NCBI GenBank assembly: GCA_036787775.1 | Contig: DAIQOR010000001.1 | Span: forward strand, 107,839 to 171,838 | DNA length: 64,000 nt | DNA from: a bacterium | Lineage (GTDB): Archaea; Nanobdellota; Nanobdellia; Pacearchaeales; GW2011-AR1 | Direction: 5' to 3' | Shown: piece after piece, positions 1 to 64,000 of the stretch | How positions within the stretch are numbered: the stretch's first letter is position 1 | How the letters are laid out: each line of letters starts with the position of its first letter | Notes under the pieces: generated by a model | Told to the model about the DNA's origin: nothing | The model's database searches: none | What the model saw: only the letters and a program-made list of their open reading frames with translations | Program-made: the position numbers and the translations under genes

Positions 1-1375
1 CAGCCATTTCATACTCTTGGTCGTTCTCTAAATCAATTCCTTCGCCATCCTCCGTAGCTAATTGAGCAGCTCTCATTGTTTGTTTGTGTTGCCATTTGAA
101 TAAATTACTTCCACCGAAGAAATACTCCATCCCCTCGAAATCAGCGCTTCTAACATAATCTATTTTACATTGTGCAGGTTCAGAAGCATTCAATCCAAAA
201 GAGAATTCCTCGAAGGCAGGAATACATCCAGTTGTAGAATCTTCATTTATTATTTTAACTTCAACACCTCTATCTGGAGGAGAAATCATTTCACCCTCGT
301 CGAATTCATATCTAAAGTTAGCAAGAAGTGCTCCATCCCAAGGTCTTAATTGAGGGGGATTAACATCTAGAGGATTTATCCAAACGCAAGCCTCGTCAGA
401 AGATCCAGGATTCACAAGTTCACAAGCCTGTCCCAAACTTCTACATTGATATTCGCTACACGGAAGAATTCCCATCTTATTACATTCATCACAAAACTTT
501 CCATCAACAGGCGGTTGCCAAACTCGACCCTCATAATTAACACTTCTTTTTGTATCTTCTTTGTAAAGAATTGCGAACGCTAAAGCAGTTGTAACAATAC
601 CAATTCCCCCTAACCAGTAAGGGTCAGCAACGCCAGCTCCATGAATTAACTCTGTAAGTCCAGTTCCAGCTCCAACAGAAGTGGTTATAGCAGTCCATAA
701 TCCTTTTTGATCATCTGGTGCAGCTGTTGCAGCAATTCCCGATACAAGAGCAATACCTCCTCCAACAGCAGCAACGGTTCCATAATGTGTTTCTTCACAC
801 GTATTTCCCTCAATACACCTAAAATTTTCTGCACAATTGCTTTTTCCTGTTTTTTTGAAATCATCATAACTACATGAGTCAGCTGGATTCGTACTCGTTT
901 TTTCTTCACATCCTTTTCCATCTGCCGTACATTTTCCACTTGGACAAGAAACTCCGCCTTTTTTCCCATCAACACATGTTTCCGCAGGACCAGTTTCAGC
1001 AGGAGGGGGTACAACTTCTTTTTCAACACATTTTCTATCAACACATTTTTTCGCTGAAGGACATTCAGAATCGGTGGTGCATTCAAAACACTTTCCGTCA
1101 TCTTTATCTGCCCAAGGAGTTGCCGCATTACAAACACAAATAGTATTCAAACCCTCAACATCGGGGCACAAATCCTCAATTGTTTGAGTAAACTCGCTTT
1201 TGGAGTTATCTTTACAAATACCCCCTGCCGCAGTACAAGAATCGGATTGAACTGGAGAAGGATTTTCAGCACCACTAACAAATCCAATTCCTCCTCCAAG
1301 AGCCCAAGCAATTGCGAAAGTTCCAACTATCAAAATCATTATTTCAGAAAGTGCAATTTGTCCTCGATTATTCAT
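1..1375 (-). CDS. Giant Cys-rich envelope protein paralog G0; 5' end complete, 3' end runs off the window; carries its own class III (pilin-like) signal peptide
   Basis: The frame is open from ATG at 1375 to the window edge, so it is absent from the ORF track. Manual translation gives MNNRGQIALSEIMILIVGTFAIAWAL..., then a short Cys-rich domain and a Gly/Ala-rich hydrophobic segment. It then reads ..RVWQPPVDGKFCDECNKMGILPCSEYQCRSLGQACELVN, the same knot motif as in 5250..8531 and 9359..13159. Confidence 0.8.
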   Translation of the reverse strand, partial: MNNRGQIALSEIMILIVGTFAIAWALGGGIGFVSGAENPSPVQSDSCTAAGGICKDNSKSEFTQTIEDLCPDVEGLNTICVCNAATPWADKDDGKCFECTTDSECPSAKKCVDRKCVEKEVVPPPAETGPAETCVDGKKGGVSCPSGKCTADGKGCEEKTSTNPADSCSYDDFKKTGKSNCAENFRCIEGNTCEETHYGTVAAVGGGIALVSGIAATAAPDDQKGLWTAITTSVGAGTGLTELIHGAGVADPYWLGGIGIVTTALAFAILYKEDTKRSVNYEGRVWQPPVDGKFCDECNKMGILPCSEYQCRSLGQACELVNPGSSDEACVWINPLDVNPPQLRPWDGALLANFRYEFDEGEMISPPDRGVEVKIINEDSTTGCIPAFEEFSFGLNASEPAQCKIDYVRSADFEGMEYFFGGSNLFKWQHKQTMRAAQLATEDGEGIDLENDQEYEMA

Positions 1376-1382
1376 TTTAATT
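1314..1382 (-). repeat. Copy A of a 69-nt direct repeat covering the signal-peptide codons of G0
   Basis: Aligns without gaps to 2008..2076. The first 23 nt (gcgaaagttccaactatcaaaat) and the last 16 nt are identical, with 13 mismatches in between. Confidence 0.85.
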
Positions 1383-1701
1383 CCTCTTTTATTTCCAACA
1401 TTGTTTTTTCCAATTCCGGAATTTTCACTTCAATAAAATTCCATATCAAATCTTTATCAATTATTTCATATCTATGACTAATAACGTTTCTTAACTTTCT
1501 AAGGTTTCTCCATTTTATATTTTTATGTTTTGATTTTATCTCTCGCGGAAGTTTCACAGAATTCTCTCCAATAGTTTGCAACCTCGTCAAAGTCATATCC
1601 AAAATATCAACATCTTTCAAAGACGCCTTACTTTTACAAGTTTTTTTAATCTTCTCAATAGATTCAATAATATTTCTGATGTAAAGATTATAATTCAACA
1701 T
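1372..1701 (-). CDS. HEPN/DUF86-family toxin of an MNT-HEPN pair
   Basis: 109-aa ORF with the R-x4-H motif (RKLRNVISHRY). Its start overlaps the stop of the upstream nucleotidyltransferase ORF. Confidence 0.8.
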   Translation of the reverse strand: MLNYNLYIRNIIESIEKIKKTCKSKASLKDVDILDMTLTRLQTIGENSVKLPREIKSKHKNIKWRNLRKLRNVISHRYEIIDKDLIWNFIEVKIPELEKTMLEIKEELK

Positions 1702-2020
1702 ATTCCACCTCGTTTTTTATATATTTTAATTCTGGAACAAGATTTTTTTCAATTACCAAATCAATCTTTTTCTTAAAAGTTTTTTCCAACAAAAATAAAA
1801 CATTAAAATAATTATCAACATCAATTTTATCAAATTCAACTAAAAAATCAATATCACTTTTTTGCTTCTGCTGATTCTTCGAATAACTTCCAAAAAGGCC
1901 AATTTTTTTAACTCCTTCCTTTTTCAATTTATCTGCCTCTTTTCTAATCATTTTCAAAATATCTTTCGAAGTTAATTTTTCTATCATCTTAAAAATATTC
2001 CCCCCTCGCGAAAGTTCCAA
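1688..2020 (-). CDS. Minimal nucleotidyltransferase (MNT) antitoxin; real start probably Met12 at 1987
   Basis: GLFGSYSKNQQKQKSDIDFLVEF is the G-S...D-x-D NTase signature. The first 11 codons of the track ORF lie in the gene stub 1989..2069 in another frame. Confidence 0.8.
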   Translation of the reverse strand: MELSRGGNIFKMIEKLTSKDILKMIRKEADKLKKEGVKKIGLFGSYSKNQQKQKSDIDFLVEFDKIDVDNYFNVLFLLEKTFKKKIDLVIEKNLVPELKYIKNEVEYVEL

Positions 2021-2069
2021 CTATCAAAATTAAAATCTGACTTATTGCGATTGTTCCTCTATTATTCAT
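1989..2069 (-). pseudogene. 26-codon stub of a G0-like class III signal-peptide gene
   Basis: Translates MNNRGTIAISQILILIVGTFARGEYF*. The first 21 aa parallel the G0 N-terminus MNNRGQIALSEIMILIVGTFA. Its ATG overlaps the stop of the MazF-like ORF (ATGA at 2066..2069). Confidence 0.7.
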
Positions 2070-2076
2070 TTTAATT
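2008..2076 (-). repeat. Copy B of the 69-nt direct repeat (see 1314..1382)
   Basis: 56 of 69 positions are identical to copy A by manual alignment. The two copies bracket the MNT/HEPN cassette. Confidence 0.85.
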
Positions 2077-2395
2077 TCAACATCTCCTTAATTTTTAAAT
2101 CAATCTCGCTTAAAATATCTTTCTCCAACTCTCCAATTTTTTTCTTAATTTTTTTCTTATCAACCACTCTTAACTGAAAAATTAATGCAATTGAATTATT
2201 CTCTAATCCATTTTTTTTTGAAGCACTTATTTCCTTCGTGTAATTATAATTCAATGCTTCGGTCTTAGAGGTAAACGGAATAACTAAAACTAAATTTACA
2301 GTTTCATCAGTCATTATAATTGCTGGACGAAAACCTTTCTGTTCATGTCCTTTAAACGAAATAAACTCAATTAAACAAATTTCTCCTTTTTTCAT
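2066..2395 (-). CDS. mazF: PemK/MazF-family toxin (mRNA interferase)
   Basis: KGEICLIEF..GHEQKGFRPAIIMTDE...VIPFTS...SIALIFQLRVVDKKKI matches the MazF/PemK signature (GdI..v.f....G.Eq.G.RPa.v...PiTs). Confidence 0.8.
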   Translation of the reverse strand: MKKGEICLIEFISFKGHEQKGFRPAIIMTDETVNLVLVIPFTSKTEALNYNYTKEISASKKNGLENNSIALIFQLRVVDKKKIKKKIGELEKDILSEIDLKIKEMLKLK

Positions 2396-2574
2396 TTCAA
2401 TGAATCTTCAAAATCTTCAAGAGCTTGATCACTCAAAAGTTCCCACTGACCAATCTCTTCTTCAAAAGTTAAATCCTTAGAGTGCTCTTTCATAAGAACC
2501 TTTTTCATCTCTTCTACGACTTTTGTAAGATTCATTATATTCTGATTAACAATTTCTAAACTAATTTGTTCCAT
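2392..2574 (-). CDS. Putative antitoxin partner of the MazF-like toxin
   Basis: 60-aa acidic ORF whose stop overlaps the toxin start by 4 nt. The call rests on position only. Confidence 0.5.
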   Translation of the reverse strand: MEQISLEIVNQNIMNLTKVVEEMKKVLMKEHSKDLTFEEEIGQWELLSDQALEDFEDSLK

Positions 2575-2688
2575 ATTTCTTTTAACCTTTGAAGATATTT
2601 AAAGTTTACCTCCTTTCATTTTTTTGTGAACACAAAAAGATAAATGAAAATTCTTTGAATTTACTTTCATTTTTAATTGATTATTCAT

Positions 2689-4404
2689 TTAAAATCCCAT
2701 CCCCTTTACTCTCTCTTCTTTTGAAGTAGTATGATCCTTAATATTCTTACCAAAACCTTCTTGCCCAATATAATTATTTTTATTTCCACAGTCTCCTAAC
2801 ATTTCAGTATTAGCTCTTTTATCTTTTAACCAATCATCTTTCAAAACGCCTTCCTTATCAAAACATTCAGTTCCAGAAGTTCTTCTCCCATAATCTCCTT
2901 GAACAATATCCCAAATCTTTCCAACATAATTCGCAGTGCATTGCCCATTCACTAAAGAACAAATTTGTTCAGCTTCATTTGGTGCATCAAGGGCTTTTTC
3001 TTCCGCAGGTTGAACCGCTACTTCATCAGTTCCTTGACTCGTCGCTGTATCTGACCAAAATTGCAAACCAGGAGCAAAAAGCGGAGCACACATTAAATCT
3101 CTATCTTCCCCCAACCAATAACAATCTCTTCTATCTGTATTCTCACAATCGTCTTCATTATTTTGCAAAACACAATCTTGCCATCTATTAACTCTACATC
3201 CTGCAGTCAAATAATAATCCCTATCAGTAATCCCACTCTTCGCTTCAGTTCTTTCATTTGTTATGCTTGATTGTATACAAACCTCTTGTCTAAAATCCGC
3301 GCAAGGCTCGACGGTAACATCACCATTATAACACACCATTCTAAAATATCTACTTCCAGGAAGATTATATTTTTCAGGTTCAAAAGTTTTAGGAGTAATT
3401 TCTCCAAGATTATTAACTTTTATTATATTCACACCTTTATTTTTACTCACAGGATTTGAAAACGCACACCAAGTTTCCCCGTGCAAATAAGTCTCACCTT
3501 CAAACTCACAATTCAAATCAACACAACTATTAACTCCTCTCTCTTCACCACAAGTGCTTCCCTCGTAATAATCACAATTTCCACAATCATCATTTCCACC
3601 ATACAAACAACTTTCCGATTTAGAATAAATTTGTTTCCAATATTCAGAATTAGAACCTTCGGGAGGTAAAAAACTATTATCATAAATATTCGCCAAGTTT
3701 CCACAACTATCTAAAAAATAAACTTCATCTTTCCCTTCGACACAAGTTGTTTCGGAAGTTGGATTACAATTTGTTTGCAATTCTTCTGCAGTGCATAAAT
3801 ATCCCTCATGGAAACTAACTTCAGTAACTTCCGAAGAAGTCATTAACTCATTACATTCTTCTCGAGTTTTCATTTCACAAGTTCGAGAAAATTCTTTATC
3901 GAAAACACACGCACCCTTCGCCTCCGAACGCGAACTCAAAATACATTGAACTTCATCCTGAATATCCTGTCTAAAATCAATATTTAATCCATACAGCGTC
4001 GACATTTTATTACATTTTATCCCTGTAACAAAACTCGCTTGATTTCCAATAAAACAACAACCTAATTGACACTGTTCAATATCTTCGGGAGATTCCTGTC
4101 TCCATAAACCTGCACTATCAACACAAGATCTTTTCGCAGTGTTACGAGTGCAAATTCCTTCATCCATATCCAAACAAGTTCCCAAAGAACAATAAGAAGT
4201 AGAAGCACAAGCAGTTGGTTGAGCAGCAGTGTATTCTCCGCCGTCGTCACATTGGTCAGCTGACGCAACATCCTGACACCAATCTCCATCGACGGTTTTT
4301 TCACAACAATAACTTGTTCCAATAGTTACCGAAGAAACAAAACTAATTAAGAACATTCCCACTAACAAAAACAATCCAATCATTATTTCTCTTTTTATTT
4401 TCAT
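2689..4404 (-). CDS. Cys-rich secreted protein G3, carrying only the N-module of the giant family
   Basis: Has an N-terminal signal/anchor and shares motifs with G1/G2: CCEK, VYFLDSCGN, HGETWC, and GDCGNKNNYIG near its C-terminus. Its ATG overlaps the stop of 4401..5198 (ATGA at 4401..4404). Confidence 0.8.
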   Translation of the reverse strand: MKIKREIMIGLFLLVGMFLISFVSSVTIGTSYCCEKTVDGDWCQDVASADQCDDGGEYTAAQPTACASTSYCSLGTCLDMDEGICTRNTAKRSCVDSAGLWRQESPEDIEQCQLGCCFIGNQASFVTGIKCNKMSTLYGLNIDFRQDIQDEVQCILSSRSEAKGACVFDKEFSRTCEMKTREECNELMTSSEVTEVSFHEGYLCTAEELQTNCNPTSETTCVEGKDEVYFLDSCGNLANIYDNSFLPPEGSNSEYWKQIYSKSESCLYGGNDDCGNCDYYEGSTCGEERGVNSCVDLNCEFEGETYLHGETWCAFSNPVSKNKGVNIIKVNNLGEITPKTFEPEKYNLPGSRYFRMVCYNGDVTVEPCADFRQEVCIQSSITNERTEAKSGITDRDYYLTAGCRVNRWQDCVLQNNEDDCENTDRRDCYWLGEDRDLMCAPLFAPGLQFWSDTATSQGTDEVAVQPAEEKALDAPNEAEQICSLVNGQCTANYVGKIWDIVQGDYGRRTSGTECFDKEGVLKDDWLKDKRANTEMLGDCGNKNNYIGQEGFGKNIKDHTTSKEERVKGMGF

Positions 4405-5198
4405 TGTATTATTCCATATCCTGGAGGCAAAACCAAACTTCGCGAAGCGAACAAAAACTTCTCCCCAGTTTTTCTATTAGTTAAAGTGTAAATTGCCGAG
4501 CCGTCAGTTTTCAAATCTTTCTCAACTTTCACATCATGATATCGGTCCATCAAGAAAGTAGTTTCAGTGTTTCCATACTTCGCTTCATCATCCAATATTT
4601 TATTAGCAATCTCCAAGAGTTCATAAATATTATTGTCCACAACTATATCAAATCCTTCATAAGTTCTATCCTCATCACCTTTTGAAACCGACAAACTTCT
4701 ATCAAAATTTACCACAACATTTTCAGGAACCAATTCAACAGTTATATCTCCTCTTCCAGATTCAATAACATAACCTTTAGATTCAAACTCCGAAACTAAA
4801 TCTTCAAAACACGATTCAGCTTTTTCAGAAATCAAACTTTCAATTTCACCCTCGACGTGATTAATTAATAACGGTTCTTGATTAACTCCTAAATCATAAT
4901 AATTATTTGTATAACTTAAATATCTAACTTTATTATCGTCGTATAAAATATAATGTTGAGGATTAACATCTCCTCCCTGAGCAGAAATAGTTACAATCGT
5001 TTGCGCTAAATCTTCTTGAATACAATTTTTAAGTTCTATTTGTGGATTTTCCAAACCACCTCCACCAACAATTAAATTTGAAAGTTCCCCGGGAGAAATA
5101 ACGAAAATCAAAACACCCGCAATAACAATAACTAAACCAATTATAATAAATATTGCAACCTGTCCTTTTTTTCCAAAACCTAATTCACACTCTTTCAT
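4401..5198 (-). CDS. Pilin-like (class III signal peptide) protein P3, paralog of P1/P2
   Basis: ..GKKGQVAIFIIIGLVIVIAGVLIF is followed by motifs shared with P1/P2 (C-I-x-D, QGGD, NQEP, HVEGE, IYTL, FLFA). Confidence 0.75.
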   Translation of the reverse strand: MKECELGFGKKGQVAIFIIIGLVIVIAGVLIFVISPGELSNLIVGGGGLENPQIELKNCIQEDLAQTIVTISAQGGDVNPQHYILYDDNKVRYLSYTNNYYDLGVNQEPLLINHVEGEIESLISEKAESCFEDLVSEFESKGYVIESGRGDITVELVPENVVVNFDRSLSVSKGDEDRTYEGFDIVVDNNIYELLEIANKILDDEAKYGNTETTFLMDRYHDVKVEKDLKTDGSAIYTLTNRKTGEKFLFASRSLVLPPGYGIIQ

Positions 5199-5219
5199 TA
5201 TTTTTATACGATATTCTCA

Positions 5220-5229
5220 TTTATAAATA
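5220..5229 (-). promoter_or_regulatory. TATA box for the P3-G3 unit
   Basis: tttataaata lies 22-31 nt upstream of the P3 ATG (5198). The same spacing is seen for P1, P2, PCNA and the primase. Confidence 0.5.
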
Positions 5230-5249
5230 TTTCACCTCAGAAAAATAAA

Positions 5250-8200
5250 TTAACGAACGATAGATATCTTTTCACAAGTTCTTTCGTTATCCCAAATGTC
5301 TCTACAAATTATATGATATGTAAATCCTTCTGTAAAAGAAAGTTGATGATTCACGTCATAAACCGAACCCATTTTCTGAGCATTATCAAAATTAAAATTA
5401 CAATCATCTGTACTATAAGCACATTGAGCTAGTTCATTAGTAATCATCTTTAAACTATTCGCTTCAGTATATTTTATCAAAATAATTGGTGCATCATCGT
5501 CAGTGTCAAGAGAAAAACTACCTTCCGCACTAACAGAATTTCCTGCATCGTCGCTACAACCAACTTTCAAAATATAATTTCCCTCAGGGATCTGGCTTAA
5601 AGTTTTAACATGAGAAATTGAGTCTGCATTTCCCAAAGAATTACCATAAAAATTTTCCAACAATCCATATATACAATCGCTCTTTCCTCCATAAGCCCCA
5701 CCAGAAGTATCGACGCTAATCACCAAAGGATTTTCCGAATTAACTGGAGAATATCTCACAAAAGGCGTCCCAAGAATTTCAGTCGAATCAATTTTCATAG
5801 AATCAATTAAAAGAGGAGAAGCACTTTGTTTAATTGTAACAATAGTTTCTTTATCCTGAACATTTCCATTTTTATCTGAACATTTCAAATAAACTTTATT
5901 TTCTGCATTCGCCAATCCTTGAATTAATATATTTGGGCAAGAAAAGGAATCATCTTCACATCCAAAAATATTTTCATCAGGCAAATCTTCAAAAATTGCA
6001 TCGGGATTTAAACTATAACGGCATTGCTTTCCAATTTCATCCAAGGTAATTTCCAAAGTAACACTATCTTCCAAAACTCCATCTTCTCCAAATTTCAAAA
6101 AATAATTATTTTTTAAAACGTCAAATTTTTCCGCCGAGCCAGTATCAATTTCAACTTTTTGAATTTTTGGAGCTCTTGTTTCAGCTTCGGGTTTAACGCA
6201 ATATGTAATTTCTTTGGCATCATAATTGGAAATTTGGTTTGCCCCCATACATTTCACATAAACAGAATATATTTTTTCTTCACTTTCTGGAGGAAGCGCA
6301 TTCATTTTTATTTTAAATTCAGTTTCCCAAGCTTGAGGCGTAGCATAAAATTCCATATTTTCATAAGAAATATATTCCTCAAAATCATATTTACAAATAG
6401 AACGAAGTTCCTGCTCATTTGTAATCTCCACATTAAAAGTTAATTCAGCACCACCCTCAACACAGGCATCTCCGCCTTCTTTTGTAAGTTTAACAATTGG
6501 TTCCTCATTTCTATTTAATTCTGTATTCAAAACACAAATTTTTTCTTGATATTCCGGACCAAGACCTCCAACCTCTAAATAATTCGCCAAGTCTCCAACA
6601 ATTTCAATCTCCTCACTCTCCGCAAATTCATCAATACTAACTTCTGGAAGAATCACACAATTTGCCCCCAAGCTTTCACATTTATATTCCGTGCAAGGAA
6701 TAATTTCTTCATTACATTTTTTACAATCAGAATCTTCAGCAATAGGCGGGCTCCAAGGGTAACAATAAGCTTTTACAGGTTGAGGATAATATCCCTTCGG
6801 ATTAGTAGTCCAAGTGCTATATCCTTCCTGGTGGCTTGCTCCTCGATCTAAATCAATGTTTGGATTAATTTTAATCAATTCTGTCGGATAAAAAATCCCC
6901 GCAGTTGGTTCTGGAGTTTGAAAGTCAGGAGTATTTTTTTCAGCATACTCTTCTGCCCCCCTTCCAACAAAATTTTCAATTAGGTCATTATCTAACTCTA
7001 AACTATCTCCTTCATTATTATTTTTTATCCCCTTAAAAAAACTTTCATAATCATAGATTGAACCACTTGTAGCTACACTTTTAAACGAAGGAGATAATTT
7101 ATCTCCTGGACCACTAATAAAAATTAAATCTTCATTATATCCTTTTTCTAATTCTGTATTAATCCATCTTCCGCAATCTCCAAACGCTGTGCACAAGTTA
7201 TTAAATTCATAAGGGTAAATCCAGTTTGAACAAAACTTATTTTTTTCTTTAGAGGTTCCATCTTGCACATATAATGGACAACTTTCGTAAACCATTCCAC
7301 AAACGTTTTCTTTTGTTATTTGTCCGCTAACTTCTGTCACTGCTTCATCCAAACTTTCAACCCTCTCAGGAGTTATATCAAATCCTATTGGAACTTTTGC
7401 AACACAAACATCATAAAGAATATGTTCAGAATCTCCCCCGTGTCTTTCTGTTATCGCAACTTTTTCAACACGGCAATCAACATTTTTTAAACAATCTTCA
7501 ACATTATCAATTCCATAACACAAACCCCCAAGATTGTCTCTGCATTGTGCTTGAGAAATAGTTGTATCCTTTCCAATTATTCTTTTTGATTCTGCACAAA
7601 TTCCGGTTCTATATTCTCCACATCTTTCAATTCTAACTTCTCCAGCAACACAAGCTGCCCTAAAATGTTCACTTCCAACGGCATCCCTACTATTTCCAGT
7701 ATATCCATCCCATAAACACCAAGTCTCTCCGTGGACTCTTTTTTTATTCAAAGTTTCCTCCGATTCCGCACATCCAAGAAATTTACATTCTGCTTCCCCC
7801 GTTTCTTCAGAACAAATATATCCATCTTCTAATTTACATTCTTCTTTAACCCCTTCTCTATTTCCTGCGGAATCAAAATAATAAACATCAGTTAAATCAT
7901 CTTCAATCGCACAACCAAGATGGTCTTTGACTACATAATCAATATCATATTTTTCTTTTATTTCGTTATCCGAACAAAATTTATTTTTTAAAAAATCTCC
8001 ATTAAGATTTCCCTTACATTCTTTTTCTGAAACTTGCGAACAGCTTTCTCCAGTAACACAAGCCCCAACATCTTCGGAAAGGTCTCTACAAGTTTCTTCT
8101 CCATCATTAGTCGTTTTCATGTCTATATTTTTTTTCTCAGAAGCAATCCTACATTTTCCTTTTTCCATCCTCTCCGTGCTACCCCCTCCTAACCAACAAC

Positions 8201-8531
8201 ACACTTCTTCACAATCATCTACAACATTTTCGCAAACACCCTGTTTCCAAATTAATCCCTCGCCAACGCAACCAGATTTATATGCCCCATTTGAACAACT
8301 TGACTCGCCTTCATTAAAACAACATCCAGTATTTTTACAAACATCAAAGTCACTACAAGGGTTAAAATCTATTCCAAAATTTCTATCACACAAATCAATT
8401 GAAGCATCTTGACAAGACGCTCCAGAAATAAGTTTCTCACAACAAACTTCTCCTTCTGCAGAAACAAAATTCAAAATAATAACTAAAAATAAAATCCCCA
8501 ATAAAATTCCTCTTTTCATATTTTTTTCCAT
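5250..8531 (-). CDS. Giant Cys-rich envelope protein G2 (1093 aa)
   Basis: Signal peptide, then N-module motifs (CCEK, YYFDSAGN, HGETWC, GSEHF, FGDCG). Next comes the knot CYPWSPPIAEDSDCKKCNEEIIPCTEYKCESLGANC, then four beta-rich repeats each ending in a KC-x-D-x-x-GN-like motif. Confidence 0.85.
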   Translation of the reverse strand: MEKNMKRGILLGILFLVIILNFVSAEGEVCCEKLISGASCQDASIDLCDRNFGIDFNPCSDFDVCKNTGCCFNEGESSCSNGAYKSGCVGEGLIWKQGVCENVVDDCEEVCCWLGGGSTERMEKGKCRIASEKKNIDMKTTNDGEETCRDLSEDVGACVTGESCSQVSEKECKGNLNGDFLKNKFCSDNEIKEKYDIDYVVKDHLGCAIEDDLTDVYYFDSAGNREGVKEECKLEDGYICSEETGEAECKFLGCAESEETLNKKRVHGETWCLWDGYTGNSRDAVGSEHFRAACVAGEVRIERCGEYRTGICAESKRIIGKDTTISQAQCRDNLGGLCYGIDNVEDCLKNVDCRVEKVAITERHGGDSEHILYDVCVAKVPIGFDITPERVESLDEAVTEVSGQITKENVCGMVYESCPLYVQDGTSKEKNKFCSNWIYPYEFNNLCTAFGDCGRWINTELEKGYNEDLIFISGPGDKLSPSFKSVATSGSIYDYESFFKGIKNNNEGDSLELDNDLIENFVGRGAEEYAEKNTPDFQTPEPTAGIFYPTELIKINPNIDLDRGASHQEGYSTWTTNPKGYYPQPVKAYCYPWSPPIAEDSDCKKCNEEIIPCTEYKCESLGANCVILPEVSIDEFAESEEIEIVGDLANYLEVGGLGPEYQEKICVLNTELNRNEEPIVKLTKEGGDACVEGGAELTFNVEITNEQELRSICKYDFEEYISYENMEFYATPQAWETEFKIKMNALPPESEEKIYSVYVKCMGANQISNYDAKEITYCVKPEAETRAPKIQKVEIDTGSAEKFDVLKNNYFLKFGEDGVLEDSVTLEITLDEIGKQCRYSLNPDAIFEDLPDENIFGCEDDSFSCPNILIQGLANAENKVYLKCSDKNGNVQDKETIVTIKQSASPLLIDSMKIDSTEILGTPFVRYSPVNSENPLVISVDTSGGAYGGKSDCIYGLLENFYGNSLGNADSISHVKTLSQIPEGNYILKVGCSDDAGNSVSAEGSFSLDTDDDAPIILIKYTEANSLKMITNELAQCAYSTDDCNFNFDNAQKMGSVYDVNHQLSFTEGFTYHIICRDIWDNERTCEKISIVR

Positions 8532-8557
8532 CTTCCCAAGTTTTTAATAATTTATAT

Positions 8558-9322
8558 TCAACAACCTAACACAGCAAATCTAAATTTATCTGTTTCCTCC
8601 GCGTGTTTAATTGTATAAACTTTTGCGCCATCTTCCGCAACAAATTTTTTCACATCAATTTCTGGATTTTTAATTATAAACTTAATTTCATCAAACTCAC
8701 ATTGAGTAGTTTCAGCATTTATTATTTTTCTAACAACTTCCAAAATTTCATAAAGATTACTTTTAAAAATCATCGCAAAATCATTCTGCGTAAAACTTTC
8801 TTCACCAGAGCTCATAGAAATTTCAGCTTCCACCGAGAGTTCAATTTGCCCATCTCTAACTTTAACATCAAATCCTTTTAGATTCTCCTCGTTAATAACA
8901 TAATTTTCTTTTTCTAAATCGTTCAAAACTTCCTCAAAACAAGTATTCAAATCTTCTTCAATATAATTTTTAATTTCTTCAGAAACATGTCCAAATAAAT
9001 CTGGTTGTTGATTCACGCAATTTTCCCGATTAATATCATAACAAAGATAAGTGTAATAATTTATTTCATCCTCATCGCTGAACTTGAACGGTTTTCTTAA
9101 AATAATTGATTCCACATATCCGCCATTCTGAATTATTAATTCCTCAGCGTCTTTAACAGAATCTTCAATACAAGTTTTCATCATGTAATCAATATTTTTC
9201 GCACCCGCTCTTGCATTCGGAGTTATCAAAGATTCGCCCTTAAAAATAAAAAACAAAGCGACAACAACCACGATAACAATCGCAATTATAATAAATATTG
9301 TAAGTTGACCTCTTTTTGACAT
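8558..9322 (-). CDS. Pilin-like (class III signal peptide) protein P2
   Basis: MSKRGQLTIFIIIAIVIVVVVALFF, then motifs shared with P1/P3 (CIED, NGGY, YLCY, NQQP, HVSEE, VYTI, FRFA). Confidence 0.75.
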   Translation of the reverse strand: MSKRGQLTIFIIIAIVIVVVVALFFIFKGESLITPNARAGAKNIDYMMKTCIEDSVKDAEELIIQNGGYVESIILRKPFKFSDEDEINYYTYLCYDINRENCVNQQPDLFGHVSEEIKNYIEEDLNTCFEEVLNDLEKENYVINEENLKGFDVKVRDGQIELSVEAEISMSSGEESFTQNDFAMIFKSNLYEILEVVRKIINAETTQCEFDEIKFIIKNPEIDVKKFVAEDGAKVYTIKHAEETDKFRFAVLGC

Positions 9323-9343
9323 GCTTTAAATAATTAAAACAAG

Positions 9344-9353
9344 TTTATAAAAT
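9344..9353 (-). promoter_or_regulatory. TATA box for the P2-G2 unit
   Basis: tttataaaat lies 22-31 nt upstream of the P2 ATG (9322), immediately after the G1 stop. Confidence 0.5.
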
Positions 9354-9358
9354 TTCTT

Positions 9359-12300
9359 CTAATCTAAAACTGCAATTTTTTGTGCACACCCAACATTCTC
9401 ATTATCTTTCAAATCTCTACATTTAATATAATGCGTTTCCCCCGGCGACCAAATAATTTCATGTTTAATTCCATTATTACTATAAGCATCTTGCCCAGAA
9501 GCAACTTCAAAATTACAAGTATCAAGTTCATAAGCGCATCTTGATTCCTCATTTGTAAAGAAAATAATTTTTCCCGCCTCATAATAAAACTCTACAATCT
9601 TTGGAGCAACATCATCAACTTTTAATTCAAAATCTATATTTCCTTCAGCAACATTTCCAGCATCGTCGGTGCATCGCACTTTCATAGAATGACTTCCCGC
9701 CCAGAAATTCAAAAACTGACGATGGCTTGTGCTCGAAGTTTCCTTAAAAACAATCCATTGCCCATTATTAAAAAACTCACATTTACTTTTCCCGTCATTA
9801 GCTCCTTTCGAAGTAGAAACTTTCAACTCAAACTCAACCGGCTGAGAAGCCTCTTCAAAATATCCCGCAGGTTCCAAAGAAGTTATCTCAAGATTATTTT
9901 CTGTAACAAAAACACTATATTCAAAATCATTCGTATTAATATTATCCTGCAAATTTTTACATTTAATAAAAATATTATTTTTCCCCGCAGTTAAATCAGT
10001 CAAAGTCCCGTCGCAAGGATAACCATTAATTCCATCATTCCCATTTAACGGGTCCAATTCACATCTCATTTCATTTGCCATGTCTTCATATTTCTTTTCT
10101 GCAATTTTATCCCATTTACATTCGGCAGGACGATTTAACCAAAGTCCCCAATTTTCCAATTTAGTTTCTCCGAATTTCAATCTATATCCTTCAGGATGCG
10201 TAAACGCTTTTATGTAAGCAGGAGTCGGGTTCGCTTCCGAATCTATACAAACATCAACCATTATCGGTTCAAAAGTCGGGTTACCATTAAAGTCCGAGCA
10301 AGTTATATACATTATTTGTTCCCCAACATAACCCGTATCAATATTTCCTTCAATATATTGCGGGTCCAAACTCGCGACACTCGGGAATTCCTCGACGCTG
10401 AAAATGTGATTTAATCTATATCTTCCTTCATCCGCCGAATTAGCTTGAGTAGATAAATAATCTTCTGGCCTTTTCCAATCCCAAGAACATTGCGAATACT
10501 CGTCAGTCTCAATAACAAAATCAACCTGCTCATATTCCGGAATGCAATTATCCCGATTAGTTCTCAACTTAAATTTATTTCCTTCAACTTGAGTCAATTT
10601 ATAACCATTTGTCAAAATTCTATAATCAACAACTTCCGGAACATTTGTTTCAAGAGGAACACTAATACAAGGAGGATTCTCGTCGCCACCTTCATTAACA
10701 ATTTGACAAAGCTGTCCCAAACTCTCACATCTATAACGCGTGCAAGGTTTCAAAGGATCCTCATTACAAACATGACAATCATCGCCACCACGAGGAGCTT
10801 CCCAAGGATAACAATAAAAATTAACAGTATCTTTTCCAACTTCACCAATACGCATGCTAGCCATGTATGAATTTACAATTATCGCGATTGCTACGAGTGC
10901 GATTGCAATTCCTGCACCCATTGGGCCCAATGTAGCTAAGATTAAACTCCAACCTGCACCTTCTGCAACAATTCCAAAATAAATTAAAAATCCTGCAGCT
11001 GCTCCACCTGTAGCGCCAGAAAAGACCATCCCACTAGCTTCTTTTCCTTCGATATTATACGTGCTAGCCATAGTCGAGCTAACGGTTGCACCAATGGATG
11101 CACCAATTAAAGCATAAGCAGAAGCTCCTAAAACTGCTCCTACACCGGCTTCCGGAAGACCTCCTGCTGAAGTTATCGCTTTCGGATCTGCTGGGAAAAA
11201 ATAAGGGCTACCATATTTTAACCAAGTAAATCCCAAACCCCCACTAACTCCTGATGCAATAGTAAGCCAACTCTCATAAGCTCTTTTAATATGATAATCA
11301 TCCCCCGTTCCCGGAGCATTAATTTCAGAAGTCCCCGCCATAAATGCTTCAAGATTTTCTAAATTTTGAGAATCAACATGTTGTCCTTCAACAGCCTTGG
11401 CATTTGCGGAATAACCAAAATGTTCTGCCCAAGATTTTTTATAAACTTCTTCCTTCACTCCCTGAACCCGAAGATTATCAGTCGTCTTTCCAATGTAATT
11501 AGTATAACTCCCACAATCCCCAAGAGAAACACAAAAATTATTCATCTGGTCAACAAATTCAATTTCTCGGCAATCACTATTTAACTGGTCGCTCCAAAAA
11601 GTTTCCATTCCAAAATCGGATTCAGTGGAAGTTTTTCTTTTTTTAATAATTGTGCAAGACATACTCGCAACCGAGCAAGTCATCGACGCGAAGTCAGGAG
11701 TTTCATCTCCATAAATCGCATCATCGAAAGGTCGCAAATCAAAACCCTGCGGATATTTCGGCAAACATATTCCAAATTTAAAACCGCTATCAACATTAAG
11801 ATATCTAAATTCACAATGCGAATTTGCTTCACAAGTTTCCTGAACGCCTGCGGGGTCATTTTGTAAATTTTCATTATACGCTTTACACAATTGGGCTTGA
11901 TTAACCACACATCGAGCAAGTGCTCTTCCCTCGCCAGTGCTCTGCTGATAAATTTCCCCTTCTTCACAAATCTCACTTCGAGCCTCACCACATTTATCAA
12001 CTTCAACTTTTCCATTTATGCAACTCGCAACCCAATGCTCACTTCCAACAGGATCGATTCCATTTCCAAGAGCACCGTCATACAAGCACCAAGTTTCCTG
12101 ATGTTTTTTCAATCCAGTTCTTCCACCATTTAATGGAGCATTCGGACAATCAATATTTCTACAAACAAAATTTCCCCCAGCAATATGCTTTTCAATACCA
12201 GTTGTTTCAACCCCAACACTTCCCGCATTTCGATTACAATTTCCACAACTGGTGCTCGCAGAATTTCCATTTTTAGAATCCGCCCCACAACTTTCCTCTT

Positions 12301-13159
12301 TACTCAAAATTTTTCCATTTGCCCAACTCGCATCTTTATTTGAAGAATAAATATTCTCCCGATTACCACAAGAATCAAACCAATAAATCTCATAAAAATC
12401 TTCTTCAAGGCCGACGCTGGCTTGTCGTTCACAATTCGAACCAACTTCTTCTGCCGAACATAAATAACCTTTGTAAAAAGTATTATCACATTTATCATCG
12501 GTCGTTCTTTGACAACTTCCGTCCGGACTAACACAAGCTCCGTCTTCCCCAAATTGCGGAATAGACAAACAGCTCAATTCCAAAATGCCCGATAAAAATT
12601 CATATTCTTTTCCCTGAATATCTGCCAAATTGCTACACATTTTTTCAGTATAAAATCCCGCTCGGTTATCAATTAAACAACAACCCATTTCACATTGCGC
12701 AACATTACATTGTGCATCAGGTTCCCAAGTCCCGTCGCATTCTCCTTCCGGCTGATTTGCATCACAAGTTCCCTCCTCATCATCAACGCAACAACCCAAT
12801 TCACAGGCAGGAGTATTTTCACAAGCAGTGTCAACAACTTCTTCACAAATTAAATTTTCCCCCTCGACAAAATTCTGACAAACCCCAAATTCTCCTCGAA
12901 GACAACACTTTTGCAAACTCTGAGCAGAAACAATTCCAATTTCTTTTATTGAAACCAAACCAACCAATACTCCCGAAACTTTTTCAAAAACTTTTAATAT
13001 TCTTTCCCCAAAATCATTTTCATATTTTACAACATTTGTTTGACTTATCGAATAACTTTCCGCCGTAACCATATTAACTAATAAACAAATCTGAACCAAA
13101 ACCACAACTAAAAATAATAAATTAATTTTCTTTCTCATATTCCTTGGGGTATCACGCAA
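9359..13159 (-). CDS. Giant Cys-rich envelope protein G1 (1266 aa; likely start Met8 at 13138)
   Basis: N-module motifs: IYWFDSCGN, HQETWC, GSEHW, LGDCGSYTNYIG. A mid-protein Gly/Ala-rich multi-helix hydrophobic region follows, then the knot YCYPWEAPRGGDDCHVCNEDPLKPCTRYRCESLGQLC and four C-x-D-x-x-GN repeats. Met8 forms an ATGA overlap with the P1 stop (13135..13138). Confidence 0.85.
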   Translation of the reverse strand: MRDTPRNMRKKINLLFLVVVLVQICLLVNMVTAESYSISQTNVVKYENDFGERILKVFEKVSGVLVGLVSIKEIGIVSAQSLQKCCLRGEFGVCQNFVEGENLICEEVVDTACENTPACELGCCVDDEEGTCDANQPEGECDGTWEPDAQCNVAQCEMGCCLIDNRAGFYTEKMCSNLADIQGKEYEFLSGILELSCLSIPQFGEDGACVSPDGSCQRTTDDKCDNTFYKGYLCSAEEVGSNCERQASVGLEEDFYEIYWFDSCGNRENIYSSNKDASWANGKILSKEESCGADSKNGNSASTSCGNCNRNAGSVGVETTGIEKHIAGGNFVCRNIDCPNAPLNGGRTGLKKHQETWCLYDGALGNGIDPVGSEHWVASCINGKVEVDKCGEARSEICEEGEIYQQSTGEGRALARCVVNQAQLCKAYNENLQNDPAGVQETCEANSHCEFRYLNVDSGFKFGICLPKYPQGFDLRPFDDAIYGDETPDFASMTCSVASMSCTIIKKRKTSTESDFGMETFWSDQLNSDCREIEFVDQMNNFCVSLGDCGSYTNYIGKTTDNLRVQGVKEEVYKKSWAEHFGYSANAKAVEGQHVDSQNLENLEAFMAGTSEINAPGTGDDYHIKRAYESWLTIASGVSGGLGFTWLKYGSPYFFPADPKAITSAGGLPEAGVGAVLGASAYALIGASIGATVSSTMASTYNIEGKEASGMVFSGATGGAAAGFLIYFGIVAEGAGWSLILATLGPMGAGIAIALVAIAIIVNSYMASMRIGEVGKDTVNFYCYPWEAPRGGDDCHVCNEDPLKPCTRYRCESLGQLCQIVNEGGDENPPCISVPLETNVPEVVDYRILTNGYKLTQVEGNKFKLRTNRDNCIPEYEQVDFVIETDEYSQCSWDWKRPEDYLSTQANSADEGRYRLNHIFSVEEFPSVASLDPQYIEGNIDTGYVGEQIMYITCSDFNGNPTFEPIMVDVCIDSEANPTPAYIKAFTHPEGYRLKFGETKLENWGLWLNRPAECKWDKIAEKKYEDMANEMRCELDPLNGNDGINGYPCDGTLTDLTAGKNNIFIKCKNLQDNINTNDFEYSVFVTENNLEITSLEPAGYFEEASQPVEFELKVSTSKGANDGKSKCEFFNNGQWIVFKETSSTSHRQFLNFWAGSHSMKVRCTDDAGNVAEGNIDFELKVDDVAPKIVEFYYEAGKIIFFTNEESRCAYELDTCNFEVASGQDAYSNNGIKHEIIWSPGETHYIKCRDLKDNENVGCAQKIAVLD

Positions 13160-13911
13160 GTTCTTATCGCCAACCTAAACCATTCCTCGCTATTTAATTC
13201 TTTGATTGTATAAATCTTAATCGAATCGCTCGTCCTAAAATAATCAATCTCAAATTCAGGGTAAGTCATCATGTACCCAAAATAATCAAAATTACAAAAC
13301 TTCGCATTTTGAAAAACAATTTGTTGAGCAACAATCGCATTATTGTAAAGTTTACTTTGAATATTTGCATTAAGTCCTTCTTGAACAGAAGTTTCCACTT
13401 TACTCAAACCAATACGAACATCAACATCCAACTTTATTTCATCCGGAATTAACTCAACATTAAAATCTTTATAATTCACATCAACTGTATAACCCTGTGC
13501 CTCATAATTTCTCCCAATCTCTTCAACACAATCTTCAACTTTTTTTCCAAGAGCATTTTTTAATTCATCTTCAAGATGACTTATCATCATAGGTTGCTGA
13601 GTAACGCACGGATTATAAAATTCTTTAGTGTAACATAAAAAAGCAACATCGTATGTTTCATCCTCGTCGGTAAATTTAAAAGTTCGATTAAAAGGATTTT
13701 CAATGTAGCCCCCCTTCGAAGAAATTTCCTGTGCCTTCTCTTTTACAGCATCTTTCAAACACAAACTCAAAAGATTATTCGGATTTTCAACTCTTCCTTC
13801 AGGATTTATCAAAGTATCTCCAGGTCCAATTAAAAAAAACAAAACAACGACAGCAATTATTATAACTGCAATAATAACAAAAATTGTAATCTGCCCCTTT
13901 TTATTATTCAT
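13135..13911 (-). CDS. Pilin-like (class III signal peptide) protein P1
   Basis: MNNKKGQITIFVIIAVIIIAVVVLFF, then motifs shared with P2/P3 (CLKD, KGGY, FLCY, TQQP, HLEDE, IYTI, FRLA). Confidence 0.75.
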   Translation of the reverse strand: MNNKKGQITIFVIIAVIIIAVVVLFFLIGPGDTLINPEGRVENPNNLLSLCLKDAVKEKAQEISSKGGYIENPFNRTFKFTDEDETYDVAFLCYTKEFYNPCVTQQPMMISHLEDELKNALGKKVEDCVEEIGRNYEAQGYTVDVNYKDFNVELIPDEIKLDVDVRIGLSKVETSVQEGLNANIQSKLYNNAIVAQQIVFQNAKFCNFDYFGYMMTYPEFEIDYFRTSDSIKIYTIKELNSEEWFRLAIRTCVIPQGI

Positions 13912-13933
13912 GACTTATATAGAAAATAGAAGC

Positions 13934-13942
13934 TTATAAAAT
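13934..13942 (-). promoter_or_regulatory. TATA box for the P1-G1 unit
   Basis: ttataaaat lies 23-31 nt upstream of the P1 ATG (13911). Confidence 0.5.
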
Positions 13943-13945
13943 TAT

Positions 13946-14671
13946 TTAATCATCCATCTCAACTCGTGGAGCAAGAACAAAATCCAATTCCATGCCTTCA
14001 GTTCTAATTTCCACTTTCAAAGGATGATCATTTGCAAATCTCAAAATAGTTTTTTCCGAAAGTTTCGCACCCTTCGCGAACTTCTTCAGATATTCCAAAC
14101 TATATTTGGATTTGCAATTCTCAGCCTCGATATTCGCCTCATCCCCAGAAAACTCCGAACGCGCAGAATTCAAACCTTTCGATTCTATAACGAACTTGCT
14201 ATCTTTAACAATAAACGAACACGAATCTGCAACAACCGAGCAATCCTCAATCGAATCAACCAAATCAACCGAACTAATAATAACTTTCGAACTATAATCC
14301 AAACTCGGCATATCTTTATCCTCGCTTTCAATCTCAATCAACGCCAAAGAAAAATTTCTCTTTACTCGGTCATGAATATTAATTAACAAAGTATTCTCGC
14401 TCGTCTCAAAAATCAAATTACTTTTAGTCCCACATCTTTTCAAAATCTTTTTCAAACTATCTAAATTAACTCCAAGAACTTCAGTCCCAACTTCAAATTG
14501 TGAAAACGCACTCTTCGGAAGACGAAACCCTACCATCGCAACATTCGCGGGGTCCATCGCTGTAATACTCATACCATATTCACCAACTTTAATTCGAACG
14601 TCGGTCACCAATTCCGAAATAATTTCAATAGCCTTTGAAAGTGCAGTAGGATTATCTAATTTAACAAGCAT
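13946..14671 (-). CDS. pcn: DNA polymerase sliding clamp PCNA
   Basis: 241 aa. The N-terminus (...ALSKAIEIISELVTDVRIKVGEYGMSITAMDPANVAMV...) and overall length are typical of archaeal PCNA. Confidence 0.85.
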   Translation of the reverse strand: MLVKLDNPTALSKAIEIISELVTDVRIKVGEYGMSITAMDPANVAMVGFRLPKSAFSQFEVGTEVLGVNLDSLKKILKRCGTKSNLIFETSENTLLINIHDRVKRNFSLALIEIESEDKDMPSLDYSSKVIISSVDLVDSIEDCSVVADSCSFIVKDSKFVIESKGLNSARSEFSGDEANIEAENCKSKYSLEYLKKFAKGAKLSEKTILRFANDHPLKVEIRTEGMELDFVLAPRVEMDD

Positions 14672-14692
14672 GATATAAAAATAATTTCTCCC

Positions 14693-14702
14693 TTTAAATT
14701 AA
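14693..14702 (-). promoter_or_regulatory. TATA box for PCNA
   Basis: tttaaattaa lies 22-31 nt upstream of the ATG at 14671. Confidence 0.45.
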
Positions 14703-14725
14703 TTACTATACTAAAAGATAAGATA

Positions 14726-14736
14726 TTTATTTAAAT
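14726..14736 (+). promoter_or_regulatory. TATA box for the primase gene
   Basis: tttatttaaat ends 21 nt upstream of the ATG at 14757, divergent from the PCNA promoter. Confidence 0.45.
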
Positions 14737-14756
14737 TCTTATCCCGCTCTTATTTT

Positions 14757-16277
14757 ATGGACGAACCTATTTCTCACAAAGAACAGAGAATAAGGAAAAT
14801 GACGCATCTTTATTACTCCAGGCCAGAAATTCAAAATGCAATTTTCGAATTCGCGAAAAATCGAGAAGTATGCCCAAGATATTTTGAAGGTTTCGGAAAA
14901 CGCCCAGACTCATTTCAATATCCCGGTGACGTTTTCCAATTAGTAAAAAAAGGCGCAACATCTTTTCACTGTTCTGAAGAAATCTGGGAAGACCCACTAA
15001 AAATAGTAACAGGAATGTCAGAAAGAGAACTAAACGAAATAAGAATTGGCTGGGACCTATTAATAGACATAGATTGCAAATGGATTGAATACTCAAAACT
15101 CGCCGCCCGAGCAATAATAAATGTTTTACAAAACCACGGAATAAAAGCCGTCTCCTTAAAATTCTCTGGCTCAAAAGGTTTCCACGTGCTTGTCCCATTC
15201 AAAGCTTTCCCAAAAGACATCGCCGGCGAAAACATAAAAGATCTCTTCCCAGAATTCCCAAGAAAACTCGTCGCATATCTAAGACATCAATCCCAAGAAG
15301 AAATGAAAAAAATTCTCCCCGAAGATTTCTTCCAACAATTCAAAGACGTAAAAATAAAAAAAGGAATAAAATGCAACACCTGCGGAGAAATCGTAAACGA
15401 ATATATCTGGAAAACTTTATTTTGCAGTAGGTGCAACATACAAGAACAAAGAAAAATAGAAAAAGAATTTGACAAAAAACTCAAATGTTCAAACTGCCGT
15501 AAAGAATTCGACATCGAAAAATCCGAACCGCTTTACATTTGTCAAAAGTGCAACATCTCTTCAAAAGAACTCCCGATAAATTTCTCACAATCCGAACAAA
15601 TTGATTTATACGAATTAATGGGGCTTGATTTAGTTCTGGTTTCCCCAAGACATTTATTCAGAATGCCATATTCCCTCCACGAAAAAACAGCTTTAGCAAG
15701 CATGGTTATTGATTTAGAAGATTTAGAAAAATTCGACATGACCGACGCTGAGCCAATGAAAGTTAAAATAAAAAATTTCATGCCTTCTTGTGAAGAAGCC
15801 GAAGCCAGAGAATTCGTTTTGCAAGCTTTAGATTGGTATTCCCAAAACAAACCCCAAGAATTCTCAGAAAAACCAACAGGAAAATACGCCGATTACAAAC
15901 CACTTGAATTAAAAAACATAACCGAAAAAGATTTCCCTCCCTGTGTTTTAAATATTCTAAAAGGAATTGCCGACGGAAAAAAACGAGCACTATTTATTTT
16001 GATAAATTTATTTCGTTCAATCGGAATGGACAAAGAAGAACTCGAAAAAAAAATCTATGAATGGAATCAAAAAAACGAAGTCCCGCTAAAAGACGGCTAC
16101 ATAAAGTCCCAATTAACTTGGGCTTATAGACGAAAACCAATCATGCCCCAAAACTGCAAAGAATTTTATCAAGGAATTGGAGTGTGCCAACCAGACAATA
16201 CCTGCTCCGCGATAAAAAATCCCGTAAATTATGTTGTGAGAAAAAATTTCGGAGCAAATAAAAATCCAAAGAAATAA
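14757..16277 (+). CDS. priS: Archaeo-eukaryotic DNA primase: PriS catalytic domain fused to a PriL-CTD-like domain
   Basis: AEP motifs DLLIDID and FSGSKGFHVLV, with an internal Zn-knuckle insert (CNTCG..CSRC..CSNC..CQKC). The C-terminal ~120 aa carry conserved Cys (PPCV...QNC..GVC..NTC), resembling the PriL Fe-S domain. Confidence 0.8.
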   Translation: MDEPISHKEQRIRKMTHLYYSRPEIQNAIFEFAKNREVCPRYFEGFGKRPDSFQYPGDVFQLVKKGATSFHCSEEIWEDPLKIVTGMSERELNEIRIGWDLLIDIDCKWIEYSKLAARAIINVLQNHGIKAVSLKFSGSKGFHVLVPFKAFPKDIAGENIKDLFPEFPRKLVAYLRHQSQEEMKKILPEDFFQQFKDVKIKKGIKCNTCGEIVNEYIWKTLFCSRCNIQEQRKIEKEFDKKLKCSNCRKEFDIEKSEPLYICQKCNISSKELPINFSQSEQIDLYELMGLDLVLVSPRHLFRMPYSLHEKTALASMVIDLEDLEKFDMTDAEPMKVKIKNFMPSCEEAEAREFVLQALDWYSQNKPQEFSEKPTGKYADYKPLELKNITEKDFPPCVLNILKGIADGKKRALFILINLFRSIGMDKEELEKKIYEWNQKNEVPLKDGYIKSQLTWAYRRKPIMPQNCKEFYQGIGVCQPDNTCSAIKNPVNYVVRKNFGANKNPKK

Positions 16278-16321
16278 TTTTGTAAAGAAATATTTATAAA
16301 CAAGAATTAACTATCTCAATA

Positions 16322-18178
16322 ATGAAAAAGAAGAGCGTGTTGTTACTTACATTATTTATCTCAGTAATTTTGTTAACGTCTTTAGCATTTGCAGCAAATG
16401 AAACTTTAACTTCTCAAGAAAAAGGAGTGCAATGGTTAGAAGATTACCTCGCTGACAATCCTTGTTCAGGTTTATCAACCGAGACAAACGCATTCGTAAC
16501 AATGGCAATAGGAGATTGTCTCGATGAATTAATTAGCAAAAAAAACACTGACAACTATTGGGTCGGCTCAGAAATCTCAAATAACATAATCGTAACCTCT
16601 CAAGCAATTTTAGCATTAGAAGAATCCAGCAAAAACACCGACGGTTCTCGAGACTGGTTATTAACAAAAACGGTTCAACCAAATAATTTAAATTGGTATT
16701 TACAAATTGAAACTGAAGGAGTAGCCTCGACATGCACAGCAAAAAGAGCAGGCTCAACCGAAAATTTAATTATCAACGCTGATTACACTGTTGCGGGAGG
16801 AGGAACTTGCCTAAGCGTAGACTCAACAGGATACAAATTCTCTATCGCGCCAACTTGTTTCGACCAAGACTTAACAATATCATGCGACCAAGCTTTCGGA
16901 ACAACTTTACTTTTCCAAAAAGTTGGAGGCGACACAATTTACATTTCAGAATCGTCAGCATCAAGTTCCACAACATCACCAACAGTTGAAAGAGTAAACT
17001 CATTATGTTTTTCAAACAACGCTCGAGCCTGCGATTATGAAGCGTCTCTTTGGGCAACTCACACATTAAATGTTTTAGGAGAAGATCTCTCTGCTTTCAT
17101 GCCTTACTTAATTGTAAGTGCTGAGGACAACAGCCTATTAATGCCCGAAGTATTCTTATCAAGATTAACCGGTTATGTAAGTTATTCTAATCAAGCAATA
17201 GCTAGACAAGTGTCTTCCCAAACCGGTACATACTGGGACGGAACAAGCCCAGTAAATAATAAATTTTATAACACTGCTTTAGGAATTTATTTACTTTATC
17301 CAGGTTCTGCACCCGACGATGTAGAAAGCTGGGTTGAAGCAATTCAAGGAACAGCTGGAGACTGGAACGACAAAAATGTTCGAGACACAGCATTCTTAAT
17401 TTACTCAATGTGGGGAACAGGTTCTTCAGGAAACCTTGAATGTGAAGACACCGATTCATGTGATATTCCTGCAGATGATTGTGAAGATTCAGGATATTTC
17501 TGTTCAACTCTATCTAACTGTGATGATGTTGGAGGTTCAATTTTATCAAGTTATGATTGTGGATGGGGACAAGATTGTTGTGACACAGACCCCTCTCAAA
17601 CATGTTCAGAGTTAGGCGGAATAACTTGTAGTTACACTGACGATTGCACGGGCACGGAAGATAATTCAGCATCAGACATAACCTCAAGTCAACTTTGTTG
17701 TATTGGAACTTGCACCCAAGGACCAACTCCTCCTTCAACAGAAAACGCTTGCGAGCAAGCAGAAGGCGGATGTTATGCAAGTTGTTACGACGATGAAAAA
17801 GAAGACACCACTTTATCTTCAAGTTGTGATTCAGGAAAAATTTGTTGTGTTGCTGGAACACCAGATAAACCAGCAACTGGAGGAAGCACATGGTGGATTT
17901 GGGTTTTATTAATATTAATTGTGTTAGTTGTTTTAGGAATCATTTTCAGAGATAAATTAAAACCTTTAATTGATAAATTTAGAAAAGGCTCTTCAGAGAC
18001 AAGTTCTTCATCAACATCACCAAGAGGATTTCCCCCTGCATCTCCACCTGGAATGAGAAGACCTCCAAGAACAGTTCTTCCACCTTCAAGACCAAGACCT
18101 TCTCCGAGAAAACCAATGGGTGCTCCGAACGAAGAAATGGACGACGTTTTGAACAAGCTCAAAAAAATGGGGCAATAG
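16322..18178 (+). CDS. Secreted surface protein with Cys-rich stalk, C-terminal TM anchor and Pro/Arg-rich tail
   Basis: Signal peptide MKKKSVLLLTLFISVILLTSLAFA. C-terminal Cys modules (GQDCC, QLCCIGTC, GKICCVAG), then the TM helix WWIWVLLILIVLVVLGIIF and a PPxxPRP-type tail. The N-domain may be alpha/alpha-toroid-like, but I am not confident of that. Confidence 0.7.
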   Translation: MKKKSVLLLTLFISVILLTSLAFAANETLTSQEKGVQWLEDYLADNPCSGLSTETNAFVTMAIGDCLDELISKKNTDNYWVGSEISNNIIVTSQAILALEESSKNTDGSRDWLLTKTVQPNNLNWYLQIETEGVASTCTAKRAGSTENLIINADYTVAGGGTCLSVDSTGYKFSIAPTCFDQDLTISCDQAFGTTLLFQKVGGDTIYISESSASSSTTSPTVERVNSLCFSNNARACDYEASLWATHTLNVLGEDLSAFMPYLIVSAEDNSLLMPEVFLSRLTGYVSYSNQAIARQVSSQTGTYWDGTSPVNNKFYNTALGIYLLYPGSAPDDVESWVEAIQGTAGDWNDKNVRDTAFLIYSMWGTGSSGNLECEDTDSCDIPADDCEDSGYFCSTLSNCDDVGGSILSSYDCGWGQDCCDTDPSQTCSELGGITCSYTDDCTGTEDNSASDITSSQLCCIGTCTQGPTPPSTENACEQAEGGCYASCYDDEKEDTTLSSSCDSGKICCVAGTPDKPATGGSTWWIWVLLILIVLVVLGIIFRDKLKPLIDKFRKGSSETSSSSTSPRGFPPASPPGMRRPPRTVLPPSRPRPSPRKPMGAPNEEMDDVLNKLKKMGQ

Positions 18179-18221
18179 TTTTTTGAATAAACTTTATTAA
18201 CTCTTTTTTTCTTAATTAATT

Positions 18222-19316
18222 ATGAAAAGAGTGTTATTCAGTTTTATAATTATCTTATTAGTTTTACAATTCGTTTCAGCAGTCCAAGTTGATTTAGTAA
18301 AACCTTCTTATGAGAGATACGAAATTCTAACTGCGAAATTCTCAGGAAATTTTATTGATAACATAAAAGAAGAAAACGTTTTCTTTTACAGAACACATGT
18401 CAGAACACCAATGCAATTCACCTTACAAAAAATAAACGGAGATTTTTATATAACCGCGATGATTGAAGATAAACCTTCAGGAAATTATTCAATCTCAATT
18501 GAGAACGTGCGATATGCAAAAGGAATTGAAGTTTCAGACGACCCAATCGCAAAAACATTTGAAATCCTCGATTCGCAAGCAGAATTCACCCTCGACAAAT
18601 CAGTTGTAACAACAAACAAATCTTTCTCAATAATTTTACAAAATCTAAATGAAGAATCTCTCACAATTTATTTAAACAAAGACACAACAGAAGCAACAAC
18701 CACAACAACTCAAGAAAGAGAAATTAGCATAACCGAAGCACTTTTTGGAATGGACGAGAACGAAACAATTAATGAAACTACCACAACCGAAGAAACAATA
18801 ACCTATGATAAAGAAATAGTTTTGAAATCAGGAGAAATAAAAACAATACAAATTGAACCCTTGGCCGTCTCCGAACCAACATGGGCAAAATTAAAATTAT
18901 CTTCAAATAGAACAGAATATGAAATACAAATTTATGTTTTTGCAGGAGACGAAAATGAAATTATTCCCGATGACAAACCAATAATTCTTGACAATTCCAA
19001 CAAATCAGAAGACATTGTAAAAAATGTTTCCAATCTCACCGAAGCAGAATCAATCACAAAAACCTGTTCCCAACTTCAAGGAAATTTCTGTAACGAAACT
19101 CAAATCTGCGTCGACGACAAAACAAAATTAGCAAAAGACGGAAAGTGTTGTTTAAGTGAGTGCGCGATAAAACAAGAAAGCACATCAAATTTGAAAGTAT
19201 ACGGTTGGGCAATCCTTTTCATAATTGTTTTTTTCCTAGTCTGGTTCTTCAAAACAAAATATTCTAAAACCGGAACAAGAAGTGTAAGTCTTTTAGGATT
19301 TTTGAGGAAGAAATAA
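18222..19316 (+). CDS. Secreted surface protein with Cys motif and C-terminal TM anchor
   Basis: Signal peptide, Thr-rich linker, TCSQLQGNFCNETQICVDD..GKCCLSEC, then the TM helix WAILFIIVFFLVWFF. Confidence 0.7.
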   Translation: MKRVLFSFIIILLVLQFVSAVQVDLVKPSYERYEILTAKFSGNFIDNIKEENVFFYRTHVRTPMQFTLQKINGDFYITAMIEDKPSGNYSISIENVRYAKGIEVSDDPIAKTFEILDSQAEFTLDKSVVTTNKSFSIILQNLNEESLTIYLNKDTTEATTTTTQEREISITEALFGMDENETINETTTTEETITYDKEIVLKSGEIKTIQIEPLAVSEPTWAKLKLSSNRTEYEIQIYVFAGDENEIIPDDKPIILDNSNKSEDIVKNVSNLTEAESITKTCSQLQGNFCNETQICVDDKTKLAKDGKCCLSECAIKQESTSNLKVYGWAILFIIVFFLVWFFKTKYSKTGTRSVSLLGFLRKK

Positions 19317-19763
19317 TTAATCCTTCTTCGGCATCAAATCTTTCAATTTTTTTTCAAGAATAGCTTTCTCAGTTTGCATAACTCTTGCAATTTCGTCGTA
19401 GCCATGCAAAGCTCGAGTCAACTGATTCAAAATATCTGACCAGCCATTATTTGTCAAAACAATTAATTCAGGATTGTTAATCTCGATGTGTGCTGGCATA
19501 TACTTGAACATTATCATTGCAATATCAATTATTTCTTCCGCCTCAAATTCAACGTCCACAAACGCCGAAAAAAAATCCTTCTGGTCTTTCATCAAAACCG
19601 GCTCATGAATTTTTTTTTCAATTATTCTCACGCCCTTTTCCTCTCCAATCTGCCCAACAATATTTTCCATTGTCTCAACCAAATGCTCCGGCGGTCGTCC
19701 AATAACTTCTATAATCATGTTCACGCCGATTCCTCGAGTTTCTTTTATTTCATCTGAATTCAT
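19317..19763 (-). CDS. Hypothetical protein
   Basis: 148-aa ORF with ordinary composition and no family recognised. Confidence 0.6.
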   Translation of the reverse strand: MNSDEIKETRGIGVNMIIEVIGRPPEHLVETMENIVGQIGEEKGVRIIEKKIHEPVLMKDQKDFFSAFVDVEFEAEEIIDIAMIMFKYMPAHIEINNPELIVLTNNGWSDILNQLTRALHGYDEIARVMQTEKAILEKKLKDLMPKKD

Positions 19764-20301
19764 TTTTATTTTTCCTTTTATAATATTTTAATCCGAACAA
19801 AAAACAAATCAAAACACCAAAGCCAAAAAGCCCGTATTTCATAAAATTGTTTTCTTCTCCATTTTCAAAATTATTCTCCATTTTTATATCTTTTGGAACA
19901 AGACTAATCACCGAAGGCTCAGCGTCATAAGAAATTTTCTGCACCGCACTCGCCTCAACAATTTGCACCTCTTTACTTGTGCCCTTTAGGGTATCAATTT
20001 TTGGTTCTTTATCTTCCTCCGGCTCTTTTTTAACTTTGTCCTCGCAATCACAATCAACACAAGCCAAACCCTGTGTCTTTATTTTCTCCAAAGTCACCTC
20101 GCCAATTCTCTCCACATCAGTCAAATTCTCTACTGAAAAAAAAGGACGCGCGTCAATTATTCTTTGCGCAAGAGTCTCCCCAATACCTGACAATTCATCA
20201 AGCCTTTCCAACGAAGCCGAATTAATATTAATACAATTAGCGGAAACAAAAGAAACCAAAAAGAAAAATAATAAAATAACAATTAGCTTTTTCATCAACA
20301 A
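19750..20301 (-). CDS. comEA: ComEA-like helix-hairpin-helix DNA-binding protein; secreted with a C-terminal TM anchor
   Basis: INSASLERLDELSGIGETLAQRIIDARPF..ENLTDVERIGEVTLEKIK is the ComEA HhH repeat. An N-terminal signal and a C-terminal hydrophobic helix are present. Confidence 0.75.
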   Translation of the reverse strand: MLMKKLIVILLFFFLVSFVSANCININSASLERLDELSGIGETLAQRIIDARPFFSVENLTDVERIGEVTLEKIKTQGLACVDCDCEDKVKKEPEEDKEPKIDTLKGTSKEVQIVEASAVQKISYDAEPSVISLVPKDIKMENNFENGEENNFMKYGLFGFGVLICFLFGLKYYKRKNKNEFR

Positions 20302-20319
20302 AGGAAGAGAGATATAATT

Positions 20320-20853
20320 TTAAGCTTTGTCGTATTTATCCCCATACTTCTCAGAAAAATCCTCATAAATTATCTGCCCTCTTTCCCCCCCAATTTTTGC
20401 AATCCAAATTTGTGAGAAAATTTTATTTTTCAAACACCATGCGCATTTTTGCTTTTCAATTTTCGAAAGAGTCCCGTTAGTTTTAACCTCGACGCCAATC
20501 ACACTATAAACTCCGTCATGGATATGCTTAATAGAAATAAAATCCGGAAACCCCGTCCCAATTGTCATAACTTTTGAAAACGGATTAAACTTTCTCTTCG
20601 CAATAATTAATTTGTCAGTTTCCAAATCAACATTATTATTCCACTTATCCACAACTCTCCCCTGCTCTTCCAAATCTCTTCGAACCTTCAACTCAAACTG
20701 CGAACCTTTTGCTCTGGACTTTCCGCCCATTTTAATTTTAGCCTTTTCTTTAACCTGAGGAATTCCCCGCTCGTCATGGGAAACTTCATAATTATCTGGA
20801 TCTCCAGCTTTCCTAACCAAATCCATTATTTTTTCTCTTCGCTCTTTTTTCAT
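20320..20853 (-). CDS. hjc: PD-(D/E)xK nuclease resembling Holliday junction resolvase Hjc, with a basic N-terminal extension
   Basis: KGSQFELKVRRDLEEQG ... GFPDFISI ... VIGVEVKTNG follows the Hjc pattern (GS..ER...L...G, PD, E-x-K). Confidence 0.55.
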   Translation of the reverse strand: MKKERREKIMDLVRKAGDPDNYEVSHDERGIPQVKEKAKIKMGGKSRAKGSQFELKVRRDLEEQGRVVDKWNNNVDLETDKLIIAKRKFNPFSKVMTIGTGFPDFISIKHIHDGVYSVIGVEVKTNGTLSKIEKQKCAWCLKNKIFSQIWIAKIGGERGQIIYEDFSEKYGDKYDKA

Positions 20854-20884
20854 AATAATAAATAATTAAAGAACTATTTAAATT

Positions 20885-20959
20885 TTACAAATCTCTCGCT
20901 TCCAAAGCCCGCCCATCTTCTTCGGCAACATTCGGAACTGAATTATCTTTATCAAGCCT
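20885..20959 (-). pseudogene. Decayed fragment of the small histone-fold-like gene found intact at 22413..22607
   Basis: Translates (stop)RLDKDNSVPNVAEEDGRALEARDL*. The intact gene reads ..LDKDNSVPNVAEEVGRALERK[22 aa]LQARDL*. There is no start codon. Confidence 0.75.
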
Positions 20960-20974
20960 TTACAACTTTTTATA

Positions 20975-22186
20975 TTAGATCATAATTAAAAGAAATATAA
21001 TTAATAAAACTAATAGCAAAGTAATAACTAATAATGTCCAAAACAACCAATTAAATCCTTCCGATTGGACTAACACTTTTTCTTCGGTTGGAATATTGCA
21101 TCCAGTTATTTCTGAAGGTTTTCCGTAACCATAAAATTCCCCGCAATAGTTTGTATCAGTACACGTTCTTGATTGCACACCATCAAAACAAGCACTCCAA
21201 CTCCCGCATTCCCAATTTGGTTCGCAATATTGATTAATCTGATTAATATTTAGTCTATCATCTTCATTATCCTCGTCATCATCGTTAGGTTCATCATCGT
21301 TATTTTTAATAACAAAATCGTCAGTACTTGTCAAAGTTTCATAAACTTGGGAACTATCTGTACATTGAACATTGAATTTAAAAGTTCCAGCATTTGAAAA
21401 TTTATCTGTATACTCAAAAAGTTTTGAAGTTGAATTGTAAGGCATTAGATTGGATGTTCCAAATATATCTGTACTTGGAATTGCAGGAACGTAATTAAGA
21501 TAACCTGCGCCCGCAGGATCTGAACCTGGAGCGTAACCCCAGAAAACCGCAAGTGTATCATCCCAAGTATAATCAGCATCAATGCCCTTAGCAATTAATT
21601 GAACCGGTTGAAGACCATTTCTAGTCGAAGTAGTTGCATCTAATTGAGTAGTTATATAATTAGTTAAGCTGTCTATACTTGTCCAAAGTGATGTATCAAA
21701 GAAAATTGTATGGTACCCAGCATTTGGACCACCAGCAACATTTACCAAAATCACTCCCAAATCATCTCTTCCTAAAATATCACTAGTTATTTTTTGACCA
21801 TTAGATGTAATGTGTTGAATTGGTGTAGAATCACCTGAAATAAACCATGAACCATCATTATAATTAGTAGTTGGCAAACCAGGATAAGTATAAGAGAAAA
21901 AAGTTTTGGAAATTTGCCATGAACTTGGTTCATCGAGAGTCACAGCACCATCCATATCAAATGCAATCTCGCAAACACCTGTGTTTATGTTAGAGCCATT
22001 TGTCAAATTAGTATAATTTGCATAAAATATATTATTTCCATTAACAAAAACATCTTCGCTATCTGAATTATCACCAATTTCTAAATTAGTTTGATTACCA
22101 TAAATATTTCCTACAGCTAAAATTCCTGATACAGAAATCAGCAAGAAAAAAATACTAAATACTGCTAAACTTAATTTGTTCATCAA
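20975..22186 (-). CDS. Secreted surface protein with Asp-rich linker, Cys motif and C-terminal TM anchor
   Basis: Signal peptide, DDEPNDDDEDNEDD linker, YCEPNWECGSWSACFDGVQSRTCTDTNYC, then the TM helix WLFWTLLVITLLLVLLIIFLLI. Confidence 0.7.
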   Translation of the reverse strand: MMNKLSLAVFSIFFLLISVSGILAVGNIYGNQTNLEIGDNSDSEDVFVNGNNIFYANYTNLTNGSNINTGVCEIAFDMDGAVTLDEPSSWQISKTFFSYTYPGLPTTNYNDGSWFISGDSTPIQHITSNGQKITSDILGRDDLGVILVNVAGGPNAGYHTIFFDTSLWTSIDSLTNYITTQLDATTSTRNGLQPVQLIAKGIDADYTWDDTLAVFWGYAPGSDPAGAGYLNYVPAIPSTDIFGTSNLMPYNSTSKLFEYTDKFSNAGTFKFNVQCTDSSQVYETLTSTDDFVIKNNDDEPNDDDEDNEDDRLNINQINQYCEPNWECGSWSACFDGVQSRTCTDTNYCGEFYGYGKPSEITGCNIPTEEKVLVQSEGFNWLFWTLLVITLLLVLLIIFLLIMI

Positions 22187-22412
22187 ATCTTATTTAAAAC
22201 CTAATTCTTAAATGTTTCTATTCCAATGTAATTTTAAAATGACACTTAATCAAAGAATTTTCTAAAAAAGTGAACCCAAAAAACAAGATTCTAAATGATA
22301 TTATCAAGATTGAGATATTCTTTTGTAATTATTTTAGAAAAATTTAAAACTCAATAATTCACAAATCACGTGCCTTCATTTGACGACGCTTCGGCGAATG
22401 AATGAACGAGAC

Positions 22413-22607
22413 CTAAAGGTCTCGTGCTTGCAAAGTCCGTCGCCCATTTTCCTTTGCCCTCTTAATCGCCTCAATCAAAATCTCTTCAGTTTTTCTTTCC
22501 AATGCTCGCCCAACTTCTTCGGCAACATTCGGAACAGAATTATCTTTATCTAACTCCCTAACAATTTTTTTAATATTACTCCGAATTATCAAACCACCTT
22601 TCGCCAT
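22413..22607 (-). CDS. Small histone-fold-like DNA-binding protein (DUF1931-like)
   Basis: 64-aa basic helical ORF with 1-nt stop/start overlap with lysS. The family assignment is tentative. Confidence 0.55.
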   Translation of the reverse strand: MAKGGLIIRSNIKKIVRELDKDNSVPNVAEEVGRALERKTEEILIEAIKRAKENGRRTLQARDL

Positions 22608-24085
22608 TATTTCTTCCCCTTCTTCCCATCTTTAGGTCGCATCAATGGAAAAATAACACATTCTCTCAAAGGCTTCCCAACTAAAAATCCAAATAATCTT
22701 TCCGAAACTCCAAACCCGCAAGTCGGAGGCATTCCATATTTCAAAGCCTCAACAAAATCTTTATCATGATCCTGCGCCTCGCTGTCTCCAGCATTTTTCA
22801 TTTCCATCTGATGTTCAAATCTTTTTTCCTGATCAATCGGGTCGTTCAATTCTGAATAACCATTTCCAACTTCGCTCCCCGCAATAATAACTTGAAACTG
22901 CTCAACCTTTCTTTTATCATCAATCATTCTCTTAGCCAAAGGCGAAACCTCAACAGGTTGCCCAACCAAAAATCCAGGACCCGCAAGATTCTTCCGGCAA
23001 TATTTCCAAAGCACATCAACAAGTCGCCACTTACTCGCCGTGTCCTCATACTCTACTTTCAATTTAATAAGTTTATTAATCAAATCCTCGACGCTGGCCT
23101 CATAAATATCCATCCCAGTATATTTCTTAATAATTTTCTCAAAATCATAAATCTTCCACTCGTCGGCCAAATCAAACTTATGCCCATTATTCTCAAACTT
23201 CGTCGTCCCAAAAACTTCCTTCGCAATTTTCTTATACATTTCCTGAACCAACTTCATCCCATCCTCGTGATTCGCGTAAGCCCAATAAAATTCCATCTGA
23301 GTGTAATCCTGCAAATGCTCCATATCCATTCCTTCGTTTCTAAATTGCCGACCTATCTCAAAAGTTTTTTCGTAACCCGCAACCATCAACTTTTTCTGCC
23401 AAAGTTCCCCCATAGAAATTCTCAAATAAACATCTAAATCTAAAGCATTATGGTGAGTTGAAAAAGGAGTCGCCGAAGCACCGCCCGCACTATTTTCTAA
23501 AACCGGAGTTTCAACTTCCATAAAATCTTTACTCAACAAAAAACTTCTCATAGCATTCCAAAACTTAGATTTCTTGGCAAACAAATCTCGAACATCTGGA
23601 TTCATCAAAATATCTAAATATCTTTTTCTATATCTTTCCTCGTCATCTTTCAACCCATGAAATTTTTCCGGCAAAGGCAAAATTGATTTAGTCAAAAATT
23701 CAAAACTCTTAACTAACAAAGATTTCTGTCCAGTTTTTGTTTTAATAATTTCTCCCTGCACTCCAATAAAATCTCCAGAATCAACATATCTTTTGAAAAA
23801 CTTTTTTTTCTCGTCGGCAATCTCGCTTTCTTGCAAAACCAACTGAACATCTCCCGTGCCATCTCTCAAAGTCGCAAACGCAATTTTTCCCAAGTCACGA
23901 TTAGTCATAACTCTCCCAGCAGTTTTAACCTTCGCGCCAATCTTAGAATTCGAACACTCCAAACAAGTCTGCTTTTTATCATATCGATGCGCGTAAGCCT
24001 CGACACCCAAACTCTTCAACTCGTTAAGTTTCTTCAACCTCTCGTTAATAATTTGTTCTTCTCTTCCCATGCAATTTAATACCAA
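22607..24085 (-). CDS. lysS: Lysine--tRNA ligase, class II
   Basis: N-terminal OB anticodon-binding domain and class II core motifs (FEIGRQFRNEGMDMEHLQDYTQMEFYWAY; GFGVSERL). Confidence 0.9.
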   Translation of the reverse strand: MVLNCMGREEQIINERLKKLNELKSLGVEAYAHRYDKKQTCLECSNSKIGAKVKTAGRVMTNRDLGKIAFATLRDGTGDVQLVLQESEIADEKKKFFKRYVDSGDFIGVQGEIIKTKTGQKSLLVKSFEFLTKSILPLPEKFHGLKDDEERYRKRYLDILMNPDVRDLFAKKSKFWNAMRSFLLSKDFMEVETPVLENSAGGASATPFSTHHNALDLDVYLRISMGELWQKKLMVAGYEKTFEIGRQFRNEGMDMEHLQDYTQMEFYWAYANHEDGMKLVQEMYKKIAKEVFGTTKFENNGHKFDLADEWKIYDFEKIIKKYTGMDIYEASVEDLINKLIKLKVEYEDTASKWRLVDVLWKYCRKNLAGPGFLVGQPVEVSPLAKRMIDDKRKVEQFQVIIAGSEVGNGYSELNDPIDQEKRFEHQMEMKNAGDSEAQDHDKDFVEALKYGMPPTCGFGVSERLFGFLVGKPLRECVIFPLMRPKDGKKGKK

Positions 24086-24118
24086 AATACTTTTATATAT
24101 TTAACTTTTAGCAATTTC

Positions 24119-24514
24119 ATGGAATTTGAATTGGGAGAATTTGTTAATTATGGATTTATAGCAATTGTATCAACGTCTATTGCATATAGTTATCTATCGG
24201 AAAAATTAAAACATGAAAGATATTTAGATGAAAGGGGGAGAACTTGTCTCGACCACATTTTTGAAATAACATTTCCGAGCGATGAAAATATAGCAAGAGT
24301 GCTAACAAATATTCCGGAAATTTTTTTGACATCCGAGGAAAAATATCTGCTCATGGATTTAAGAAAACAATATCAATTAGAGCGACCTTTTACTCATCTC
24401 TATAATCTGGCATCTGAAGAAACAAAAGAAAAATATTGGAAAAAGCATAATGAAATCGCACACCTTCTTTGGCCACGAGAAAAAAAGAAAAAACATTTGA
24501 AAATTATTAAATAA
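24119..24514 (+). CDS. Hypothetical protein
   Basis: 131-aa ORF with one N-terminal hydrophobic helix. Confidence 0.55.
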   Translation: MEFELGEFVNYGFIAIVSTSIAYSYLSEKLKHERYLDERGRTCLDHIFEITFPSDENIARVLTNIPEIFLTSEEKYLLMDLRKQYQLERPFTHLYNLASEETKEKYWKKHNEIAHLLWPREKKKKHLKIIK

Positions 24515-24946
24515 TTAACTTCTTCGCTTAGGAATCTTTTTTTCAAACCCGTGATTCGCCAATTCTTCATTTAGCAATTCATCTACAAGAATTTGAAATT
24601 TATCCCAACGCGAAACATATTTGAATTGCACTTTATAGAAGCCGTCAATTAATTTTTGCACCTTCAAAAATAACGGAAACAATTTCTCGTTCCGCACTTT
24701 ATATTTTCCCAAAAGCTGATTAACAACCAATTCCGAATCCAAAAAACAAGTAACTTCTTTATCAAACTTCGACGCCAATTCCAAAGCCTTTATCACGCCC
24801 TCGTACTCCGCAATATTATTCGTGACATGTCCCCCGACCATTTGACTGTATTTAGTAAGAATTTCGTCATTTCTTCGAACTATAACTCCAATCGCACCAG
24901 GTCCAGGATTTCCTCTTGCACCTCCGTCAGAATTTGTGAATATCAT
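24515..24946 (-). CDS. rnhA: Ribonuclease HI
   Basis: FTNSDGGARGNPGPGAIGVI...NNIAEYEGVIKALELA...DSELVVNQL is the type 1 RNase H DEDD core. Confidence 0.85.
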   Translation of the reverse strand: MIFTNSDGGARGNPGPGAIGVIVRRNDEILTKYSQMVGGHVTNNIAEYEGVIKALELASKFDKEVTCFLDSELVVNQLLGKYKVRNEKLFPLFLKVQKLIDGFYKVQFKYVSRWDKFQILVDELLNEELANHGFEKKIPKRRS

Positions 24947-25467
24947 AAAATAATCTCCCCGATATTTTTTCTATCCATCACAATTTGCTCATCATCTTTT
25001 TCTGGATAACCCAAAACAATCGAATACGGAATAACATAATTCTTAGGAATTCCCAAAATCTTTTTCATTTTCTTTTCTTCCATCAAACCAATAAAACAAC
25101 TTCCAAGCCCCAACTCCGTCGCCCGCAAAACCAACCCATAACAAGCAATCGACAAATCAATCAACGCCCACTTTTTCTTCGCCTTCTTATATTTTTTATT
25201 CCGCTTTTCATCATACGCCTTCAAATCCGAACAGCAAACCAAAATCACAGGCGCAGAATAAACAAAATCTTGCTTAAACACATTTTCCTTCCTCAACAAT
25301 TCTTTAGTTTTCTCATCATCAACGATTTTAAATTTCCAAGGCTGAGTATTCTTCGAAGAAGGCGAAAGCCGAGCAACATCAATCAAATCATCAATAATTT
25401 TTTTAGAAATTTCTTTAGGTTTGTATTTCCTAATTGATTGCCTCTTTTTTATTATTTCTTTGATCAT
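24943..25467 (-). CDS. Nitroreductase-family protein
   Basis: RQSIRKYKPKEISKK..L..ARLSPSSKNTQPWKF is the nitroreductase N-terminal signature. Confidence 0.8.
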   Translation of the reverse strand: MIKEIIKKRQSIRKYKPKEISKKIIDDLIDVARLSPSSKNTQPWKFKIVDDEKTKELLRKENVFKQDFVYSAPVILVCCSDLKAYDEKRNKKYKKAKKKWALIDLSIACYGLVLRATELGLGSCFIGLMEEKKMKKILGIPKNYVIPYSIVLGYPEKDDEQIVMDRKNIGEIIL

Positions 25468-25739
25468 ATATGCAAATTTTTGAAAACTTTAAAATCCTGA
25501 AATCTTTCTGGCTTGACTTCAACTTTTTTTATCATCGAATGCTTCGGTCCCTTCTCGCACAACTCAATCATTTTATTAACATCATTCAAATCCCCTTCAA
25601 GAAACGCCTCAACACGCCCGTCCTCAAGATTCCTCACGAACCCTTTAACATTGTGCCGTTCAGCATTCTCCTTCACGAACGCCCGAAAAAAAACGCCCTG
25701 AACCGTTCCGTCAATATACAATCTCACAGATTTCTTCAT
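25464..25739 (-). CDS. acyP: Acylphosphatase
   Basis: 91 aa with GTVQGVFFRAFVKENAERHNVKGFVRNLEDGRVEA, the acylphosphatase signature. Confidence 0.9.
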   Translation of the reverse strand: MKKSVRLYIDGTVQGVFFRAFVKENAERHNVKGFVRNLEDGRVEAFLEGDLNDVNKMIELCEKGPKHSMIKKVEVKPERFQDFKVFKNLHI

Positions 25740-25825
25740 ACTTTAAAAAATGATAAGAGGTTATTAAATATTTTGATACGAAATTTCATATAAAAGTTTA
25801 AATAGATTCAATCTTTAATTAACAC

Positions 25826-26008
25826 ATGTCAGAAAAGGAAAAGAAATTAGAAAAAAAATTAAAAGAATGGAACGAACGGGAAATAGCTAAAGGATTAGTC
25901 GACATAAAAATTTCTGGAACAGGCACGAAAGTTAGTAGAATGGAAGCATATAGAGAAATGCTTCAAGCCCTAAGTGCACAAACAATTCCTGACTATAAAC
26001 TTTACTAA
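25826..26008 (+). CDS. Hypothetical small protein
   Basis: 60-aa charged ORF. Confidence 0.4.
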   Translation: MSEKEKKLEKKLKEWNEREIAKGLVDIKISGTGTKVSRMEAYREMLQALSAQTIPDYKLY

Positions 26009-26583
26009 ATTCCCCTATAATCCAACTCATTATTCACAACCGCAATAGTTTGCGACGCAAAATACATTTTATCTCCAATAGTAACTTTAGTCGCCACATC
26101 TTTCAATCTTTTCAATTCTTTCTTCGGCAAACCCTCGTGGTCTCCAACAACAAAAACACAATCATTTGGAATCTCAACCTTTCGAATATCATCACCCCGC
26201 TTATCTAAAATAAAAATCTCCTTCCCCTCCTCAATCATTTCATCAATCAATTTCAAAAAACTCTTCTTCTCAACAAACGACCCAGGAAAAACCTCGTTCT
26301 TCTCGTCCTTCTTATATTTATACAAAATCTTTTTAATTATCTTAGAAACATCTTTCTTATTCAAACCCAACTCGTCCGTAACTTGAATCTCGATGTGCTT
26401 CGGAGGGTCCGGCATCCCATAAAAAACAAAATGAAATTTCGCATCTCGCCTAAAATCGTGCGACAAAAAAACGCCCTGAATAAAACTATGAATTGCGATG
26501 TCCATCCGCCCGGCCTTCATCAAATCGTCCCCGAAATTTCCAGAGGTGGGCGCGCTCGAAGAAAAGTAAATAAATTCTCTCAT
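26005..26583 (-). CDS. trmY: tRNA (pseudouridine54-N1)-methyltransferase TrmY (SPOUT, DUF358)
   Basis: The N-terminus ..FIYFSSSAPTSGNF..DLMKAGRMDIAIHSFIQGVFLSHDFRRD..FHFVFYG resembles the TrmY family. Confidence 0.7.
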   Translation of the reverse strand: MREFIYFSSSAPTSGNFGDDLMKAGRMDIAIHSFIQGVFLSHDFRRDAKFHFVFYGMPDPPKHIEIQVTDELGLNKKDVSKIIKKILYKYKKDEKNEVFPGSFVEKKSFLKLIDEMIEEGKEIFILDKRGDDIRKVEIPNDCVFVVGDHEGLPKKELKRLKDVATKVTIGDKMYFASQTIAVVNNELDYRGI

Positions 26584-26642
26584 AAAGTTATATATTTTTT
26601 AGTTATATAAATGTTTTAATATCCATTTTTCCTAATAATTTT

Positions 26643-26876
26643 ATGGAGAAACATTCTTTTGGAAAGGAATGCGAAGATATTGAAAGAAGATGTTCTTGCG
26701 AAATTCCAATAATAAATGTTGGAGATTTAGAATTTTTGTTGAGAAAAAATGATCTTTATTTTCTGCCGATTTCTTTGCTGGCATTTCCTTCAAAAATAAA
26801 AAACTCTCTCCTAGACAAATATTACCATTTAAGAAAAATATCTCACAAGCATTATAATTGCGATGACGAAGATTAA
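26643..26876 (+). CDS. Hypothetical small Cys-containing protein (strand uncertain)
   Basis: 77-aa ORF. A competing antisense ORF at 26641..26922 has poorer, F/L-rich composition. Confidence 0.35.
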   Translation: MEKHSFGKECEDIERRCSCEIPIINVGDLEFLLRKNDLYFLPISLLAFPSKIKNSLLDKYYHLRKISHKHYNCDDED

Positions 26877-27739
26877 ATTGGTTGAAAAACAAACTCGCCC
26901 TTCGCAAAAATATCCTTCCCATCTATAATTTTGTACATTCCGAGGAATTTGTCCTCGGCGAACACGCTAACGACTTCGTCTTTTTTGAAATCTGTTTTCC
27001 CAATAACATCATCTTTGAAAATTGGTTTTCCCGTCCACAATCTTTTAATTTCTTTTTCTTCAACTTTCAAAATAGGATAAACTTCCGAAACAATTTCTCC
27101 AGGAATAATCATTGCCCGCAACAATTTATCATTTCCATTTTTATATTCGTCGACGGCTTTTTCAAAATCATAAAGATTAACGATTGTGTCCTCGGTAAAA
27201 ATCCCTGCCCGCACTCTCCTCAACTCCAACATGTGCGCTCCAATTCCCATCTCTGTCCCCAAATCGTCCAACAACTTCCGAATATAAGTTCCGCCCTGAA
27301 CTTCCGCACGAAATAAAATATCTTTCCCCTCCTGCTCAATCAAATCAAAACTTTTTATCTCCCTCTCTCGTTCTTGCCTTTTAACTCGCGACTTAACTGG
27401 AGGGGTTTGAAGAATTTTTCCCAAAAATTTTTCGTTAATTATCTTCTGAATTTTTTTCATCTCAACATCCTCATGAATTCTCATAACCCCGACATATTCT
27501 TTATCTTCACCCAGAAAAAAACCAGTCAACTTACAAGCACGATTTAACGCAACCGGCAAAACCCCCGTAACCTTCGGGTCAAGAGTTCCAAAGTGCGAAG
27601 TTTTTCTGATTCCCAATTTCTTCTTAACAAATTCAGAAACATTAAACGACGTAGGTCCAGAACACTTATCTATATTTATAATTCCAAACTCCAAAAGTTC
27701 TTCAGTCGATTTGTTTTGTTTTAATTTTTCTATGTTCAT
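26873..27739 (-). CDS. cbf5: tRNA/rRNA pseudouridine synthase Cbf5 (TruB family with PUA domain)
   Basis: GIINIDKCSGPTSFNV...TSHFGTLDPKVTGVLPVAL carries the catalytic Asp motif. The C-terminal region is PUA-like. Confidence 0.9.
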   Translation of the reverse strand: MNIEKLKQNKSTEELLEFGIINIDKCSGPTSFNVSEFVKKKLGIRKTSHFGTLDPKVTGVLPVALNRACKLTGFFLGEDKEYVGVMRIHEDVEMKKIQKIINEKFLGKILQTPPVKSRVKRQEREREIKSFDLIEQEGKDILFRAEVQGGTYIRKLLDDLGTEMGIGAHMLELRRVRAGIFTEDTIVNLYDFEKAVDEYKNGNDKLLRAMIIPGEIVSEVYPILKVEEKEIKRLWTGKPIFKDDVIGKTDFKKDEVVSVFAEDKFLGMYKIIDGKDIFAKGEFVFQPI

Positions 27740-28455
27740 ATTTCTCCCCTCAAATACATTTTCCTCTTTCCTTCCTCAAATTTCTCAATCGCGTAACGCA
27801 ACATTGTCCTCGGCATTTTCTTGTAATGAAACTTCAAAAACTTTTCCAAAACCTCAACATCTTTTTTTCCAACCTCTCGCAACATCCAACCCACAGCTTT
27901 ATGAATCAAATCGTGCTCGTCATTCAACAACATCTCTGCAATCATCAACGCGTCGTCAAAATCTTCTTTCCGAATAAAATAAAAAGTCGAAATCATCGCA
28001 ATCCGTTTCTCCCACAAATTCTTCGACCTCGCCAAATCATAAATTATTTTCCTTTCTTTCTCAAATAAAAATTCCCCCACGATATTCGGTGCAGTCAAAT
28101 CAACCAAATCCCAATTATTAATTTTATGCGTATTTTTCAAATATAAATTAAAAACAGTTCCCTTATCCGTCTCCGAGCCTTTCTTAAATTTTTCAAGAAG
28201 AATCAAAAGCCCAACCAACCTATGCTCATGAACCTTGCTATTCAACAATTTCTGAATACTCAAAAAGTTCAAACCCGAATATTTTTGCGCAAACTTTCGT
28301 TGAACCGGAACTTTAATTCCAAGAAAAACATCGCCCTCGCCATACTCTCCAACGCCCGTCTTAAAAAATCCCTGAAGAATCTTCGCCTGCTCCGAATCCG
28401 CCAACGAAAACATTTCTTTAATTAAATCTTCTATCATAATTATTTGACCCCACAT
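27736..28455 (-). CDS. DNA alkylation repair protein (AlkD/AlkC-like HEAT repeat)
   Basis: FFKTGVGEYGEGDVFLGIKVP..R; NNWDLVDL; IHKAVGWMLRE, all typical of this family. Confidence 0.8.
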   Translation of the reverse strand: MWGQIIMIEDLIKEMFSLADSEQAKILQGFFKTGVGEYGEGDVFLGIKVPVQRKFAQKYSGLNFLSIQKLLNSKVHEHRLVGLLILLEKFKKGSETDKGTVFNLYLKNTHKINNWDLVDLTAPNIVGEFLFEKERKIIYDLARSKNLWEKRIAMISTFYFIRKEDFDDALMIAEMLLNDEHDLIHKAVGWMLREVGKKDVEVLEKFLKFHYKKMPRTMLRYAIEKFEEGKRKMYLRGEI

Positions 28456-28469
28456 AATTTTATATAATT

Positions 28470-28802
28470 ATGTTATTATTTAATAATATGGCCCTTAAAG
28501 ATATCCAATTCGAAGTAGATAAATGGATTGAGCAGTATAAGATTGGTTATTTTCCGCCGTTGGCGATTATTGCTCAGGCGTCCGAAGAACTCGGCGAACT
28601 TTCTCGAGAAATAAATAATCGTTATGGTCCACGAGTAAAAAAATCTCCCAAGGACACGGCAGACATCGGAGAAGAAATCTGCGACGTAATTTTCGCAATG
28701 ATTTGCATGGCGAACTCGCACAATATTAATTTAGAAGAATTCTGGAAAAAGAAAATGGACAAGTGCTACGGAAGAGACAAAGATAGATGGGAAAAGAAAT
28801 AG
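28470..28802 (+). CDS. MazG-like nucleotide pyrophosphohydrolase
   Basis: ASEELGELSREIN...IGEEICDVIFAMICMAN is the EExxE...D MazG motif pair. Confidence 0.8.
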   Translation: MLLFNNMALKDIQFEVDKWIEQYKIGYFPPLAIIAQASEELGELSREINNRYGPRVKKSPKDTADIGEEICDVIFAMICMANSHNINLEEFWKKKMDKCYGRDKDRWEKK

Positions 28803-29561
28803 TTATTGTGAAGGAATCTCACAGTAAGCTATTTCTTGTTTAAGTTCATATTTTTTAGCAAGAGTTTCTAAAGTCTCTCCGCAAACTACTAACCTTTGAG
28901 GGGTATCGATTAAAACTTTTGAAGAATAGATTCTCTCTGAATTGTCCTCGGAATTAGGGGCCGAATAAAATTTAAAATCTACACGAAGAACTTGCTCTCC
29001 TTCAAATATTTTTTTCTTTTTTATGAAGATTCCTTTTTCTTTTTCTATCCAACGGTAAATAGAAAAAAAACTAGTGCAAGGATAATGGTTTAAAGCCCAG
29101 AAATCTCTTTCGCTTTTCGTTCCAAATTTTTCCAAATAAGAATACTCCTCAATTAATTTTTTTAATGTCTCTTTATAATCTCTAACGAGAACACTTTGTT
29201 TATTGCACTCCGCTATTCCATCAATTATATTCATTTTCCGTTTCAATTCTTTTGTAGGTTCCGCACCATATCGTTCAATCGCAGTTTTTTGTTCTTCAAT
29301 TGTAGGATACCTTGTTCTTAAAATTTCATCAATATGACCTCTTTCAATTTCTAAAGTATCTGCTAATTCATAAATTATTTCTTGAGTAATACCTTCTAAA
29401 TTATCAATTCCAAATCTCCTCGTAAGATTTTCTGCAACTTTTTCTTCTCTTTTGTTGTTTGCTCGAATCTTTGTAACTTCTTGTTCTTTACCTGCATCGG
29501 TCAAGATTCTAACTAAATCTTGTTCTGAAAAAATCCGAGCTTTTTCTTTAATTGCTTCCAT
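28803..29561 (-). CDS. Hypothetical protein
   Basis: 252-aa ORF with no family recognised. The C-terminal VVCGETLETLAKKY looks faintly LysM-like. Confidence 0.6.
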   Translation of the reverse strand: MEAIKEKARIFSEQDLVRILTDAGKEQEVTKIRANNKREEKVAENLTRRFGIDNLEGITQEIIYELADTLEIERGHIDEILRTRYPTIEEQKTAIERYGAEPTKELKRKMNIIDGIAECNKQSVLVRDYKETLKKLIEEYSYLEKFGTKSERDFWALNHYPCTSFFSIYRWIEKEKGIFIKKKKIFEGEQVLRVDFKFYSAPNSEDNSERIYSSKVLIDTPQRLVVCGETLETLAKKYELKQEIAYCEIPSQ

Positions 29562-29621
29562 AGAAATCTCACAAAATAATCTTATTTAAACTTTACTATT
29601 TGTAGTAATTAGAAAGTAATA

Positions 29622-30191
29622 CTATTTCTGCAAAGCTTGTCTAACCGGTCTCTTTGGAGTTAAATTATTTTCTGTTGTAGAATGTTTCATTTTTTTCGCC
29701 TCGGCTTTCGCAAAATCTTGCCCCGCGTCAACAATCGCAGATTTCTTTTCCTTTTCTTCAACTTTATCCGCTACACCATCAGCATCAGCATCTTCCTTTG
29801 GTTTTTCTTCAACTGCCTTCGGTTTCTTAGATTTTTTCGCTTGACCTTTAATTTCTCTCTTCTCTTCTTGAGCTTTTTTAACACTCAATTTCTTTGTCAA
29901 TTCGAAAAGTTCAACACGAATAATCTCTCCTTCTCGGAAAACTTTAACCTTCACTTTATGAGGCGGTCGCTTAATTCCACGTCCCCACAAAAACTCATTC
30001 AAAGCTCTATCAATTTTAATTTTCTTCAAATCTCTATCATAAACTTTCATGTGCCGAACCAAAAATTCCTTAACGCTCTTAACAGCCTTCGGCGTCTTCT
30101 TATATCTCACAGCCGACCGACATTTCTCTCTAAGCGGAATCGTGTAAACTTGCTCCGCACTTTTTTCGATTTTAATTTTTTTATCTGCCAT
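29622..30191 (-). CDS. rpl31e: Ribosomal protein eL31 with a ~100-aa Lys/Glu-rich C-terminal extension
   Basis: YTIPLREK...YKKTPKAVKSVKEFLVRHMK...IDRALNEFLWGRGIKRPPHKVKVKV is the eL31 core, followed by a low-complexity tail. Confidence 0.85.
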   Translation of the reverse strand: MADKKIKIEKSAEQVYTIPLREKCRSAVRYKKTPKAVKSVKEFLVRHMKVYDRDLKKIKIDRALNEFLWGRGIKRPPHKVKVKVFREGEIIRVELFELTKKLSVKKAQEEKREIKGQAKKSKKPKAVEEKPKEDADADGVADKVEEKEKKSAIVDAGQDFAKAEAKKMKHSTTENNLTPKRPVRQALQK

Positions 30192-30627
30192 TTTGTTTTC
30201 CTAAATATTTATCTGCTCTTACTTGTTTTGCCCCAGCTTCTTGAACAACTTGCCTAGTTTCTCTAAACACTGCCCCGTCTTCATCAGACAATTTTACATA
30301 TACTGGAGAAAATGCTTTTTCCATAAGCTCCCTTTCATTTGGGACATCGGAATAATCTCTTCTCAATATATCAAAAACTTTTCCTACGGGAGATTCAACA
30401 ACTTCTTCCAAAAAGCTATCCCATATTCTCTGAAAATAATCAATTCCTGGATGTTTATGCACAATTGGTTTTCTCTCTCGAGCTAATCTTTCCAAATTTT
30501 CTGGAGAAGCCCGAATTTCTAAAATTGATTGTTCATATTCATCCAAAAAATTTACATCCAAAGGCAAAGCTCTTTCTTCAGCAATTGCCCTAATCAAATC
30601 TTGAGTATATTTACATTGATTTATCAT
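30181..30627 (-). CDS. Hypothetical protein between rpl39e and rpl31e (start taken at internal Met44 of the track ORF)
   Basis: The ATG at 30627 directly abuts the rpl39e stop (30629). The longer track ORF would overlap rpl39e by 128 nt. Confidence 0.6.
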   Translation of the reverse strand: MINQCKYTQDLIRAIAEERALPLDVNFLDEYEQSILEIRASPENLERLARERKPIVHKHPGIDYFQRIWDSFLEEVVESPVGKVFDILRRDYSDVPNERELMEKAFSPVYVKLSDEDGAVFRETRQVVQEAGAKQVRADKYLGKQNGR

Positions 30628-30628
30628 T

Positions 30629-30832
30629 TTAACCAAAGTGTGACTTCCTCCTTTTTCCAGGTTTAATATGAAGTTTAGTTCTTCTCCATGAACGTCTATG
30701 TTTTGTGATTGCCGACGGATGAACTTTTTTTCCAAGACCGAATTTTTTAAGCACAACCCAAATCGGTGCCCACTTTGTTCTACGACCTTGCACAGCGAGT
30801 TTCTCTTTTTTACCCTTATATTTAATTCCCAT
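30629..30832 (-). CDS. rpl39e: Ribosomal protein eL39, slightly extended at the C-terminus
   Basis: KKEKLAVQGRRTKWAPIWVVLK...HRRSWRRTKL is the eL39 signature. Confidence 0.85.
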   Translation of the reverse strand: MGIKYKGKKEKLAVQGRRTKWAPIWVVLKKFGLGKKVHPSAITKHRRSWRRTKLHIKPGKRRKSHFG

Positions 30833-31257
30833 TACTTTATTGCCTCTAAAAATTTAATTCCTTTTTCTGTCAATTTCCTTCCAGGCTTAATACTCCTAAC
30901 GCCTTTCATAGGTTTAACCATTTGAGTAAATCCAGCTGCATCAGCCTGCTGAAGAATCGTTCTAAGAATTTTTCCCGACGCTCGAACAAATTTATCCGGT
31001 TGCATTCCTCGATCTTTCTTACTTCCGTATTTTGTCCTCAAACGAGAAACGCCCAAAACTTTTTTCTTATAAATTTGCCTCAAAACACTCGCACTTCTTT
31101 TCAACCAAAAATCAATATCATCAATTGGCCGTTCCTTCGACGCACTCGACTTCACAAACCTCGCCCACTCCGGCTCCGCAAATTCCTCGACGCTCTTCAA
31201 AGCCTCAGCTAATTTCAAATTATATTCCTGAGCGTTCATTTCAAATACAGTTGTCAT
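30832..31257 (-). CDS. rps19e: Ribosomal protein eS19
   Basis: EPEWARFVKSSASKERP...DFWLKRSASVLRQIY...SGKILRTILQQ matches eS19. Confidence 0.9.
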   Translation of the reverse strand: MTTVFEMNAQEYNLKLAEALKSVEEFAEPEWARFVKSSASKERPIDDIDFWLKRSASVLRQIYKKKVLGVSRLRTKYGSKKDRGMQPDKFVRASGKILRTILQQADAAGFTQMVKPMKGVRSIKPGRKLTEKGIKFLEAIK

Positions 31258-31342
31258 TTTTTATAAGACCATTCCTTTCGGAATTAGATAGCAGTGCTAT
31301 TTAGTCAATAATAGAGAATAAATTGGGTTTATAAAATGTTCG

Positions 31343-31591
31343 TTAAGCCCGAGCCCGTCGCCACTTTTTCAACGCAATCGTAAATCCAATAATTTTCGAA
31401 GTATAGTGGTCGCCCAGCTCTTTCAAAATCTTCTCAGAATATTTCTTAACTTCTTTCTTTCCCTCAGAACCCTCAGACCGCGCCGAACTCAAAACCGAAA
31501 TCTTGACATTCTGATTTTTCTTAAAATAAGTTTTCAAAGTCTCGATAAAATTATCCGTCACGCCCGCCTTTCCAAGTTGTAAATGTTTCAT
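31343..31591 (-). CDS. YhbY/CRM-domain RNA-binding protein
   Basis: LQLGKAGVTDNFIETLKTYFKKNQNVKISVL is the CRS1_YhbY pattern. Confidence 0.75.
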   Translation of the reverse strand: MKHLQLGKAGVTDNFIETLKTYFKKNQNVKISVLSSARSEGSEGKKEVKKYSEKILKELGDHYTSKIIGFTIALKKWRRARA

Positions 31592-31635
31592 GAATTATTA
31601 AAAGAAAATAAGGTTATAAGGGTTTTGATAAATGA

Positions 31636-32007
31636 CTAAACTCCAAACCCCTCAATCCATTTTTTCTTAACTCTAATCGTCTTCGTGTTCCGCACCCCAA
31701 AAGTCCCAGTCTTCATTCCTTTACTTTTGTAAATATCTTTTCCCTTAAATCGATGAACTAAAACATCCGTCTTATTATCTCTCCACACCTTCGAATATCT
31801 CGCACAAAAAATCGCCGCCTTCTTAACATCCCCCAACTTCGGCTTTCCCTTAATATTAACAAACGGACTACCAACAGCGACGGTGTGAAAAACTTCTTCA
31901 CTCGGCTCAACCTGCTTAACTAAATCCTCATTATTATTTTCACTTCGCCCCGCAAGAATTAAAGTCCCCTTCCCCGTCACCAATTCTCTAAATTTTTCCT
32001 TTCCCAT
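31636..32007 (-). CDS. NFACT-R (DUF814) domain protein
   Basis: ILAGRSENNNEDLV...FHTVAVGSPFV...AAIFCARYSKVW...V matches the DUF814 pattern. Confidence 0.65.
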   Translation of the reverse strand: MGKEKFRELVTGKGTLILAGRSENNNEDLVKQVEPSEEVFHTVAVGSPFVNIKGKPKLGDVKKAAIFCARYSKVWRDNKTDVLVHRFKGKDIYKSKGMKTGTFGVRNTKTIRVKKKWIEGFGV

Positions 32008-32522
32008 TAATCGACCCCCGCCGGCTCAGGTTTCTCAGGCCTAAGAGATTTTTTATTTTCTTTTTTTCCACTCCAAGTAGCTAAAAGATAAATAGTTTTA
32101 CCGACGGTCAACACAATCGCAATTGTCCAAAACACCCACGGCACAATCCTGCACGCCGTCTGAGATTGATAAATAATCGCAATAAAACTCGCATCAATTA
32201 GGTAAACCATAATAACTTTGTAAAGATTACTTTCCTTTGCAATAAAAAGTCCCAAGAGAATAAGCACAACCAAAAAAACCCCCGCAAAAAGCCCGAACCA
32301 CGCCATCATACTAGAAATGCAACTCGCATTCGCAAGCGCACCCATCAGCCCAATCACAATCGCCGTATACAAATTAATTTTTTTATCCTCGAACATCTTC
32401 GACTTCTTCAACAAAGCATAAACCAAAACAAGAAGAAACAAAAACGGAAGTACAAGACTAAAAAAACCAGCCTGCTCCAAAAAATTCAACATAACACCAA
32501 TCCCCTCGTTTTGAAAAACCAT
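32007..32522 (-). CDS. Integral membrane protein
   Basis: 171 aa with about five hydrophobic helices. Confidence 0.65.
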   Translation of the reverse strand: MVFQNEGIGVMLNFLEQAGFFSLVLPFLFLLVLVYALLKKSKMFEDKKINLYTAIVIGLMGALANASCISSMMAWFGLFAGVFLVVLILLGLFIAKESNLYKVIMVYLIDASFIAIIYQSQTACRIVPWVFWTIAIVLTVGKTIYLLATWSGKKENKKSLRPEKPEPAGVD

Positions 32523-32546
32523 AAACTAAATTAGAAAAACAAGTTT

Positions 32547-32987
32547 TTATTCTTTTCTCAAAAACTCATCAACAATTTTCAAACACTTTCTCTGATTCGG
32601 CCACGTCAATTTTTTAATCGCCTCATCAAACGAAACCCATTTGTAATCGCTGTGCTCCATCTCATCCAACCGCACTTTTCCTTTTCTCACCTCGACAGAA
32701 TAAAGTGAAAAAGTTTGCCCCGCCAGATTTTTCCTATCAACAAATTTTTTATTATATTTATATTTCCCCTCAACATTAAATTTTTTAATCCTCACCGGCG
32801 ACAAACCCGTCTCTTCATTCAACTCTCTCTCAACCGCCCGCCTCTTCATTTCAAAAAACTCAATTCCTCCCTTCGGAAACTCCCAACCTTTCCAGTGAAG
32901 TTTTCGCCTAAGAATCAAAAATTCAACCTTATTTTTATTTATCGAATACGTCACAATAAAAACCGCCCGTCTATATTTTCCTCTCAT
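32547..32987 (-). CDS. NUDIX hydrolase
   Basis: Nudix box GGIEFFEMKRRAVERELNEETGL. Confidence 0.85.
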   Translation of the reverse strand: MRGKYRRAVFIVTYSINKNKVEFLILRRKLHWKGWEFPKGGIEFFEMKRRAVERELNEETGLSPVRIKKFNVEGKYKYNKKFVDRKNLAGQTFSLYSVEVRKGKVRLDEMEHSDYKWVSFDEAIKKLTWPNQRKCLKIVDEFLRKE

Positions 32988-33037
32988 ATACTTCCCAATT
33001 AAGAAATATTTATAAACATGTCTGATTAAATTATTAG

Positions 33038-36000
33038 ATGAGGAAAGAGAGGTTATTATTCGCGTTAGTTTTCGTGCTGTTTTTAATAGGATTTGTTAGT
33101 GCATTATCAATAAATTTAGATTCGCCTGTTGATAGTTCTGATTATAATCAACAAGTCAAGGAATTTTCGTGGACTAACTCTTCAGATATGATTGATTGTT
33201 GGTATAGTTTAAATGAAGGAGTTTCAAATATTACAATTGGTTGTAATGATTTGTTAAAAACAGATTCCATTTTTTCAAATGAAGGGTGGAACACTTGGAC
33301 TATTTATGCAAATGATTCTTTAGGTAATGAAGTTTTATCAAGCTCAACTTTCTGGGTTGACAGCATCGCTCCTGTAATAAATATCATAAATTTAAATTAT
33401 CCTTTACAATTTACAAATCAAACTTCTTTTACAATCATTGCACAATTATTTGAAAAAAATTGGAAAAATGCAAATAATCCGATAACTTTTTGGACATGGG
33501 ATTTAGATGGAACTCTTGGGATGATTTCTCCAGCAATAGATAAAAATACAAATCTTTCTTCCCAAATTTATAATTCTATTTATGAAGGAGAAGGAATCTA
33601 TAATTATAATTTGACAAGTGAAGATACAATTGGACATATTAGTTCAACCCCGGGACAAATTTTAATTGACACACTATCGCCTTTTGTAACAATAACCTCT
33701 CCTACAAACGGATCAAAGTGGAGAAGTTCAGTATCAATTAATTCAAATGCCTCAGATGATCTATCGCAAACAACAGATGTTTCAGATATAGATTCAATAA
33801 CAAATGAAATTTACAACGCTTCAGATGATTTATTTAATTCAACTTCTTGTTCAGCTAAAATTTGTTCTTACCAATGGGACTCCTCTTTATTTGACGACGG
33901 ACTTTATTACATTCTTGCAACAGCAGTGGACAAAGCAACAAACCCTTCAACACCTTTACAAGTTTTCTTCGACATAGACAACACAAATCCCAATGTTTTC
34001 CTTAATTTCCCCTTATCAAACTTAACAACAAACGAAAGCATTTCAATAAATATTAGCGCATCAGACGCACATCTTAGCAATTTAATATTAATGAATGCTT
34101 CAACAAGTTTAAACACAACAATCGCCTCCTCAACTTTCTTAGAATCAATAATTCTTTTAGAAAACGAAGGAGAATATTCTTTATGGGCTTGGGCAAATGA
34201 TACTTTCGGGAACACAAACCAAACTTCTCCTGTAGTAGAATTAATAATTGATAAAACTGCACCTGAAGTAAATGCTGGAGAAAATAATATTACCAATTCT
34301 ACAATCGCAAAAACCGCAACCGCGACAGATTCTTTAAGTGGATTAAATTACACTTTCTGGAGCGAAACAGCAACGGGAAATATCTCTTTCTCCGATGCTT
34401 CAAATTTAACCACAGAAATTAACGCAACACAAGATGGATTATATACAATTCAATTAATCGCAGTTGACAAAGCAGGAAACTCAAACACTGACGTTTTCAA
34501 TTTAACGTGGGACACAACACCTCCAACAACATCTAATAATTATGACTTGGCATGGAAAAATTCCGCTTTTGATATAACTTTGAACGCAAGTGATTTAACT
34601 TCAGGTGTTGATTATATAATGTGGAACTATAATAATTCTGCAACATGGAATAAATCTGTAGGAGACAATGTGGTTGTGAATGTAGCATTAGAAGGAAACT
34701 TAACATTAGAATATTACGCAGTTGACAAAGCAGGAAACGCTGAAGGAATAAACTACTCAATTTATATTTTAATAGATAAAACTGCCCCAGATGTAAACGC
34801 AGGAAGTGATGCTCACAATAATTCTATCTTTTTCCAAAATGCAACAACATCAGATGTTCTTTCAGGAATCGTCTCGTGGTTATGGAGTAAAATAAGTGGT
34901 TTAGGAAATATAACTTTTGGAAATAATGCTATTGAAGACACAAACATTAGTGCTGATGCAGACGATGATTATGTGATTAGTTTAAATGCAACAGATAATG
35001 CAGGAAACTCAAATGTAAGCATAATGAGTTTAAGATGGGACACAACAGCACCAAACTTAACATTAATAGAAAATGAAACGTTATATTTAGAAGTTTATGC
35101 TGATTACATAGAATACAACGCAACAGCAGTAGACACATTCGACGGAGACAGAACCTCAAATATTGTAATAACAGGTTCAGTAAATACTTCACTTCTAGGA
35201 ACATACACAATTAATTATTCAGTTTCAGATTCTCTTGGAAACACAAACACAACAACAAGATTAGTTCTTGTAAACGACACAATTATTCCAAACATAACTT
35301 TGACAGGAGCGAATCCTCAAATAATCGAAGTAGGAACTACTTACAACGAATTAAACGCAACAGCAACAGATAATTACAACACAAGTTTAGTTTTAGTTAT
35401 CGACGATTCTGCAGTAAACACTTCTATAGTCGGAACTTATTTAGTAACTTATGATACAAATGATGGAAACGGAAACGACGCAGTCCAAGTAACAAGAATA
35501 GTAAATGTTATCGATACAATTTCACCTGTTGTAACTTTAGACTCGCCAACTGATGGAATCCATTTTGTAGAAGGAACAACAATCGTAGAAATAAATTACA
35601 CCGCAACAGACACATCAAATAATATCACTTCTTGCAACTTAACTTTAAACAATGTGTTTAACTACACTAACTTGGGAACATCTTTCATAATAACAAATCT
35701 AACTTCAGGAAAATATACTTACAGCGTTTCATGCACAGATGGTTCTTCAAACTCAAACTTCTCATTAACACAAACTTTCACAATCCTCGCAAATCCATCA
35801 GAAGTTTCAGAGTTCACAGAATACACAAACCTTTCAGCAGAACCAGATATCTCAAGTGTACCAAATTTCTTCGTAAACAATTCATTAGGAAATGTATTAT
35901 TCAACGAGGCTGTTGATTTCTCTGAAGGAGTAGATTGGACACAATACATAAACATATCACAAGACAGAATTGAAACAAAATCCGACGCAAATTTAGACCT

Positions 36001-36622
36001 AAATAAAAACACAACTTTGACTTTCTATAACATAAACTTAACAACTCCAGAAGTTTTGAAAGATGGGGTAGTTTTCACAGCCTACAATAATTGGAATTAC
36101 AATTCAACTTCTTTGATTTTATCTTTCGAAGTTTCTCAAGCAGGAGTTTACACAATTAGAGAATATGTTGTACCTGCACCACCAGGATCTCCCGGAGGAG
36201 GAAGTGGCGGAGGAAGTAGTTCAACAATATATTATGAATGTTCGGGATGGGGCTCATGTGCAAGTAGCGAGCAAACAAGAACTTGCGAGCAAGTTAGTTA
36301 TTGTACAATCTCAGAACCAAATTGTTTCAAAGTTGCAAAGAGACCAGAACAATCAAAGAGTTGTATCATGCCTCCAGTTGAAGAATTGAGCACAGAAAAT
36401 AATGAAGAAGAAGTTTCAGAAGAAATACCTGAAGAAGGATTTGTGGCTTCTATCACAGGAGGAGCAATCGGTGGAGTAACGGACTTCGTAAAATCAACAG
36501 GCGGAATTATCTTCACAATCTTCTTAGTGTTAAGTCTTGTAGCTTTCGCATTCAAAGAAAAGATAAAAGATAGATATGTGAAATACAAGATTCAGAAATA
36601 TAAATTTAATAGAAAAAAATAA
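33038..36622 (+). CDS. Large surface adhesin-like protein with tandem Ig-like repeats and a C-terminal TM anchor
   Basis: Signal peptide; many N-x-S/T sequons; repeats ending AVDKAGNS / ATDNAGNS / VSDSLGNT. Near the C-terminus come GSPGGGSGGGSS, YYECSGWGSCASSEQTRTCEQVSYC and a TM helix. Confidence 0.8.
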   Translation: MRKERLLFALVFVLFLIGFVSALSINLDSPVDSSDYNQQVKEFSWTNSSDMIDCWYSLNEGVSNITIGCNDLLKTDSIFSNEGWNTWTIYANDSLGNEVLSSSTFWVDSIAPVINIINLNYPLQFTNQTSFTIIAQLFEKNWKNANNPITFWTWDLDGTLGMISPAIDKNTNLSSQIYNSIYEGEGIYNYNLTSEDTIGHISSTPGQILIDTLSPFVTITSPTNGSKWRSSVSINSNASDDLSQTTDVSDIDSITNEIYNASDDLFNSTSCSAKICSYQWDSSLFDDGLYYILATAVDKATNPSTPLQVFFDIDNTNPNVFLNFPLSNLTTNESISINISASDAHLSNLILMNASTSLNTTIASSTFLESIILLENEGEYSLWAWANDTFGNTNQTSPVVELIIDKTAPEVNAGENNITNSTIAKTATATDSLSGLNYTFWSETATGNISFSDASNLTTEINATQDGLYTIQLIAVDKAGNSNTDVFNLTWDTTPPTTSNNYDLAWKNSAFDITLNASDLTSGVDYIMWNYNNSATWNKSVGDNVVVNVALEGNLTLEYYAVDKAGNAEGINYSIYILIDKTAPDVNAGSDAHNNSIFFQNATTSDVLSGIVSWLWSKISGLGNITFGNNAIEDTNISADADDDYVISLNATDNAGNSNVSIMSLRWDTTAPNLTLIENETLYLEVYADYIEYNATAVDTFDGDRTSNIVITGSVNTSLLGTYTINYSVSDSLGNTNTTTRLVLVNDTIIPNITLTGANPQIIEVGTTYNELNATATDNYNTSLVLVIDDSAVNTSIVGTYLVTYDTNDGNGNDAVQVTRIVNVIDTISPVVTLDSPTDGIHFVEGTTIVEINYTATDTSNNITSCNLTLNNVFNYTNLGTSFIITNLTSGKYTYSVSCTDGSSNSNFSLTQTFTILANPSEVSEFTEYTNLSAEPDISSVPNFFVNNSLGNVLFNEAVDFSEGVDWTQYINISQDRIETKSDANLDLNKNTTLTFYNINLTTPEVLKDGVVFTAYNNWNYNSTSLILSFEVSQAGVYTIREYVVPAPPGSPGGGSGGGSSSTIYYECSGWGSCASSEQTRTCEQVSYCTISEPNCFKVAKRPEQSKSCIMPPVEELSTENNEEEVSEEIPEEGFVASITGGAIGGVTDFVKSTGGIIFTIFLVLSLVAFAFKEKIKDRYVKYKIQKYKFNRKK

Positions 36623-38221
36623 TTATTTTTTAATAAATTCTTTTAACAACTTCAAAACTTCTTCCCTCTGATTTGGCAAGAATGAAATAGAGCCAGCGTT
36701 TTTGTGTCCGCCACCCTCGACAAAAGCATTAGGCAATTTAGAAATTAACATTTTTATTAAATCATGAACCGAAAAATCTGCTTCGTCGGTCGCACGCATA
36801 GTTATTGCCGTCGGCATTATTCCTATCGAAATTAAATTTGTAATTCCATGTTTTTGTAAATCGTCATGCACAAGTCCAACAGCTCTTCCAGTCTTCGGGA
36901 AAAAACCGAAGCCAGGAAAAACATCGTTAATGTAAAGCATCTGCAAAGTTGTCTTCCCAATTTTTTCTTTAATCGCATTCAACTTCCCAATCTCCAAACC
37001 TTTCTCATCCAAATCTTTAATGTAAGGCGCCATCAAATCAACCAAAGCCTTCTGCTTATCTCTCGGCTCTCCAAAAAGCACCTCAATATATTCACGTGCT
37101 TCCATAAATCTCAATTTCGTAGAAGTGTAATCAATAACCAACATTATATTGTGAAGTAAATTTTGAGAGTAACCTTCCTCTTCCGCGACCTTCAAATATT
37201 TTCCCATAATAACCTTATCTCCCAGGTCAATTCTATCTGCATAACCAGCGAGGGCAGGAATCTGTTTAATATTTTGAACATCAATATTCACAAATCGCGC
37301 AAGTTCTGCACAAAGCATTCCCGCAGAAAAGTGCGAACCATTTTCAGCAACCAAAAAAGGATTTATATGAACAAGCACTTCATCAGAAATAACATCCTCG
37401 TCGAATTGATGATGGTCCACAACTATAAAATCTGCACCATGAATTTTACCTTGTTTTATCGCCATCAAATCCTGCGGGCTCGAACCATTATCTGCAATAA
37501 TTATCAAAGGCATTTTATTCGAAAACTTCGCAACATTCCTCAAAGAATTTGCAGTGTCCCTGATAGAATCATCAAGTTCGTAAAACGGAGCCTGACAAGG
37601 TGCTCTAGTGAAAAATTCCCAAGCCGCTTTTTCCGACCCGTGCTGGTTTTTTATTAACGGCAAAATTGCTTTTTCCAAAGCGTAACCAGAACAATATCCG
37701 TCGGTATCATTATGATGTCTAACAATAATCGGCCTTCCACGAATAACAGCCAATCGAATTTGAATTGCCGCGTCCACGAATCTTTTTTCCAACTTTTCCA
37801 AAATTTTTCCTTTAACTAAAAAACCGGGAGATTCAATATGTGCTCTATCTAATTCAATTTTTTTCAAACTCTCCAAAAATTTATATTTTTCATCTGGACT
37901 CAATTTAGAAATTTTTACAATGTCTCCCTCGAGCTCTCCCTGAAACTCGCCCATGTTCACAATCGCTTTAATACAATCGCCTTCCTCAACTTCTGGAAAC
38001 GCCCTCGCCCCTGGAGAAATAAATCCTTTCAAAGAAAGTGAAGCAGTCCCGTCGCTGACAACAAAAACAGTCGGCCCTCCAGTCTGAACAATTCGCGAAA
38101 CTTCAACAGTCAATTGAACTTTCTTAGAATTCGAGTCAACATCTTTTATCAATTTAATCTTAATGGGTGTATCATCTTGTTTAAAATTTTTCTTAATCGG
38201 TTTATTAAATTTCTTATTCAT
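36623..38221 (-). CDS. recJ: RecJ/Cdc45-like DHH phosphoesterase (GAN-type) with an N-terminal OB fold
   Basis: DHH motifs: VRHHNDTDGYCSG, IIADNGSS, VVDHHQ, and GGGH near the C-terminus. Confidence 0.8.
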   Translation of the reverse strand: MNKKFNKPIKKNFKQDDTPIKIKLIKDVDSNSKKVQLTVEVSRIVQTGGPTVFVVSDGTASLSLKGFISPGARAFPEVEEGDCIKAIVNMGEFQGELEGDIVKISKLSPDEKYKFLESLKKIELDRAHIESPGFLVKGKILEKLEKRFVDAAIQIRLAVIRGRPIIVRHHNDTDGYCSGYALEKAILPLIKNQHGSEKAAWEFFTRAPCQAPFYELDDSIRDTANSLRNVAKFSNKMPLIIIADNGSSPQDLMAIKQGKIHGADFIVVDHHQFDEDVISDEVLVHINPFLVAENGSHFSAGMLCAELARFVNIDVQNIKQIPALAGYADRIDLGDKVIMGKYLKVAEEEGYSQNLLHNIMLVIDYTSTKLRFMEAREYIEVLFGEPRDKQKALVDLMAPYIKDLDEKGLEIGKLNAIKEKIGKTTLQMLYINDVFPGFGFFPKTGRAVGLVHDDLQKHGITNLISIGIMPTAITMRATDEADFSVHDLIKMLISKLPNAFVEGGGHKNAGSISFLPNQREEVLKLLKEFIKK

Positions 38222-38255
38222 CTTAGAATTAATTTACTTTGCGTTAAAAACGTTT

Positions 38256-39539
38256 CTATTTAACCCATTTCTCCAAAGCTTCTCGAAGTTCCCTGTGACT
38301 CTTCGCATAATTTTTCAAAGAAATCTTATTCATCGTCGCATCAACGGCCTGCCTCATCGCCTTTGCTCCAGCAATTGTTCCTTGAGGATGCCCATGAATT
38401 CCTCCACCAGCTTGTATCACAACATCTTTACCCATAAACTGCATAATCTTATCGACGATTCCAGGATGCACTCCTCCTGATGCCACACCAAAAACAGGCT
38501 TAACTCCAAACCATTTCTGAGATAAATGTTCTTTTGTTTGTTTAGTAAACTCACTTTCAATTTCTTGTTCAATATGCAAAACCTCATCCTTCCCTCCAGT
38601 CATTTTTCCGTAAGCAGTTCCAATATGCAATGTGTCAATGCCAACCATCCTCGCTAATTGTGCAATAACTTCCATTGACATTCCGTGTTCAGGATTTCTA
38701 TCGAACATTGCATGCCCAGCTCGATGCGCGTGAATCGGAAGCTTCGTGTGATTCCTTGCGGTCTGTAAACCAGCCCAACCCAAAGTAATAATATCCAACA
38801 TAATATAATTCCCGCCGTTCTGCTCGACAAATTTAATCCGCCTCAACATTTCCTCCGTCTCCGCCGTACAATTAACCAAATAAACTTTTTTCTCACCAGT
38901 TTCTTCTTCCGCCTTTTTCAAAGCTTTAATTGTCAACAAAAATCTTTTCTTAAATTTATTAAAAGTTTGCGAAGTCAAATTCTCGTCGTCCTTAACAACA
39001 TCACATCCACCAATCCAAGAATCATAAGCAACCTTCGCGTGCTCTTTTTCATCCAATCCAACTTTCGGTTTAACAATTGTTCCAACCAACGGCCTATCAA
39101 AAACTTTCAAATATTTTCTAATTCCTTTAATTCCAAATTGCGGACCTTTGAACGATTTCAACATTTTCTTAGGAATTTTAATATCTTCCCAAAGCAAACC
39201 TTTCGCAGATTTCATTCCATAAATATTTCCTCCAATCGAAGACATTACTTCCGGAAGATTTCCCAATTCAAAAAGTTCAAGAGGATAAGCGATTCGACAC
39301 CTTTTATTTTTAGCGTCGAGATAATAAACTTTCGGAGCCAACAATTTTCCAATTCGAGGTTTCATCGTCTTAATATCTGTCCAAGTGCCGACGGAACTCT
39401 CGCCCGCAACCATGCTCACAACATCTCTAAAACTATAACCCTTCGCCGGCGTAACCTTGAACTGACAAACCACATCAGTCTTTTTAGGACGATACTTCAT
39501 GTCAATAAAACTCTTGTAACCAGTAACTGTTTTCACCAT
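38256..39539 (-). CDS. rbcL: Ribulose-1,5-bisphosphate carboxylase large subunit, form III-like
   Basis: GTIVKPKVGLDEKEHA..GGCDVVKDDENL, HAHRAGHA and GGIHGHP are the catalytic Lys/Asp/Glu and loop 6 region motifs. No small subunit gene is present. Confidence 0.85.
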   Translation of the reverse strand: MVKTVTGYKSFIDMKYRPKKTDVVCQFKVTPAKGYSFRDVVSMVAGESSVGTWTDIKTMKPRIGKLLAPKVYYLDAKNKRCRIAYPLELFELGNLPEVMSSIGGNIYGMKSAKGLLWEDIKIPKKMLKSFKGPQFGIKGIRKYLKVFDRPLVGTIVKPKVGLDEKEHAKVAYDSWIGGCDVVKDDENLTSQTFNKFKKRFLLTIKALKKAEEETGEKKVYLVNCTAETEEMLRRIKFVEQNGGNYIMLDIITLGWAGLQTARNHTKLPIHAHRAGHAMFDRNPEHGMSMEVIAQLARMVGIDTLHIGTAYGKMTGGKDEVLHIEQEIESEFTKQTKEHLSQKWFGVKPVFGVASGGVHPGIVDKIMQFMGKDVVIQAGGGIHGHPQGTIAGAKAMRQAVDATMNKISLKNYAKSHRELREALEKWVK

Positions 39540-39575
39540 CTTCTTTTAATTAACAATCTCTTTATCTTTTTAAAA

Positions 39576-40889
39576 TTATCCCAACTTCACCTTACTACCC
39601 TCGTCAGTATCATCAACCAAATAACCTTCCTTTTTCAAAACTTCTCTCAAAGCGTCCGACTCTTTCCAATCTTTTTTAGCTCTCGCAACTTCCCTCAACT
39701 TTACAATTTCCAAAATGTCGTCGGGAACACCAATTTCTTCCTTTTCTAAAAGTTTCAAACCTAAAACCTCATCCATCTTTTTTATCGTCGAATATTTTCC
39801 CTTCGCATTTTTATCACGAACCAATTTCCACAAAACCTGCAAAGCCTTCGGTGTATTCAAATCATCATTCATCGCATCCTCAAACGCTTTCAAATAAATC
39901 TTATTAGCAACTTTATCTTCCTCCAACTCAGAAATAATATTCTTCAATCTCTGATAAGCAACTTTCGCATTCTCCAAAGTCTTCCTAGAAAAATCAACCG
40001 GCTTCCTATAATGATTCGAGATAACAAAATATCTAATTATCTCTCCAGAATATTCTTTCAATAAATCTTTTATCGTCTTAAAATTTCCAAGACTTTTAGA
40101 CATTTTAATTTTATCGACGTTAACCATTCCATTATGCACCCAATAATTTGCAAACTTTGTCCCATATCCTGCTTCGCTTTGTGCAATCTCATCTTCATGA
40201 TGAGGAAAAATTAAATCTTGCCCGCCACCATGAATATCAAACGGCATTCCTAAAATTGAATTCGACATCGCCGAACATTCGATATGCCAACCGGGTCGAC
40301 CTTTTTCCCAAGGCGAATTCCACGACGGCTCGCCCTCTTTCGAAAATTTCCAAAGCACAAAATCATGATTACTTTTCCCAGCAATTCTTTTTCCCATCTG
40401 AAGATTCTCAATTTTCTGTCCACTCAATTTTCCGTATTTTTTAAATTTAGAAATATCAAAATAAACCCCGTCGTCGCCAACATAAGCGTAACCTTTTGAG
40501 TCAAGCAATTTTATCAACTCAATCATTTGTTTAACATATTCCGTCGCTTTCGGTTGAAAATCTGGCTTCATAACCCCCAAAGCAGAATAATCCTGCAGGT
40601 GCTCCAGAAGATTTTTCCTCGTCAATTCTTTTATATCAATTCCCAACTCATTCGCTTTGTTAATTATTTTATCGTCGATATCCGTAATATTTGAAACAAA
40701 TTTAACTTTGTAATTCGAATAAATTAAATATCTTCTAAGCACATCAAAAGTAATTTGAGAACGAGCATGACCCAAATGAGGAACACCATTCACCGTCGGA
40801 CCACAAACATAAATTCCAACTTCACCTTTTTTTATGGACTTAAAAGTTTCTCTCTTTCGCGTCAAAGTATTATACAATTTCAAAACCAT
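39576..40889 (-). CDS. cysS: Cysteine--tRNA ligase
   Basis: HLGHARS (HIGH) and KMSKSLGN (KMSKS), with Zn-binding Cys residues (CGPTV; HIEC). Confidence 0.9.
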   Translation of the reverse strand: MVLKLYNTLTRKRETFKSIKKGEVGIYVCGPTVNGVPHLGHARSQITFDVLRRYLIYSNYKVKFVSNITDIDDKIINKANELGIDIKELTRKNLLEHLQDYSALGVMKPDFQPKATEYVKQMIELIKLLDSKGYAYVGDDGVYFDISKFKKYGKLSGQKIENLQMGKRIAGKSNHDFVLWKFSKEGEPSWNSPWEKGRPGWHIECSAMSNSILGMPFDIHGGGQDLIFPHHEDEIAQSEAGYGTKFANYWVHNGMVNVDKIKMSKSLGNFKTIKDLLKEYSGEIIRYFVISNHYRKPVDFSRKTLENAKVAYQRLKNIISELEEDKVANKIYLKAFEDAMNDDLNTPKALQVLWKLVRDKNAKGKYSTIKKMDEVLGLKLLEKEEIGVPDDILEIVKLREVARAKKDWKESDALREVLKKEGYLVDDTDEGSKVKLG

Positions 40890-40927
40890 GTTTTAATTAA
40901 GAAAAATTATTATTTAAATTTAAGCAA

Positions 40928-41545
40928 TTAACAAATAGTTGAAGTAACTGCCCCAAGTGAACTGAAACTAACGTCCATGTAATGTGATTCACCTTGGCTA
41001 CTTCCCTCGGTGTCTGTTACAAGAAGTTCAATTTCTAAATCAAAAGCATCTGTTCCTTCAGGAATTTTAATTGAAAAAATATTAATTGGATCATCATTTC
41101 CTGCAGCAACTCGAACACCCTCTCTTCCACTAACAGAAATCCATCTTTCAATATCATCCTCTCTAATATCTCCCTCTAAAACCTTTGTGCTAACAACCTT
41201 AAAATCATATGTTTTAGAAGTATCACTAACTGCAATACAACCTAACTTTTTTGTTCCACCATCAATAGCAATAACAACTTCTTGGTCGCCTTCACCAACA
41301 CACTCAACTCCAGATTCTCCAACTTGGAACAAACCTTTAATTTCATTAGACATTCCTGCAGTAATATCGTCTGTCATTTGAATTCCAGAACACATTATAT
41401 TTCGTGTAAAAATCATTCCCATAATTAAAACTGTCATAAGAAGAACAATAGTAACAATTGTTCCCATGCTCATCTCCATTGCTGCTTTACGACTTTTAAT
41501 AAAGTCGTAATGAAAAATCTTTGATTTTACTTTTTTGTTTTTCAT
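40928..41545 (-). CDS. Membrane-anchored extracellular protein, possibly another class III signal-peptide (pilin-like) protein
   Basis: The basic N-terminus ..KSRKAAMEMSMGTIVTIVLLMTVLIMGMIF resembles archaellin/pilin leaders (charged, small residue, hydrophobic helix). Confidence 0.55.
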   Translation of the reverse strand: MKNKKVKSKIFHYDFIKSRKAAMEMSMGTIVTIVLLMTVLIMGMIFTRNIMCSGIQMTDDITAGMSNEIKGLFQVGESGVECVGEGDQEVVIAIDGGTKKLGCIAVSDTSKTYDFKVVSTKVLEGDIREDDIERWISVSGREGVRVAAGNDDPINIFSIKIPEGTDAFDLEIELLVTDTEGSSQGESHYMDVSFSSLGAVTSTIC

Positions 41546-41546
41546 T

Positions 41547-41807
41547 TTAAGAAAGTGCAGGTAGGTTTGTCAACCCTTTAGTAAAAGCGTAATAAGTTAT
41601 GATGAGGGTCACAATTAAAACAATCACACTTAACACAATTCCCCAAATATTTAACTTTCGAGCTTTACCATCTTTTATTTTTTTACTTTGATAAAATCCA
41701 ACAATTCCTATAATCAAAGCTGCCAACGGCTGAAAGAAAGATAAAACTATACTAACAATTCCTAAAGTGTAAGGAGTGCTATCGTGAGTATTTTTTGCGT
41801 CAACCAT
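41547..41807 (-). CDS. Small two-helix membrane protein
   Basis: 86 aa with two hydrophobic helices flanking a basic loop. Confidence 0.6.
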   Translation of the reverse strand: MVDAKNTHDSTPYTLGIVSIVLSFFQPLAALIIGIVGFYQSKKIKDGKARKLNIWGIVLSVIVLIVTLIITYYAFTKGLTNLPALS

Positions 41808-41856
41808 CTTTTATATTTAATTTAGGAAATTTGATTTTATAAATGTTTTTAAAAAA

Positions 41857-41928
41857 TGGGGCTCCCGGGAGTCGAACCCGGCACACCATGATCTTCAGTC
41901 ATGTGCTCTCCCGCTGAGCTAGAGCCCC
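41857..41928 (-). tRNA. tRNA-Phe (GAA)
   Basis: The reverse complement folds as a cloverleaf: acceptor GGGGCUC/GAGCCCC, D arm GCUC/GAGC, anticodon arm CAUGA-CUGAAGA-UCAUG, T arm CCGGG-UUCGACU-CCCGG. No CCA is encoded. Confidence 0.9.
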
Positions 41929-42006
41929 ATACAAAAATTAGTAAGAAGTTGTTTTTAAAGTTTTAGAAAAGAAAAAAAGTAAGTTTTGAAATGAAGGTTG
42001 TAAAAT

Positions 42007-42040
42007 TGTAAGTCGGGTTTATAGGCCCGAGCAATTCTGA
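42007..42040 (-). repeat. Diverged second copy of the RNase P RNA 3' end
   Basis: Minus strand reads CAGAAUUGCUCGGGCCUAUAAACCCGACUUACA. The genuine 3' end reads ACAGAAGGUGGCCUAUUCCCGACUUACA (42158..42186). Confidence 0.7.
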
Positions 42041-42157
42041 AATTTCGAATAAATGAGTGAGAAAATTTAACAAGCGAATTTAAAGAGCATTTCACGGATT
42101 GGGAGCACCGGAGCCCCATATGCAGTTGTAAACTGCATTATGATTCTTAAAAAATAA

Positions 42158-42494
42158 TGTAAGTCGGGAATAGGCCACCTTCTGTCATTCCTTGTTTCTC
42201 CATATTGCTTTATCAGCGAAGACAAACGGAATGTGTTAACATTCAACTAAGCGACTTAAAGCCTTGCACCAGTCAGGGTGTTCGTTTCATCAAATCTTCG
42301 GCGTCGACGTTCAACGCAAGTTTCATTACTCAACCGAAGCTGTGCCGTTTCTGTGACAGAGCCATGCCTCACGACATCAATGTTTTCACAAAGTGACTTT
42401 TCGCAGTGGGCGGACCTTCCTCAAGAATCAATTTTGATATTCCAAAATTCGCCAATCCAATGACCGACTCCCGAAGTTAACTACCCGACTTACA
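42158..42494 (-). ncRNA. rnpB: RNase P RNA (archaeal type)
   Basis: P1 is formed by 5' UGUAAGUCGGG (42494..42484) and 3' CCCGACUUACA (42168..42158). CR-I is GAGGAAGGUCCGCCC and CR-V is ACAGAAGGUGGCCUA. P4 can pair as AGGUC/GGCCU. Confidence 0.8.
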
Positions 42495-42530
42495 ATAATT
42501 GACAGAAACAAGGGTTTTTAAATTTTTACC

Positions 42531-42935
42531 TCAAGCAATTTCAGGATACTTTTCTCTCAAAACCGGAAGAATATCCTTGATACAATTTTGATAATCAATC
42601 GCACCGCCTTCTTGATAAAGAGAATTACAATAACCAAATTCTTCCGATTCCAAAATCAATTTTCCTGGCTTCAGCTCACCGACTTCAAAAGGAATCCCCT
42701 TCAAATTTTCAAAAGCACCCGCAAAACAATCAGCATCCTTAAACTCCGAAACAATCTCTCCCGTCCCCATTTTAAGATTAACAATTGTCTTACAATCCAA
42801 AACATCCTCTAAATAATCATAAGTGTTAATGTTCGCCTTTTTGATGTTAGAATTCTGATTCATTTTGTAAACTCCCAAAGATAAAACTAACAAAATAAAA
42901 ACCCCCAACAAAAGATATTTTATTTTTTTATTCAT
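42531..42935 (-). CDS. Secreted hypothetical protein
   Basis: 134 aa with signal peptide MNKKIKYLLLGVFILLVLSLGVY. Confidence 0.6.
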   Translation of the reverse strand: MNKKIKYLLLGVFILLVLSLGVYKMNQNSNIKKANINTYDYLEDVLDCKTIVNLKMGTGEIVSEFKDADCFAGAFENLKGIPFEVGELKPGKLILESEEFGYCNSLYQEGGAIDYQNCIKDILPVLREKYPEIA

Positions 42936-43198
42936 AGTAAAATCTATTTCCCCGAATTTAAAAATCTTTGCAGAAAGAAAAAATTTAGTTTATTTTATAA
43001 ATAATTATTTATTAAAGGGTTTATGAAGTATATTTTTTTAGGGGGAAAATAATTTGAAACGTCAAAAAATTCCAATCCAATTATCTGTTCGTTAAACCCA
43101 ATTCCCAATCATCCGTTCTTTCCTAATCTTAAAACCCCCTGACTCCTTTGAAATCAAAACATTTAAATATCTCAAAAAAGAGATAATACTATCTCAAA

Positions 43199-43810
43199 AT
43201 GGAAACACTAAATAAAAACGAATTGAAAGTGCTGGATTTGTTCAGAAAAAATATCTTCTTGAAATCAAGTATAAGGGAAATTACGGGCAAAATAAAGAGT
43301 AAATCCTATCAAAGAGTTTATGAAGCGATTGAAAGTTTGGAAAAAAGACAAATATTAAATTCTGAAAAAATGGGAAATACAAATTTGATTAGCTTGAAAA
43401 TGTCAAGAAATACTTTTCTAACCCTATCCTTCTTAGACGAACAGGAGACCGAAAATATTCCCAATGCACAAAAAATAATCGCATTAAAGGAGATTACAGA
43501 TTATTTAATTCTGGTAACTGGGAGTTATGCAAAAGGCAATGCTAATAAAAAATCAGATATGGATTTAGTAATTATTATCCCAGACAAAGAAGATGTTGTC
43601 CATATACAAAAGCTATCGGAAAATCTTACAACGTTATTTATTCCAGAAATTCATCTTTATGTCTTCAGGAAAAAAGATTTTATTGAAATGTTAAAGGATA
43701 AAAAAGAAACTTATGGCAAAGAAATATTCAGAAACCACATTCTCCTTAAAAATGCGCAAATATATTATGAGTTGATAAACGAGGCAATTGAGCATGGATT
43801 TAAAAGTTAA
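43199..43810 (+). CDS. Nucleotidyltransferase-domain antitoxin-like protein with an N-terminal wHTH
   Basis: LILVTGSYAKGNANKKSDMDLVIIIP is the NTase G-S...D-x-D motif. Confidence 0.75.
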   Translation: METLNKNELKVLDLFRKNIFLKSSIREITGKIKSKSYQRVYEAIESLEKRQILNSEKMGNTNLISLKMSRNTFLTLSFLDEQETENIPNAQKIIALKEITDYLILVTGSYAKGNANKKSDMDLVIIIPDKEDVVHIQKLSENLTTLFIPEIHLYVFRKKDFIEMLKDKKETYGKEIFRNHILLKNAQIYYELINEAIEHGFKS

Positions 43811-44270
43811 AGGTTATCTTGAACGAGCTGAGAATGAGCTAATTTTAGCAAGAGCTAATTTCGAATTGTCAATTAAAGAAGAAGCAAAACAAATGCTAAA
43901 GATTCCTTCTGGAAAAACTTTTTTTAATAATGTTATTTCAGAAGCATATTATTCAATATTTTATTCAGCAAAGGCCTACTTGTTTTCACAGGGGGTAAAA
44001 ACAGAAGCTCCAGAAGAACATAGAAGAACTTACGAAGAATTCAAAAAAATTGTAGAATCAAAAAAACTAGATAGGCAATTAAAAGAGATATATGAATTAG
44101 AATCTGAAAAAGCGGAGACCCTTCTAAACATCTTTTTTTCTGAAAAAAGAAACAGGGGAAGATTTACCTATAATCTTAATGCTAATGCAAATCTTCCTTT
44201 TGCAGAACAGTCAATTAAGAATGCAAAGATATTTGTGTCAACAATTAAAATGCTTTTGGAAAAACCATGA
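43788..44270 (+). CDS. HEPN-domain protein, partner of the preceding NTase
   Basis: Helical 160-aa ORF overlapping the NTase ORF by 23 nt. SEAYYSIFYSAKAYL is typical of HEPN (PF05168-like) proteins. Confidence 0.65.
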   Translation: MSMDLKVKGYLERAENELILARANFELSIKEEAKQMLKIPSGKTFFNNVISEAYYSIFYSAKAYLFSQGVKTEAPEEHRRTYEEFKKIVESKKLDRQLKEIYELESEKAETLLNIFFSEKRNRGRFTYNLNANANLPFAEQSIKNAKIFVSTIKMLLEKP

Positions 44271-46876
44271 ACCCCCACGCAAAATCAAAAGAGGAACTAT
44301 TCAAAGAACTGCAAACTTCTGAAAAAGGAATAACTCAAAAGCAAGCAGAAGAAAGATTAAAAAAATACGGCAAAAACGAAATCAAACAAACACACAGATT
44401 AAAACCTCTAAAAATTTTCCTCCAACAATTTAATTCTTTTTTAATTTACATTCTAATAATCGCCGCCGCAATTTCGTTTTTCATAAAACACAACTTAGAC
44501 GGAGGAGTCATCAGTGCGATAATAATTTTGAACGCAGGAATCGGATTCTTCCAACAATACAAAGCAGAAAGAGCAATAATTAATTTAAGAAAATTCCTAA
44601 TCCCCAAATCAAAAGTAATTCGTGAAGGCATGATGATTGAAATTTCTTCGTCAGAATTAGTTCCTGGAGACATTGTAGTTTTAAGCGTCGGTGATAAAAT
44701 CAACGCAGATTGCAGAATAATCGAAACGGAAAATCTTCAGACTAACGAAGCAATTCTCACCGGAGAAAGTTTACCCATCGAGAAAGATGTTAAAACTCTG
44801 TCAGAAAAAATTTCTCTCGCAGAAAGAAAAAACATGTTATTCATGGGAACCCAAGTTGTTCGAGGAAGCACGAAAGCTTTAGTTGTTTCAACCGGAATGC
44901 AAACAGAGTTCGGAAAAATCGCGGAAACACTTCAAGAACTGGACACGCAAAAAACACCGATGCAAAAAAGATTAGACGTATTCTCAAAGCAAGTCGGAAT
45001 TTTCATTTTAATTTTCGTAGCAATAGTTCTTTTGCTCGGCGTGCTCGAACATTTCGACGCATTTGAAATGTTCCTTACAGCAGTCGCATTAGCAGTCTCG
45101 GCAATTCCAGAAGGACTCCCAGCCGTGCTAACAATTTCCTTCGCAATTTCTTCTTTAGCAATGTCCAAAAAAAATGTAATTATTAGAAGGCTCCCAGCCG
45201 TAGAAAGTTTAGGAAGCGTAACAGTAATTTGCTCAGACAAAACAGGCACAATCACCGAGGAGAAAATGACAATAAAAGAGATATACGCAAACAATCAATT
45301 CTATGAAAGAAAAGGAAAAGAAATATTATTCAAAAACAAAAAAATAAATTTCAAGGAAGACAAAACTATTTTCAATTTAATAAAAACAAGCGTGCTTTGT
45401 AATAATGCCCGATTTGAAATGGTAAAAGACAAATATGAAATAATTGGAGACCCGACGGAACAAGCTTTGGTTTCTGCATCTTTAGATTTAGGGTTCAACA
45501 AAAAATTATTAATTGAACAAGAACCGAGCGTAAAAAAATTAGAGTTCGATTCCAAAAGAAAAATGATGTCTGTTTTGAGAACCAACGGAAGAAACAGCAC
45601 TTTATATACAAAAGGAGCAATCGAAAAAATTCTCCACGCCTCGAGCGAAGAGTTAGTTAATGGACTGGTTAAACCATTATCTGAAAAAAGAAAAACAGAA
45701 ATTTTAAATGACGCAAAGAAAATGGAAGACCAAGCCTTGAGAGTTTTAGCTTTCGCATATAAAACAATTTCAAATAAATCAAAACCCGAAGAAAAAGGTT
45801 TAACATTCTTAGGGTTTGTTGGAATGATTGACCCTCCAAGAAAAGAAGTAAAAGAGGCCATAAGACAATGTAAGGACGCGGGAATAAAAGTTAAAATGAT
45901 TACAGGCGATTCTCCTTTAACAGCGACGGCAATCGCAAAACAAATAGGAATTATTGGAAAAACAATTACTGAAAGCGAGTTAGAAAAAATGAGTGATGAA
46001 GAATTAAAAAATTCAATTGATTCTTTCGCAGTTTTCGCAAGAACAAGTCCAACTCAAAAACTAAGAATAACCCAAGTCTTACAATCTCTCGGAGAAGTTG
46101 TAGCGATAACTGGCGACGGAGTGAATGACGCGTTGGCTTTAAAATCGGCGGACATTGGTATCGCAATGGGAAAAAGAGGAACGGATGTTTCTCGAGATGT
46201 ATCGGATATTGTTTTAATCGATGACAACTTCGCCTCAATCGTCGAAGGAGTCAAACAAGGGCGAACAACTTACGACAACATAAAAAAATTCACAAAATAT
46301 CTTTTGGCAGTTAACTTTAGTGCAATCGCTTTGGTTCTAACAACCTTGGCAATGGGGTTACCTCTACCTCTTCTTCCACTCCAAATTTTATGGATGAATC
46401 TTGTCACCGATTCCTTTCCAGCACTAACTTTTATTTTTGAAAAAGAAGAATCAGTAATGAAATCAAAACCGAGAACAGAAAAAAGCATGCTCGGAGGAAT
46501 TTGGAAATTTATTATCGTCGCTGGAATTGTAGCTTTCATGGTAGAGATAATAATTTATTTTATAGGAATAAATAATTCATACGCAATTGAACGAACGCGA
46601 ACATTAGTTTTAACAGGGGCAATATTTTTCGAATTAATTTTCGTTTACGCTTGCCGTTCCGACAAACCGCTTTTAAAAATAGGAATCTTTTCAAACAAAT
46701 GGATGAACCTCGCAGTCATAAGCTCAATATTAATTCACTTGGTTTTAATCTACACTCCTTTAGGAATTGCCTTTGGAGTCGTGCCGTTAGGATTGAGCGA
46801 CTGGGCTTTAATTTTACCTTTCGCATTTTCAGGGCTAATAATTTTTGAAGGGGCAAAATATTTTAAAAGAAAATGA
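44267..46876 (+). CDS. Cation-transporting P-type ATPase (P2, Ca2+-ATPase-like)
   Basis: [11 protein letters not shown] (phosphorylation site), TGES, MITGDSP and [21 protein letters not shown], with about 10 TM helices. Confidence 0.9.
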
Positions 46877-47826
46877 TAACAAATTTAATTTATTTTTTAA
46901 TTGCATGTCTCGGGATAATTCTCTCCGGAATTTATTTAGTTAAATCCTTAGAAAAGATAGCAAAGCACCTCGGGATAAGTAGATTCACAGCAGCATTTAT
47001 AATTATGGCGGTTGCGACATCCCTACCCGAATTAATCGTAGGCATAACTTCGGCAATTCAAAAAAATTCATCCTTGAGTATGGGAAATGTAATCGGTGCG
47101 AACATAATTAACCTCACTTTAATCACGGGAATATTCATAGTTTTAGGAAGAGGAATAAAATTCAAATCAAAGAAAAACGAAAACAATGTTTATTTTATGC
47201 TTTTCTCAATCGCGTTATTATTCGCACTTTATTTAGTTGGGAACGAATTATCCAGAATCGACGGAATAATTCTTTTGGCATTTTTTATAATTAATACCAC
47301 AAGATTGTTGATAAAAAGAAAAAAATACCGAGCGAAAATAAATGGAACTCGTTTGGAAAGAAAAGAAGGAGTTTACAATTCGTTCTTCTTTATTTTTCTC
47401 GTAGCCGTTTTAATTTTCTCTTCGAGATATCTTGTAAAATACGGAAGCCTTTTAGCAATAGATTTGAACGTGCCTCAAATACTTATAGGATTATTTTTAA
47501 TTTCAATAGCGACAACTTTGCCGGAATTAGTTTTTGGAATTAACGCAGTTTTAGCAAACAGAAAAGAAATGTCAATCGGCGACCAGACCGGAACCATTTT
47601 TTCAAACACTTGTTTAATTTTAGGAATTGTGAGCATCATAAACCCGATAAAAGTCGCGTTCCTACCTTTCATCATCTCGATGTCATTTTTATTATTCGCA
47701 GGAATTTTATTTACAATTTTTATGAAAATAGATAACGAGTTCACAATAAAAGAAGGAATCGCCTTAATCCTAATTTACCTCGTTTTCATTTCAATAGAAT
47801 TAGTCTCGAATTTTCCTCGAGTTTAA
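46873..47826 (+). CDS. CaCA-family cation/Ca2+ exchanger (YrbG-like)
   Basis: Two internal repeats with alpha-motifs (SLPELIVGITS..GNVIGANIINLTL and TLPELVFGINA..GDQTGTIFSNTCL). ATGA overlap with the ATPase stop. Confidence 0.7.
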   Translation: MITNLIYFLIACLGIILSGIYLVKSLEKIAKHLGISRFTAAFIIMAVATSLPELIVGITSAIQKNSSLSMGNVIGANIINLTLITGIFIVLGRGIKFKSKKNENNVYFMLFSIALLFALYLVGNELSRIDGIILLAFFIINTTRLLIKRKKYRAKINGTRLERKEGVYNSFFFIFLVAVLIFSSRYLVKYGSLLAIDLNVPQILIGLFLISIATTLPELVFGINAVLANRKEMSIGDQTGTIFSNTCLILGIVSIINPIKVAFLPFIISMSFLLFAGILFTIFMKIDNEFTIKEGIALILIYLVFISIELVSNFPRV

Positions 47827-48018
47827 TTCATATATTAGGGTGGTTCTTCGTCTTCCATTTCATCTCCTTTGATAACAATCTAAAAGAAAAATTCTTTTTA
47901 AAACAAAAGAAAGAAAACTAAGTAACGATTGTAATGATGTAAAATATATATTGCAGTATATAATTGTTTAATTTTCTCCTACATAAACCTTTAAATAACC
48001 AAAAACTGATGAACTTTT

Positions 48019-48684
48019 ATGTTAGACTGGATAATTCAAAACAAAGAACTACTGAAAATATTCTACGCCTTAATAATAGGATTAGTGTGCTTTCTAATAG
48101 TCCTAAAAACAAACAGGCTCTTCAAATTAAGCGACCACCAAGGAATCCGATATTTCCGAAACGCGTTCTTCTTTTACGGACTCGGTTTTTTAACAAGATA
48201 TTTTTTAATCTATGCAATTCCAAATTCGTCCCAAATAATTTCCCCAATCTTCGAGTTCTTCCTCGTGATGGCAGGATTCTTTTTACTTTATAGTTTAATC
48301 TGGAAAAAAGTCGAAACCTCAAAAGAAGGCGAGTTCAGTTCTCTAGTAAATCTAAAAATCGGAATTTTCTATTTGATGACTTTAGTCGTAGTTCTACTCG
48401 ATTATTTCTGGAAAACAAATTCCTTCATGTTCGCCTCGCAAATAATTATTTTCTTTGTAGCATTTATAATCAGTTTAATCAATTATTCTGCAAAAGGCAA
48501 AGCACACAGATTCTTAAAATTCTACGTCGTCGCAATGTTCCTAATTCTCATAACATGGGCATTAAATTTCGCAATGGTCTTCTTTATTAACTGGAACCAA
48601 GGCGTGCTCACAAATATTTACGCAATTAACTTAATAGTTTTCTTTTTAATTTGGTACGGCGTAAATAAGGTAACAAAAAAATAA
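48019..48684 (+). CDS. Integral membrane protein
   Basis: 221 aa with about seven hydrophobic helices. Confidence 0.65.
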   Translation: MLDWIIQNKELLKIFYALIIGLVCFLIVLKTNRLFKLSDHQGIRYFRNAFFFYGLGFLTRYFLIYAIPNSSQIISPIFEFFLVMAGFFLLYSLIWKKVETSKEGEFSSLVNLKIGIFYLMTLVVVLLDYFWKTNSFMFASQIIIFFVAFIISLINYSAKGKAHRFLKFYVVAMFLILITWALNFAMVFFINWNQGVLTNIYAINLIVFFLIWYGVNKVTKK

Positions 48685-48685
48685 A

Positions 48686-48958
48686 ATGGCAAGGAAAAGG
48701 GAAAGACTCGAAGTCATAAAGGACATACTTGAATCGGTTCGTAAAACTAGAAACATCAAGCCTACGAGATTACTATACTCTTCTAACCTTTCGCCCCAAA
48801 TGTTTAAGGAATACATAAACGAATTAGTCAGCAAAAAATTCCTCACCATCGAAGTAGACAAAGAAGACAAAAAGACATTTTCTCTCACAAAAAAAGGACA
48901 AGATTTTCTACAAGAATACAGAGTAATCGAAAACTTAGTCGAGAATTTCGGTTTATAA
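48686..48958 (+). CDS. Winged-helix DNA-binding protein
   Basis: 90 aa with TRLLYSSNLSPQMFKEYINELVSKKFL..KKTFSLTKKGQDFL, a wHTH pattern. Confidence 0.65.
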   Translation: MARKRERLEVIKDILESVRKTRNIKPTRLLYSSNLSPQMFKEYINELVSKKFLTIEVDKEDKKTFSLTKKGQDFLQEYRVIENLVENFGL

Positions 48959-49049
48959 TTTCGTCTTTTACTCCCCAACCGAGGCACTATGAAGTTCAAT
49001 TTCTAAAGTGGTCATGAATGTTTAAATATAATTTAGTGAATGTAATACT

Positions 49050-49214
49050 ATGAAAACTACAATAACCGTTTTAACCGGTAAGGGCGAGAGGTCGACTCTC
49101 GAAGACGTGTACAAGGCTTCAAACGAAGTGATGCAAATTGCCGACATTGTTGGCGGAGAAGTCGTTTCAGAGAAGTTTTTATGTGACGGAGTAAGCCTTA
49201 CATTAAGAAGATAA
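49050..49214 (+). CDS. Small (54-aa) hypothetical protein not in the ORF track
   Basis: Manual translation: MKTTITVLTGKGERSTLEDVYKASNEVMQIADIVGGEVVSEKFLCDGVSLTLRR*. It has balanced composition and is followed by a GNRA hairpin. The antisense track ORF 49022..49225 looks spurious. Confidence 0.5.
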   Translation: MKTTITVLTGKGERSTLEDVYKASNEVMQIADIVGGEVVSEKFLCDGVSLTLRR

Positions 49215-49226
49215 ATATTTTTCAAT

Positions 49227-49244
49227 TTGGGGCGAAAGCCCCAA
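49227..49244 (+). terminator. Stem-loop UUGGGGC-GAAA-GCCCCAA followed by a T-rich tract
   Basis: Perfect 7-bp stem with a GAAA tetraloop, 13 nt after the stop of the 54-aa ORF. Confidence 0.4.
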
Positions 49245-49291
49245 TCATTTTATTTCGTTAATTATAAAAAGAATGATTCATTTACTAAATA

Positions 49292-49636
49292 ATGAAAAAT
49301 AAAGTCAAACTTTTAGGAATTATCTTAATAATTTTAATTGTAATAATAATTTCTTTCACCTACATTTCAAACTTTAAAGAAGAAAAATGTGTTTCAAAAA
49401 ATGGAAACAAAATGAGATTATCCACCGCAAAACAAATCGCAGAAAATAGCGAGTGTTCTGCAGAAGGAAAAATAACCGAAACCCCTTACTGCAATTCTGA
49501 AACCGGAACGTGGTGGTTCGGAATCGACGCTGAAATTCCAGAGTATTGTTTCGGAGTAAGTTGTGTCGTTAATGTTGAAACAAAAACTGCGGAAGTCCAG
49601 TGGATGTGTGGCGGAGCAATTCCCGAGCCCAATTGA
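49292..49636 (+). CDS. Secreted small Cys-containing protein
   Basis: Signal/anchor MKNKVKLLGIILIILIVIIISF, followed by 8 Cys. Confidence 0.6.
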   Translation: MKNKVKLLGIILIILIVIIISFTYISNFKEEKCVSKNGNKMRLSTAKQIAENSECSAEGKITETPYCNSETGTWWFGIDAEIPEYCFGVSCVVNVETKTAEVQWMCGGAIPEPN

Positions 49637-49671
49637 GTTAATAATTTAAACTCCTTTCTCTTAAATCAAAC

Positions 49672-50136
49672 ATGAAAATCAGGTGGAAAATTTTAGCGTT
49701 ATCATTTGTAATAGTTTTTGGAGTAGCATTTTTAGGAAGCCTTTTCACAACTCCTGTAACAAACTCCGAATGGTACGAATCAATCAAACCCGCAATCACT
49801 CCCCCAAACTATGTCTTCCCAATCGTATGGAATATTTTATTTTTACTAATAACAATTTCAATTTATCTTTCATGGACGAGCGCAAAGAAAAAACAAAAAA
49901 CAAAATTAGCCTGGGCATTCGGAATTAATTTATTCCTCAACGCACTTTGGAGCCTAATATTTTTCACAATGAAAAATCCTCCCCTAGCATTTTTTGAATT
50001 AATCCTTTTAGACATTTCAATATTTTTCCTAATTTACACAACCAATAAAATAGACAAGACTTCGTCCTATTTACTAATTCCCTATTTCCTTTGGGTAACC
50101 TTCGCCGGATATCTAAATTACTTAATGGCTTTCTAA
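49672..50136 (+). CDS. tspO: TspO/MBR tryptophan-rich sensory protein
   Basis: WYESIKPAITPPNYVFPIVWNILFLLI...NALWSLIFF...PYFLWVTFAGYLN matches TspO, with five TM helices. Confidence 0.85.
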   Translation: MKIRWKILALSFVIVFGVAFLGSLFTTPVTNSEWYESIKPAITPPNYVFPIVWNILFLLITISIYLSWTSAKKKQKTKLAWAFGINLFLNALWSLIFFTMKNPPLAFFELILLDISIFFLIYTTNKIDKTSSYLLIPYFLWVTFAGYLNYLMAF

Positions 50137-50168
50137 AACTTTATTAACACTAAATTTGGAAAATAACT

Positions 50169-50633
50169 ATGAACATTTTTGTATTAGATAAAGACCCAAA
50201 AAAGTCGGCAAGAATTTTATGCGACCAGCACGTTGTGAAAATGATACTCGAGAGTGCGCAACTTCTCTGCACCGCCCACCATTGCACAAATCCAAAATCA
50301 AAAGCACCCTACAAAAAAACACACGTGAATCATCCCTGCTCAATCTGGACAAGAACTTCCGAAGGAAATTACAATTGGTTAGTTGCACACGCCGACGAGC
50401 TTTGCAAAGAATACACAAAAAGGTACAATCGAGAACACAAAACAAAAAAAGTAATTGAATGGTGCAAAACAAAAATCCCAAAATTAGAAAAGAAACGAAG
50501 AACATCTTTCGTCCAAGCAATGCCTGAAAAGTATAAAAACATTGATTCCTTCAAAGCTTATGAGGATTACTACAAAGGCGAAAAATTAAAATTCGCAAGA
50601 TGGAAAAGAGGTAAACCCGAACAATTCAAATGA
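50169..50633 (+). CDS. Conserved hypothetical protein
   Basis: 154 aa. The N-terminus MNIFVLDKDPKKSARILCDQHVVKMILESAQLL looks like a widespread uncharacterised family that I cannot name with confidence. Confidence 0.6.
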   Translation: MNIFVLDKDPKKSARILCDQHVVKMILESAQLLCTAHHCTNPKSKAPYKKTHVNHPCSIWTRTSEGNYNWLVAHADELCKEYTKRYNREHKTKKVIEWCKTKIPKLEKKRRTSFVQAMPEKYKNIDSFKAYEDYYKGEKLKFARWKRGKPEQFK

Positions 50634-50866
50634 ACAAACACCTAAAAATAAGTTTTATAATTTCTTTCTTAGCATTTATTTTAGTCGGAATAATTTTGAG
50701 GTGCTACCCGCTCGGATGCGAACTCTGGGACTGGAAAGAAATCACAAAAACTTTCGCATTCGTTTTCATCCCAGTATTTTTAGTAAGCTACATATCCCAA
50801 AGATTCTTCCACTTAGACAAAGACAAAAGAGGAGAACTCGTCGTAGAAATGCAAGATGATGAATAA
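50630..50866 (+). CDS. Small membrane protein
   Basis: 78 aa with two hydrophobic helices and a 4-nt overlap with the upstream ORF. Confidence 0.5.
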   Translation: MNKHLKISFIISFLAFILVGIILRCYPLGCELWDWKEITKTFAFVFIPVFLVSYISQRFFHLDKDKRGELVVEMQDDE

Positions 50867-51485
50867 AAAAATCCTATCCCTAATTTTAATTTTTTCTTTA
50901 GCATTAGTCTCCGCTCACCAACCAAGAATAGTTTTCGACACCCAAAGCACTTTGAACAACCCAGTAATAATTGAACAACAAGAAATTTCAAAAGCATATT
51001 ACGGAAACTTAAACGGCGACGCGGATTATTTTTCAATCGAAAGCGACAAAGAATTTTTACTTTATTTAAACATCCTCTCACCAAAATTAAACGATAGCCG
51101 AACCGATTTTGTCGTAGAAGTTTTGAAAGACGGAGAATTTGTTTTAGAATTAGAGGGCGGAGAATGGGAAGAATTTTATGAAGAATTCGGAAGAGATTAT
51201 TATTTGCGAGGACCAGAAGCAGAACTTCAAGTCGAACCAGGAAAATATTTAATCAAAGTTTCAAATCCGAACAACCAAGGAAAATATTCTTTAGCCGTCG
51301 GTAAAATCGAAGAATTTCCTTTTATAGAAATAGTAAAAACAATAATCTTGCTTCCAAAAATAAAAAGAGATTTTTTCAATAAATCAATTTGGAATGATTT
51401 TTGGGAACTTGGGGTCGGAGTGGGAATTTTAATTATAATAATATTTTTTATTTTGAAATGGAAAATGAAAAGAAGATTTAGATGA
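50856..51485 (+). CDS. Secreted protein with a C-terminal TM anchor
   Basis: Signal peptide MMNKKILSLILIFSLALVSA and a C-terminal helix LGVGVGILIIIIFFIL. Confidence 0.65.
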   Translation: MMNKKILSLILIFSLALVSAHQPRIVFDTQSTLNNPVIIEQQEISKAYYGNLNGDADYFSIESDKEFLLYLNILSPKLNDSRTDFVVEVLKDGEFVLELEGGEWEEFYEEFGRDYYLRGPEAELQVEPGKYLIKVSNPNNQGKYSLAVGKIEEFPFIEIVKTIILLPKIKRDFFNKSIWNDFWELGVGVGILIIIIFFILKWKMKRRFR

Positions 51486-51628
51486 AAAACAAAACAAACA
51501 AAAATTGGTATCTCGGATTTCTCGGTTTCCTCGGGTTCAATGGAATTCCAGAACTTTTAACACAAGATTGGTTTGGAAGTCTGTGGCTGTTGTGGTTCCT
51601 TTGGTTTATTTGGTTCTTTAGAAAGTAG
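51482..51628 (+). CDS. Small (48-aa) Trp/Phe-rich membrane peptide not in the ORF track
   Basis: Manual translation: MKNKTNKNWYLGFLGFLGFNGIPELLTQDWFGSLWLLWFLWFIWFFRK*. ATGA overlap with the upstream stop. Confidence 0.45.
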   Translation: MKNKTNKNWYLGFLGFLGFNGIPELLTQDWFGSLWLLWFLWFIWFFRK

Positions 51629-51700
51629 GATTTGATTTTTTGGAGGAAGGCAGAGCCTCATCACCATAAAATTTAAATACATATACAAACCCCCATTTTT

Positions 51701-52051
51701 GTGGTAATCCCATTAAATAAATATTACATTTCAGTTACAAGGTATGATAATGGAGAATATGTTGTAGAATATGCATGTCCTTCTATTAATAAAGACAAGG
51801 AAAAAATAGGCATTGATATCTTGGGGGGAGATTTTATTGTAGCATGCAGAACACTTTCAAAATATTTAAGAGAAGTAGGAACTTCTGGATTAATTCTTGT
51901 TTCTGTGCCTTCTTTAATAAAAAATGTTAATACCGCTAGGAAACCAATACCTCATAGTAATTTAGAATTACTGGCAGAAACCGTTAACGGATTACAAGAT
52001 AAGGTAACTCTTCAGAGCAAGAAGATAAAAAAATCTCCTTTAGAATTTTAA
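51701..52051 (+). CDS. Hypothetical protein (GTG start in the track)
   Basis: 116-aa ORF with no family recognised. Confidence 0.45.
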   Translation: MVIPLNKYYISVTRYDNGEYVVEYACPSINKDKEKIGIDILGGDFIVACRTLSKYLREVGTSGLILVSVPSLIKNVNTARKPIPHSNLELLAETVNGLQDKVTLQSKKIKKSPLEF

Positions 52052-52125
52052 AAATAAATTAATTCTTTCGAAAGGGGCGAAAATATATTTTTGAGTATAG
52101 AAGTAATTAAAAAAAAGATTTTGTT

Positions 52126-52347
52126 ATGGAGGAAATGAACAATACAATTAAAGAACAAATCGCAATGGGGTTATTTACTGGAGCAGTTATAGCATTTTTT
52201 ATTTTTTTAGGAGAGATAGGAAGAAATTTTTTAAAAGAAATTTTGGTTCTCTCAGCGCTAATACTTACGATTTTTTTATCATTAATAATTCTTTTAAATC
52301 CAACAGATCTTCATATTTTTGGTAATATATTTAAAATTAAATTATAA
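52126..52347 (+). CDS. Small membrane protein
   Basis: 73 aa with two hydrophobic helices. Confidence 0.45.
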   Translation: MEEMNNTIKEQIAMGLFTGAVIAFFIFLGEIGRNFLKEILVLSALILTIFLSLIILLNPTDLHIFGNIFKIKL

Positions 52348-52356
52348 AAAAATAAC

Positions 52357-52393
52357 GAAATAAGCACTAGAATTTTTATCTGAATATTTTCAC
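52357..52393 (-). other. 3' strand of the 23S rRNA processing stem
   Basis: gaaataagcactagaattttt..ctgaatattttcac is the reverse complement of 56030..56069 (aaaaattctagtgcttatttc is perfectly matched). Confidence 0.75.
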
Positions 52394-53378
52394 ATTCATA
52401 ACTTTAACGTTTTACCGTCGCTGTTACAAATTAAATATACAATTTGAGGCTTTTAGTAGTTATATACTGAAATTCTCGGCGAACCTTGAATATTACATAA
52501 TAACTCTATCAACGCGATCTTCTTTCGCGGCCTTAGTTGTCTCGTTTTGCGGATGACTTCGAGCTTAGATGCTTTCAGCTCTTATTCACACAATGCGTAG
52601 CTATGCAGCCTGCCAATTGACAACTGCTCACCAGAGGCATCCAAGTTCCGTTCCTCTCGTACTAGAAACTTGTTCCACTCAGACAACAACACACCCAGTA
52701 GATATCATACAAACTGTCTCACGACGTTCTTAACCCAGCTAACGATCCCTTTTAATACGTGAACTCCGGCACCCTTGCGTGCTTCTGCACACGCAGGATA
52801 GGAAGAGCCGACAGCGAAATACCAAACCGCGCCGTCAATTCGGACTATCGGGCGCGACAAGCTTATTACCCTTGGGGTAACTTTTCTATCAGACACGACA
52901 TCTATTAAAAATGTTCGTGGGTTCACTAGGTCCAACTTTCGTTCCTGCATTTCTTGCTTTTCAAAATACAGTCAGATAAACTTTTGCCCTCGCACTCAAC
53001 TCTAGATTTCCAAGCTAGATGAGTTTATCTTTGAGTCCTACCGATATCTTTTCGGCAGGGCGCCGCCCCAGCCAAACTACCCGCCTGCTGATGTCCTATA
53101 AATAGTAAGCAAGCCCAAATCAAATGAGTAGTATTACACGGTTGCTCCACCATGACCGAGATCATGGCCTCGACGCTCCTACTTATGCTATGCATTTAAT
53201 CTGAACTCACAACAACAAGTTGTAGTAAAGTTCCACAAGGTCTTCGCTTCCCACTGGGTGTCTCCGGTCTTTGCACCGGACAATATTTTCAGAGGGCTCT
53301 GATTGGGGACAGTAACAACCTCGTTAAACCATTCATGCACGTCACCATTCAGATGACAAGGCATTACGCTACCTTAAG

Positions 53379-54151
53379 CTTTCTGTTACTTTAATATTCA
53401 AAAAGAATATTGACTTCAAAAAAATTGAAGCGGATTTGCGCGAGCAAATCTCTACATGTCTCCATGCAGTTCGGACTATCTCTTATTAAAATAAATTCTA
53501 ATTCTGACGTATAGTCTCTGAGGATCCTAAAGATTCTAAGACTTCATTAAGATTGTATCTTCTTTGTTTTCCTTCTCCATTCATTTTAAATACTTTTTTT
53601 AAAAGTTTTTTAAATTCGTTTATATCTTTGTGTTTATGTTGATTTAATGATTCAACAACTTCTGCAAAAATTTGAAAATCTTTTTGTTTTGTCCACAAAG
53701 GATATTTTTTAAAAAAAGGAATAACTTTTTCAATTAATTCTTTTCTACTTTGCACAATAAATTGTGAAGTATTTTCCTGTCCGTATTTTTTAATCACTGT
53801 TCCACAATTCAAGAGTTTTTGAAATTCATAAAGAATATCTTTGTCTTTTGAATGTTGTGTTACGTGAAAAACCGGATCAAGGACCCATTTAACTTTTGCA
53901 GATTTTTGTTTTTTAAGAGCAATACAAAAGCAACTCTCTCCATCTGCAAAGCCAGTTAAGTAATAAATTAATTGTTCTGATTTCATAACCCTCATACGAA
54001 GGTTAGATATTTAAATCTTTAGTTTCCTGCTGATTGTCTCTATTTTTCGAATTTTTACTGAATTCACGACGATAAAATCATGAAAACGAGTACCGAAAAC
54101 CTGTCAAGATGTTCCAGCATACAGTCAGATTTATTGACCCCCTTTTAGCCA
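53379..54151 (-). mobile_element. 23S rRNA intron (~770 nt), probably group I, carrying a homing endonuclease ORF
   Basis: It interrupts GUAACUAUGACCCU | CUUAAGGUAGCG at the H69/H71 hot spot. The 5' exon end pairs with intron GGGGGUC (P1-like hairpin with a U-G wobble at the junction), and the intron ends in G. A GAUAGUCCGAAC element and GNRA-capped hairpins lie 3' of the ORF. Confidence 0.75.
53498..53995 (-). CDS. LAGLIDADG homing endonuclease (single-motif, homodimer type)
   Basis: YYLTGFADGESCF is the LAGLIDADG motif. 165 aa, wholly inside the 23S intron. Confidence 0.9.
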   Translation of the reverse strand: MRVMKSEQLIYYLTGFADGESCFCIALKKQKSAKVKWVLDPVFHVTQHSKDKDILYEFQKLLNCGTVIKKYGQENTSQFIVQSRKELIEKVIPFFKKYPLWTKQKDFQIFAEVVESLNQHKHKDINEFKKLLKKVFKMNGEGKQRRYNLNEVLESLGSSETIRQN

Positions 54152-56029
54152 AGGGTCATAGTTACCCCCGCCGTTTGATGGACCTTAGCTCCCTTGTAAA
54201 AGAGTTTTAGACACCACCACTGGGCAGGTCTCACCACGTATACAAGTCCTTTCGGATTAGCACGTGGCTACGTTTTTGGTAAACAGTCGGGCCGTCCTTG
54301 TTACTGAGATCTATTAATGCAATCACATTTCTGGAAACCACAAAAATAGACATCCCTTAATCCGAAGATACAGGACTAACTTGCCGAATTCCCTCAATCA
54401 GTTTTACCCTTCAGGTCTTAGCCTACTAAGCTAGGGCACCAGTGTCGGTTGTGGGTACAGGCAGTTAAACTCGTTAAGCAATACACTTTTCACTGGCTCT
54501 TGGAATCAACAATTTTCAGCTAGCAAATTCTCTCGCGTCTATGGATTACCCTCGACGAGATTCTTTACCCGCACATCCCGTAAGATGCACATTTATCCGA
54601 AAGCAATATATTACAAAAAGTTCAACTGGTGCAGGAATATTAACCTGCTATCCATCGTCATGCGCAGTTAAGACAAAACTTAGGTCCTGACTAACCCTCG
54701 GCTAACATATATTGCCGAGGAAACCTTACCCTTTCGACCTTTTCCATTCTCAGGAAAATCACATCCTACTATTGCCAGGATTCTCGTTGGTATCCGCTCC
54801 ATCCTTCCTCTCGGAAAAACTTCTACGCAGAAACCACGCCTACTTACCAGAACGTTCAATCTTGAACGCCTCCAAAGTATCGGTATCGTACTTAGCCCCG
54901 TCCATTTTCGGGGCTTTGAACCTCAATAGGTGAGCTGTTACGCTTTCTTTAAATGATAGCTGCTTCTGGGCTTACATCCCCAGTGTCTCAGGTTCAAAAC
55001 TCCCTTTGTTACACTTAGTACGAATTTTGGGACCTTAACTTTGGTCTCCCTTGTTAGGGTCTCGGAACGGTATCTTACATACCGCCCCTGATTCTCATTT
55101 TACGCAGTCAACAGATTCTGAGTTGGAAAAAATTCCGTAGTCATTAGACCCTGCAAATTTTATCCGTACTTTACGCCGCTGACAAACTAAATGAGACTAT
55201 ACGAAGGCATATTTCAGTAGGAACCAGCCATTGCCGAATTAGATAGGCTTTTCACCCCTAACCACAGGTCATTCGAGTGCATGTTCACAACACCGGTTCA
55301 GCCCTCCATCCGGCTTTCGCCAGACTTCAGCTTGCCCATGGATAGATCATCCGGCTTCAGGTCTGCCCCATGTGACTAACGCATTTTCATACTTGCTCTC
55401 GCTTCGGTTACTCAACAAAGTTGATTAGCCTCGCCACATAAGAAAACTCCCTGGCCCGTTTTTCGAAACGTACGTTACAACCCTTATAATTAAGAGCAGT
55501 AACAAACTGTAACTGTTAAATTTCAAGTCTTTTAACCCTCTATTAAGAGTACTTTTCAGCTTTCCCTCGCGGTACTTGTTCACTATCGGACTTTGGTTAT
55601 ATTTAGGGTTAGCAGTTAATCCTGCCATATTCAGACCTCCAATCCAGGAAGCCCTACTCGTCGAGGAACGACATATCAACTTCATCTACGGGACTATCAC
55701 CCTCTAAGGTATCTTGTTCCAAAGAACTTTGATTCGTCGACTTAGCCATTTACCCTCACCACATCTCTAACTTCTTTTCAAAAGCAGATTCGGATTGCCC
55801 TCTTCCCTTTTCGCTCTCTGCTAATAGGGGAATCACATATTGTTTTCTCTTCCTGCTGGTACTAAGATGTTTCAATTCCCAGCGTATTTTTGCCTCTCGG
55901 CATGATTCGGACACTTCGGGTTCAAAGTTTACGTGCAACTCGCCCAAAATTTTCGCAGCTTGCCGCGTCCTTCATCAAAACCAAAACCAAGCTATCCGTT
56001 TAACAGTATATATAGTAGTATATTTTTTT

Positions 56030-56069
56030 CTGAAAATATTTCAGTGGGAAAAATTCTAGTGCTTATTTC
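56030..56069 (-). other. 5' strand of the 23S rRNA processing stem
   Basis: Reverse complement of 52357..52393. Confidence 0.75.
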
Positions 56070-56164
56070 ATTGAACATAAAACGACTTCCGTCGCTGTTC
56101 TCAAAGCGATAAGAGAATTTTATTCTCTCACCGTCGGTGATTTTTTCACGTGAGTGAATGTGAT

Positions 56165-56383
56165 TTATGATTGGTAAATTCGTGCAGTCACTTTTTTACC
56201 CTTGTTGGATATTTTATACATTGCCATCAAATATCTTGGCGTCCAAATCCTTATGCCTTCATTTGTTTTTACTCGCACTTGATATTTTCCTTCAGTTCCT
56301 AACACTTCATAAACTTTTTCCCGAGCTCCATCTATGAATATTTCTAATATTTTCTTTTCTAATTTTCCCGTAACTGGAGCCAT
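56165..56383 (-). CDS. 72-aa ORF in the tRNA-Ala/23S spacer of the rRNA operon
   Basis: MAPVTGKLEKKILEIFIDGAREKVYEVLGTEGKYQVRVKTNEGIRIWTPRYLMAMYKISNKGKKVTARIYQS. It has ordinary protein-like composition, is on the same strand as the rRNAs, and lies outside both processing stems. Confidence 0.5.
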   Translation of the reverse strand: MAPVTGKLEKKILEIFIDGAREKVYEVLGTEGKYQVRVKTNEGIRIWTPRYLMAMYKISNKGKKVTARIYQS

Positions 56384-56449
56384 CTTCTGTTTCTTCCATT
56401 TTGTTTATTTTGTAAATTTAATAACTAAGTCTCATCTAAGAAAAAATTA

Positions 56450-56520
56450 TGGACCCGCCGCGAATTGAACGCGGATCTCTTCGGTGCAAGCGAAGTATCG
56501 TACCGTTGAACCACGGGCCC
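56450..56520 (-). tRNA. tRNA-Ala (UGC) in the 16S-23S spacer
   Basis: Acceptor stem GGGCCCG/CGGGUCC with the G3:U70 identity pair; anticodon arm CUUCG-CUUGCAC-CGAAG; T arm CCGCG-UUCAAUU-CGCGG. The D stem is weak. Confidence 0.85.
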
Positions 56521-56626
56521 TCAAATTAAATTAACCCGTAATGGTTTATAATTTTTTCTAAACAAGATGAGTGTAGAAGCAATCTAATCATAAATTAAGC
56601 ACATTTTATTTTTTAAAAAATAATAT

Positions 56627-58072
56627 AGGAGGTGATCCATCTGCAGGTTCCCCTACAGATACCTTGTGACGACTTAACCTACCTTGTCTACCCAAGATTC
56701 TCCTTCGAAAAGTTTCATCCTAAATAAACTCGGTTGGTTTGACGGGCAGTGTGTGCAAGAGACAGTGACATATTCACCGTTCGTTGATAACAAACGATTA
56801 CTACGGATTCCAGTGTCACGAGGCTGAGTTACAAACCTCGATCTAGACTGAGATGGACTTTAAGAGATTAGCTTCTCCTTTCGGAGTCGCGTCCCGTTGT
56901 ATCCACCTTTGACGCGCGCGTGTTGCCCAGGGGATTCAGGCTGTACTCACCTAACGTAGCCCACACTTTCATCCTTGTTACCAAGGCAATCTCTATATTG
57001 AATTTAAATATAGATGTGGGTCTTGCCTGTTACCTGATTTAACAGGTCACCTCACGGCACAGGCTGACGTCGGCCATGCAACTCCTCTCAGCGTGTCAGG
57101 TAAGCCCTTCAGACTGACCTTCATTCTGCTGTCGCTCCTGGTGAGGTTCACGGTGTAGAATCTAATTGAACCGCACGCGTCACCCGTTGTAGTGTCTCCC
57201 CGCCAATTCCTTTAAGTTTCGGCCTTGCGACTATACTTCCCAGGTAGCACACTCTACGGCTTCCCTACAGCACCAATGCCTCTCGAAGAGGCACTAATGT
57301 TTAGTGTGCAGTGTTTACTGCTAGGACTACACGGGTATCTAATCCGTTTTGCGCCCCTAGCCTTCATCCCTTACTGTCAGAACTGTCCTCGTAAGATGCC
57401 TTCGCTATTGTTAGTCCATCTAAGATTAACACATTCAACCGCTACTTTAGATGTACTTCTTACGTCTTCCAATCTCTAGCTCCGCAGTACCCCTTGCCCG
57501 CTCTGTGCTTGAGACACAGAATTTCACAAGGGACTTACGAAGCAAGCTACGGATGTTTTAGACCCAATAAAAATGGCTGCGACTTGGACCGCGAGTATTA
57601 CCGCGGCGGCTGGCACTCGTCTTACCCAGTCCTTATTCGCCAAACTTTTTACATTTGGCAAAAGCATTCCAATTGGAACGCACTCTGGCTCAAACTATCA
57701 CGCTTGCGCGCATTGTAGATTATTCCTAACTGCTGCACCCCGTGGGGCTGGGAATAGTGTCTCAGATTCCCTCTCAGGGCCTCTCCGCTAAGAGCCCTTA
57801 CGGATCTTAGGCTTGGTGGGCAGTTACCCCGCCAACAACCTAATCCGCCGCAGCCCCATCCTTAGGCTCGAGTTTCAGAGATAAATCATTCCAGGGTATA
57901 TCTCTTATCAGGTATTAACGTCAGTTTCCCGACGGTATCCCTGACCTAAGGGTAGGTTAGCTACGTGTTACTGAGCAGTTTGCCTTTCACTAATTCAAAG
58001 AATCAACAAAAAGACTTGCATGTCTAATCGCAAACCAGAGAGCCGCAGCCGCCAGCAGGATCAACTGGAATT
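56627..58072 (-). rRNA. 16S rRNA (~1.45 kb, no insertion)
   Basis: The minus-strand 5' end is AAUUCCAGUUGAUCCUGCUGGCGG and the 3' end is GGAUCACCUCCU. The universal GUGCCAGCCGCCGCGGUAAUAC lies at about 57596..57617. Flanks at 56567..56585 and 58213..58232 pair as a processing stem. Confidence 0.92.
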
Positions 58073-58310
58073 AAACAATTTCATAAATTTATCGTCGTTA
58101 AAACAAAAAATTTCCATTGCGCAATTTGTATATATAAGATAACAAATCACTTCACACAAATCCTATCTATTGGCTGTTTCCATTAAATATTATGGTTAGA
58201 ACTTACAACTATGACTGCTTCTACTACATCATACCCTAACATTTATTATGTTACTATAATGTTTTTTCATTAAGGCACTCATCTTAGTTATTAACTTTGA
58301 GAAAATTAGG

Positions 58311-58318
58311 TATTTAAA
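58311..58318 (-). promoter_or_regulatory. Candidate rRNA operon TATA box
   Basis: Minus strand reads CGAAAGA-TTTAAATA (BRE-like followed by TATA), about 80 nt upstream of the 16S processing stem and downstream of the stop of 58355..58819. Confidence 0.4.
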
Positions 58319-58354
58319 TCTTTCGTCATAAAAAAATAAATTTGTCGAGGGAAA

Positions 58355-58819
58355 TTAAATTATTAAAACATAAGGAGATTCTTTTTGCAGTTCAGAAATA
58401 TCTTTGAAAAGTTTTCTATATTCCAATTCCAATAAAATTTTTCCCAATTTCCCGATGGTTTCTTCACAAGGTTCCACCAAATAAAATTTTCCACCAACTA
58501 ATTTTTTTTCAATATTGAGAGCTTCCCAATCTCCCTCAATTAATCCAGATTTTCGGTTTCTTTTTCCTTCATATTTTATTGGACCCCTAAATAAATCTCC
58601 ATTAGGAGAGTCATACTCTTTAATAAAAAATATTTTTTCACTCCCTACACCAGATAATTCAGTCGCCTTCGCTGTAAGTATTCCTCCTTTAGATCTTTCG
58701 AAAATTTTTCCAGTTCCATCTTCGTTTTTAGTAATCATACAAAATAAACGAAAATTAGTTTCCGATTTCCATAATCCAACATAATCTGGACAAAAATTAT
58801 TCATAACTTTTCTAACCAA
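58355..58819 (-). CDS. Hypothetical protein
   Basis: 154-aa ORF with no family recognised. Confidence 0.55.
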   Translation of the reverse strand: MVRKVMNNFCPDYVGLWKSETNFRLFCMITKNEDGTGKIFERSKGGILTAKATELSGVGSEKIFFIKEYDSPNGDLFRGPIKYEGKRNRKSGLIEGDWEALNIEKKLVGGKFYLVEPCEETIGKLGKILLELEYRKLFKDISELQKESPYVLII

Positions 58820-58850
58820 TCACGCTTTTTAATAATTTATGTAATAAAAT

Positions 58851-59156
58851 TCAATTCAAACTTTCATCAATATTTTCATATTCAAAATTATTAATTTGAT
58901 ATGTCGTCTCTTTTTTAAAAACATATTCTAACATTCCTCTCTCGGTAAATCTCTCCAAAAGATTATATGATTCTCGAGTTAATTTTCTATCACGAAAAAG
59001 TATAATGTATCTGTCCAACTGTTCAGCCATCAAGCAATCGCTCGGAATTTTCAATCGAATGTCTAAAACTTTTTTCATAACTTTGTCCGTTAGTAGACAT
59101 TTCATAATCAATCGATAAATGAAAGATTTATATTTATTGTTATGATCTATTTTCAT
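58851..59156 (-). CDS. Hypothetical protein
   Basis: 101-aa ORF with no family recognised. Confidence 0.5.
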   Translation of the reverse strand: MKIDHNNKYKSFIYRLIMKCLLTDKVMKKVLDIRLKIPSDCLMAEQLDRYIILFRDRKLTRESYNLLERFTERGMLEYVFKKETTYQINNFEYENIDESLN

Positions 59157-59520
59157 GCCGATTTTCGTAATTCACGAGCACGACGCAACAAATCTTCATT
59201 GGGATTTAAGATTAGAAATGGGAGGAGTCCTGAAATCTTGGGCAGTTCCGAAACAACCACCGAGGACAAAAGGTATTCGCCGTCTCGCAATTCAAGTTCC
59301 AGATCATCTCCGAAGCTACGCGGATTTCGAGGGAGAAATAAAAGAAGGTTACGGAAAAGGAAAAGTAAAAATTTGGGACAAAGGCAAATACAAATTAATT
59401 GAAAAGACAGACAACAAAATCGAATTCGAATTAGATGGAATAAAATTAAAAGGAAAATATGTTTTGATTCACGCCAAACTCGGAGGCGATGAAAAAAATT
59501 GGTTGTTTTTTAAATTATAA
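59155..59520 (+). CDS. Stand-alone LigD-type 3'-phosphoesterase domain protein
   Basis: FVIHEHDATNLHWDLRLEMGGVLKSWAVPK.PP......RLAIQVPDHLRSYADFEGEI..GYGKGKVKIWDKG matches the LigD PE domain. Confidence 0.8.
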   Translation: MPIFVIHEHDATNLHWDLRLEMGGVLKSWAVPKQPPRTKGIRRLAIQVPDHLRSYADFEGEIKEGYGKGKVKIWDKGKYKLIEKTDNKIEFELDGIKLKGKYVLIHAKLGGDEKNWLFFKL

Positions 59521-59549
59521 AATTATTTTAGAATTAATTTGCAGTTTCC

Positions 59550-60488
59550 CTAAACACCAAACTTCGCACCAGCTCGTGCAACAATTCTCAACTTTCTTTT
59601 CTTAGCTTGTTTAACTTCGTCAGTTTCTTCAATCCACCAATCTAAATCTGGAACTTTTGTAGTATCCATGTCTTTAACTTTCATGTATCCTCTCGCCAGC
59701 AAATAGAAAATAACGCCCAAGCTTTTAGCACTTTTATTATTTCCAATTATAATTTGGTCCGCGCCTTTAGCAAAATTATTAGTATCGCAAATCATCAAAA
59801 CTTTTTTACCGACGTCCAAAGTATCTTTCAAAGCGTTCTTATCCAACCAAGCGTCAGACACAATTGTCAATTCAGTCTCGAAGAAATCCGCAAGTTGTGT
59901 GTTAGTCAAAACTCCTGCAGGATATTTTTTTGTAAAAACTCTAATTCCTGTCAACTGCGAAAATTTCTCTGCAGCCTTCCAACCAGCCTGTCTTTTACAA
60001 CAAAGAATAACATCTTTAGCGTCGAACTTACTCAAATAATCAATACCCTCTTTTAATTTCTCGTCGATAATGTCCGTATTAAAAATCGCAATCCCGTCCG
60101 CCCTTCTTCGGTAAACATATTTCTTCATCGACGGAGTAACAACCCGAGTCCCAAGATAAATTCCAACCTTAACATATTCTTCCAAAGGAATCAACATATC
60201 AGCTCGCTTCTTCGCCTTAACCAAATCCTTCAAATCCTCAGTCGCTGTCTCGTCAATCTTTCCCTTCAACTTTTTAACTTTCTCCATCAAAGCCTTTTTC
60301 TTTTCTTCCAAAGATTTTTCTTCAGTTGTAGATTCAAGTTCAGCGTCCTTTTCCAAATTCTTTTTAGAAACCTTTTTCTTAGAAACTTTCTTTTCCACAG
60401 CATCTTCAATGTCTTCAATTATTTCCTCAACTGCTTCCAATCCTTCCTCAACATTATCTTCAATTTCCTCAATAATATCTTCAACCAT
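59550..60488 (-). CDS. rps2: Ribosomal protein uS2 with a ~95-aa acidic/Lys-rich N-terminal extension
   Basis: The core LIPLEEYVKVGIYLGTRVVTPSMKKYVYRRRADGIAIFN...ILCCKRQAGWKAAEKFSQLTGIRVFTKKYPAGVLTN is uS2. The N-terminus is low-complexity E/I/K. Confidence 0.85.
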   Translation of the reverse strand: MVEDIIEEIEDNVEEGLEAVEEIIEDIEDAVEKKVSKKKVSKKNLEKDAELESTTEEKSLEEKKKALMEKVKKLKGKIDETATEDLKDLVKAKKRADMLIPLEEYVKVGIYLGTRVVTPSMKKYVYRRRADGIAIFNTDIIDEKLKEGIDYLSKFDAKDVILCCKRQAGWKAAEKFSQLTGIRVFTKKYPAGVLTNTQLADFFETELTIVSDAWLDKNALKDTLDVGKKVLMICDTNNFAKGADQIIIGNNKSAKSLGVIFYLLARGYMKVKDMDTTKVPDLDWWIEETDEVKQAKKRKLRIVARAGAKFGV

Positions 60489-60589
60489 AAGAAATCACGG
60501 GGATTTTGGTTTATAAAATTATCTGAATGGGAAATTAATATATCTTCAATAATAATAATCTTTTTAATCTGATTAATTCTAATTAATAA

Positions 60590-60904
60590 ATGGGAAAAAA
60601 GGATGCTTTGAATAAAGTTGTAAGTATTTTAATTAAAAGGTATGAAGAATGTAATGAGGGAGGGCATAAAAAACTAAATGAAGAGGAAAATATTTGTGAT
60701 TATTGTTATAGACGATTAGAATATGAAACTCCTCGTACGGATGAGAAATTACGAGAACAGGGAGAATTACCTCCGATTTTCCAACCAGTAAATGCTGTCC
60801 AATTAGATGATGAACGTGAAGAAGAAAGTGGATACCAAAAAGTTAAAGATTTTTTTGCGGGCTTATCTAAATTAGAAAAAGAATTATCTCAACCTCAAAA
60901 ATAA
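60590..60904 (+). CDS. Hypothetical protein
   Basis: 104-aa charged ORF with a CDYC pair. Confidence 0.5.
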   Translation: MGKKDALNKVVSILIKRYEECNEGGHKKLNEEENICDYCYRRLEYETPRTDEKLREQGELPPIFQPVNAVQLDDEREEESGYQKVKDFFAGLSKLEKELSQPQK

Positions 60905-61095
60905 ATTGCTCGCTCAAAATCGCGAGTTATAAAATAATTATTTAAATCTATAATTACAAACGACTTAGAATTTTTTTGTTAATTAAATTTCCCTCGAAGC
61001 ATCCAAACGAAGTAGGATGCGGAGTTATTAATGTCGCCGTGAGACGAGATTTATATAACAATAAAATTTAAAAAGCAGAATTATTCAAAACAAAC

Positions 61096-61386
61096 ATGGC
61101 AGATAAATATTATCTATTTGTATTGACTACTGATACACCCGAATGCACAAAGAGTTTTTTCGTAACTAAACAAAATGAAGGAGAATCTCCTGCAGTGTTT
61201 TATAATAATTCAGGAAACTATGTAGATATTTATGAATTACCTCCAGAAATTGTTAATCAATTTTTGGAACTCTCTGAAATGGAGAAAATGAAAGAAAACT
61301 CAAAAGAATCAATAAGAAAATCTTTAGTCTCCCTCCTAAAACCCTTTTACACAAATGAAGAACAAATAGATTTGGAGATGGATTAA
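61096..61386 (+). CDS. Hypothetical protein
   Basis: 96-aa ORF. Confidence 0.5.
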   Translation: MADKYYLFVLTTDTPECTKSFFVTKQNEGESPAVFYNNSGNYVDIYELPPEIVNQFLELSEMEKMKENSKESIRKSLVSLLKPFYTNEEQIDLEMD

Positions 61387-62558
61387 TTCTTCAAACCCCT
61401 CTCAATCTCAATCAATCTCAAAATTTTCCCTTCCCGAACATCTCCTTCAATTCCGCACTTAAAAAAATCAGCTCCAAAACCAAAAGCCAAATCCGCCAAA
61501 ATAGTTTCATCAGTCTCGCCACTCCGATGAGAAAACGCCAATTTAATATTATTCTCCTTCGCTAATTTACAAACTCTCTTGACCTCCAAAAGCGACCCAC
61601 ACTGATTCGGCTTAACAATTATTGCATTAACACTCTTTTTTTCAACTGCTTTTTTCAATCGCTTATAATTAGTAACAATTAAATCATCTCCTACAATCAA
61701 ACTATCTGGAAACTTCGCCAACAGCTTCGCAAAGCTTTCAAAATCCTCTTCTTCAAACGGGTCTTCATTAAAATAAATATTAAAGTTCTTAATTAAATTT
61801 GTCAAATAACCCATTTGCTCCTCGGGAGTTCGCTTCAACATCGGATTTTGATAAAGATATTTTTTTCGTTTGTAAAAACCTGAAGCAGCAATATCAACCC
61901 CCAAATCCAAACCCGTTTCTTTCAAAACCTCCAAAACTTCTTTTTCGTTAAGCGAAGTCATCCATGCACTCTCATCCGTCCTCTTTCCAGTAAATTTAGC
62001 ATCCTTTTTTTCCAATAATTTCTCAACCTGTTTTTTCGCATTCTTATTTTTTTCATAAGATTTCTCAACAGATTTCAAATTTGGAATTAAAATAAATTCT
62101 TGAAAATCGGGTTTTCTATCAGTAGTAGAATGCTTTCCCCCGCCAACACAATTCCCCAAAAGTCGAGGCATGTTTTTCGCGTCCGGATTAATTAATTGCC
62201 AAACTTCTTTTTTCTTTTCCTTCGCCATCGCTTTCAAAACCGCACCCTCAAAAGCAAATAAGGTATTTGCACCGACGCTGTCGGCAATAATATCTTCAAC
62301 TCTTCGCAAGTCATCAAAACTATCAAGATGCTCTTCAGAAAAATAATCCGAATGTCCCTTCAACGCCTTTATGTCCCCATCCAAATTCTTTTTGTAACAT
62401 TTCTTTTCATATTTCCCAGTAGATTTCCCCGTAGGAGACGACGCAGAAAAAGTCCCAACATCAGTTTTTATCGTAACAAGAATCGTCTTATCTTTTCGAG
62501 AATCCAAAATAGACTTTCCACTCACCCCTTTAATCATAACCATAAAACAAGAAAACAC
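61383..62558 (-). CDS. eno: Enolase (short form; likely start at Met8)
   Basis: SILDSRKDKTILV...; FSHRSGETDETILADLAFGFGADFFKCG is the enolase C-terminal signature. Confidence 0.85.
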   Translation of the reverse strand: MFSCFMVMIKGVSGKSILDSRKDKTILVTIKTDVGTFSASSPTGKSTGKYEKKCYKKNLDGDIKALKGHSDYFSEEHLDSFDDLRRVEDIIADSVGANTLFAFEGAVLKAMAKEKKKEVWQLINPDAKNMPRLLGNCVGGGKHSTTDRKPDFQEFILIPNLKSVEKSYEKNKNAKKQVEKLLEKKDAKFTGKRTDESAWMTSLNEKEVLEVLKETGLDLGVDIAASGFYKRKKYLYQNPMLKRTPEEQMGYLTNLIKNFNIYFNEDPFEEEDFESFAKLLAKFPDSLIVGDDLIVTNYKRLKKAVEKKSVNAIIVKPNQCGSLLEVKRVCKLAKENNIKLAFSHRSGETDETILADLAFGFGADFFKCGIEGDVREGKILRLIEIERGLKN

Positions 62559-62632
62559 AAGCCCTTTAAATAATTAATTATTCCAAAAACTCCAACAAAA
62601 CATTTATATATCATTGTGCATATGACATACAC

Positions 62633-62896
62633 ATGGAATCACAAAAAATATCTGCCAGAGTCGAACTAGATGATTATTCAAATAAAATTCTCTCGATGGT
62701 AAAAGCAAAATACGGACTTAAAGATAAATCTCAAGCAATAAATAAATTTGTTATGATTTATGGAGACGAGATTCTTGAAAGAGAAGCAAGCGAAGAATAT
62801 GCAAAAAAAATAATTGAAATTACAAATCAACATTTCAAGAAATACGGCAATAAAAAAATGAGTTTGCAGGAATTAAATAACCTCTGTGAAATGTAA
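62633..62896 (+). CDS. Putative antitoxin of the RelE-type pair
   Basis: 87-aa ORF ending 1 nt before the toxin ATG. ARVELDDYSNKILSMVKAKYGLKDKSQAINKF looks RHH/DUF2683-like. Confidence 0.55.
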   Translation: MESQKISARVELDDYSNKILSMVKAKYGLKDKSQAINKFVMIYGDEILEREASEEYAKKIIEITNQHFKKYGNKKMSLQELNNLCEM

Positions 62897-63169
62897 ATGT
62901 TTGACTTCAATCTTTCTGACGAGTTAAAAATTATTATAAAAAAACTTGCAAAAAAGGACAGAAAGAGAGTAGAAATAATTAATAAAAAAATAAAACAAAT
63001 TATCTCTTGTGACGAGGAAACAATAAATCATTATAAGAATTTAAGAAAAGATATGAAAGAATTAAAAAGAGTTCATATTGACAGAAGTTTTGTTTTGACA
63101 TTCAAAGTTGATTTAAAAAATAATTTTATTCTCTTCGCAGATTTTGGGCATCATGATGATGTATATTGA
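62897..63169 (+). CDS. relE: RelE/StbE-family toxin
   Basis: ..KKLAKKDRKRVEIINKKIKQI...HYKNLRKDMKELKRVHIDRSFVLTFKVD..NNFILFADFGHHDDVY follows the RelE/StbE pattern. Confidence 0.75.
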   Translation: MFDFNLSDELKIIIKKLAKKDRKRVEIINKKIKQIISCDEETINHYKNLRKDMKELKRVHIDRSFVLTFKVDLKNNFILFADFGHHDDVY

Positions 63170-63239
63170 AATTCTTGTAACTTCTTGAAAGAAGTTACAC
63201 AATAGAAAAGTTTTTAAAGGAGATATTTCTAAAGAAAGC

Positions 63240-63935
63240 ATGGCACCAATTATAGAAGTAAGTGAAAAAGTTTTGAAAGGTTTAGATGATTTAGGGATAG
63301 AGTATTCAATCCCTCAAACAAAACCTCAACCTCAAGAACCTTCAAGCGATTTTATTTATGTTCCTTCAATAAAACTTTATGTTGCTAAGGAAAGAAGCCA
63401 TCTCGGAAAAAATTGGTTTGAATCTCATGAAGCACTTCAAGAAAACGGAGAGGAGATGTTATCTCTTTCAGAGTTTAGGAAATTTCTAAAATATTTAGTA
63501 GAAAATCCAACTCAAGAAAATGCTCAAATTTATAAAGAGATTACAGAAATAAGAAATCCTTGGAGGGGAGAATGGCTTGATGCGGATTTTAAAATGAAAG
63601 ATGGAGCTTTACATTTAAATGCAAAACATAAATTGGAAAATGGAGTTCTAAAACCAAAATATTCAAGACCTTTAACAAAAAATACTTTGATGGAAGATAG
63701 AAGAATCTCTTTAGCAGATTATGTTCAAAGCGTAGGAGAAAGAGGAAGCACGGCACAAGGACTTCCTTCAAAAGATATTCAAGAAGGAGATTTATATTCT
63801 TATTTTCCTCGAAGCGATAATAATTCAGTCGCGGGGTTCAATGCGGGTTCGGGGAGGCGTTACCTGTATTGCGACAGGGGCCCTTCGTGTCGGTATTCCG
63901 ACATCGGGGTACGAGTTGCGAAGCAACGAGAGTAA
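63240..63935 (+). CDS. Hypothetical protein
   Basis: 231-aa ORF. The Gly/Arg/Cys-containing C-terminus is GC-richer than its surroundings. No family was assigned. Confidence 0.55.
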   Translation: MAPIIEVSEKVLKGLDDLGIEYSIPQTKPQPQEPSSDFIYVPSIKLYVAKERSHLGKNWFESHEALQENGEEMLSLSEFRKFLKYLVENPTQENAQIYKEITEIRNPWRGEWLDADFKMKDGALHLNAKHKLENGVLKPKYSRPLTKNTLMEDRRISLADYVQSVGERGSTAQGLPSKDIQEGDLYSYFPRSDNNSVAGFNAGSGRRYLYCDRGPSCRYSDIGVRVAKQRE

Positions 63936-64000
63936 GGTTTTGCTCGCGAAGTCGAGTTGCTCAAACGAGTTCGCGAAAATTTTTTAAATGCTTTTTAATT

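What the first reader, a model, noticed from the sequence alone, without database searches (positions are those of the whole stretch)
1..13911. Tandem array of separately promoted cassettes: pilin-like (class III signal peptide) protein plus giant cysteine-rich envelope protein
Seen in sequence:
- Three paralogous ~255-aa ORFs, P1 13135..13911, P2 8558..9322 and P3 4401..5198, begin with a basic stretch, the tripeptide K/R-G-Q, and then about 20 uncharged hydrophobic residues (KKGQITIFVIIAVIIIAVVVLFF, KRGQLTIFIIIAIVIVVVVALFF, KKGQVAIFIIIGLVIVIAGVLIF).
- They share downstream motifs: C-[IL]-x-D, GGY, LCY, QQP, H-x-E-x-E, IYT and F-x-[FL]-A.
- Each is followed on the same strand by a huge secreted Cys-rich ORF: G1 1266 aa, G2 1093 aa, G3 571 aa.
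- The G proteins are mutually homologous (CCEK, [FW][FL]DSxGN, H[GQ]ETWC, GSEH, GDCG..NYIG).
- P1/G1 and P3/G3 overlap as ATGA, which suggests translational coupling.
- Each P gene has its own TATA element 22-31 nt upstream of its ATG, so these are three parallel transcription units.
- A fourth family member, G0 (1..1375), carries the K/R-G-Q leader itself.

Established knowledge: a basic residue, G, then Q at +1 and a hydrophobic helix is the class III signal peptide pattern. It is processed by archaeal prepilin peptidases (PibD/FlaK/EppA).

Inference: this may be a multi-copy surface module in which a pilin-like subunit anchors, presents or chaperones a disulfide-rich giant protein, for example for adhesion or host contact in an episymbiotic archaeon. 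No assembly ATPase, platform protein or prepilin peptidase is present in this window. I do not recognise either P or G as a named family.
Basis: partly seen in the sequence, partly recalled or inferred. Interest (0 to 1): 0.9.

Follow-up and report, generated by a model that had tools for sequence, protein, structure and literature searches.

The report
Conserved DPANN surface-protein gene cassettes
Three back-to-back gene pairs each encode a small membrane-tethered protein and a giant cysteine-rich surface protein; the same pairing recurs beside the PCNA gene in the 77 Woesearchaeota/Pacearchaeota genome loci examined, belongs to no described family, and probably builds part of the cell surface.

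Summary
On the minus strand, downstream of PCNA, lie three paralogous cassettes: P1-G1, P2-G2 and P3-G3. G3 is only the N-terminal half of a G protein. G0 is the matching C-terminal half, not a fourth family member, and three toxin-antitoxin genes have been inserted between them.

P (about 255 aa) and G (about 1100-1260 aa) have no significant Pfam, NCBIfam or PHROGs match and no relative among PDB sequences. P also has no PDB fold match.

In 77 species-level genome loci the order PCNA-P-G recurs. In 123 of 129 cases the P gene is followed by a gene with the G N-module, usually 1 nt apart or overlapping as ATGA. A TATA box lies 27-29 nt upstream of 46 of 112 P start codons.

P carries a strongly conserved prepilin-like leader ([KR][GA]Q-V-T-I-F). 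Its model, however, shows a transmembrane helix, a disordered tether and a disulfide-bonded head, not a pilin fold, and no pilus machinery is linked.

G has a Sec signal, a Cys-rich N-module, a Gly/Ala-rich membrane segment (absent from G2) and four Ig-like domains.

The best reading is a membrane-tethered P-G surface complex serving as coat or adhesin. Its function is untested. The pilus-presentation idea is only weakly supported.

The parts
13135..13911 (-). P1, 258 aa. Leader MNNKKG|Q, a transmembrane helix, a flexible tether and a disulfide-bonded alpha/beta head.
   Evidence: ORF. AlphaFold2 model with pLDDT 86.5. Family conservation. No Pfam, NCBIfam, PHROGs or PDB relative.
9359..13138 (-). 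G1, 1259 aa from ATG 13138 (ATGA overlap with the P1 stop). It has a Sec signal, a Cys-rich N-module, a Gly/Ala-rich multi-pass membrane region at about residues 625-765, and a C-module of Ig-like domains.
   Evidence: There are 209 homologs, all hypothetical proteins of Pacearchaeota, Nanoarchaeota or unclassified archaea.
8558..9322 (-). P2, 254 aa, paralog of P1.
   Evidence: An ortholog (50% identical) sits at the same position in L001.
5250..8531 (-). G2, 1093 aa. It has a Sec signal, the N-module, a disordered linker with no membrane segment, a small Cys-rich domain and four Ig-like domains.
   Evidence: AlphaFold2 model with pLDDT 74.5. Foldseek hits go only to Ig/FN3 arrays, including S-layer proteins 8cka and 7ptp.
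4401..5198 (-). P3, 265 aa, paralog of P1. It has lost two of the three Cys pairs, both partners of each pair together.
2689..4404 (-). G3, 571 aa. Sec signal plus N-module only, with 40 Cys. ATGA overlap with the P3 stop.
   Evidence: Orthologs of 490-600 aa follow the second P gene in most relatives.
1..1375 (-). G0, at least 458 aa and running off the window. It is the C-terminal half of the split cassette-3 G protein: an N-terminal membrane helix, a Cys-rich stretch, a Gly-rich membrane hairpin and the start of the C-module.
   Evidence: Orthologs follow directly after the G3-type gene in L002, L007, L008 and L009.
13912..13945 (-). P1 promoter: TTTTATAA about 30 nt upstream of the ATG, in the 34-nt gap after the PCNA gene.
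   Evidence: The position is conserved in relatives.
9323..9358 (-). P2 promoter: TTTTATAA about 30 nt upstream of the ATG.
5199..5249 (-). P3 promoter: TTTATAAA about 29 nt upstream of the ATG.
1372..2395 (-). Inserted toxin-antitoxin genes, not part of the module: PemK/MazF 2066-2395, MNT 1688-2020, HepT 1372-1701. The MNT-HepT pair is bracketed by 69-nt direct repeats of the 5' end of G0.
13946..14671 (-). PCNA, the conserved upstream neighbour that marks the locus.
   Evidence: PCNA precedes the first P gene in about 55 of 77 loci, and most of the remaining loci are cut short upstream.

Best explanation
Each cassette is a two-gene operon with its own promoter and probably a leaderless transcript. 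I think it produces one heteromeric complex on the outer face of the membrane.

**Shown**
- P and G are co-oriented, 1 nt apart or overlapping, and P always precedes the G gene that carries the N-module.
- The locus is fixed beside PCNA across Woesearchaeota and Pacearchaeota.
- P has a short basic leader, [KR][GA]-Q, then a helix with a conserved face (Q1, T3, F5, A/G9), then a disordered tether, then a globular head whose Cys residues are lost in pairs.
- G has a Sec signal peptide, an N-module of about 450 aa with about 40 conserved Cys, and four Ig-like domains.
- G has no C-terminal anchor. It is either held by an internal Gly/Ala-rich membrane region (G1, G0) or has no membrane segment at all (G2, G3).

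**Inferred**
- P is exported and, probably after cleavage before the Gln by the class III signal peptidase, stays in the membrane by its helix.
- The head of P binds the N-module of its cognate G. It thereby tethers or stabilises G, and is the only tether for G2 and G3.
- The Ig-like array projects outward as the exposed, faster-evolving part.
- The complex serves as a cell-surface coat or adhesion layer.
For: **Linkage**
- 113 of 129 P genes are followed within 400 nt by an N-module gene. In 10 more the next gene is also an N-module gene, but its start was called late. The modal gaps are +1 and -4 nt.
- The gene order PCNA-P-G(-P-GN-GC) holds in 77 species-level loci and in six annotated metagenome loci.

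**Own promoter**
- TTTAWA starts at -29 or -27 in 46 of 112 P genes.

**Cognate pairing**
- P1-type pairs with G1-type 31 times and P3-type with G3-type 68 times, against 24 discordant pairs.

**Topology**
- G1, G2 and G3 have Sec-type N-termini. G2 and G3 have no other hydrophobic segment. None of 121 G homologs has a C-terminal membrane segment.

**P outside the cell**
- Four Cys are 99% conserved. A third pair (C206/C252) is lost together in P3, P0010 and P0013.

**Structure**
- P1 model: pLDDT 86.5, helix 4-27, residues 28-39 below pLDDT 50.
- G2 C-module: tandem beta-sandwiches that match Ig/FN3 arrays, including S-layer proteins and adhesins.

**Evolutionary rate**
- Between the window and its closest relative L001, P and G are 37-72% identical. 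The neighbouring surface proteins are 48-49% identical. PCNA and primase are 77-80% identical.
Against: - No direct evidence that P and G touch. No complex prediction could be run.
- The conserved polar residues of the G N-module (D220, N224, E226, E269, S287, R308) could mark an enzymatic or ligand-binding site rather than a P-binding surface.
- G1 has its own membrane region yet still keeps a P partner, so tethering cannot be the whole role of P.
- A Cys content of 5-7% is unusual for archaeal coat proteins.
- Woesearchaeota MAGs already carry other genes annotated as S-layer proteins (PMC11606122), and the window holds other large Ig-like surface proteins.
Confidence: 0.5

Rival explanations
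1. Pilus presentation. P is a minor or tip pilin: its helix enters a type IV-like filament built elsewhere in the genome and displays G at the tip or along the shaft, as bacterial minor pilins display PilY1.
For: - The leader meets the class III rule, and Q+1, T+3, F+5 and A/G+9 are conserved like a pilin N-terminus.
- Another class III-like protein is encoded in the window at 40928-41545.
- Archaellin genes are expressed in Woesearchaeota (PMC11606122), so a class III peptidase is likely to be present.
Against: - The helix is only about 24 residues long and is followed by a disordered tether. It does not run on into, or pack against, the head.
- No fold match to any pilin.
- No archaeal pilin N-terminal Pfam or NCBIfam model matches in 148 members.
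- No ATPase, platform protein or peptidase in the window ORFs scanned or in six annotated loci.
Confidence: 0.12
2. Two-component S-layer. G is the lattice-forming canopy and P the membrane stalk, analogous to SlaA/SlaB of Sulfolobales.
For: - The locus is present and fixed across the clade, with a strong, precisely placed TATA box.
- Adjacent co-transcribed large and small genes.
- Ig-like arrays resemble the S-layer proteins 7ptp and 8cka.
Against: - Two or three diverged cassettes per genome, rather than one dominant coat gene.
- An internal multi-pass membrane region and 5-7% Cys are unlike known S-layer proteins.
- TM-scores to S-layer structures are low (0.14-0.15) and reflect only generic Ig domains.
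- Other S-layer-annotated genes exist in these organisms (PMC11606122).
Confidence: 0.18
3. P is a dedicated maturation factor, not a structural partner. It would be a membrane-anchored chaperone, stabiliser or inhibitor needed for folding or disulfide formation of the Cys-rich N-module, as YpeB is needed for SleB in Bacillus spores.
For: - P always precedes the N-module gene, never the C-module gene.
- The N-module has about 20 predicted disulfides.
- P has repeated helix-plus-three-strand units.
- A DPANN-specific 'double PepSY/YpeB-like' dark-matter cluster has been reported (PMC6393860). Whether that cluster is P is unknown.
Against: - No CxxC or other redox motif in P. Only two conserved acidic residues, and one of them (E202) is not kept in P1-P3.
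- No PepSY match by HMMER in 148 members, and none among the top Foldseek hits.
- Co-divergence of cognate pairs fits a stable partner at least as well.
Confidence: 0.13
4. The N-terminus of P is an ordinary uncleaved signal anchor, and the [KR][GA]Q pattern is lineage-specific sequence conservation unrelated to prepilin processing.
For: - No pilin model matches.
- No linked peptidase was found.
- The G0 orthologs show that a conserved N-terminal membrane helix can exist here without [KR]GQ.
Against: - Gln at +1 in 97% and G/A/S at -1 in all 130 motif-bearing sequences tallied, preceded by K/R, at a fixed short distance from the start (median position 8).
- This is the pattern that class III peptidases require, and it is not needed for membrane anchoring.
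Confidence: 0.3

Closest known systems
Archaeal class III (prepilin-type) signal peptide proteins that are not pilins, such as the Sulfolobales sugar-binding proteins of the bindosome
   Same: A short basic leader, G/A at -1 and a hydrophobic helix, followed by a linker and a large globular non-pilin domain. These genes sit away from the filament machinery genes (bioRxiv 10.64898/2026.04.22.720090).
   Different: The head of P is not a substrate-binding fold and has no PDB match. P is obligatorily paired with a giant Cys-rich protein rather than with an ABC transporter. Cleavage has not been shown.
Minor pilin plus large adhesin modules (bacterial PilY1 with minor pilins; modular pilins such as Streptococcus sanguinis PilB, PMC8179133)
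   Same: A small protein with a prepilin-type leader is encoded next to, or fused with, a large adhesive surface module.
   Different: No pilin fold in P and no linked pilus genes. G has its own Sec signal and, in most members, its own membrane region.
SlaA/SlaB two-component S-layer of Sulfolobales, and Ig-domain S-layer proteins (Haloferax volcanii csg, PDB 7ptp)
   Same: Adjacent co-transcribed genes for a large outer protein and a small membrane-anchored protein. Tandem Ig-like domains.
   Different: P anchors by an N-terminal helix, not by the C-terminal helix and coiled-coil stalk of SlaB (recalled from the literature, not checked here). G is Cys-rich and polytopic. There are several diverged cassettes per genome. 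No sequence similarity.
YpeB-SleB (Bacillus): a membrane-anchored PepSY-repeat protein co-expressed with, and required for the stability of, its partner
   Same: An N-terminal membrane helix plus repeated alpha+beta units, a bicistronic arrangement, and a likely dependence between the partners.
   Different: No PepSY match by HMMER or Foldseek. The partner is not a lytic enzyme. This resemblance is recalled from the literature and was not tested beyond those two searches.

Membership tests
Archaeal type IV pilin / class III signal peptide proteins | A short positively charged leader, K/R at -2, G/A at -1, then about 20 uncharged hydrophobic residues (the FlaFind-type rule). | tested here: met
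   P1, P2 and P3 pass a FlaFind-like scan of all window ORFs. 136 of 157 family members carry the motif; among the 130 tallied in the position logo, -1 is G 101, A 25, S 4; -2 is R 61, K 54; +1 is Q in all 130.
Archaeal type IV pilin / class III signal peptide proteins | A match to curated N-terminal pilin or archaellin models (PF04021, PF07790, PF16982, PF01917, TIGR02537). | tested here: not met
   None of these models appears at E <= 1 for P1-P3, nor among the 25 most frequently matched Pfam families in 148 family members. These short models have low power.
Archaeal type IV pilin / class III signal peptide proteins | A pilin fold: a long N-terminal helix that continues into and packs against the globular (beta-sandwich or alpha-beta roll) domain. 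| tested here: not met
   The model has helix 4-27, residues 28-39 at pLDDT below 50, and then a separate alpha/beta head. The best Foldseek PDB hit has E 0.0098 and TM 0.12, and no pilin appears among the hits.
Archaeal type IV pilin / class III signal peptide proteins | Genomic linkage to a filament ATPase, a platform protein or a class III signal peptidase. | tested here: not met
   None among about 40 window ORFs scanned, nor in the Pfam-annotated genes of L001-L009. Whole genomes could not be examined.
Archaeal type IV pilin / class III signal peptide proteins | Cleavage between G/A and +1 by PibD, FlaK or EppA. | not testable with these tools
   This needs N-terminal proteomics or an in vitro peptidase assay.
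Archaeal S-layer proteins | A secreted large protein built of beta-sandwich (Ig-like) domains. | tested here: met
   Sec-type N-termini on G1-G3. The C-module of G2 models as four beta-sandwiches and matches Ig/FN3 arrays, including 7ptp and 8cka.
Archaeal S-layer proteins | A dominant, very abundant envelope protein that forms a regular lattice. | not testable with these tools
   No expression or imaging data. Having 2-3 diverged cassettes per genome argues mildly against it.
PepSY / YpeB-like membrane-anchored proteins | Detectable PepSY domains (PF03413 and relatives). | tested here: not met
   No PepSY family among the 25 most frequently matched Pfam families in 148 P members at E <= 1, nor among the top 50 Foldseek PDB hits. 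A profile-profile search against Pfam or PDB was not available.
Any Pfam, NCBIfam or PHROGs family (G proteins) | A score above the curated threshold. | tested here: not met
   Only sub-threshold Big_13/DUF4625 hits in the last Ig-like domain (E about 0.01-0.02, 16-17 bits against a cutoff of 27). Nothing in NCBIfam. Nothing in PHROGs for G1-G3, and one weak hit to an unknown-function family for G0 (E 0.0011). The N-module profile has no relative among PDB sequences.

The most novel reading that the evidence does not exclude
P-G may be a previously unrecognised envelope machine specific to Woesearchaeota and Pacearchaeota, dedicated to contact with another cell.
- The prepilin-processed P helix and the glycine-zipper-like Gly/Ala-rich region of G would assemble within the membrane.
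- That hydrophobic region would either form a pore or insert into the partner cell's membrane. The region is placed exactly where the protein is split into two genes in many genomes.
- The disulfide-locked N-module and the Ig-like array would provide recognition.

If so, this would be the long-sought molecular basis of DPANN attachment or cytoplasmic bridging, built from folds with no known relatives.
Probability: 0.12. Interest if true: 0.9.

Novelty: new variant of a known kind. Interest (0 to 1): 0.6.

Why it matters
Woesearchaeota and Pacearchaeota are among the most widespread uncultured archaea. They are thought to live attached to other cells, yet almost nothing is known about their envelope or attachment proteins.

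- **A concrete target.** This module is fixed in the genome, duplicated, separately promoted, and found in every one of the 77 related loci examined. That makes it a strong candidate for a core surface structure.
- **Uncharted folds.** Neither protein family is covered by Pfam or NCBIfam. The P model is confident yet has no PDB fold relative, so it is a good target for structural work.
- **Class III signal peptides.** If P is cleaved, the known use of these signal peptides on non-filament proteins would extend into DPANN.
- **Testable handles.** The module offers N-terminal proteomics of P, P-G co-purification, and immunolabelling in enrichment cultures.

Tried and rejected
- **Family libraries.** Pfam, NCBIfam and PHROGs scans of all seven proteins found nothing above threshold. 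A Pfam scan of 148 P-family members gave only noise driven by the membrane helix, with no pilin or PepSY family.
- **PDB sequence profiles.** The P family and the G N-module have no relatives. A weak archaeal flagellin hit (5tfy, E 1.2) covers only the N-terminal helix, and I discarded it.
- **Foldseek, P1 against PDB.** Nothing significant.
- **Foldseek, G2 against PDB and BFVD.** The lists are filled by generic Ig/FN3 arrays that match the C-module, so the N-module could not be assessed separately.
- **Single-sequence homolog search with G2.** Only G2 itself and one ortholog were found. A profile of 18 G sequences was needed to reach 209 homologs.
- **Virus or mobile-element origin.** Rejected. 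The locus sits between cellular PCNA/primase and housekeeping genes, is syntenic across 77 genomes, and has no PHROGs hits.
- **Fusexin or class I fusion protein analogy.** Considered because of the Gly/Ala-rich hydrophobic segment. There are no heptad repeats, no C-terminal anchor and no supporting structural hit, so I kept it only as the low-probability novel case.
- **Literature.** Searches found no description of these families. The DPANN dark-matter clusters in PMC6393860 could not be mapped to P or G, because the supplement held no identifiers.
- **Class III peptidase.** I could not test whether genomes carrying P encode one.

Full report
**Setting**

The window is archaeal and AT-rich (about 35% G+C). 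It carries an archaeal rRNA operon, RNase P RNA and two tRNAs. Named relatives of the proteins discussed here come from Pacearchaeota, Woesearchaeota and 'Nanoarchaeota' MAGs, that is, DPANN archaea.

**Observation**

All genes of the finding lie on the minus strand, downstream of a PCNA gene at 13946-14671. In order they are:

| Gene | Coordinates |
|---|---|
| P1 | 13135-13911 |
| G1 | 9359-13138 |
| P2 | 8558-9322 |
| G2 | 5250-8531 |
| P3 | 4401-5198 |
| G3 | 2689-4404 |
| three small genes | 1372-2395 |
| G0 | 1-1375, open at the window edge |

- P1, P2 and P3 are 31-36% identical over their full length.
- G1 and G2 share two separate homologous blocks, an N-module (E 5e-27) and a C-module (E 3e-34).
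- G3 aligns only to the N-module (E 3e-36).
- G0 aligns only to the hydrophobic region and the C-module (E 5e-19).
- Cys content is 5.0-7.0% in the G proteins and 1.1-2.4% in the P proteins.
- The ATGA overlaps of P1/G1 and P3/G3 and the TATA-like elements are present as described.

The three small genes between G3 and G0 are a PemK/MazF toxin, a minimal nucleotidyltransferase (MNT) and a HepT/HEPN RNase. The MNT-HepT pair is flanked by a 69-nt direct repeat of the 5' end of G0. This is a secondary insertion.

**Conservation elsewhere**

P1 alone retrieved only 13 proteins through the word-indexed search. A profile search of 1.84 billion cluster representatives found far more:

| E-value cutoff | Proteins found |
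|---|---|
| <= 1e-3 | 7122 |
| <= 1e-10 | 2864 |
| <= 1e-30 | 569 |

The listed hits are nearly all 250-290 aa. A profile of 18 G sequences found 209 proteins, mostly 1100-1400 aa, all unnamed or 'hypothetical'.

Six metagenome loci around P homologs show the same order. Primase lies on one strand. On the other strand lie PCNA, P, a G of about 1250 aa, a second P, then an N-module gene of about 540 aa followed by a C-module gene of 700-950 aa.

A scan of species-representative genomes found 316 confirmed relatives. I analysed 77 of these loci with HMMs for P, the N-module, the C-module and PCNA.
- 129 P genes were found.
- 113 are followed within 400 nt by an N-module gene.
- In 10 more the next gene is also an N-module gene, but its start was called late.
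- 4 are followed by a contig end.
- The commonest spacings are +1 nt (34 cases) and -4 nt (19 cases).
- Loci hold one to three cassettes. The simplest form is PCNA-P-GN-GC.

When cassettes are classified by best match to the window paralogs, P1-type goes with G1-type 31 times and P3-type with G3-type 68 times. Discordant pairs number 24. The partners have largely diverged together.

**Promoters**

I aligned 112 P genes on their start codons. TTTAWA starts at -29 in 36 genes and at -27 in 10, with 0-3 occurrences at every other position from -70 to -6. Archaeal TATA boxes are centred about 26-27 nt upstream of the transcription start (established knowledge). Each P gene therefore very probably has its own promoter and a leaderless or nearly leaderless mRNA. 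The G genes, 1 nt away or overlapping, must be co-transcribed.

**What P is**

Across the 136 family members that carry the motif (130 of them tallied position by position), the N-terminus reads K-[RK]-[GA]-Q-[VI]-T-[IL]-F-[IV]-I-[IV]-[AG]. In the 153-sequence family alignment, Q is 97% and F 93% conserved. The -1 residue sits at median position 8. This fits the class III signal peptide rule.

The conserved stripe Q1/F5/A-G9 lies on one face of the helix. That points to a specific helix-helix or enzyme contact rather than simple anchoring (inference).

The AlphaFold2 model (14 sequences, pLDDT 86.5, pTM 0.77) shows:
- helix 4-27;
- a low-confidence tether, residues 28-39 below pLDDT 50;
- an alpha/beta head of three helix-plus-strands units.

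Four Cys are 99% conserved. A further pair (C206/C252) is present in 74% of members and is lost jointly in P3, P0010 and P0013. This indicates disulfides and an extracytoplasmic head.

Foldseek against the PDB gave no hit better than E 0.0098, with TM-scores near 0.13. A family profile found no relative among PDB sequences. No Pfam family, including the pilin N-terminal and PepSY models, appears among the commonest matches in 148 members.

P therefore has a prepilin-type leader but is not a pilin by fold. It resembles the class III-signal proteins that are not filament subunits, such as the Sulfolobales binding proteins (bioRxiv 10.64898/2026.04.22.720090).

**What G is**

- G1, G2 and G3 start with Sec-type signal peptides, such as ...NFVSA|EGEVCCEK.
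- The N-module (about 450 aa) has about 40 Cys that are at least 90% conserved, plus the motifs DSCGN.EN, GE.WC, GS.H and GDCG..N. Its profile has no PDB sequence relative.
- Between the modules, G1-type proteins have a region of about 220 aa with 28% Gly+Ala and two to six hydrophobic segments. G2 and its ortholog P0015 have none.
- None of 121 homologs has a C-terminal membrane segment.
- G2 is fully secreted, so the C-module must be extracellular. The G1 region must therefore cross the membrane an even number of times (inference).
- The G2 model (61 sequences, pLDDT 74.5) shows a folded N-module, a disordered linker at residues 487-578, a small Cys-rich domain and four beta-sandwich domains.
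- Foldseek hits, with E down to 5e-11, are all tandem Ig/FN3 arrays: cadherins, the grappling-hook protein GhpA, the S-layer proteins 8cka and 7ptp, and phage tail and decoration proteins. These hits masked any signal from the N-module.

The G0 orthologs begin ...LAISQILILIVGIIAISYAIGS without a conserved [KR]GQ. The 'RGQ' of the window's G0 is therefore probably incidental.

**No linked machinery**

About 40 further window ORFs are housekeeping, transport, toxin-antitoxin or other surface proteins. None is a type IV filament ATPase, platform protein or A24 peptidase. The annotated relatives' loci also have none.

A second class III-like protein is encoded at 40928-41545. Woesearchaeota also express archaellin genes (PMC11606122). 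A class III peptidase in the lineage is therefore plausible but was not shown here.

**Interpretation**

The invariant P-then-N-module order, the tight coupling, the co-divergence and the lack of any anchor on G2 and G3 are best explained by a 1:1 extracellular complex. In it, the membrane-tethered P binds the N-module of its cognate G. The Ig-like array would be the exposed part.

P and G are 37-72% identical between the window and its nearest relative. PCNA and primase are 80% and 77% identical, and two neighbouring surface proteins are 49% and 48% identical. This is the usual rate for surface proteins, and G2 is the fastest-evolving member.

I put 0.5 on this general model. Whether the complex is a coat, an adhesin for host or particle contact, or both, cannot be decided with the data at hand.

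The rivals are:
- true pilus-tip display (0.12);
- a two-component S-layer (0.18);
- P as a maturation factor (0.13).

A separate open question is whether the leader is cleaved at all. I put 0.3 on its being uncleaved.

**Novelty**

No paper in the searchable library describes these families. The DPANN 'dark matter' clusters listed in PMC6393860 may overlap with them, but I could not map them.

The kind of thing is familiar: a surface complex of a small anchored subunit and a large Ig-domain protein, with a class III leader on a non-pilin. The families, the P fold, the Cys-rich N-module, the internal Gly/Ala-rich membrane region and the fixed, duplicated cassette next to PCNA are new. I therefore rate it a new variant of a known kind.

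Noticed in passing
window 1314-2697: Three toxin-antitoxin genes are inserted between the two halves of the split G gene: PemK/MazF at 2066-2395, MNT at 1688-2020 and HepT at 1372-1701. The MNT-HepT pair is bracketed by a 69-nt direct repeat (81% identical) of the 5' end of G0, at 1314-1382 and 2008-2076, with a third partial copy at 2669-2697 just after the G3 stop. The upstream copy encodes MNNRGTIAISQILILIVGTFA, which is closer to the ortholog consensus than G0's own start. HEPN/MNT pairs also sit inside the P-G array of L004. This suggests repeated cassette insertion at this site.
   Followed up: partly
window 52433-56022, ORF 53498-53995 (-): The 23S rRNA gene spans 3590 nt against a 2987-nt model. 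It contains an ORF for a LAGLIDADG homing endonuclease (E 2e-23), so this is an rRNA intron.
   Followed up: partly
window 40928-41545 (-): A 205-aa ORF whose N-terminus (...SRKAAMEMSMGTIVTIVLLM...) fits the class III signal rule. It has no Pfam match. It may be a real pilin, and it lies next to tRNA-Phe and RNase P RNA.
   Followed up: no
window 16322-18178 (+), 18222-19316 (+), 20975-22186 (-): Three more secreted proteins with C-terminal membrane anchors and Cys-rich stretches. The first two lie on the other side of PCNA/primase. The first two are conserved in synteny with the P-G locus in relatives (28-49% identity). The 618-aa protein gives a weak Flp1_like hit over its C-terminal helix.
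   Followed up: partly
window 33038-36622 (+): A 1194-aa protein made of Ig-like domains (Bact_surface_Ig-like, Big_13, Big_7, PKD-like). It is another candidate coat or adhesin protein of this organism.
   Followed up: no
window 43199-44270 (+): A second MNT plus HEPN gene pair, directly upstream of a P-type cation ATPase and a Na/Ca exchanger.
   Followed up: no
window 38256-39539 (-): A RuBisCO large-subunit homolog (E 6e-90) in a small-genome archaeon. It is presumably the form III enzyme of the nucleotide-salvage pathway known from DPANN.
   Followed up: no
window 14757-16277 (+): The primase appears to be a fusion. A single 506-aa ORF gives a small-subunit domain hit and a weak large-subunit domain hit. 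It is divergently transcribed from PCNA.
   Followed up: no
L082 (DAOTCN010000002.1): A contig labelled 'Candidatus Paceibacterota bacterium' carries the archaeal PCNA-P-G locus. The MAG is probably misclassified, with Paceibacterota confused with Pacearchaeota.
   Followed up: no
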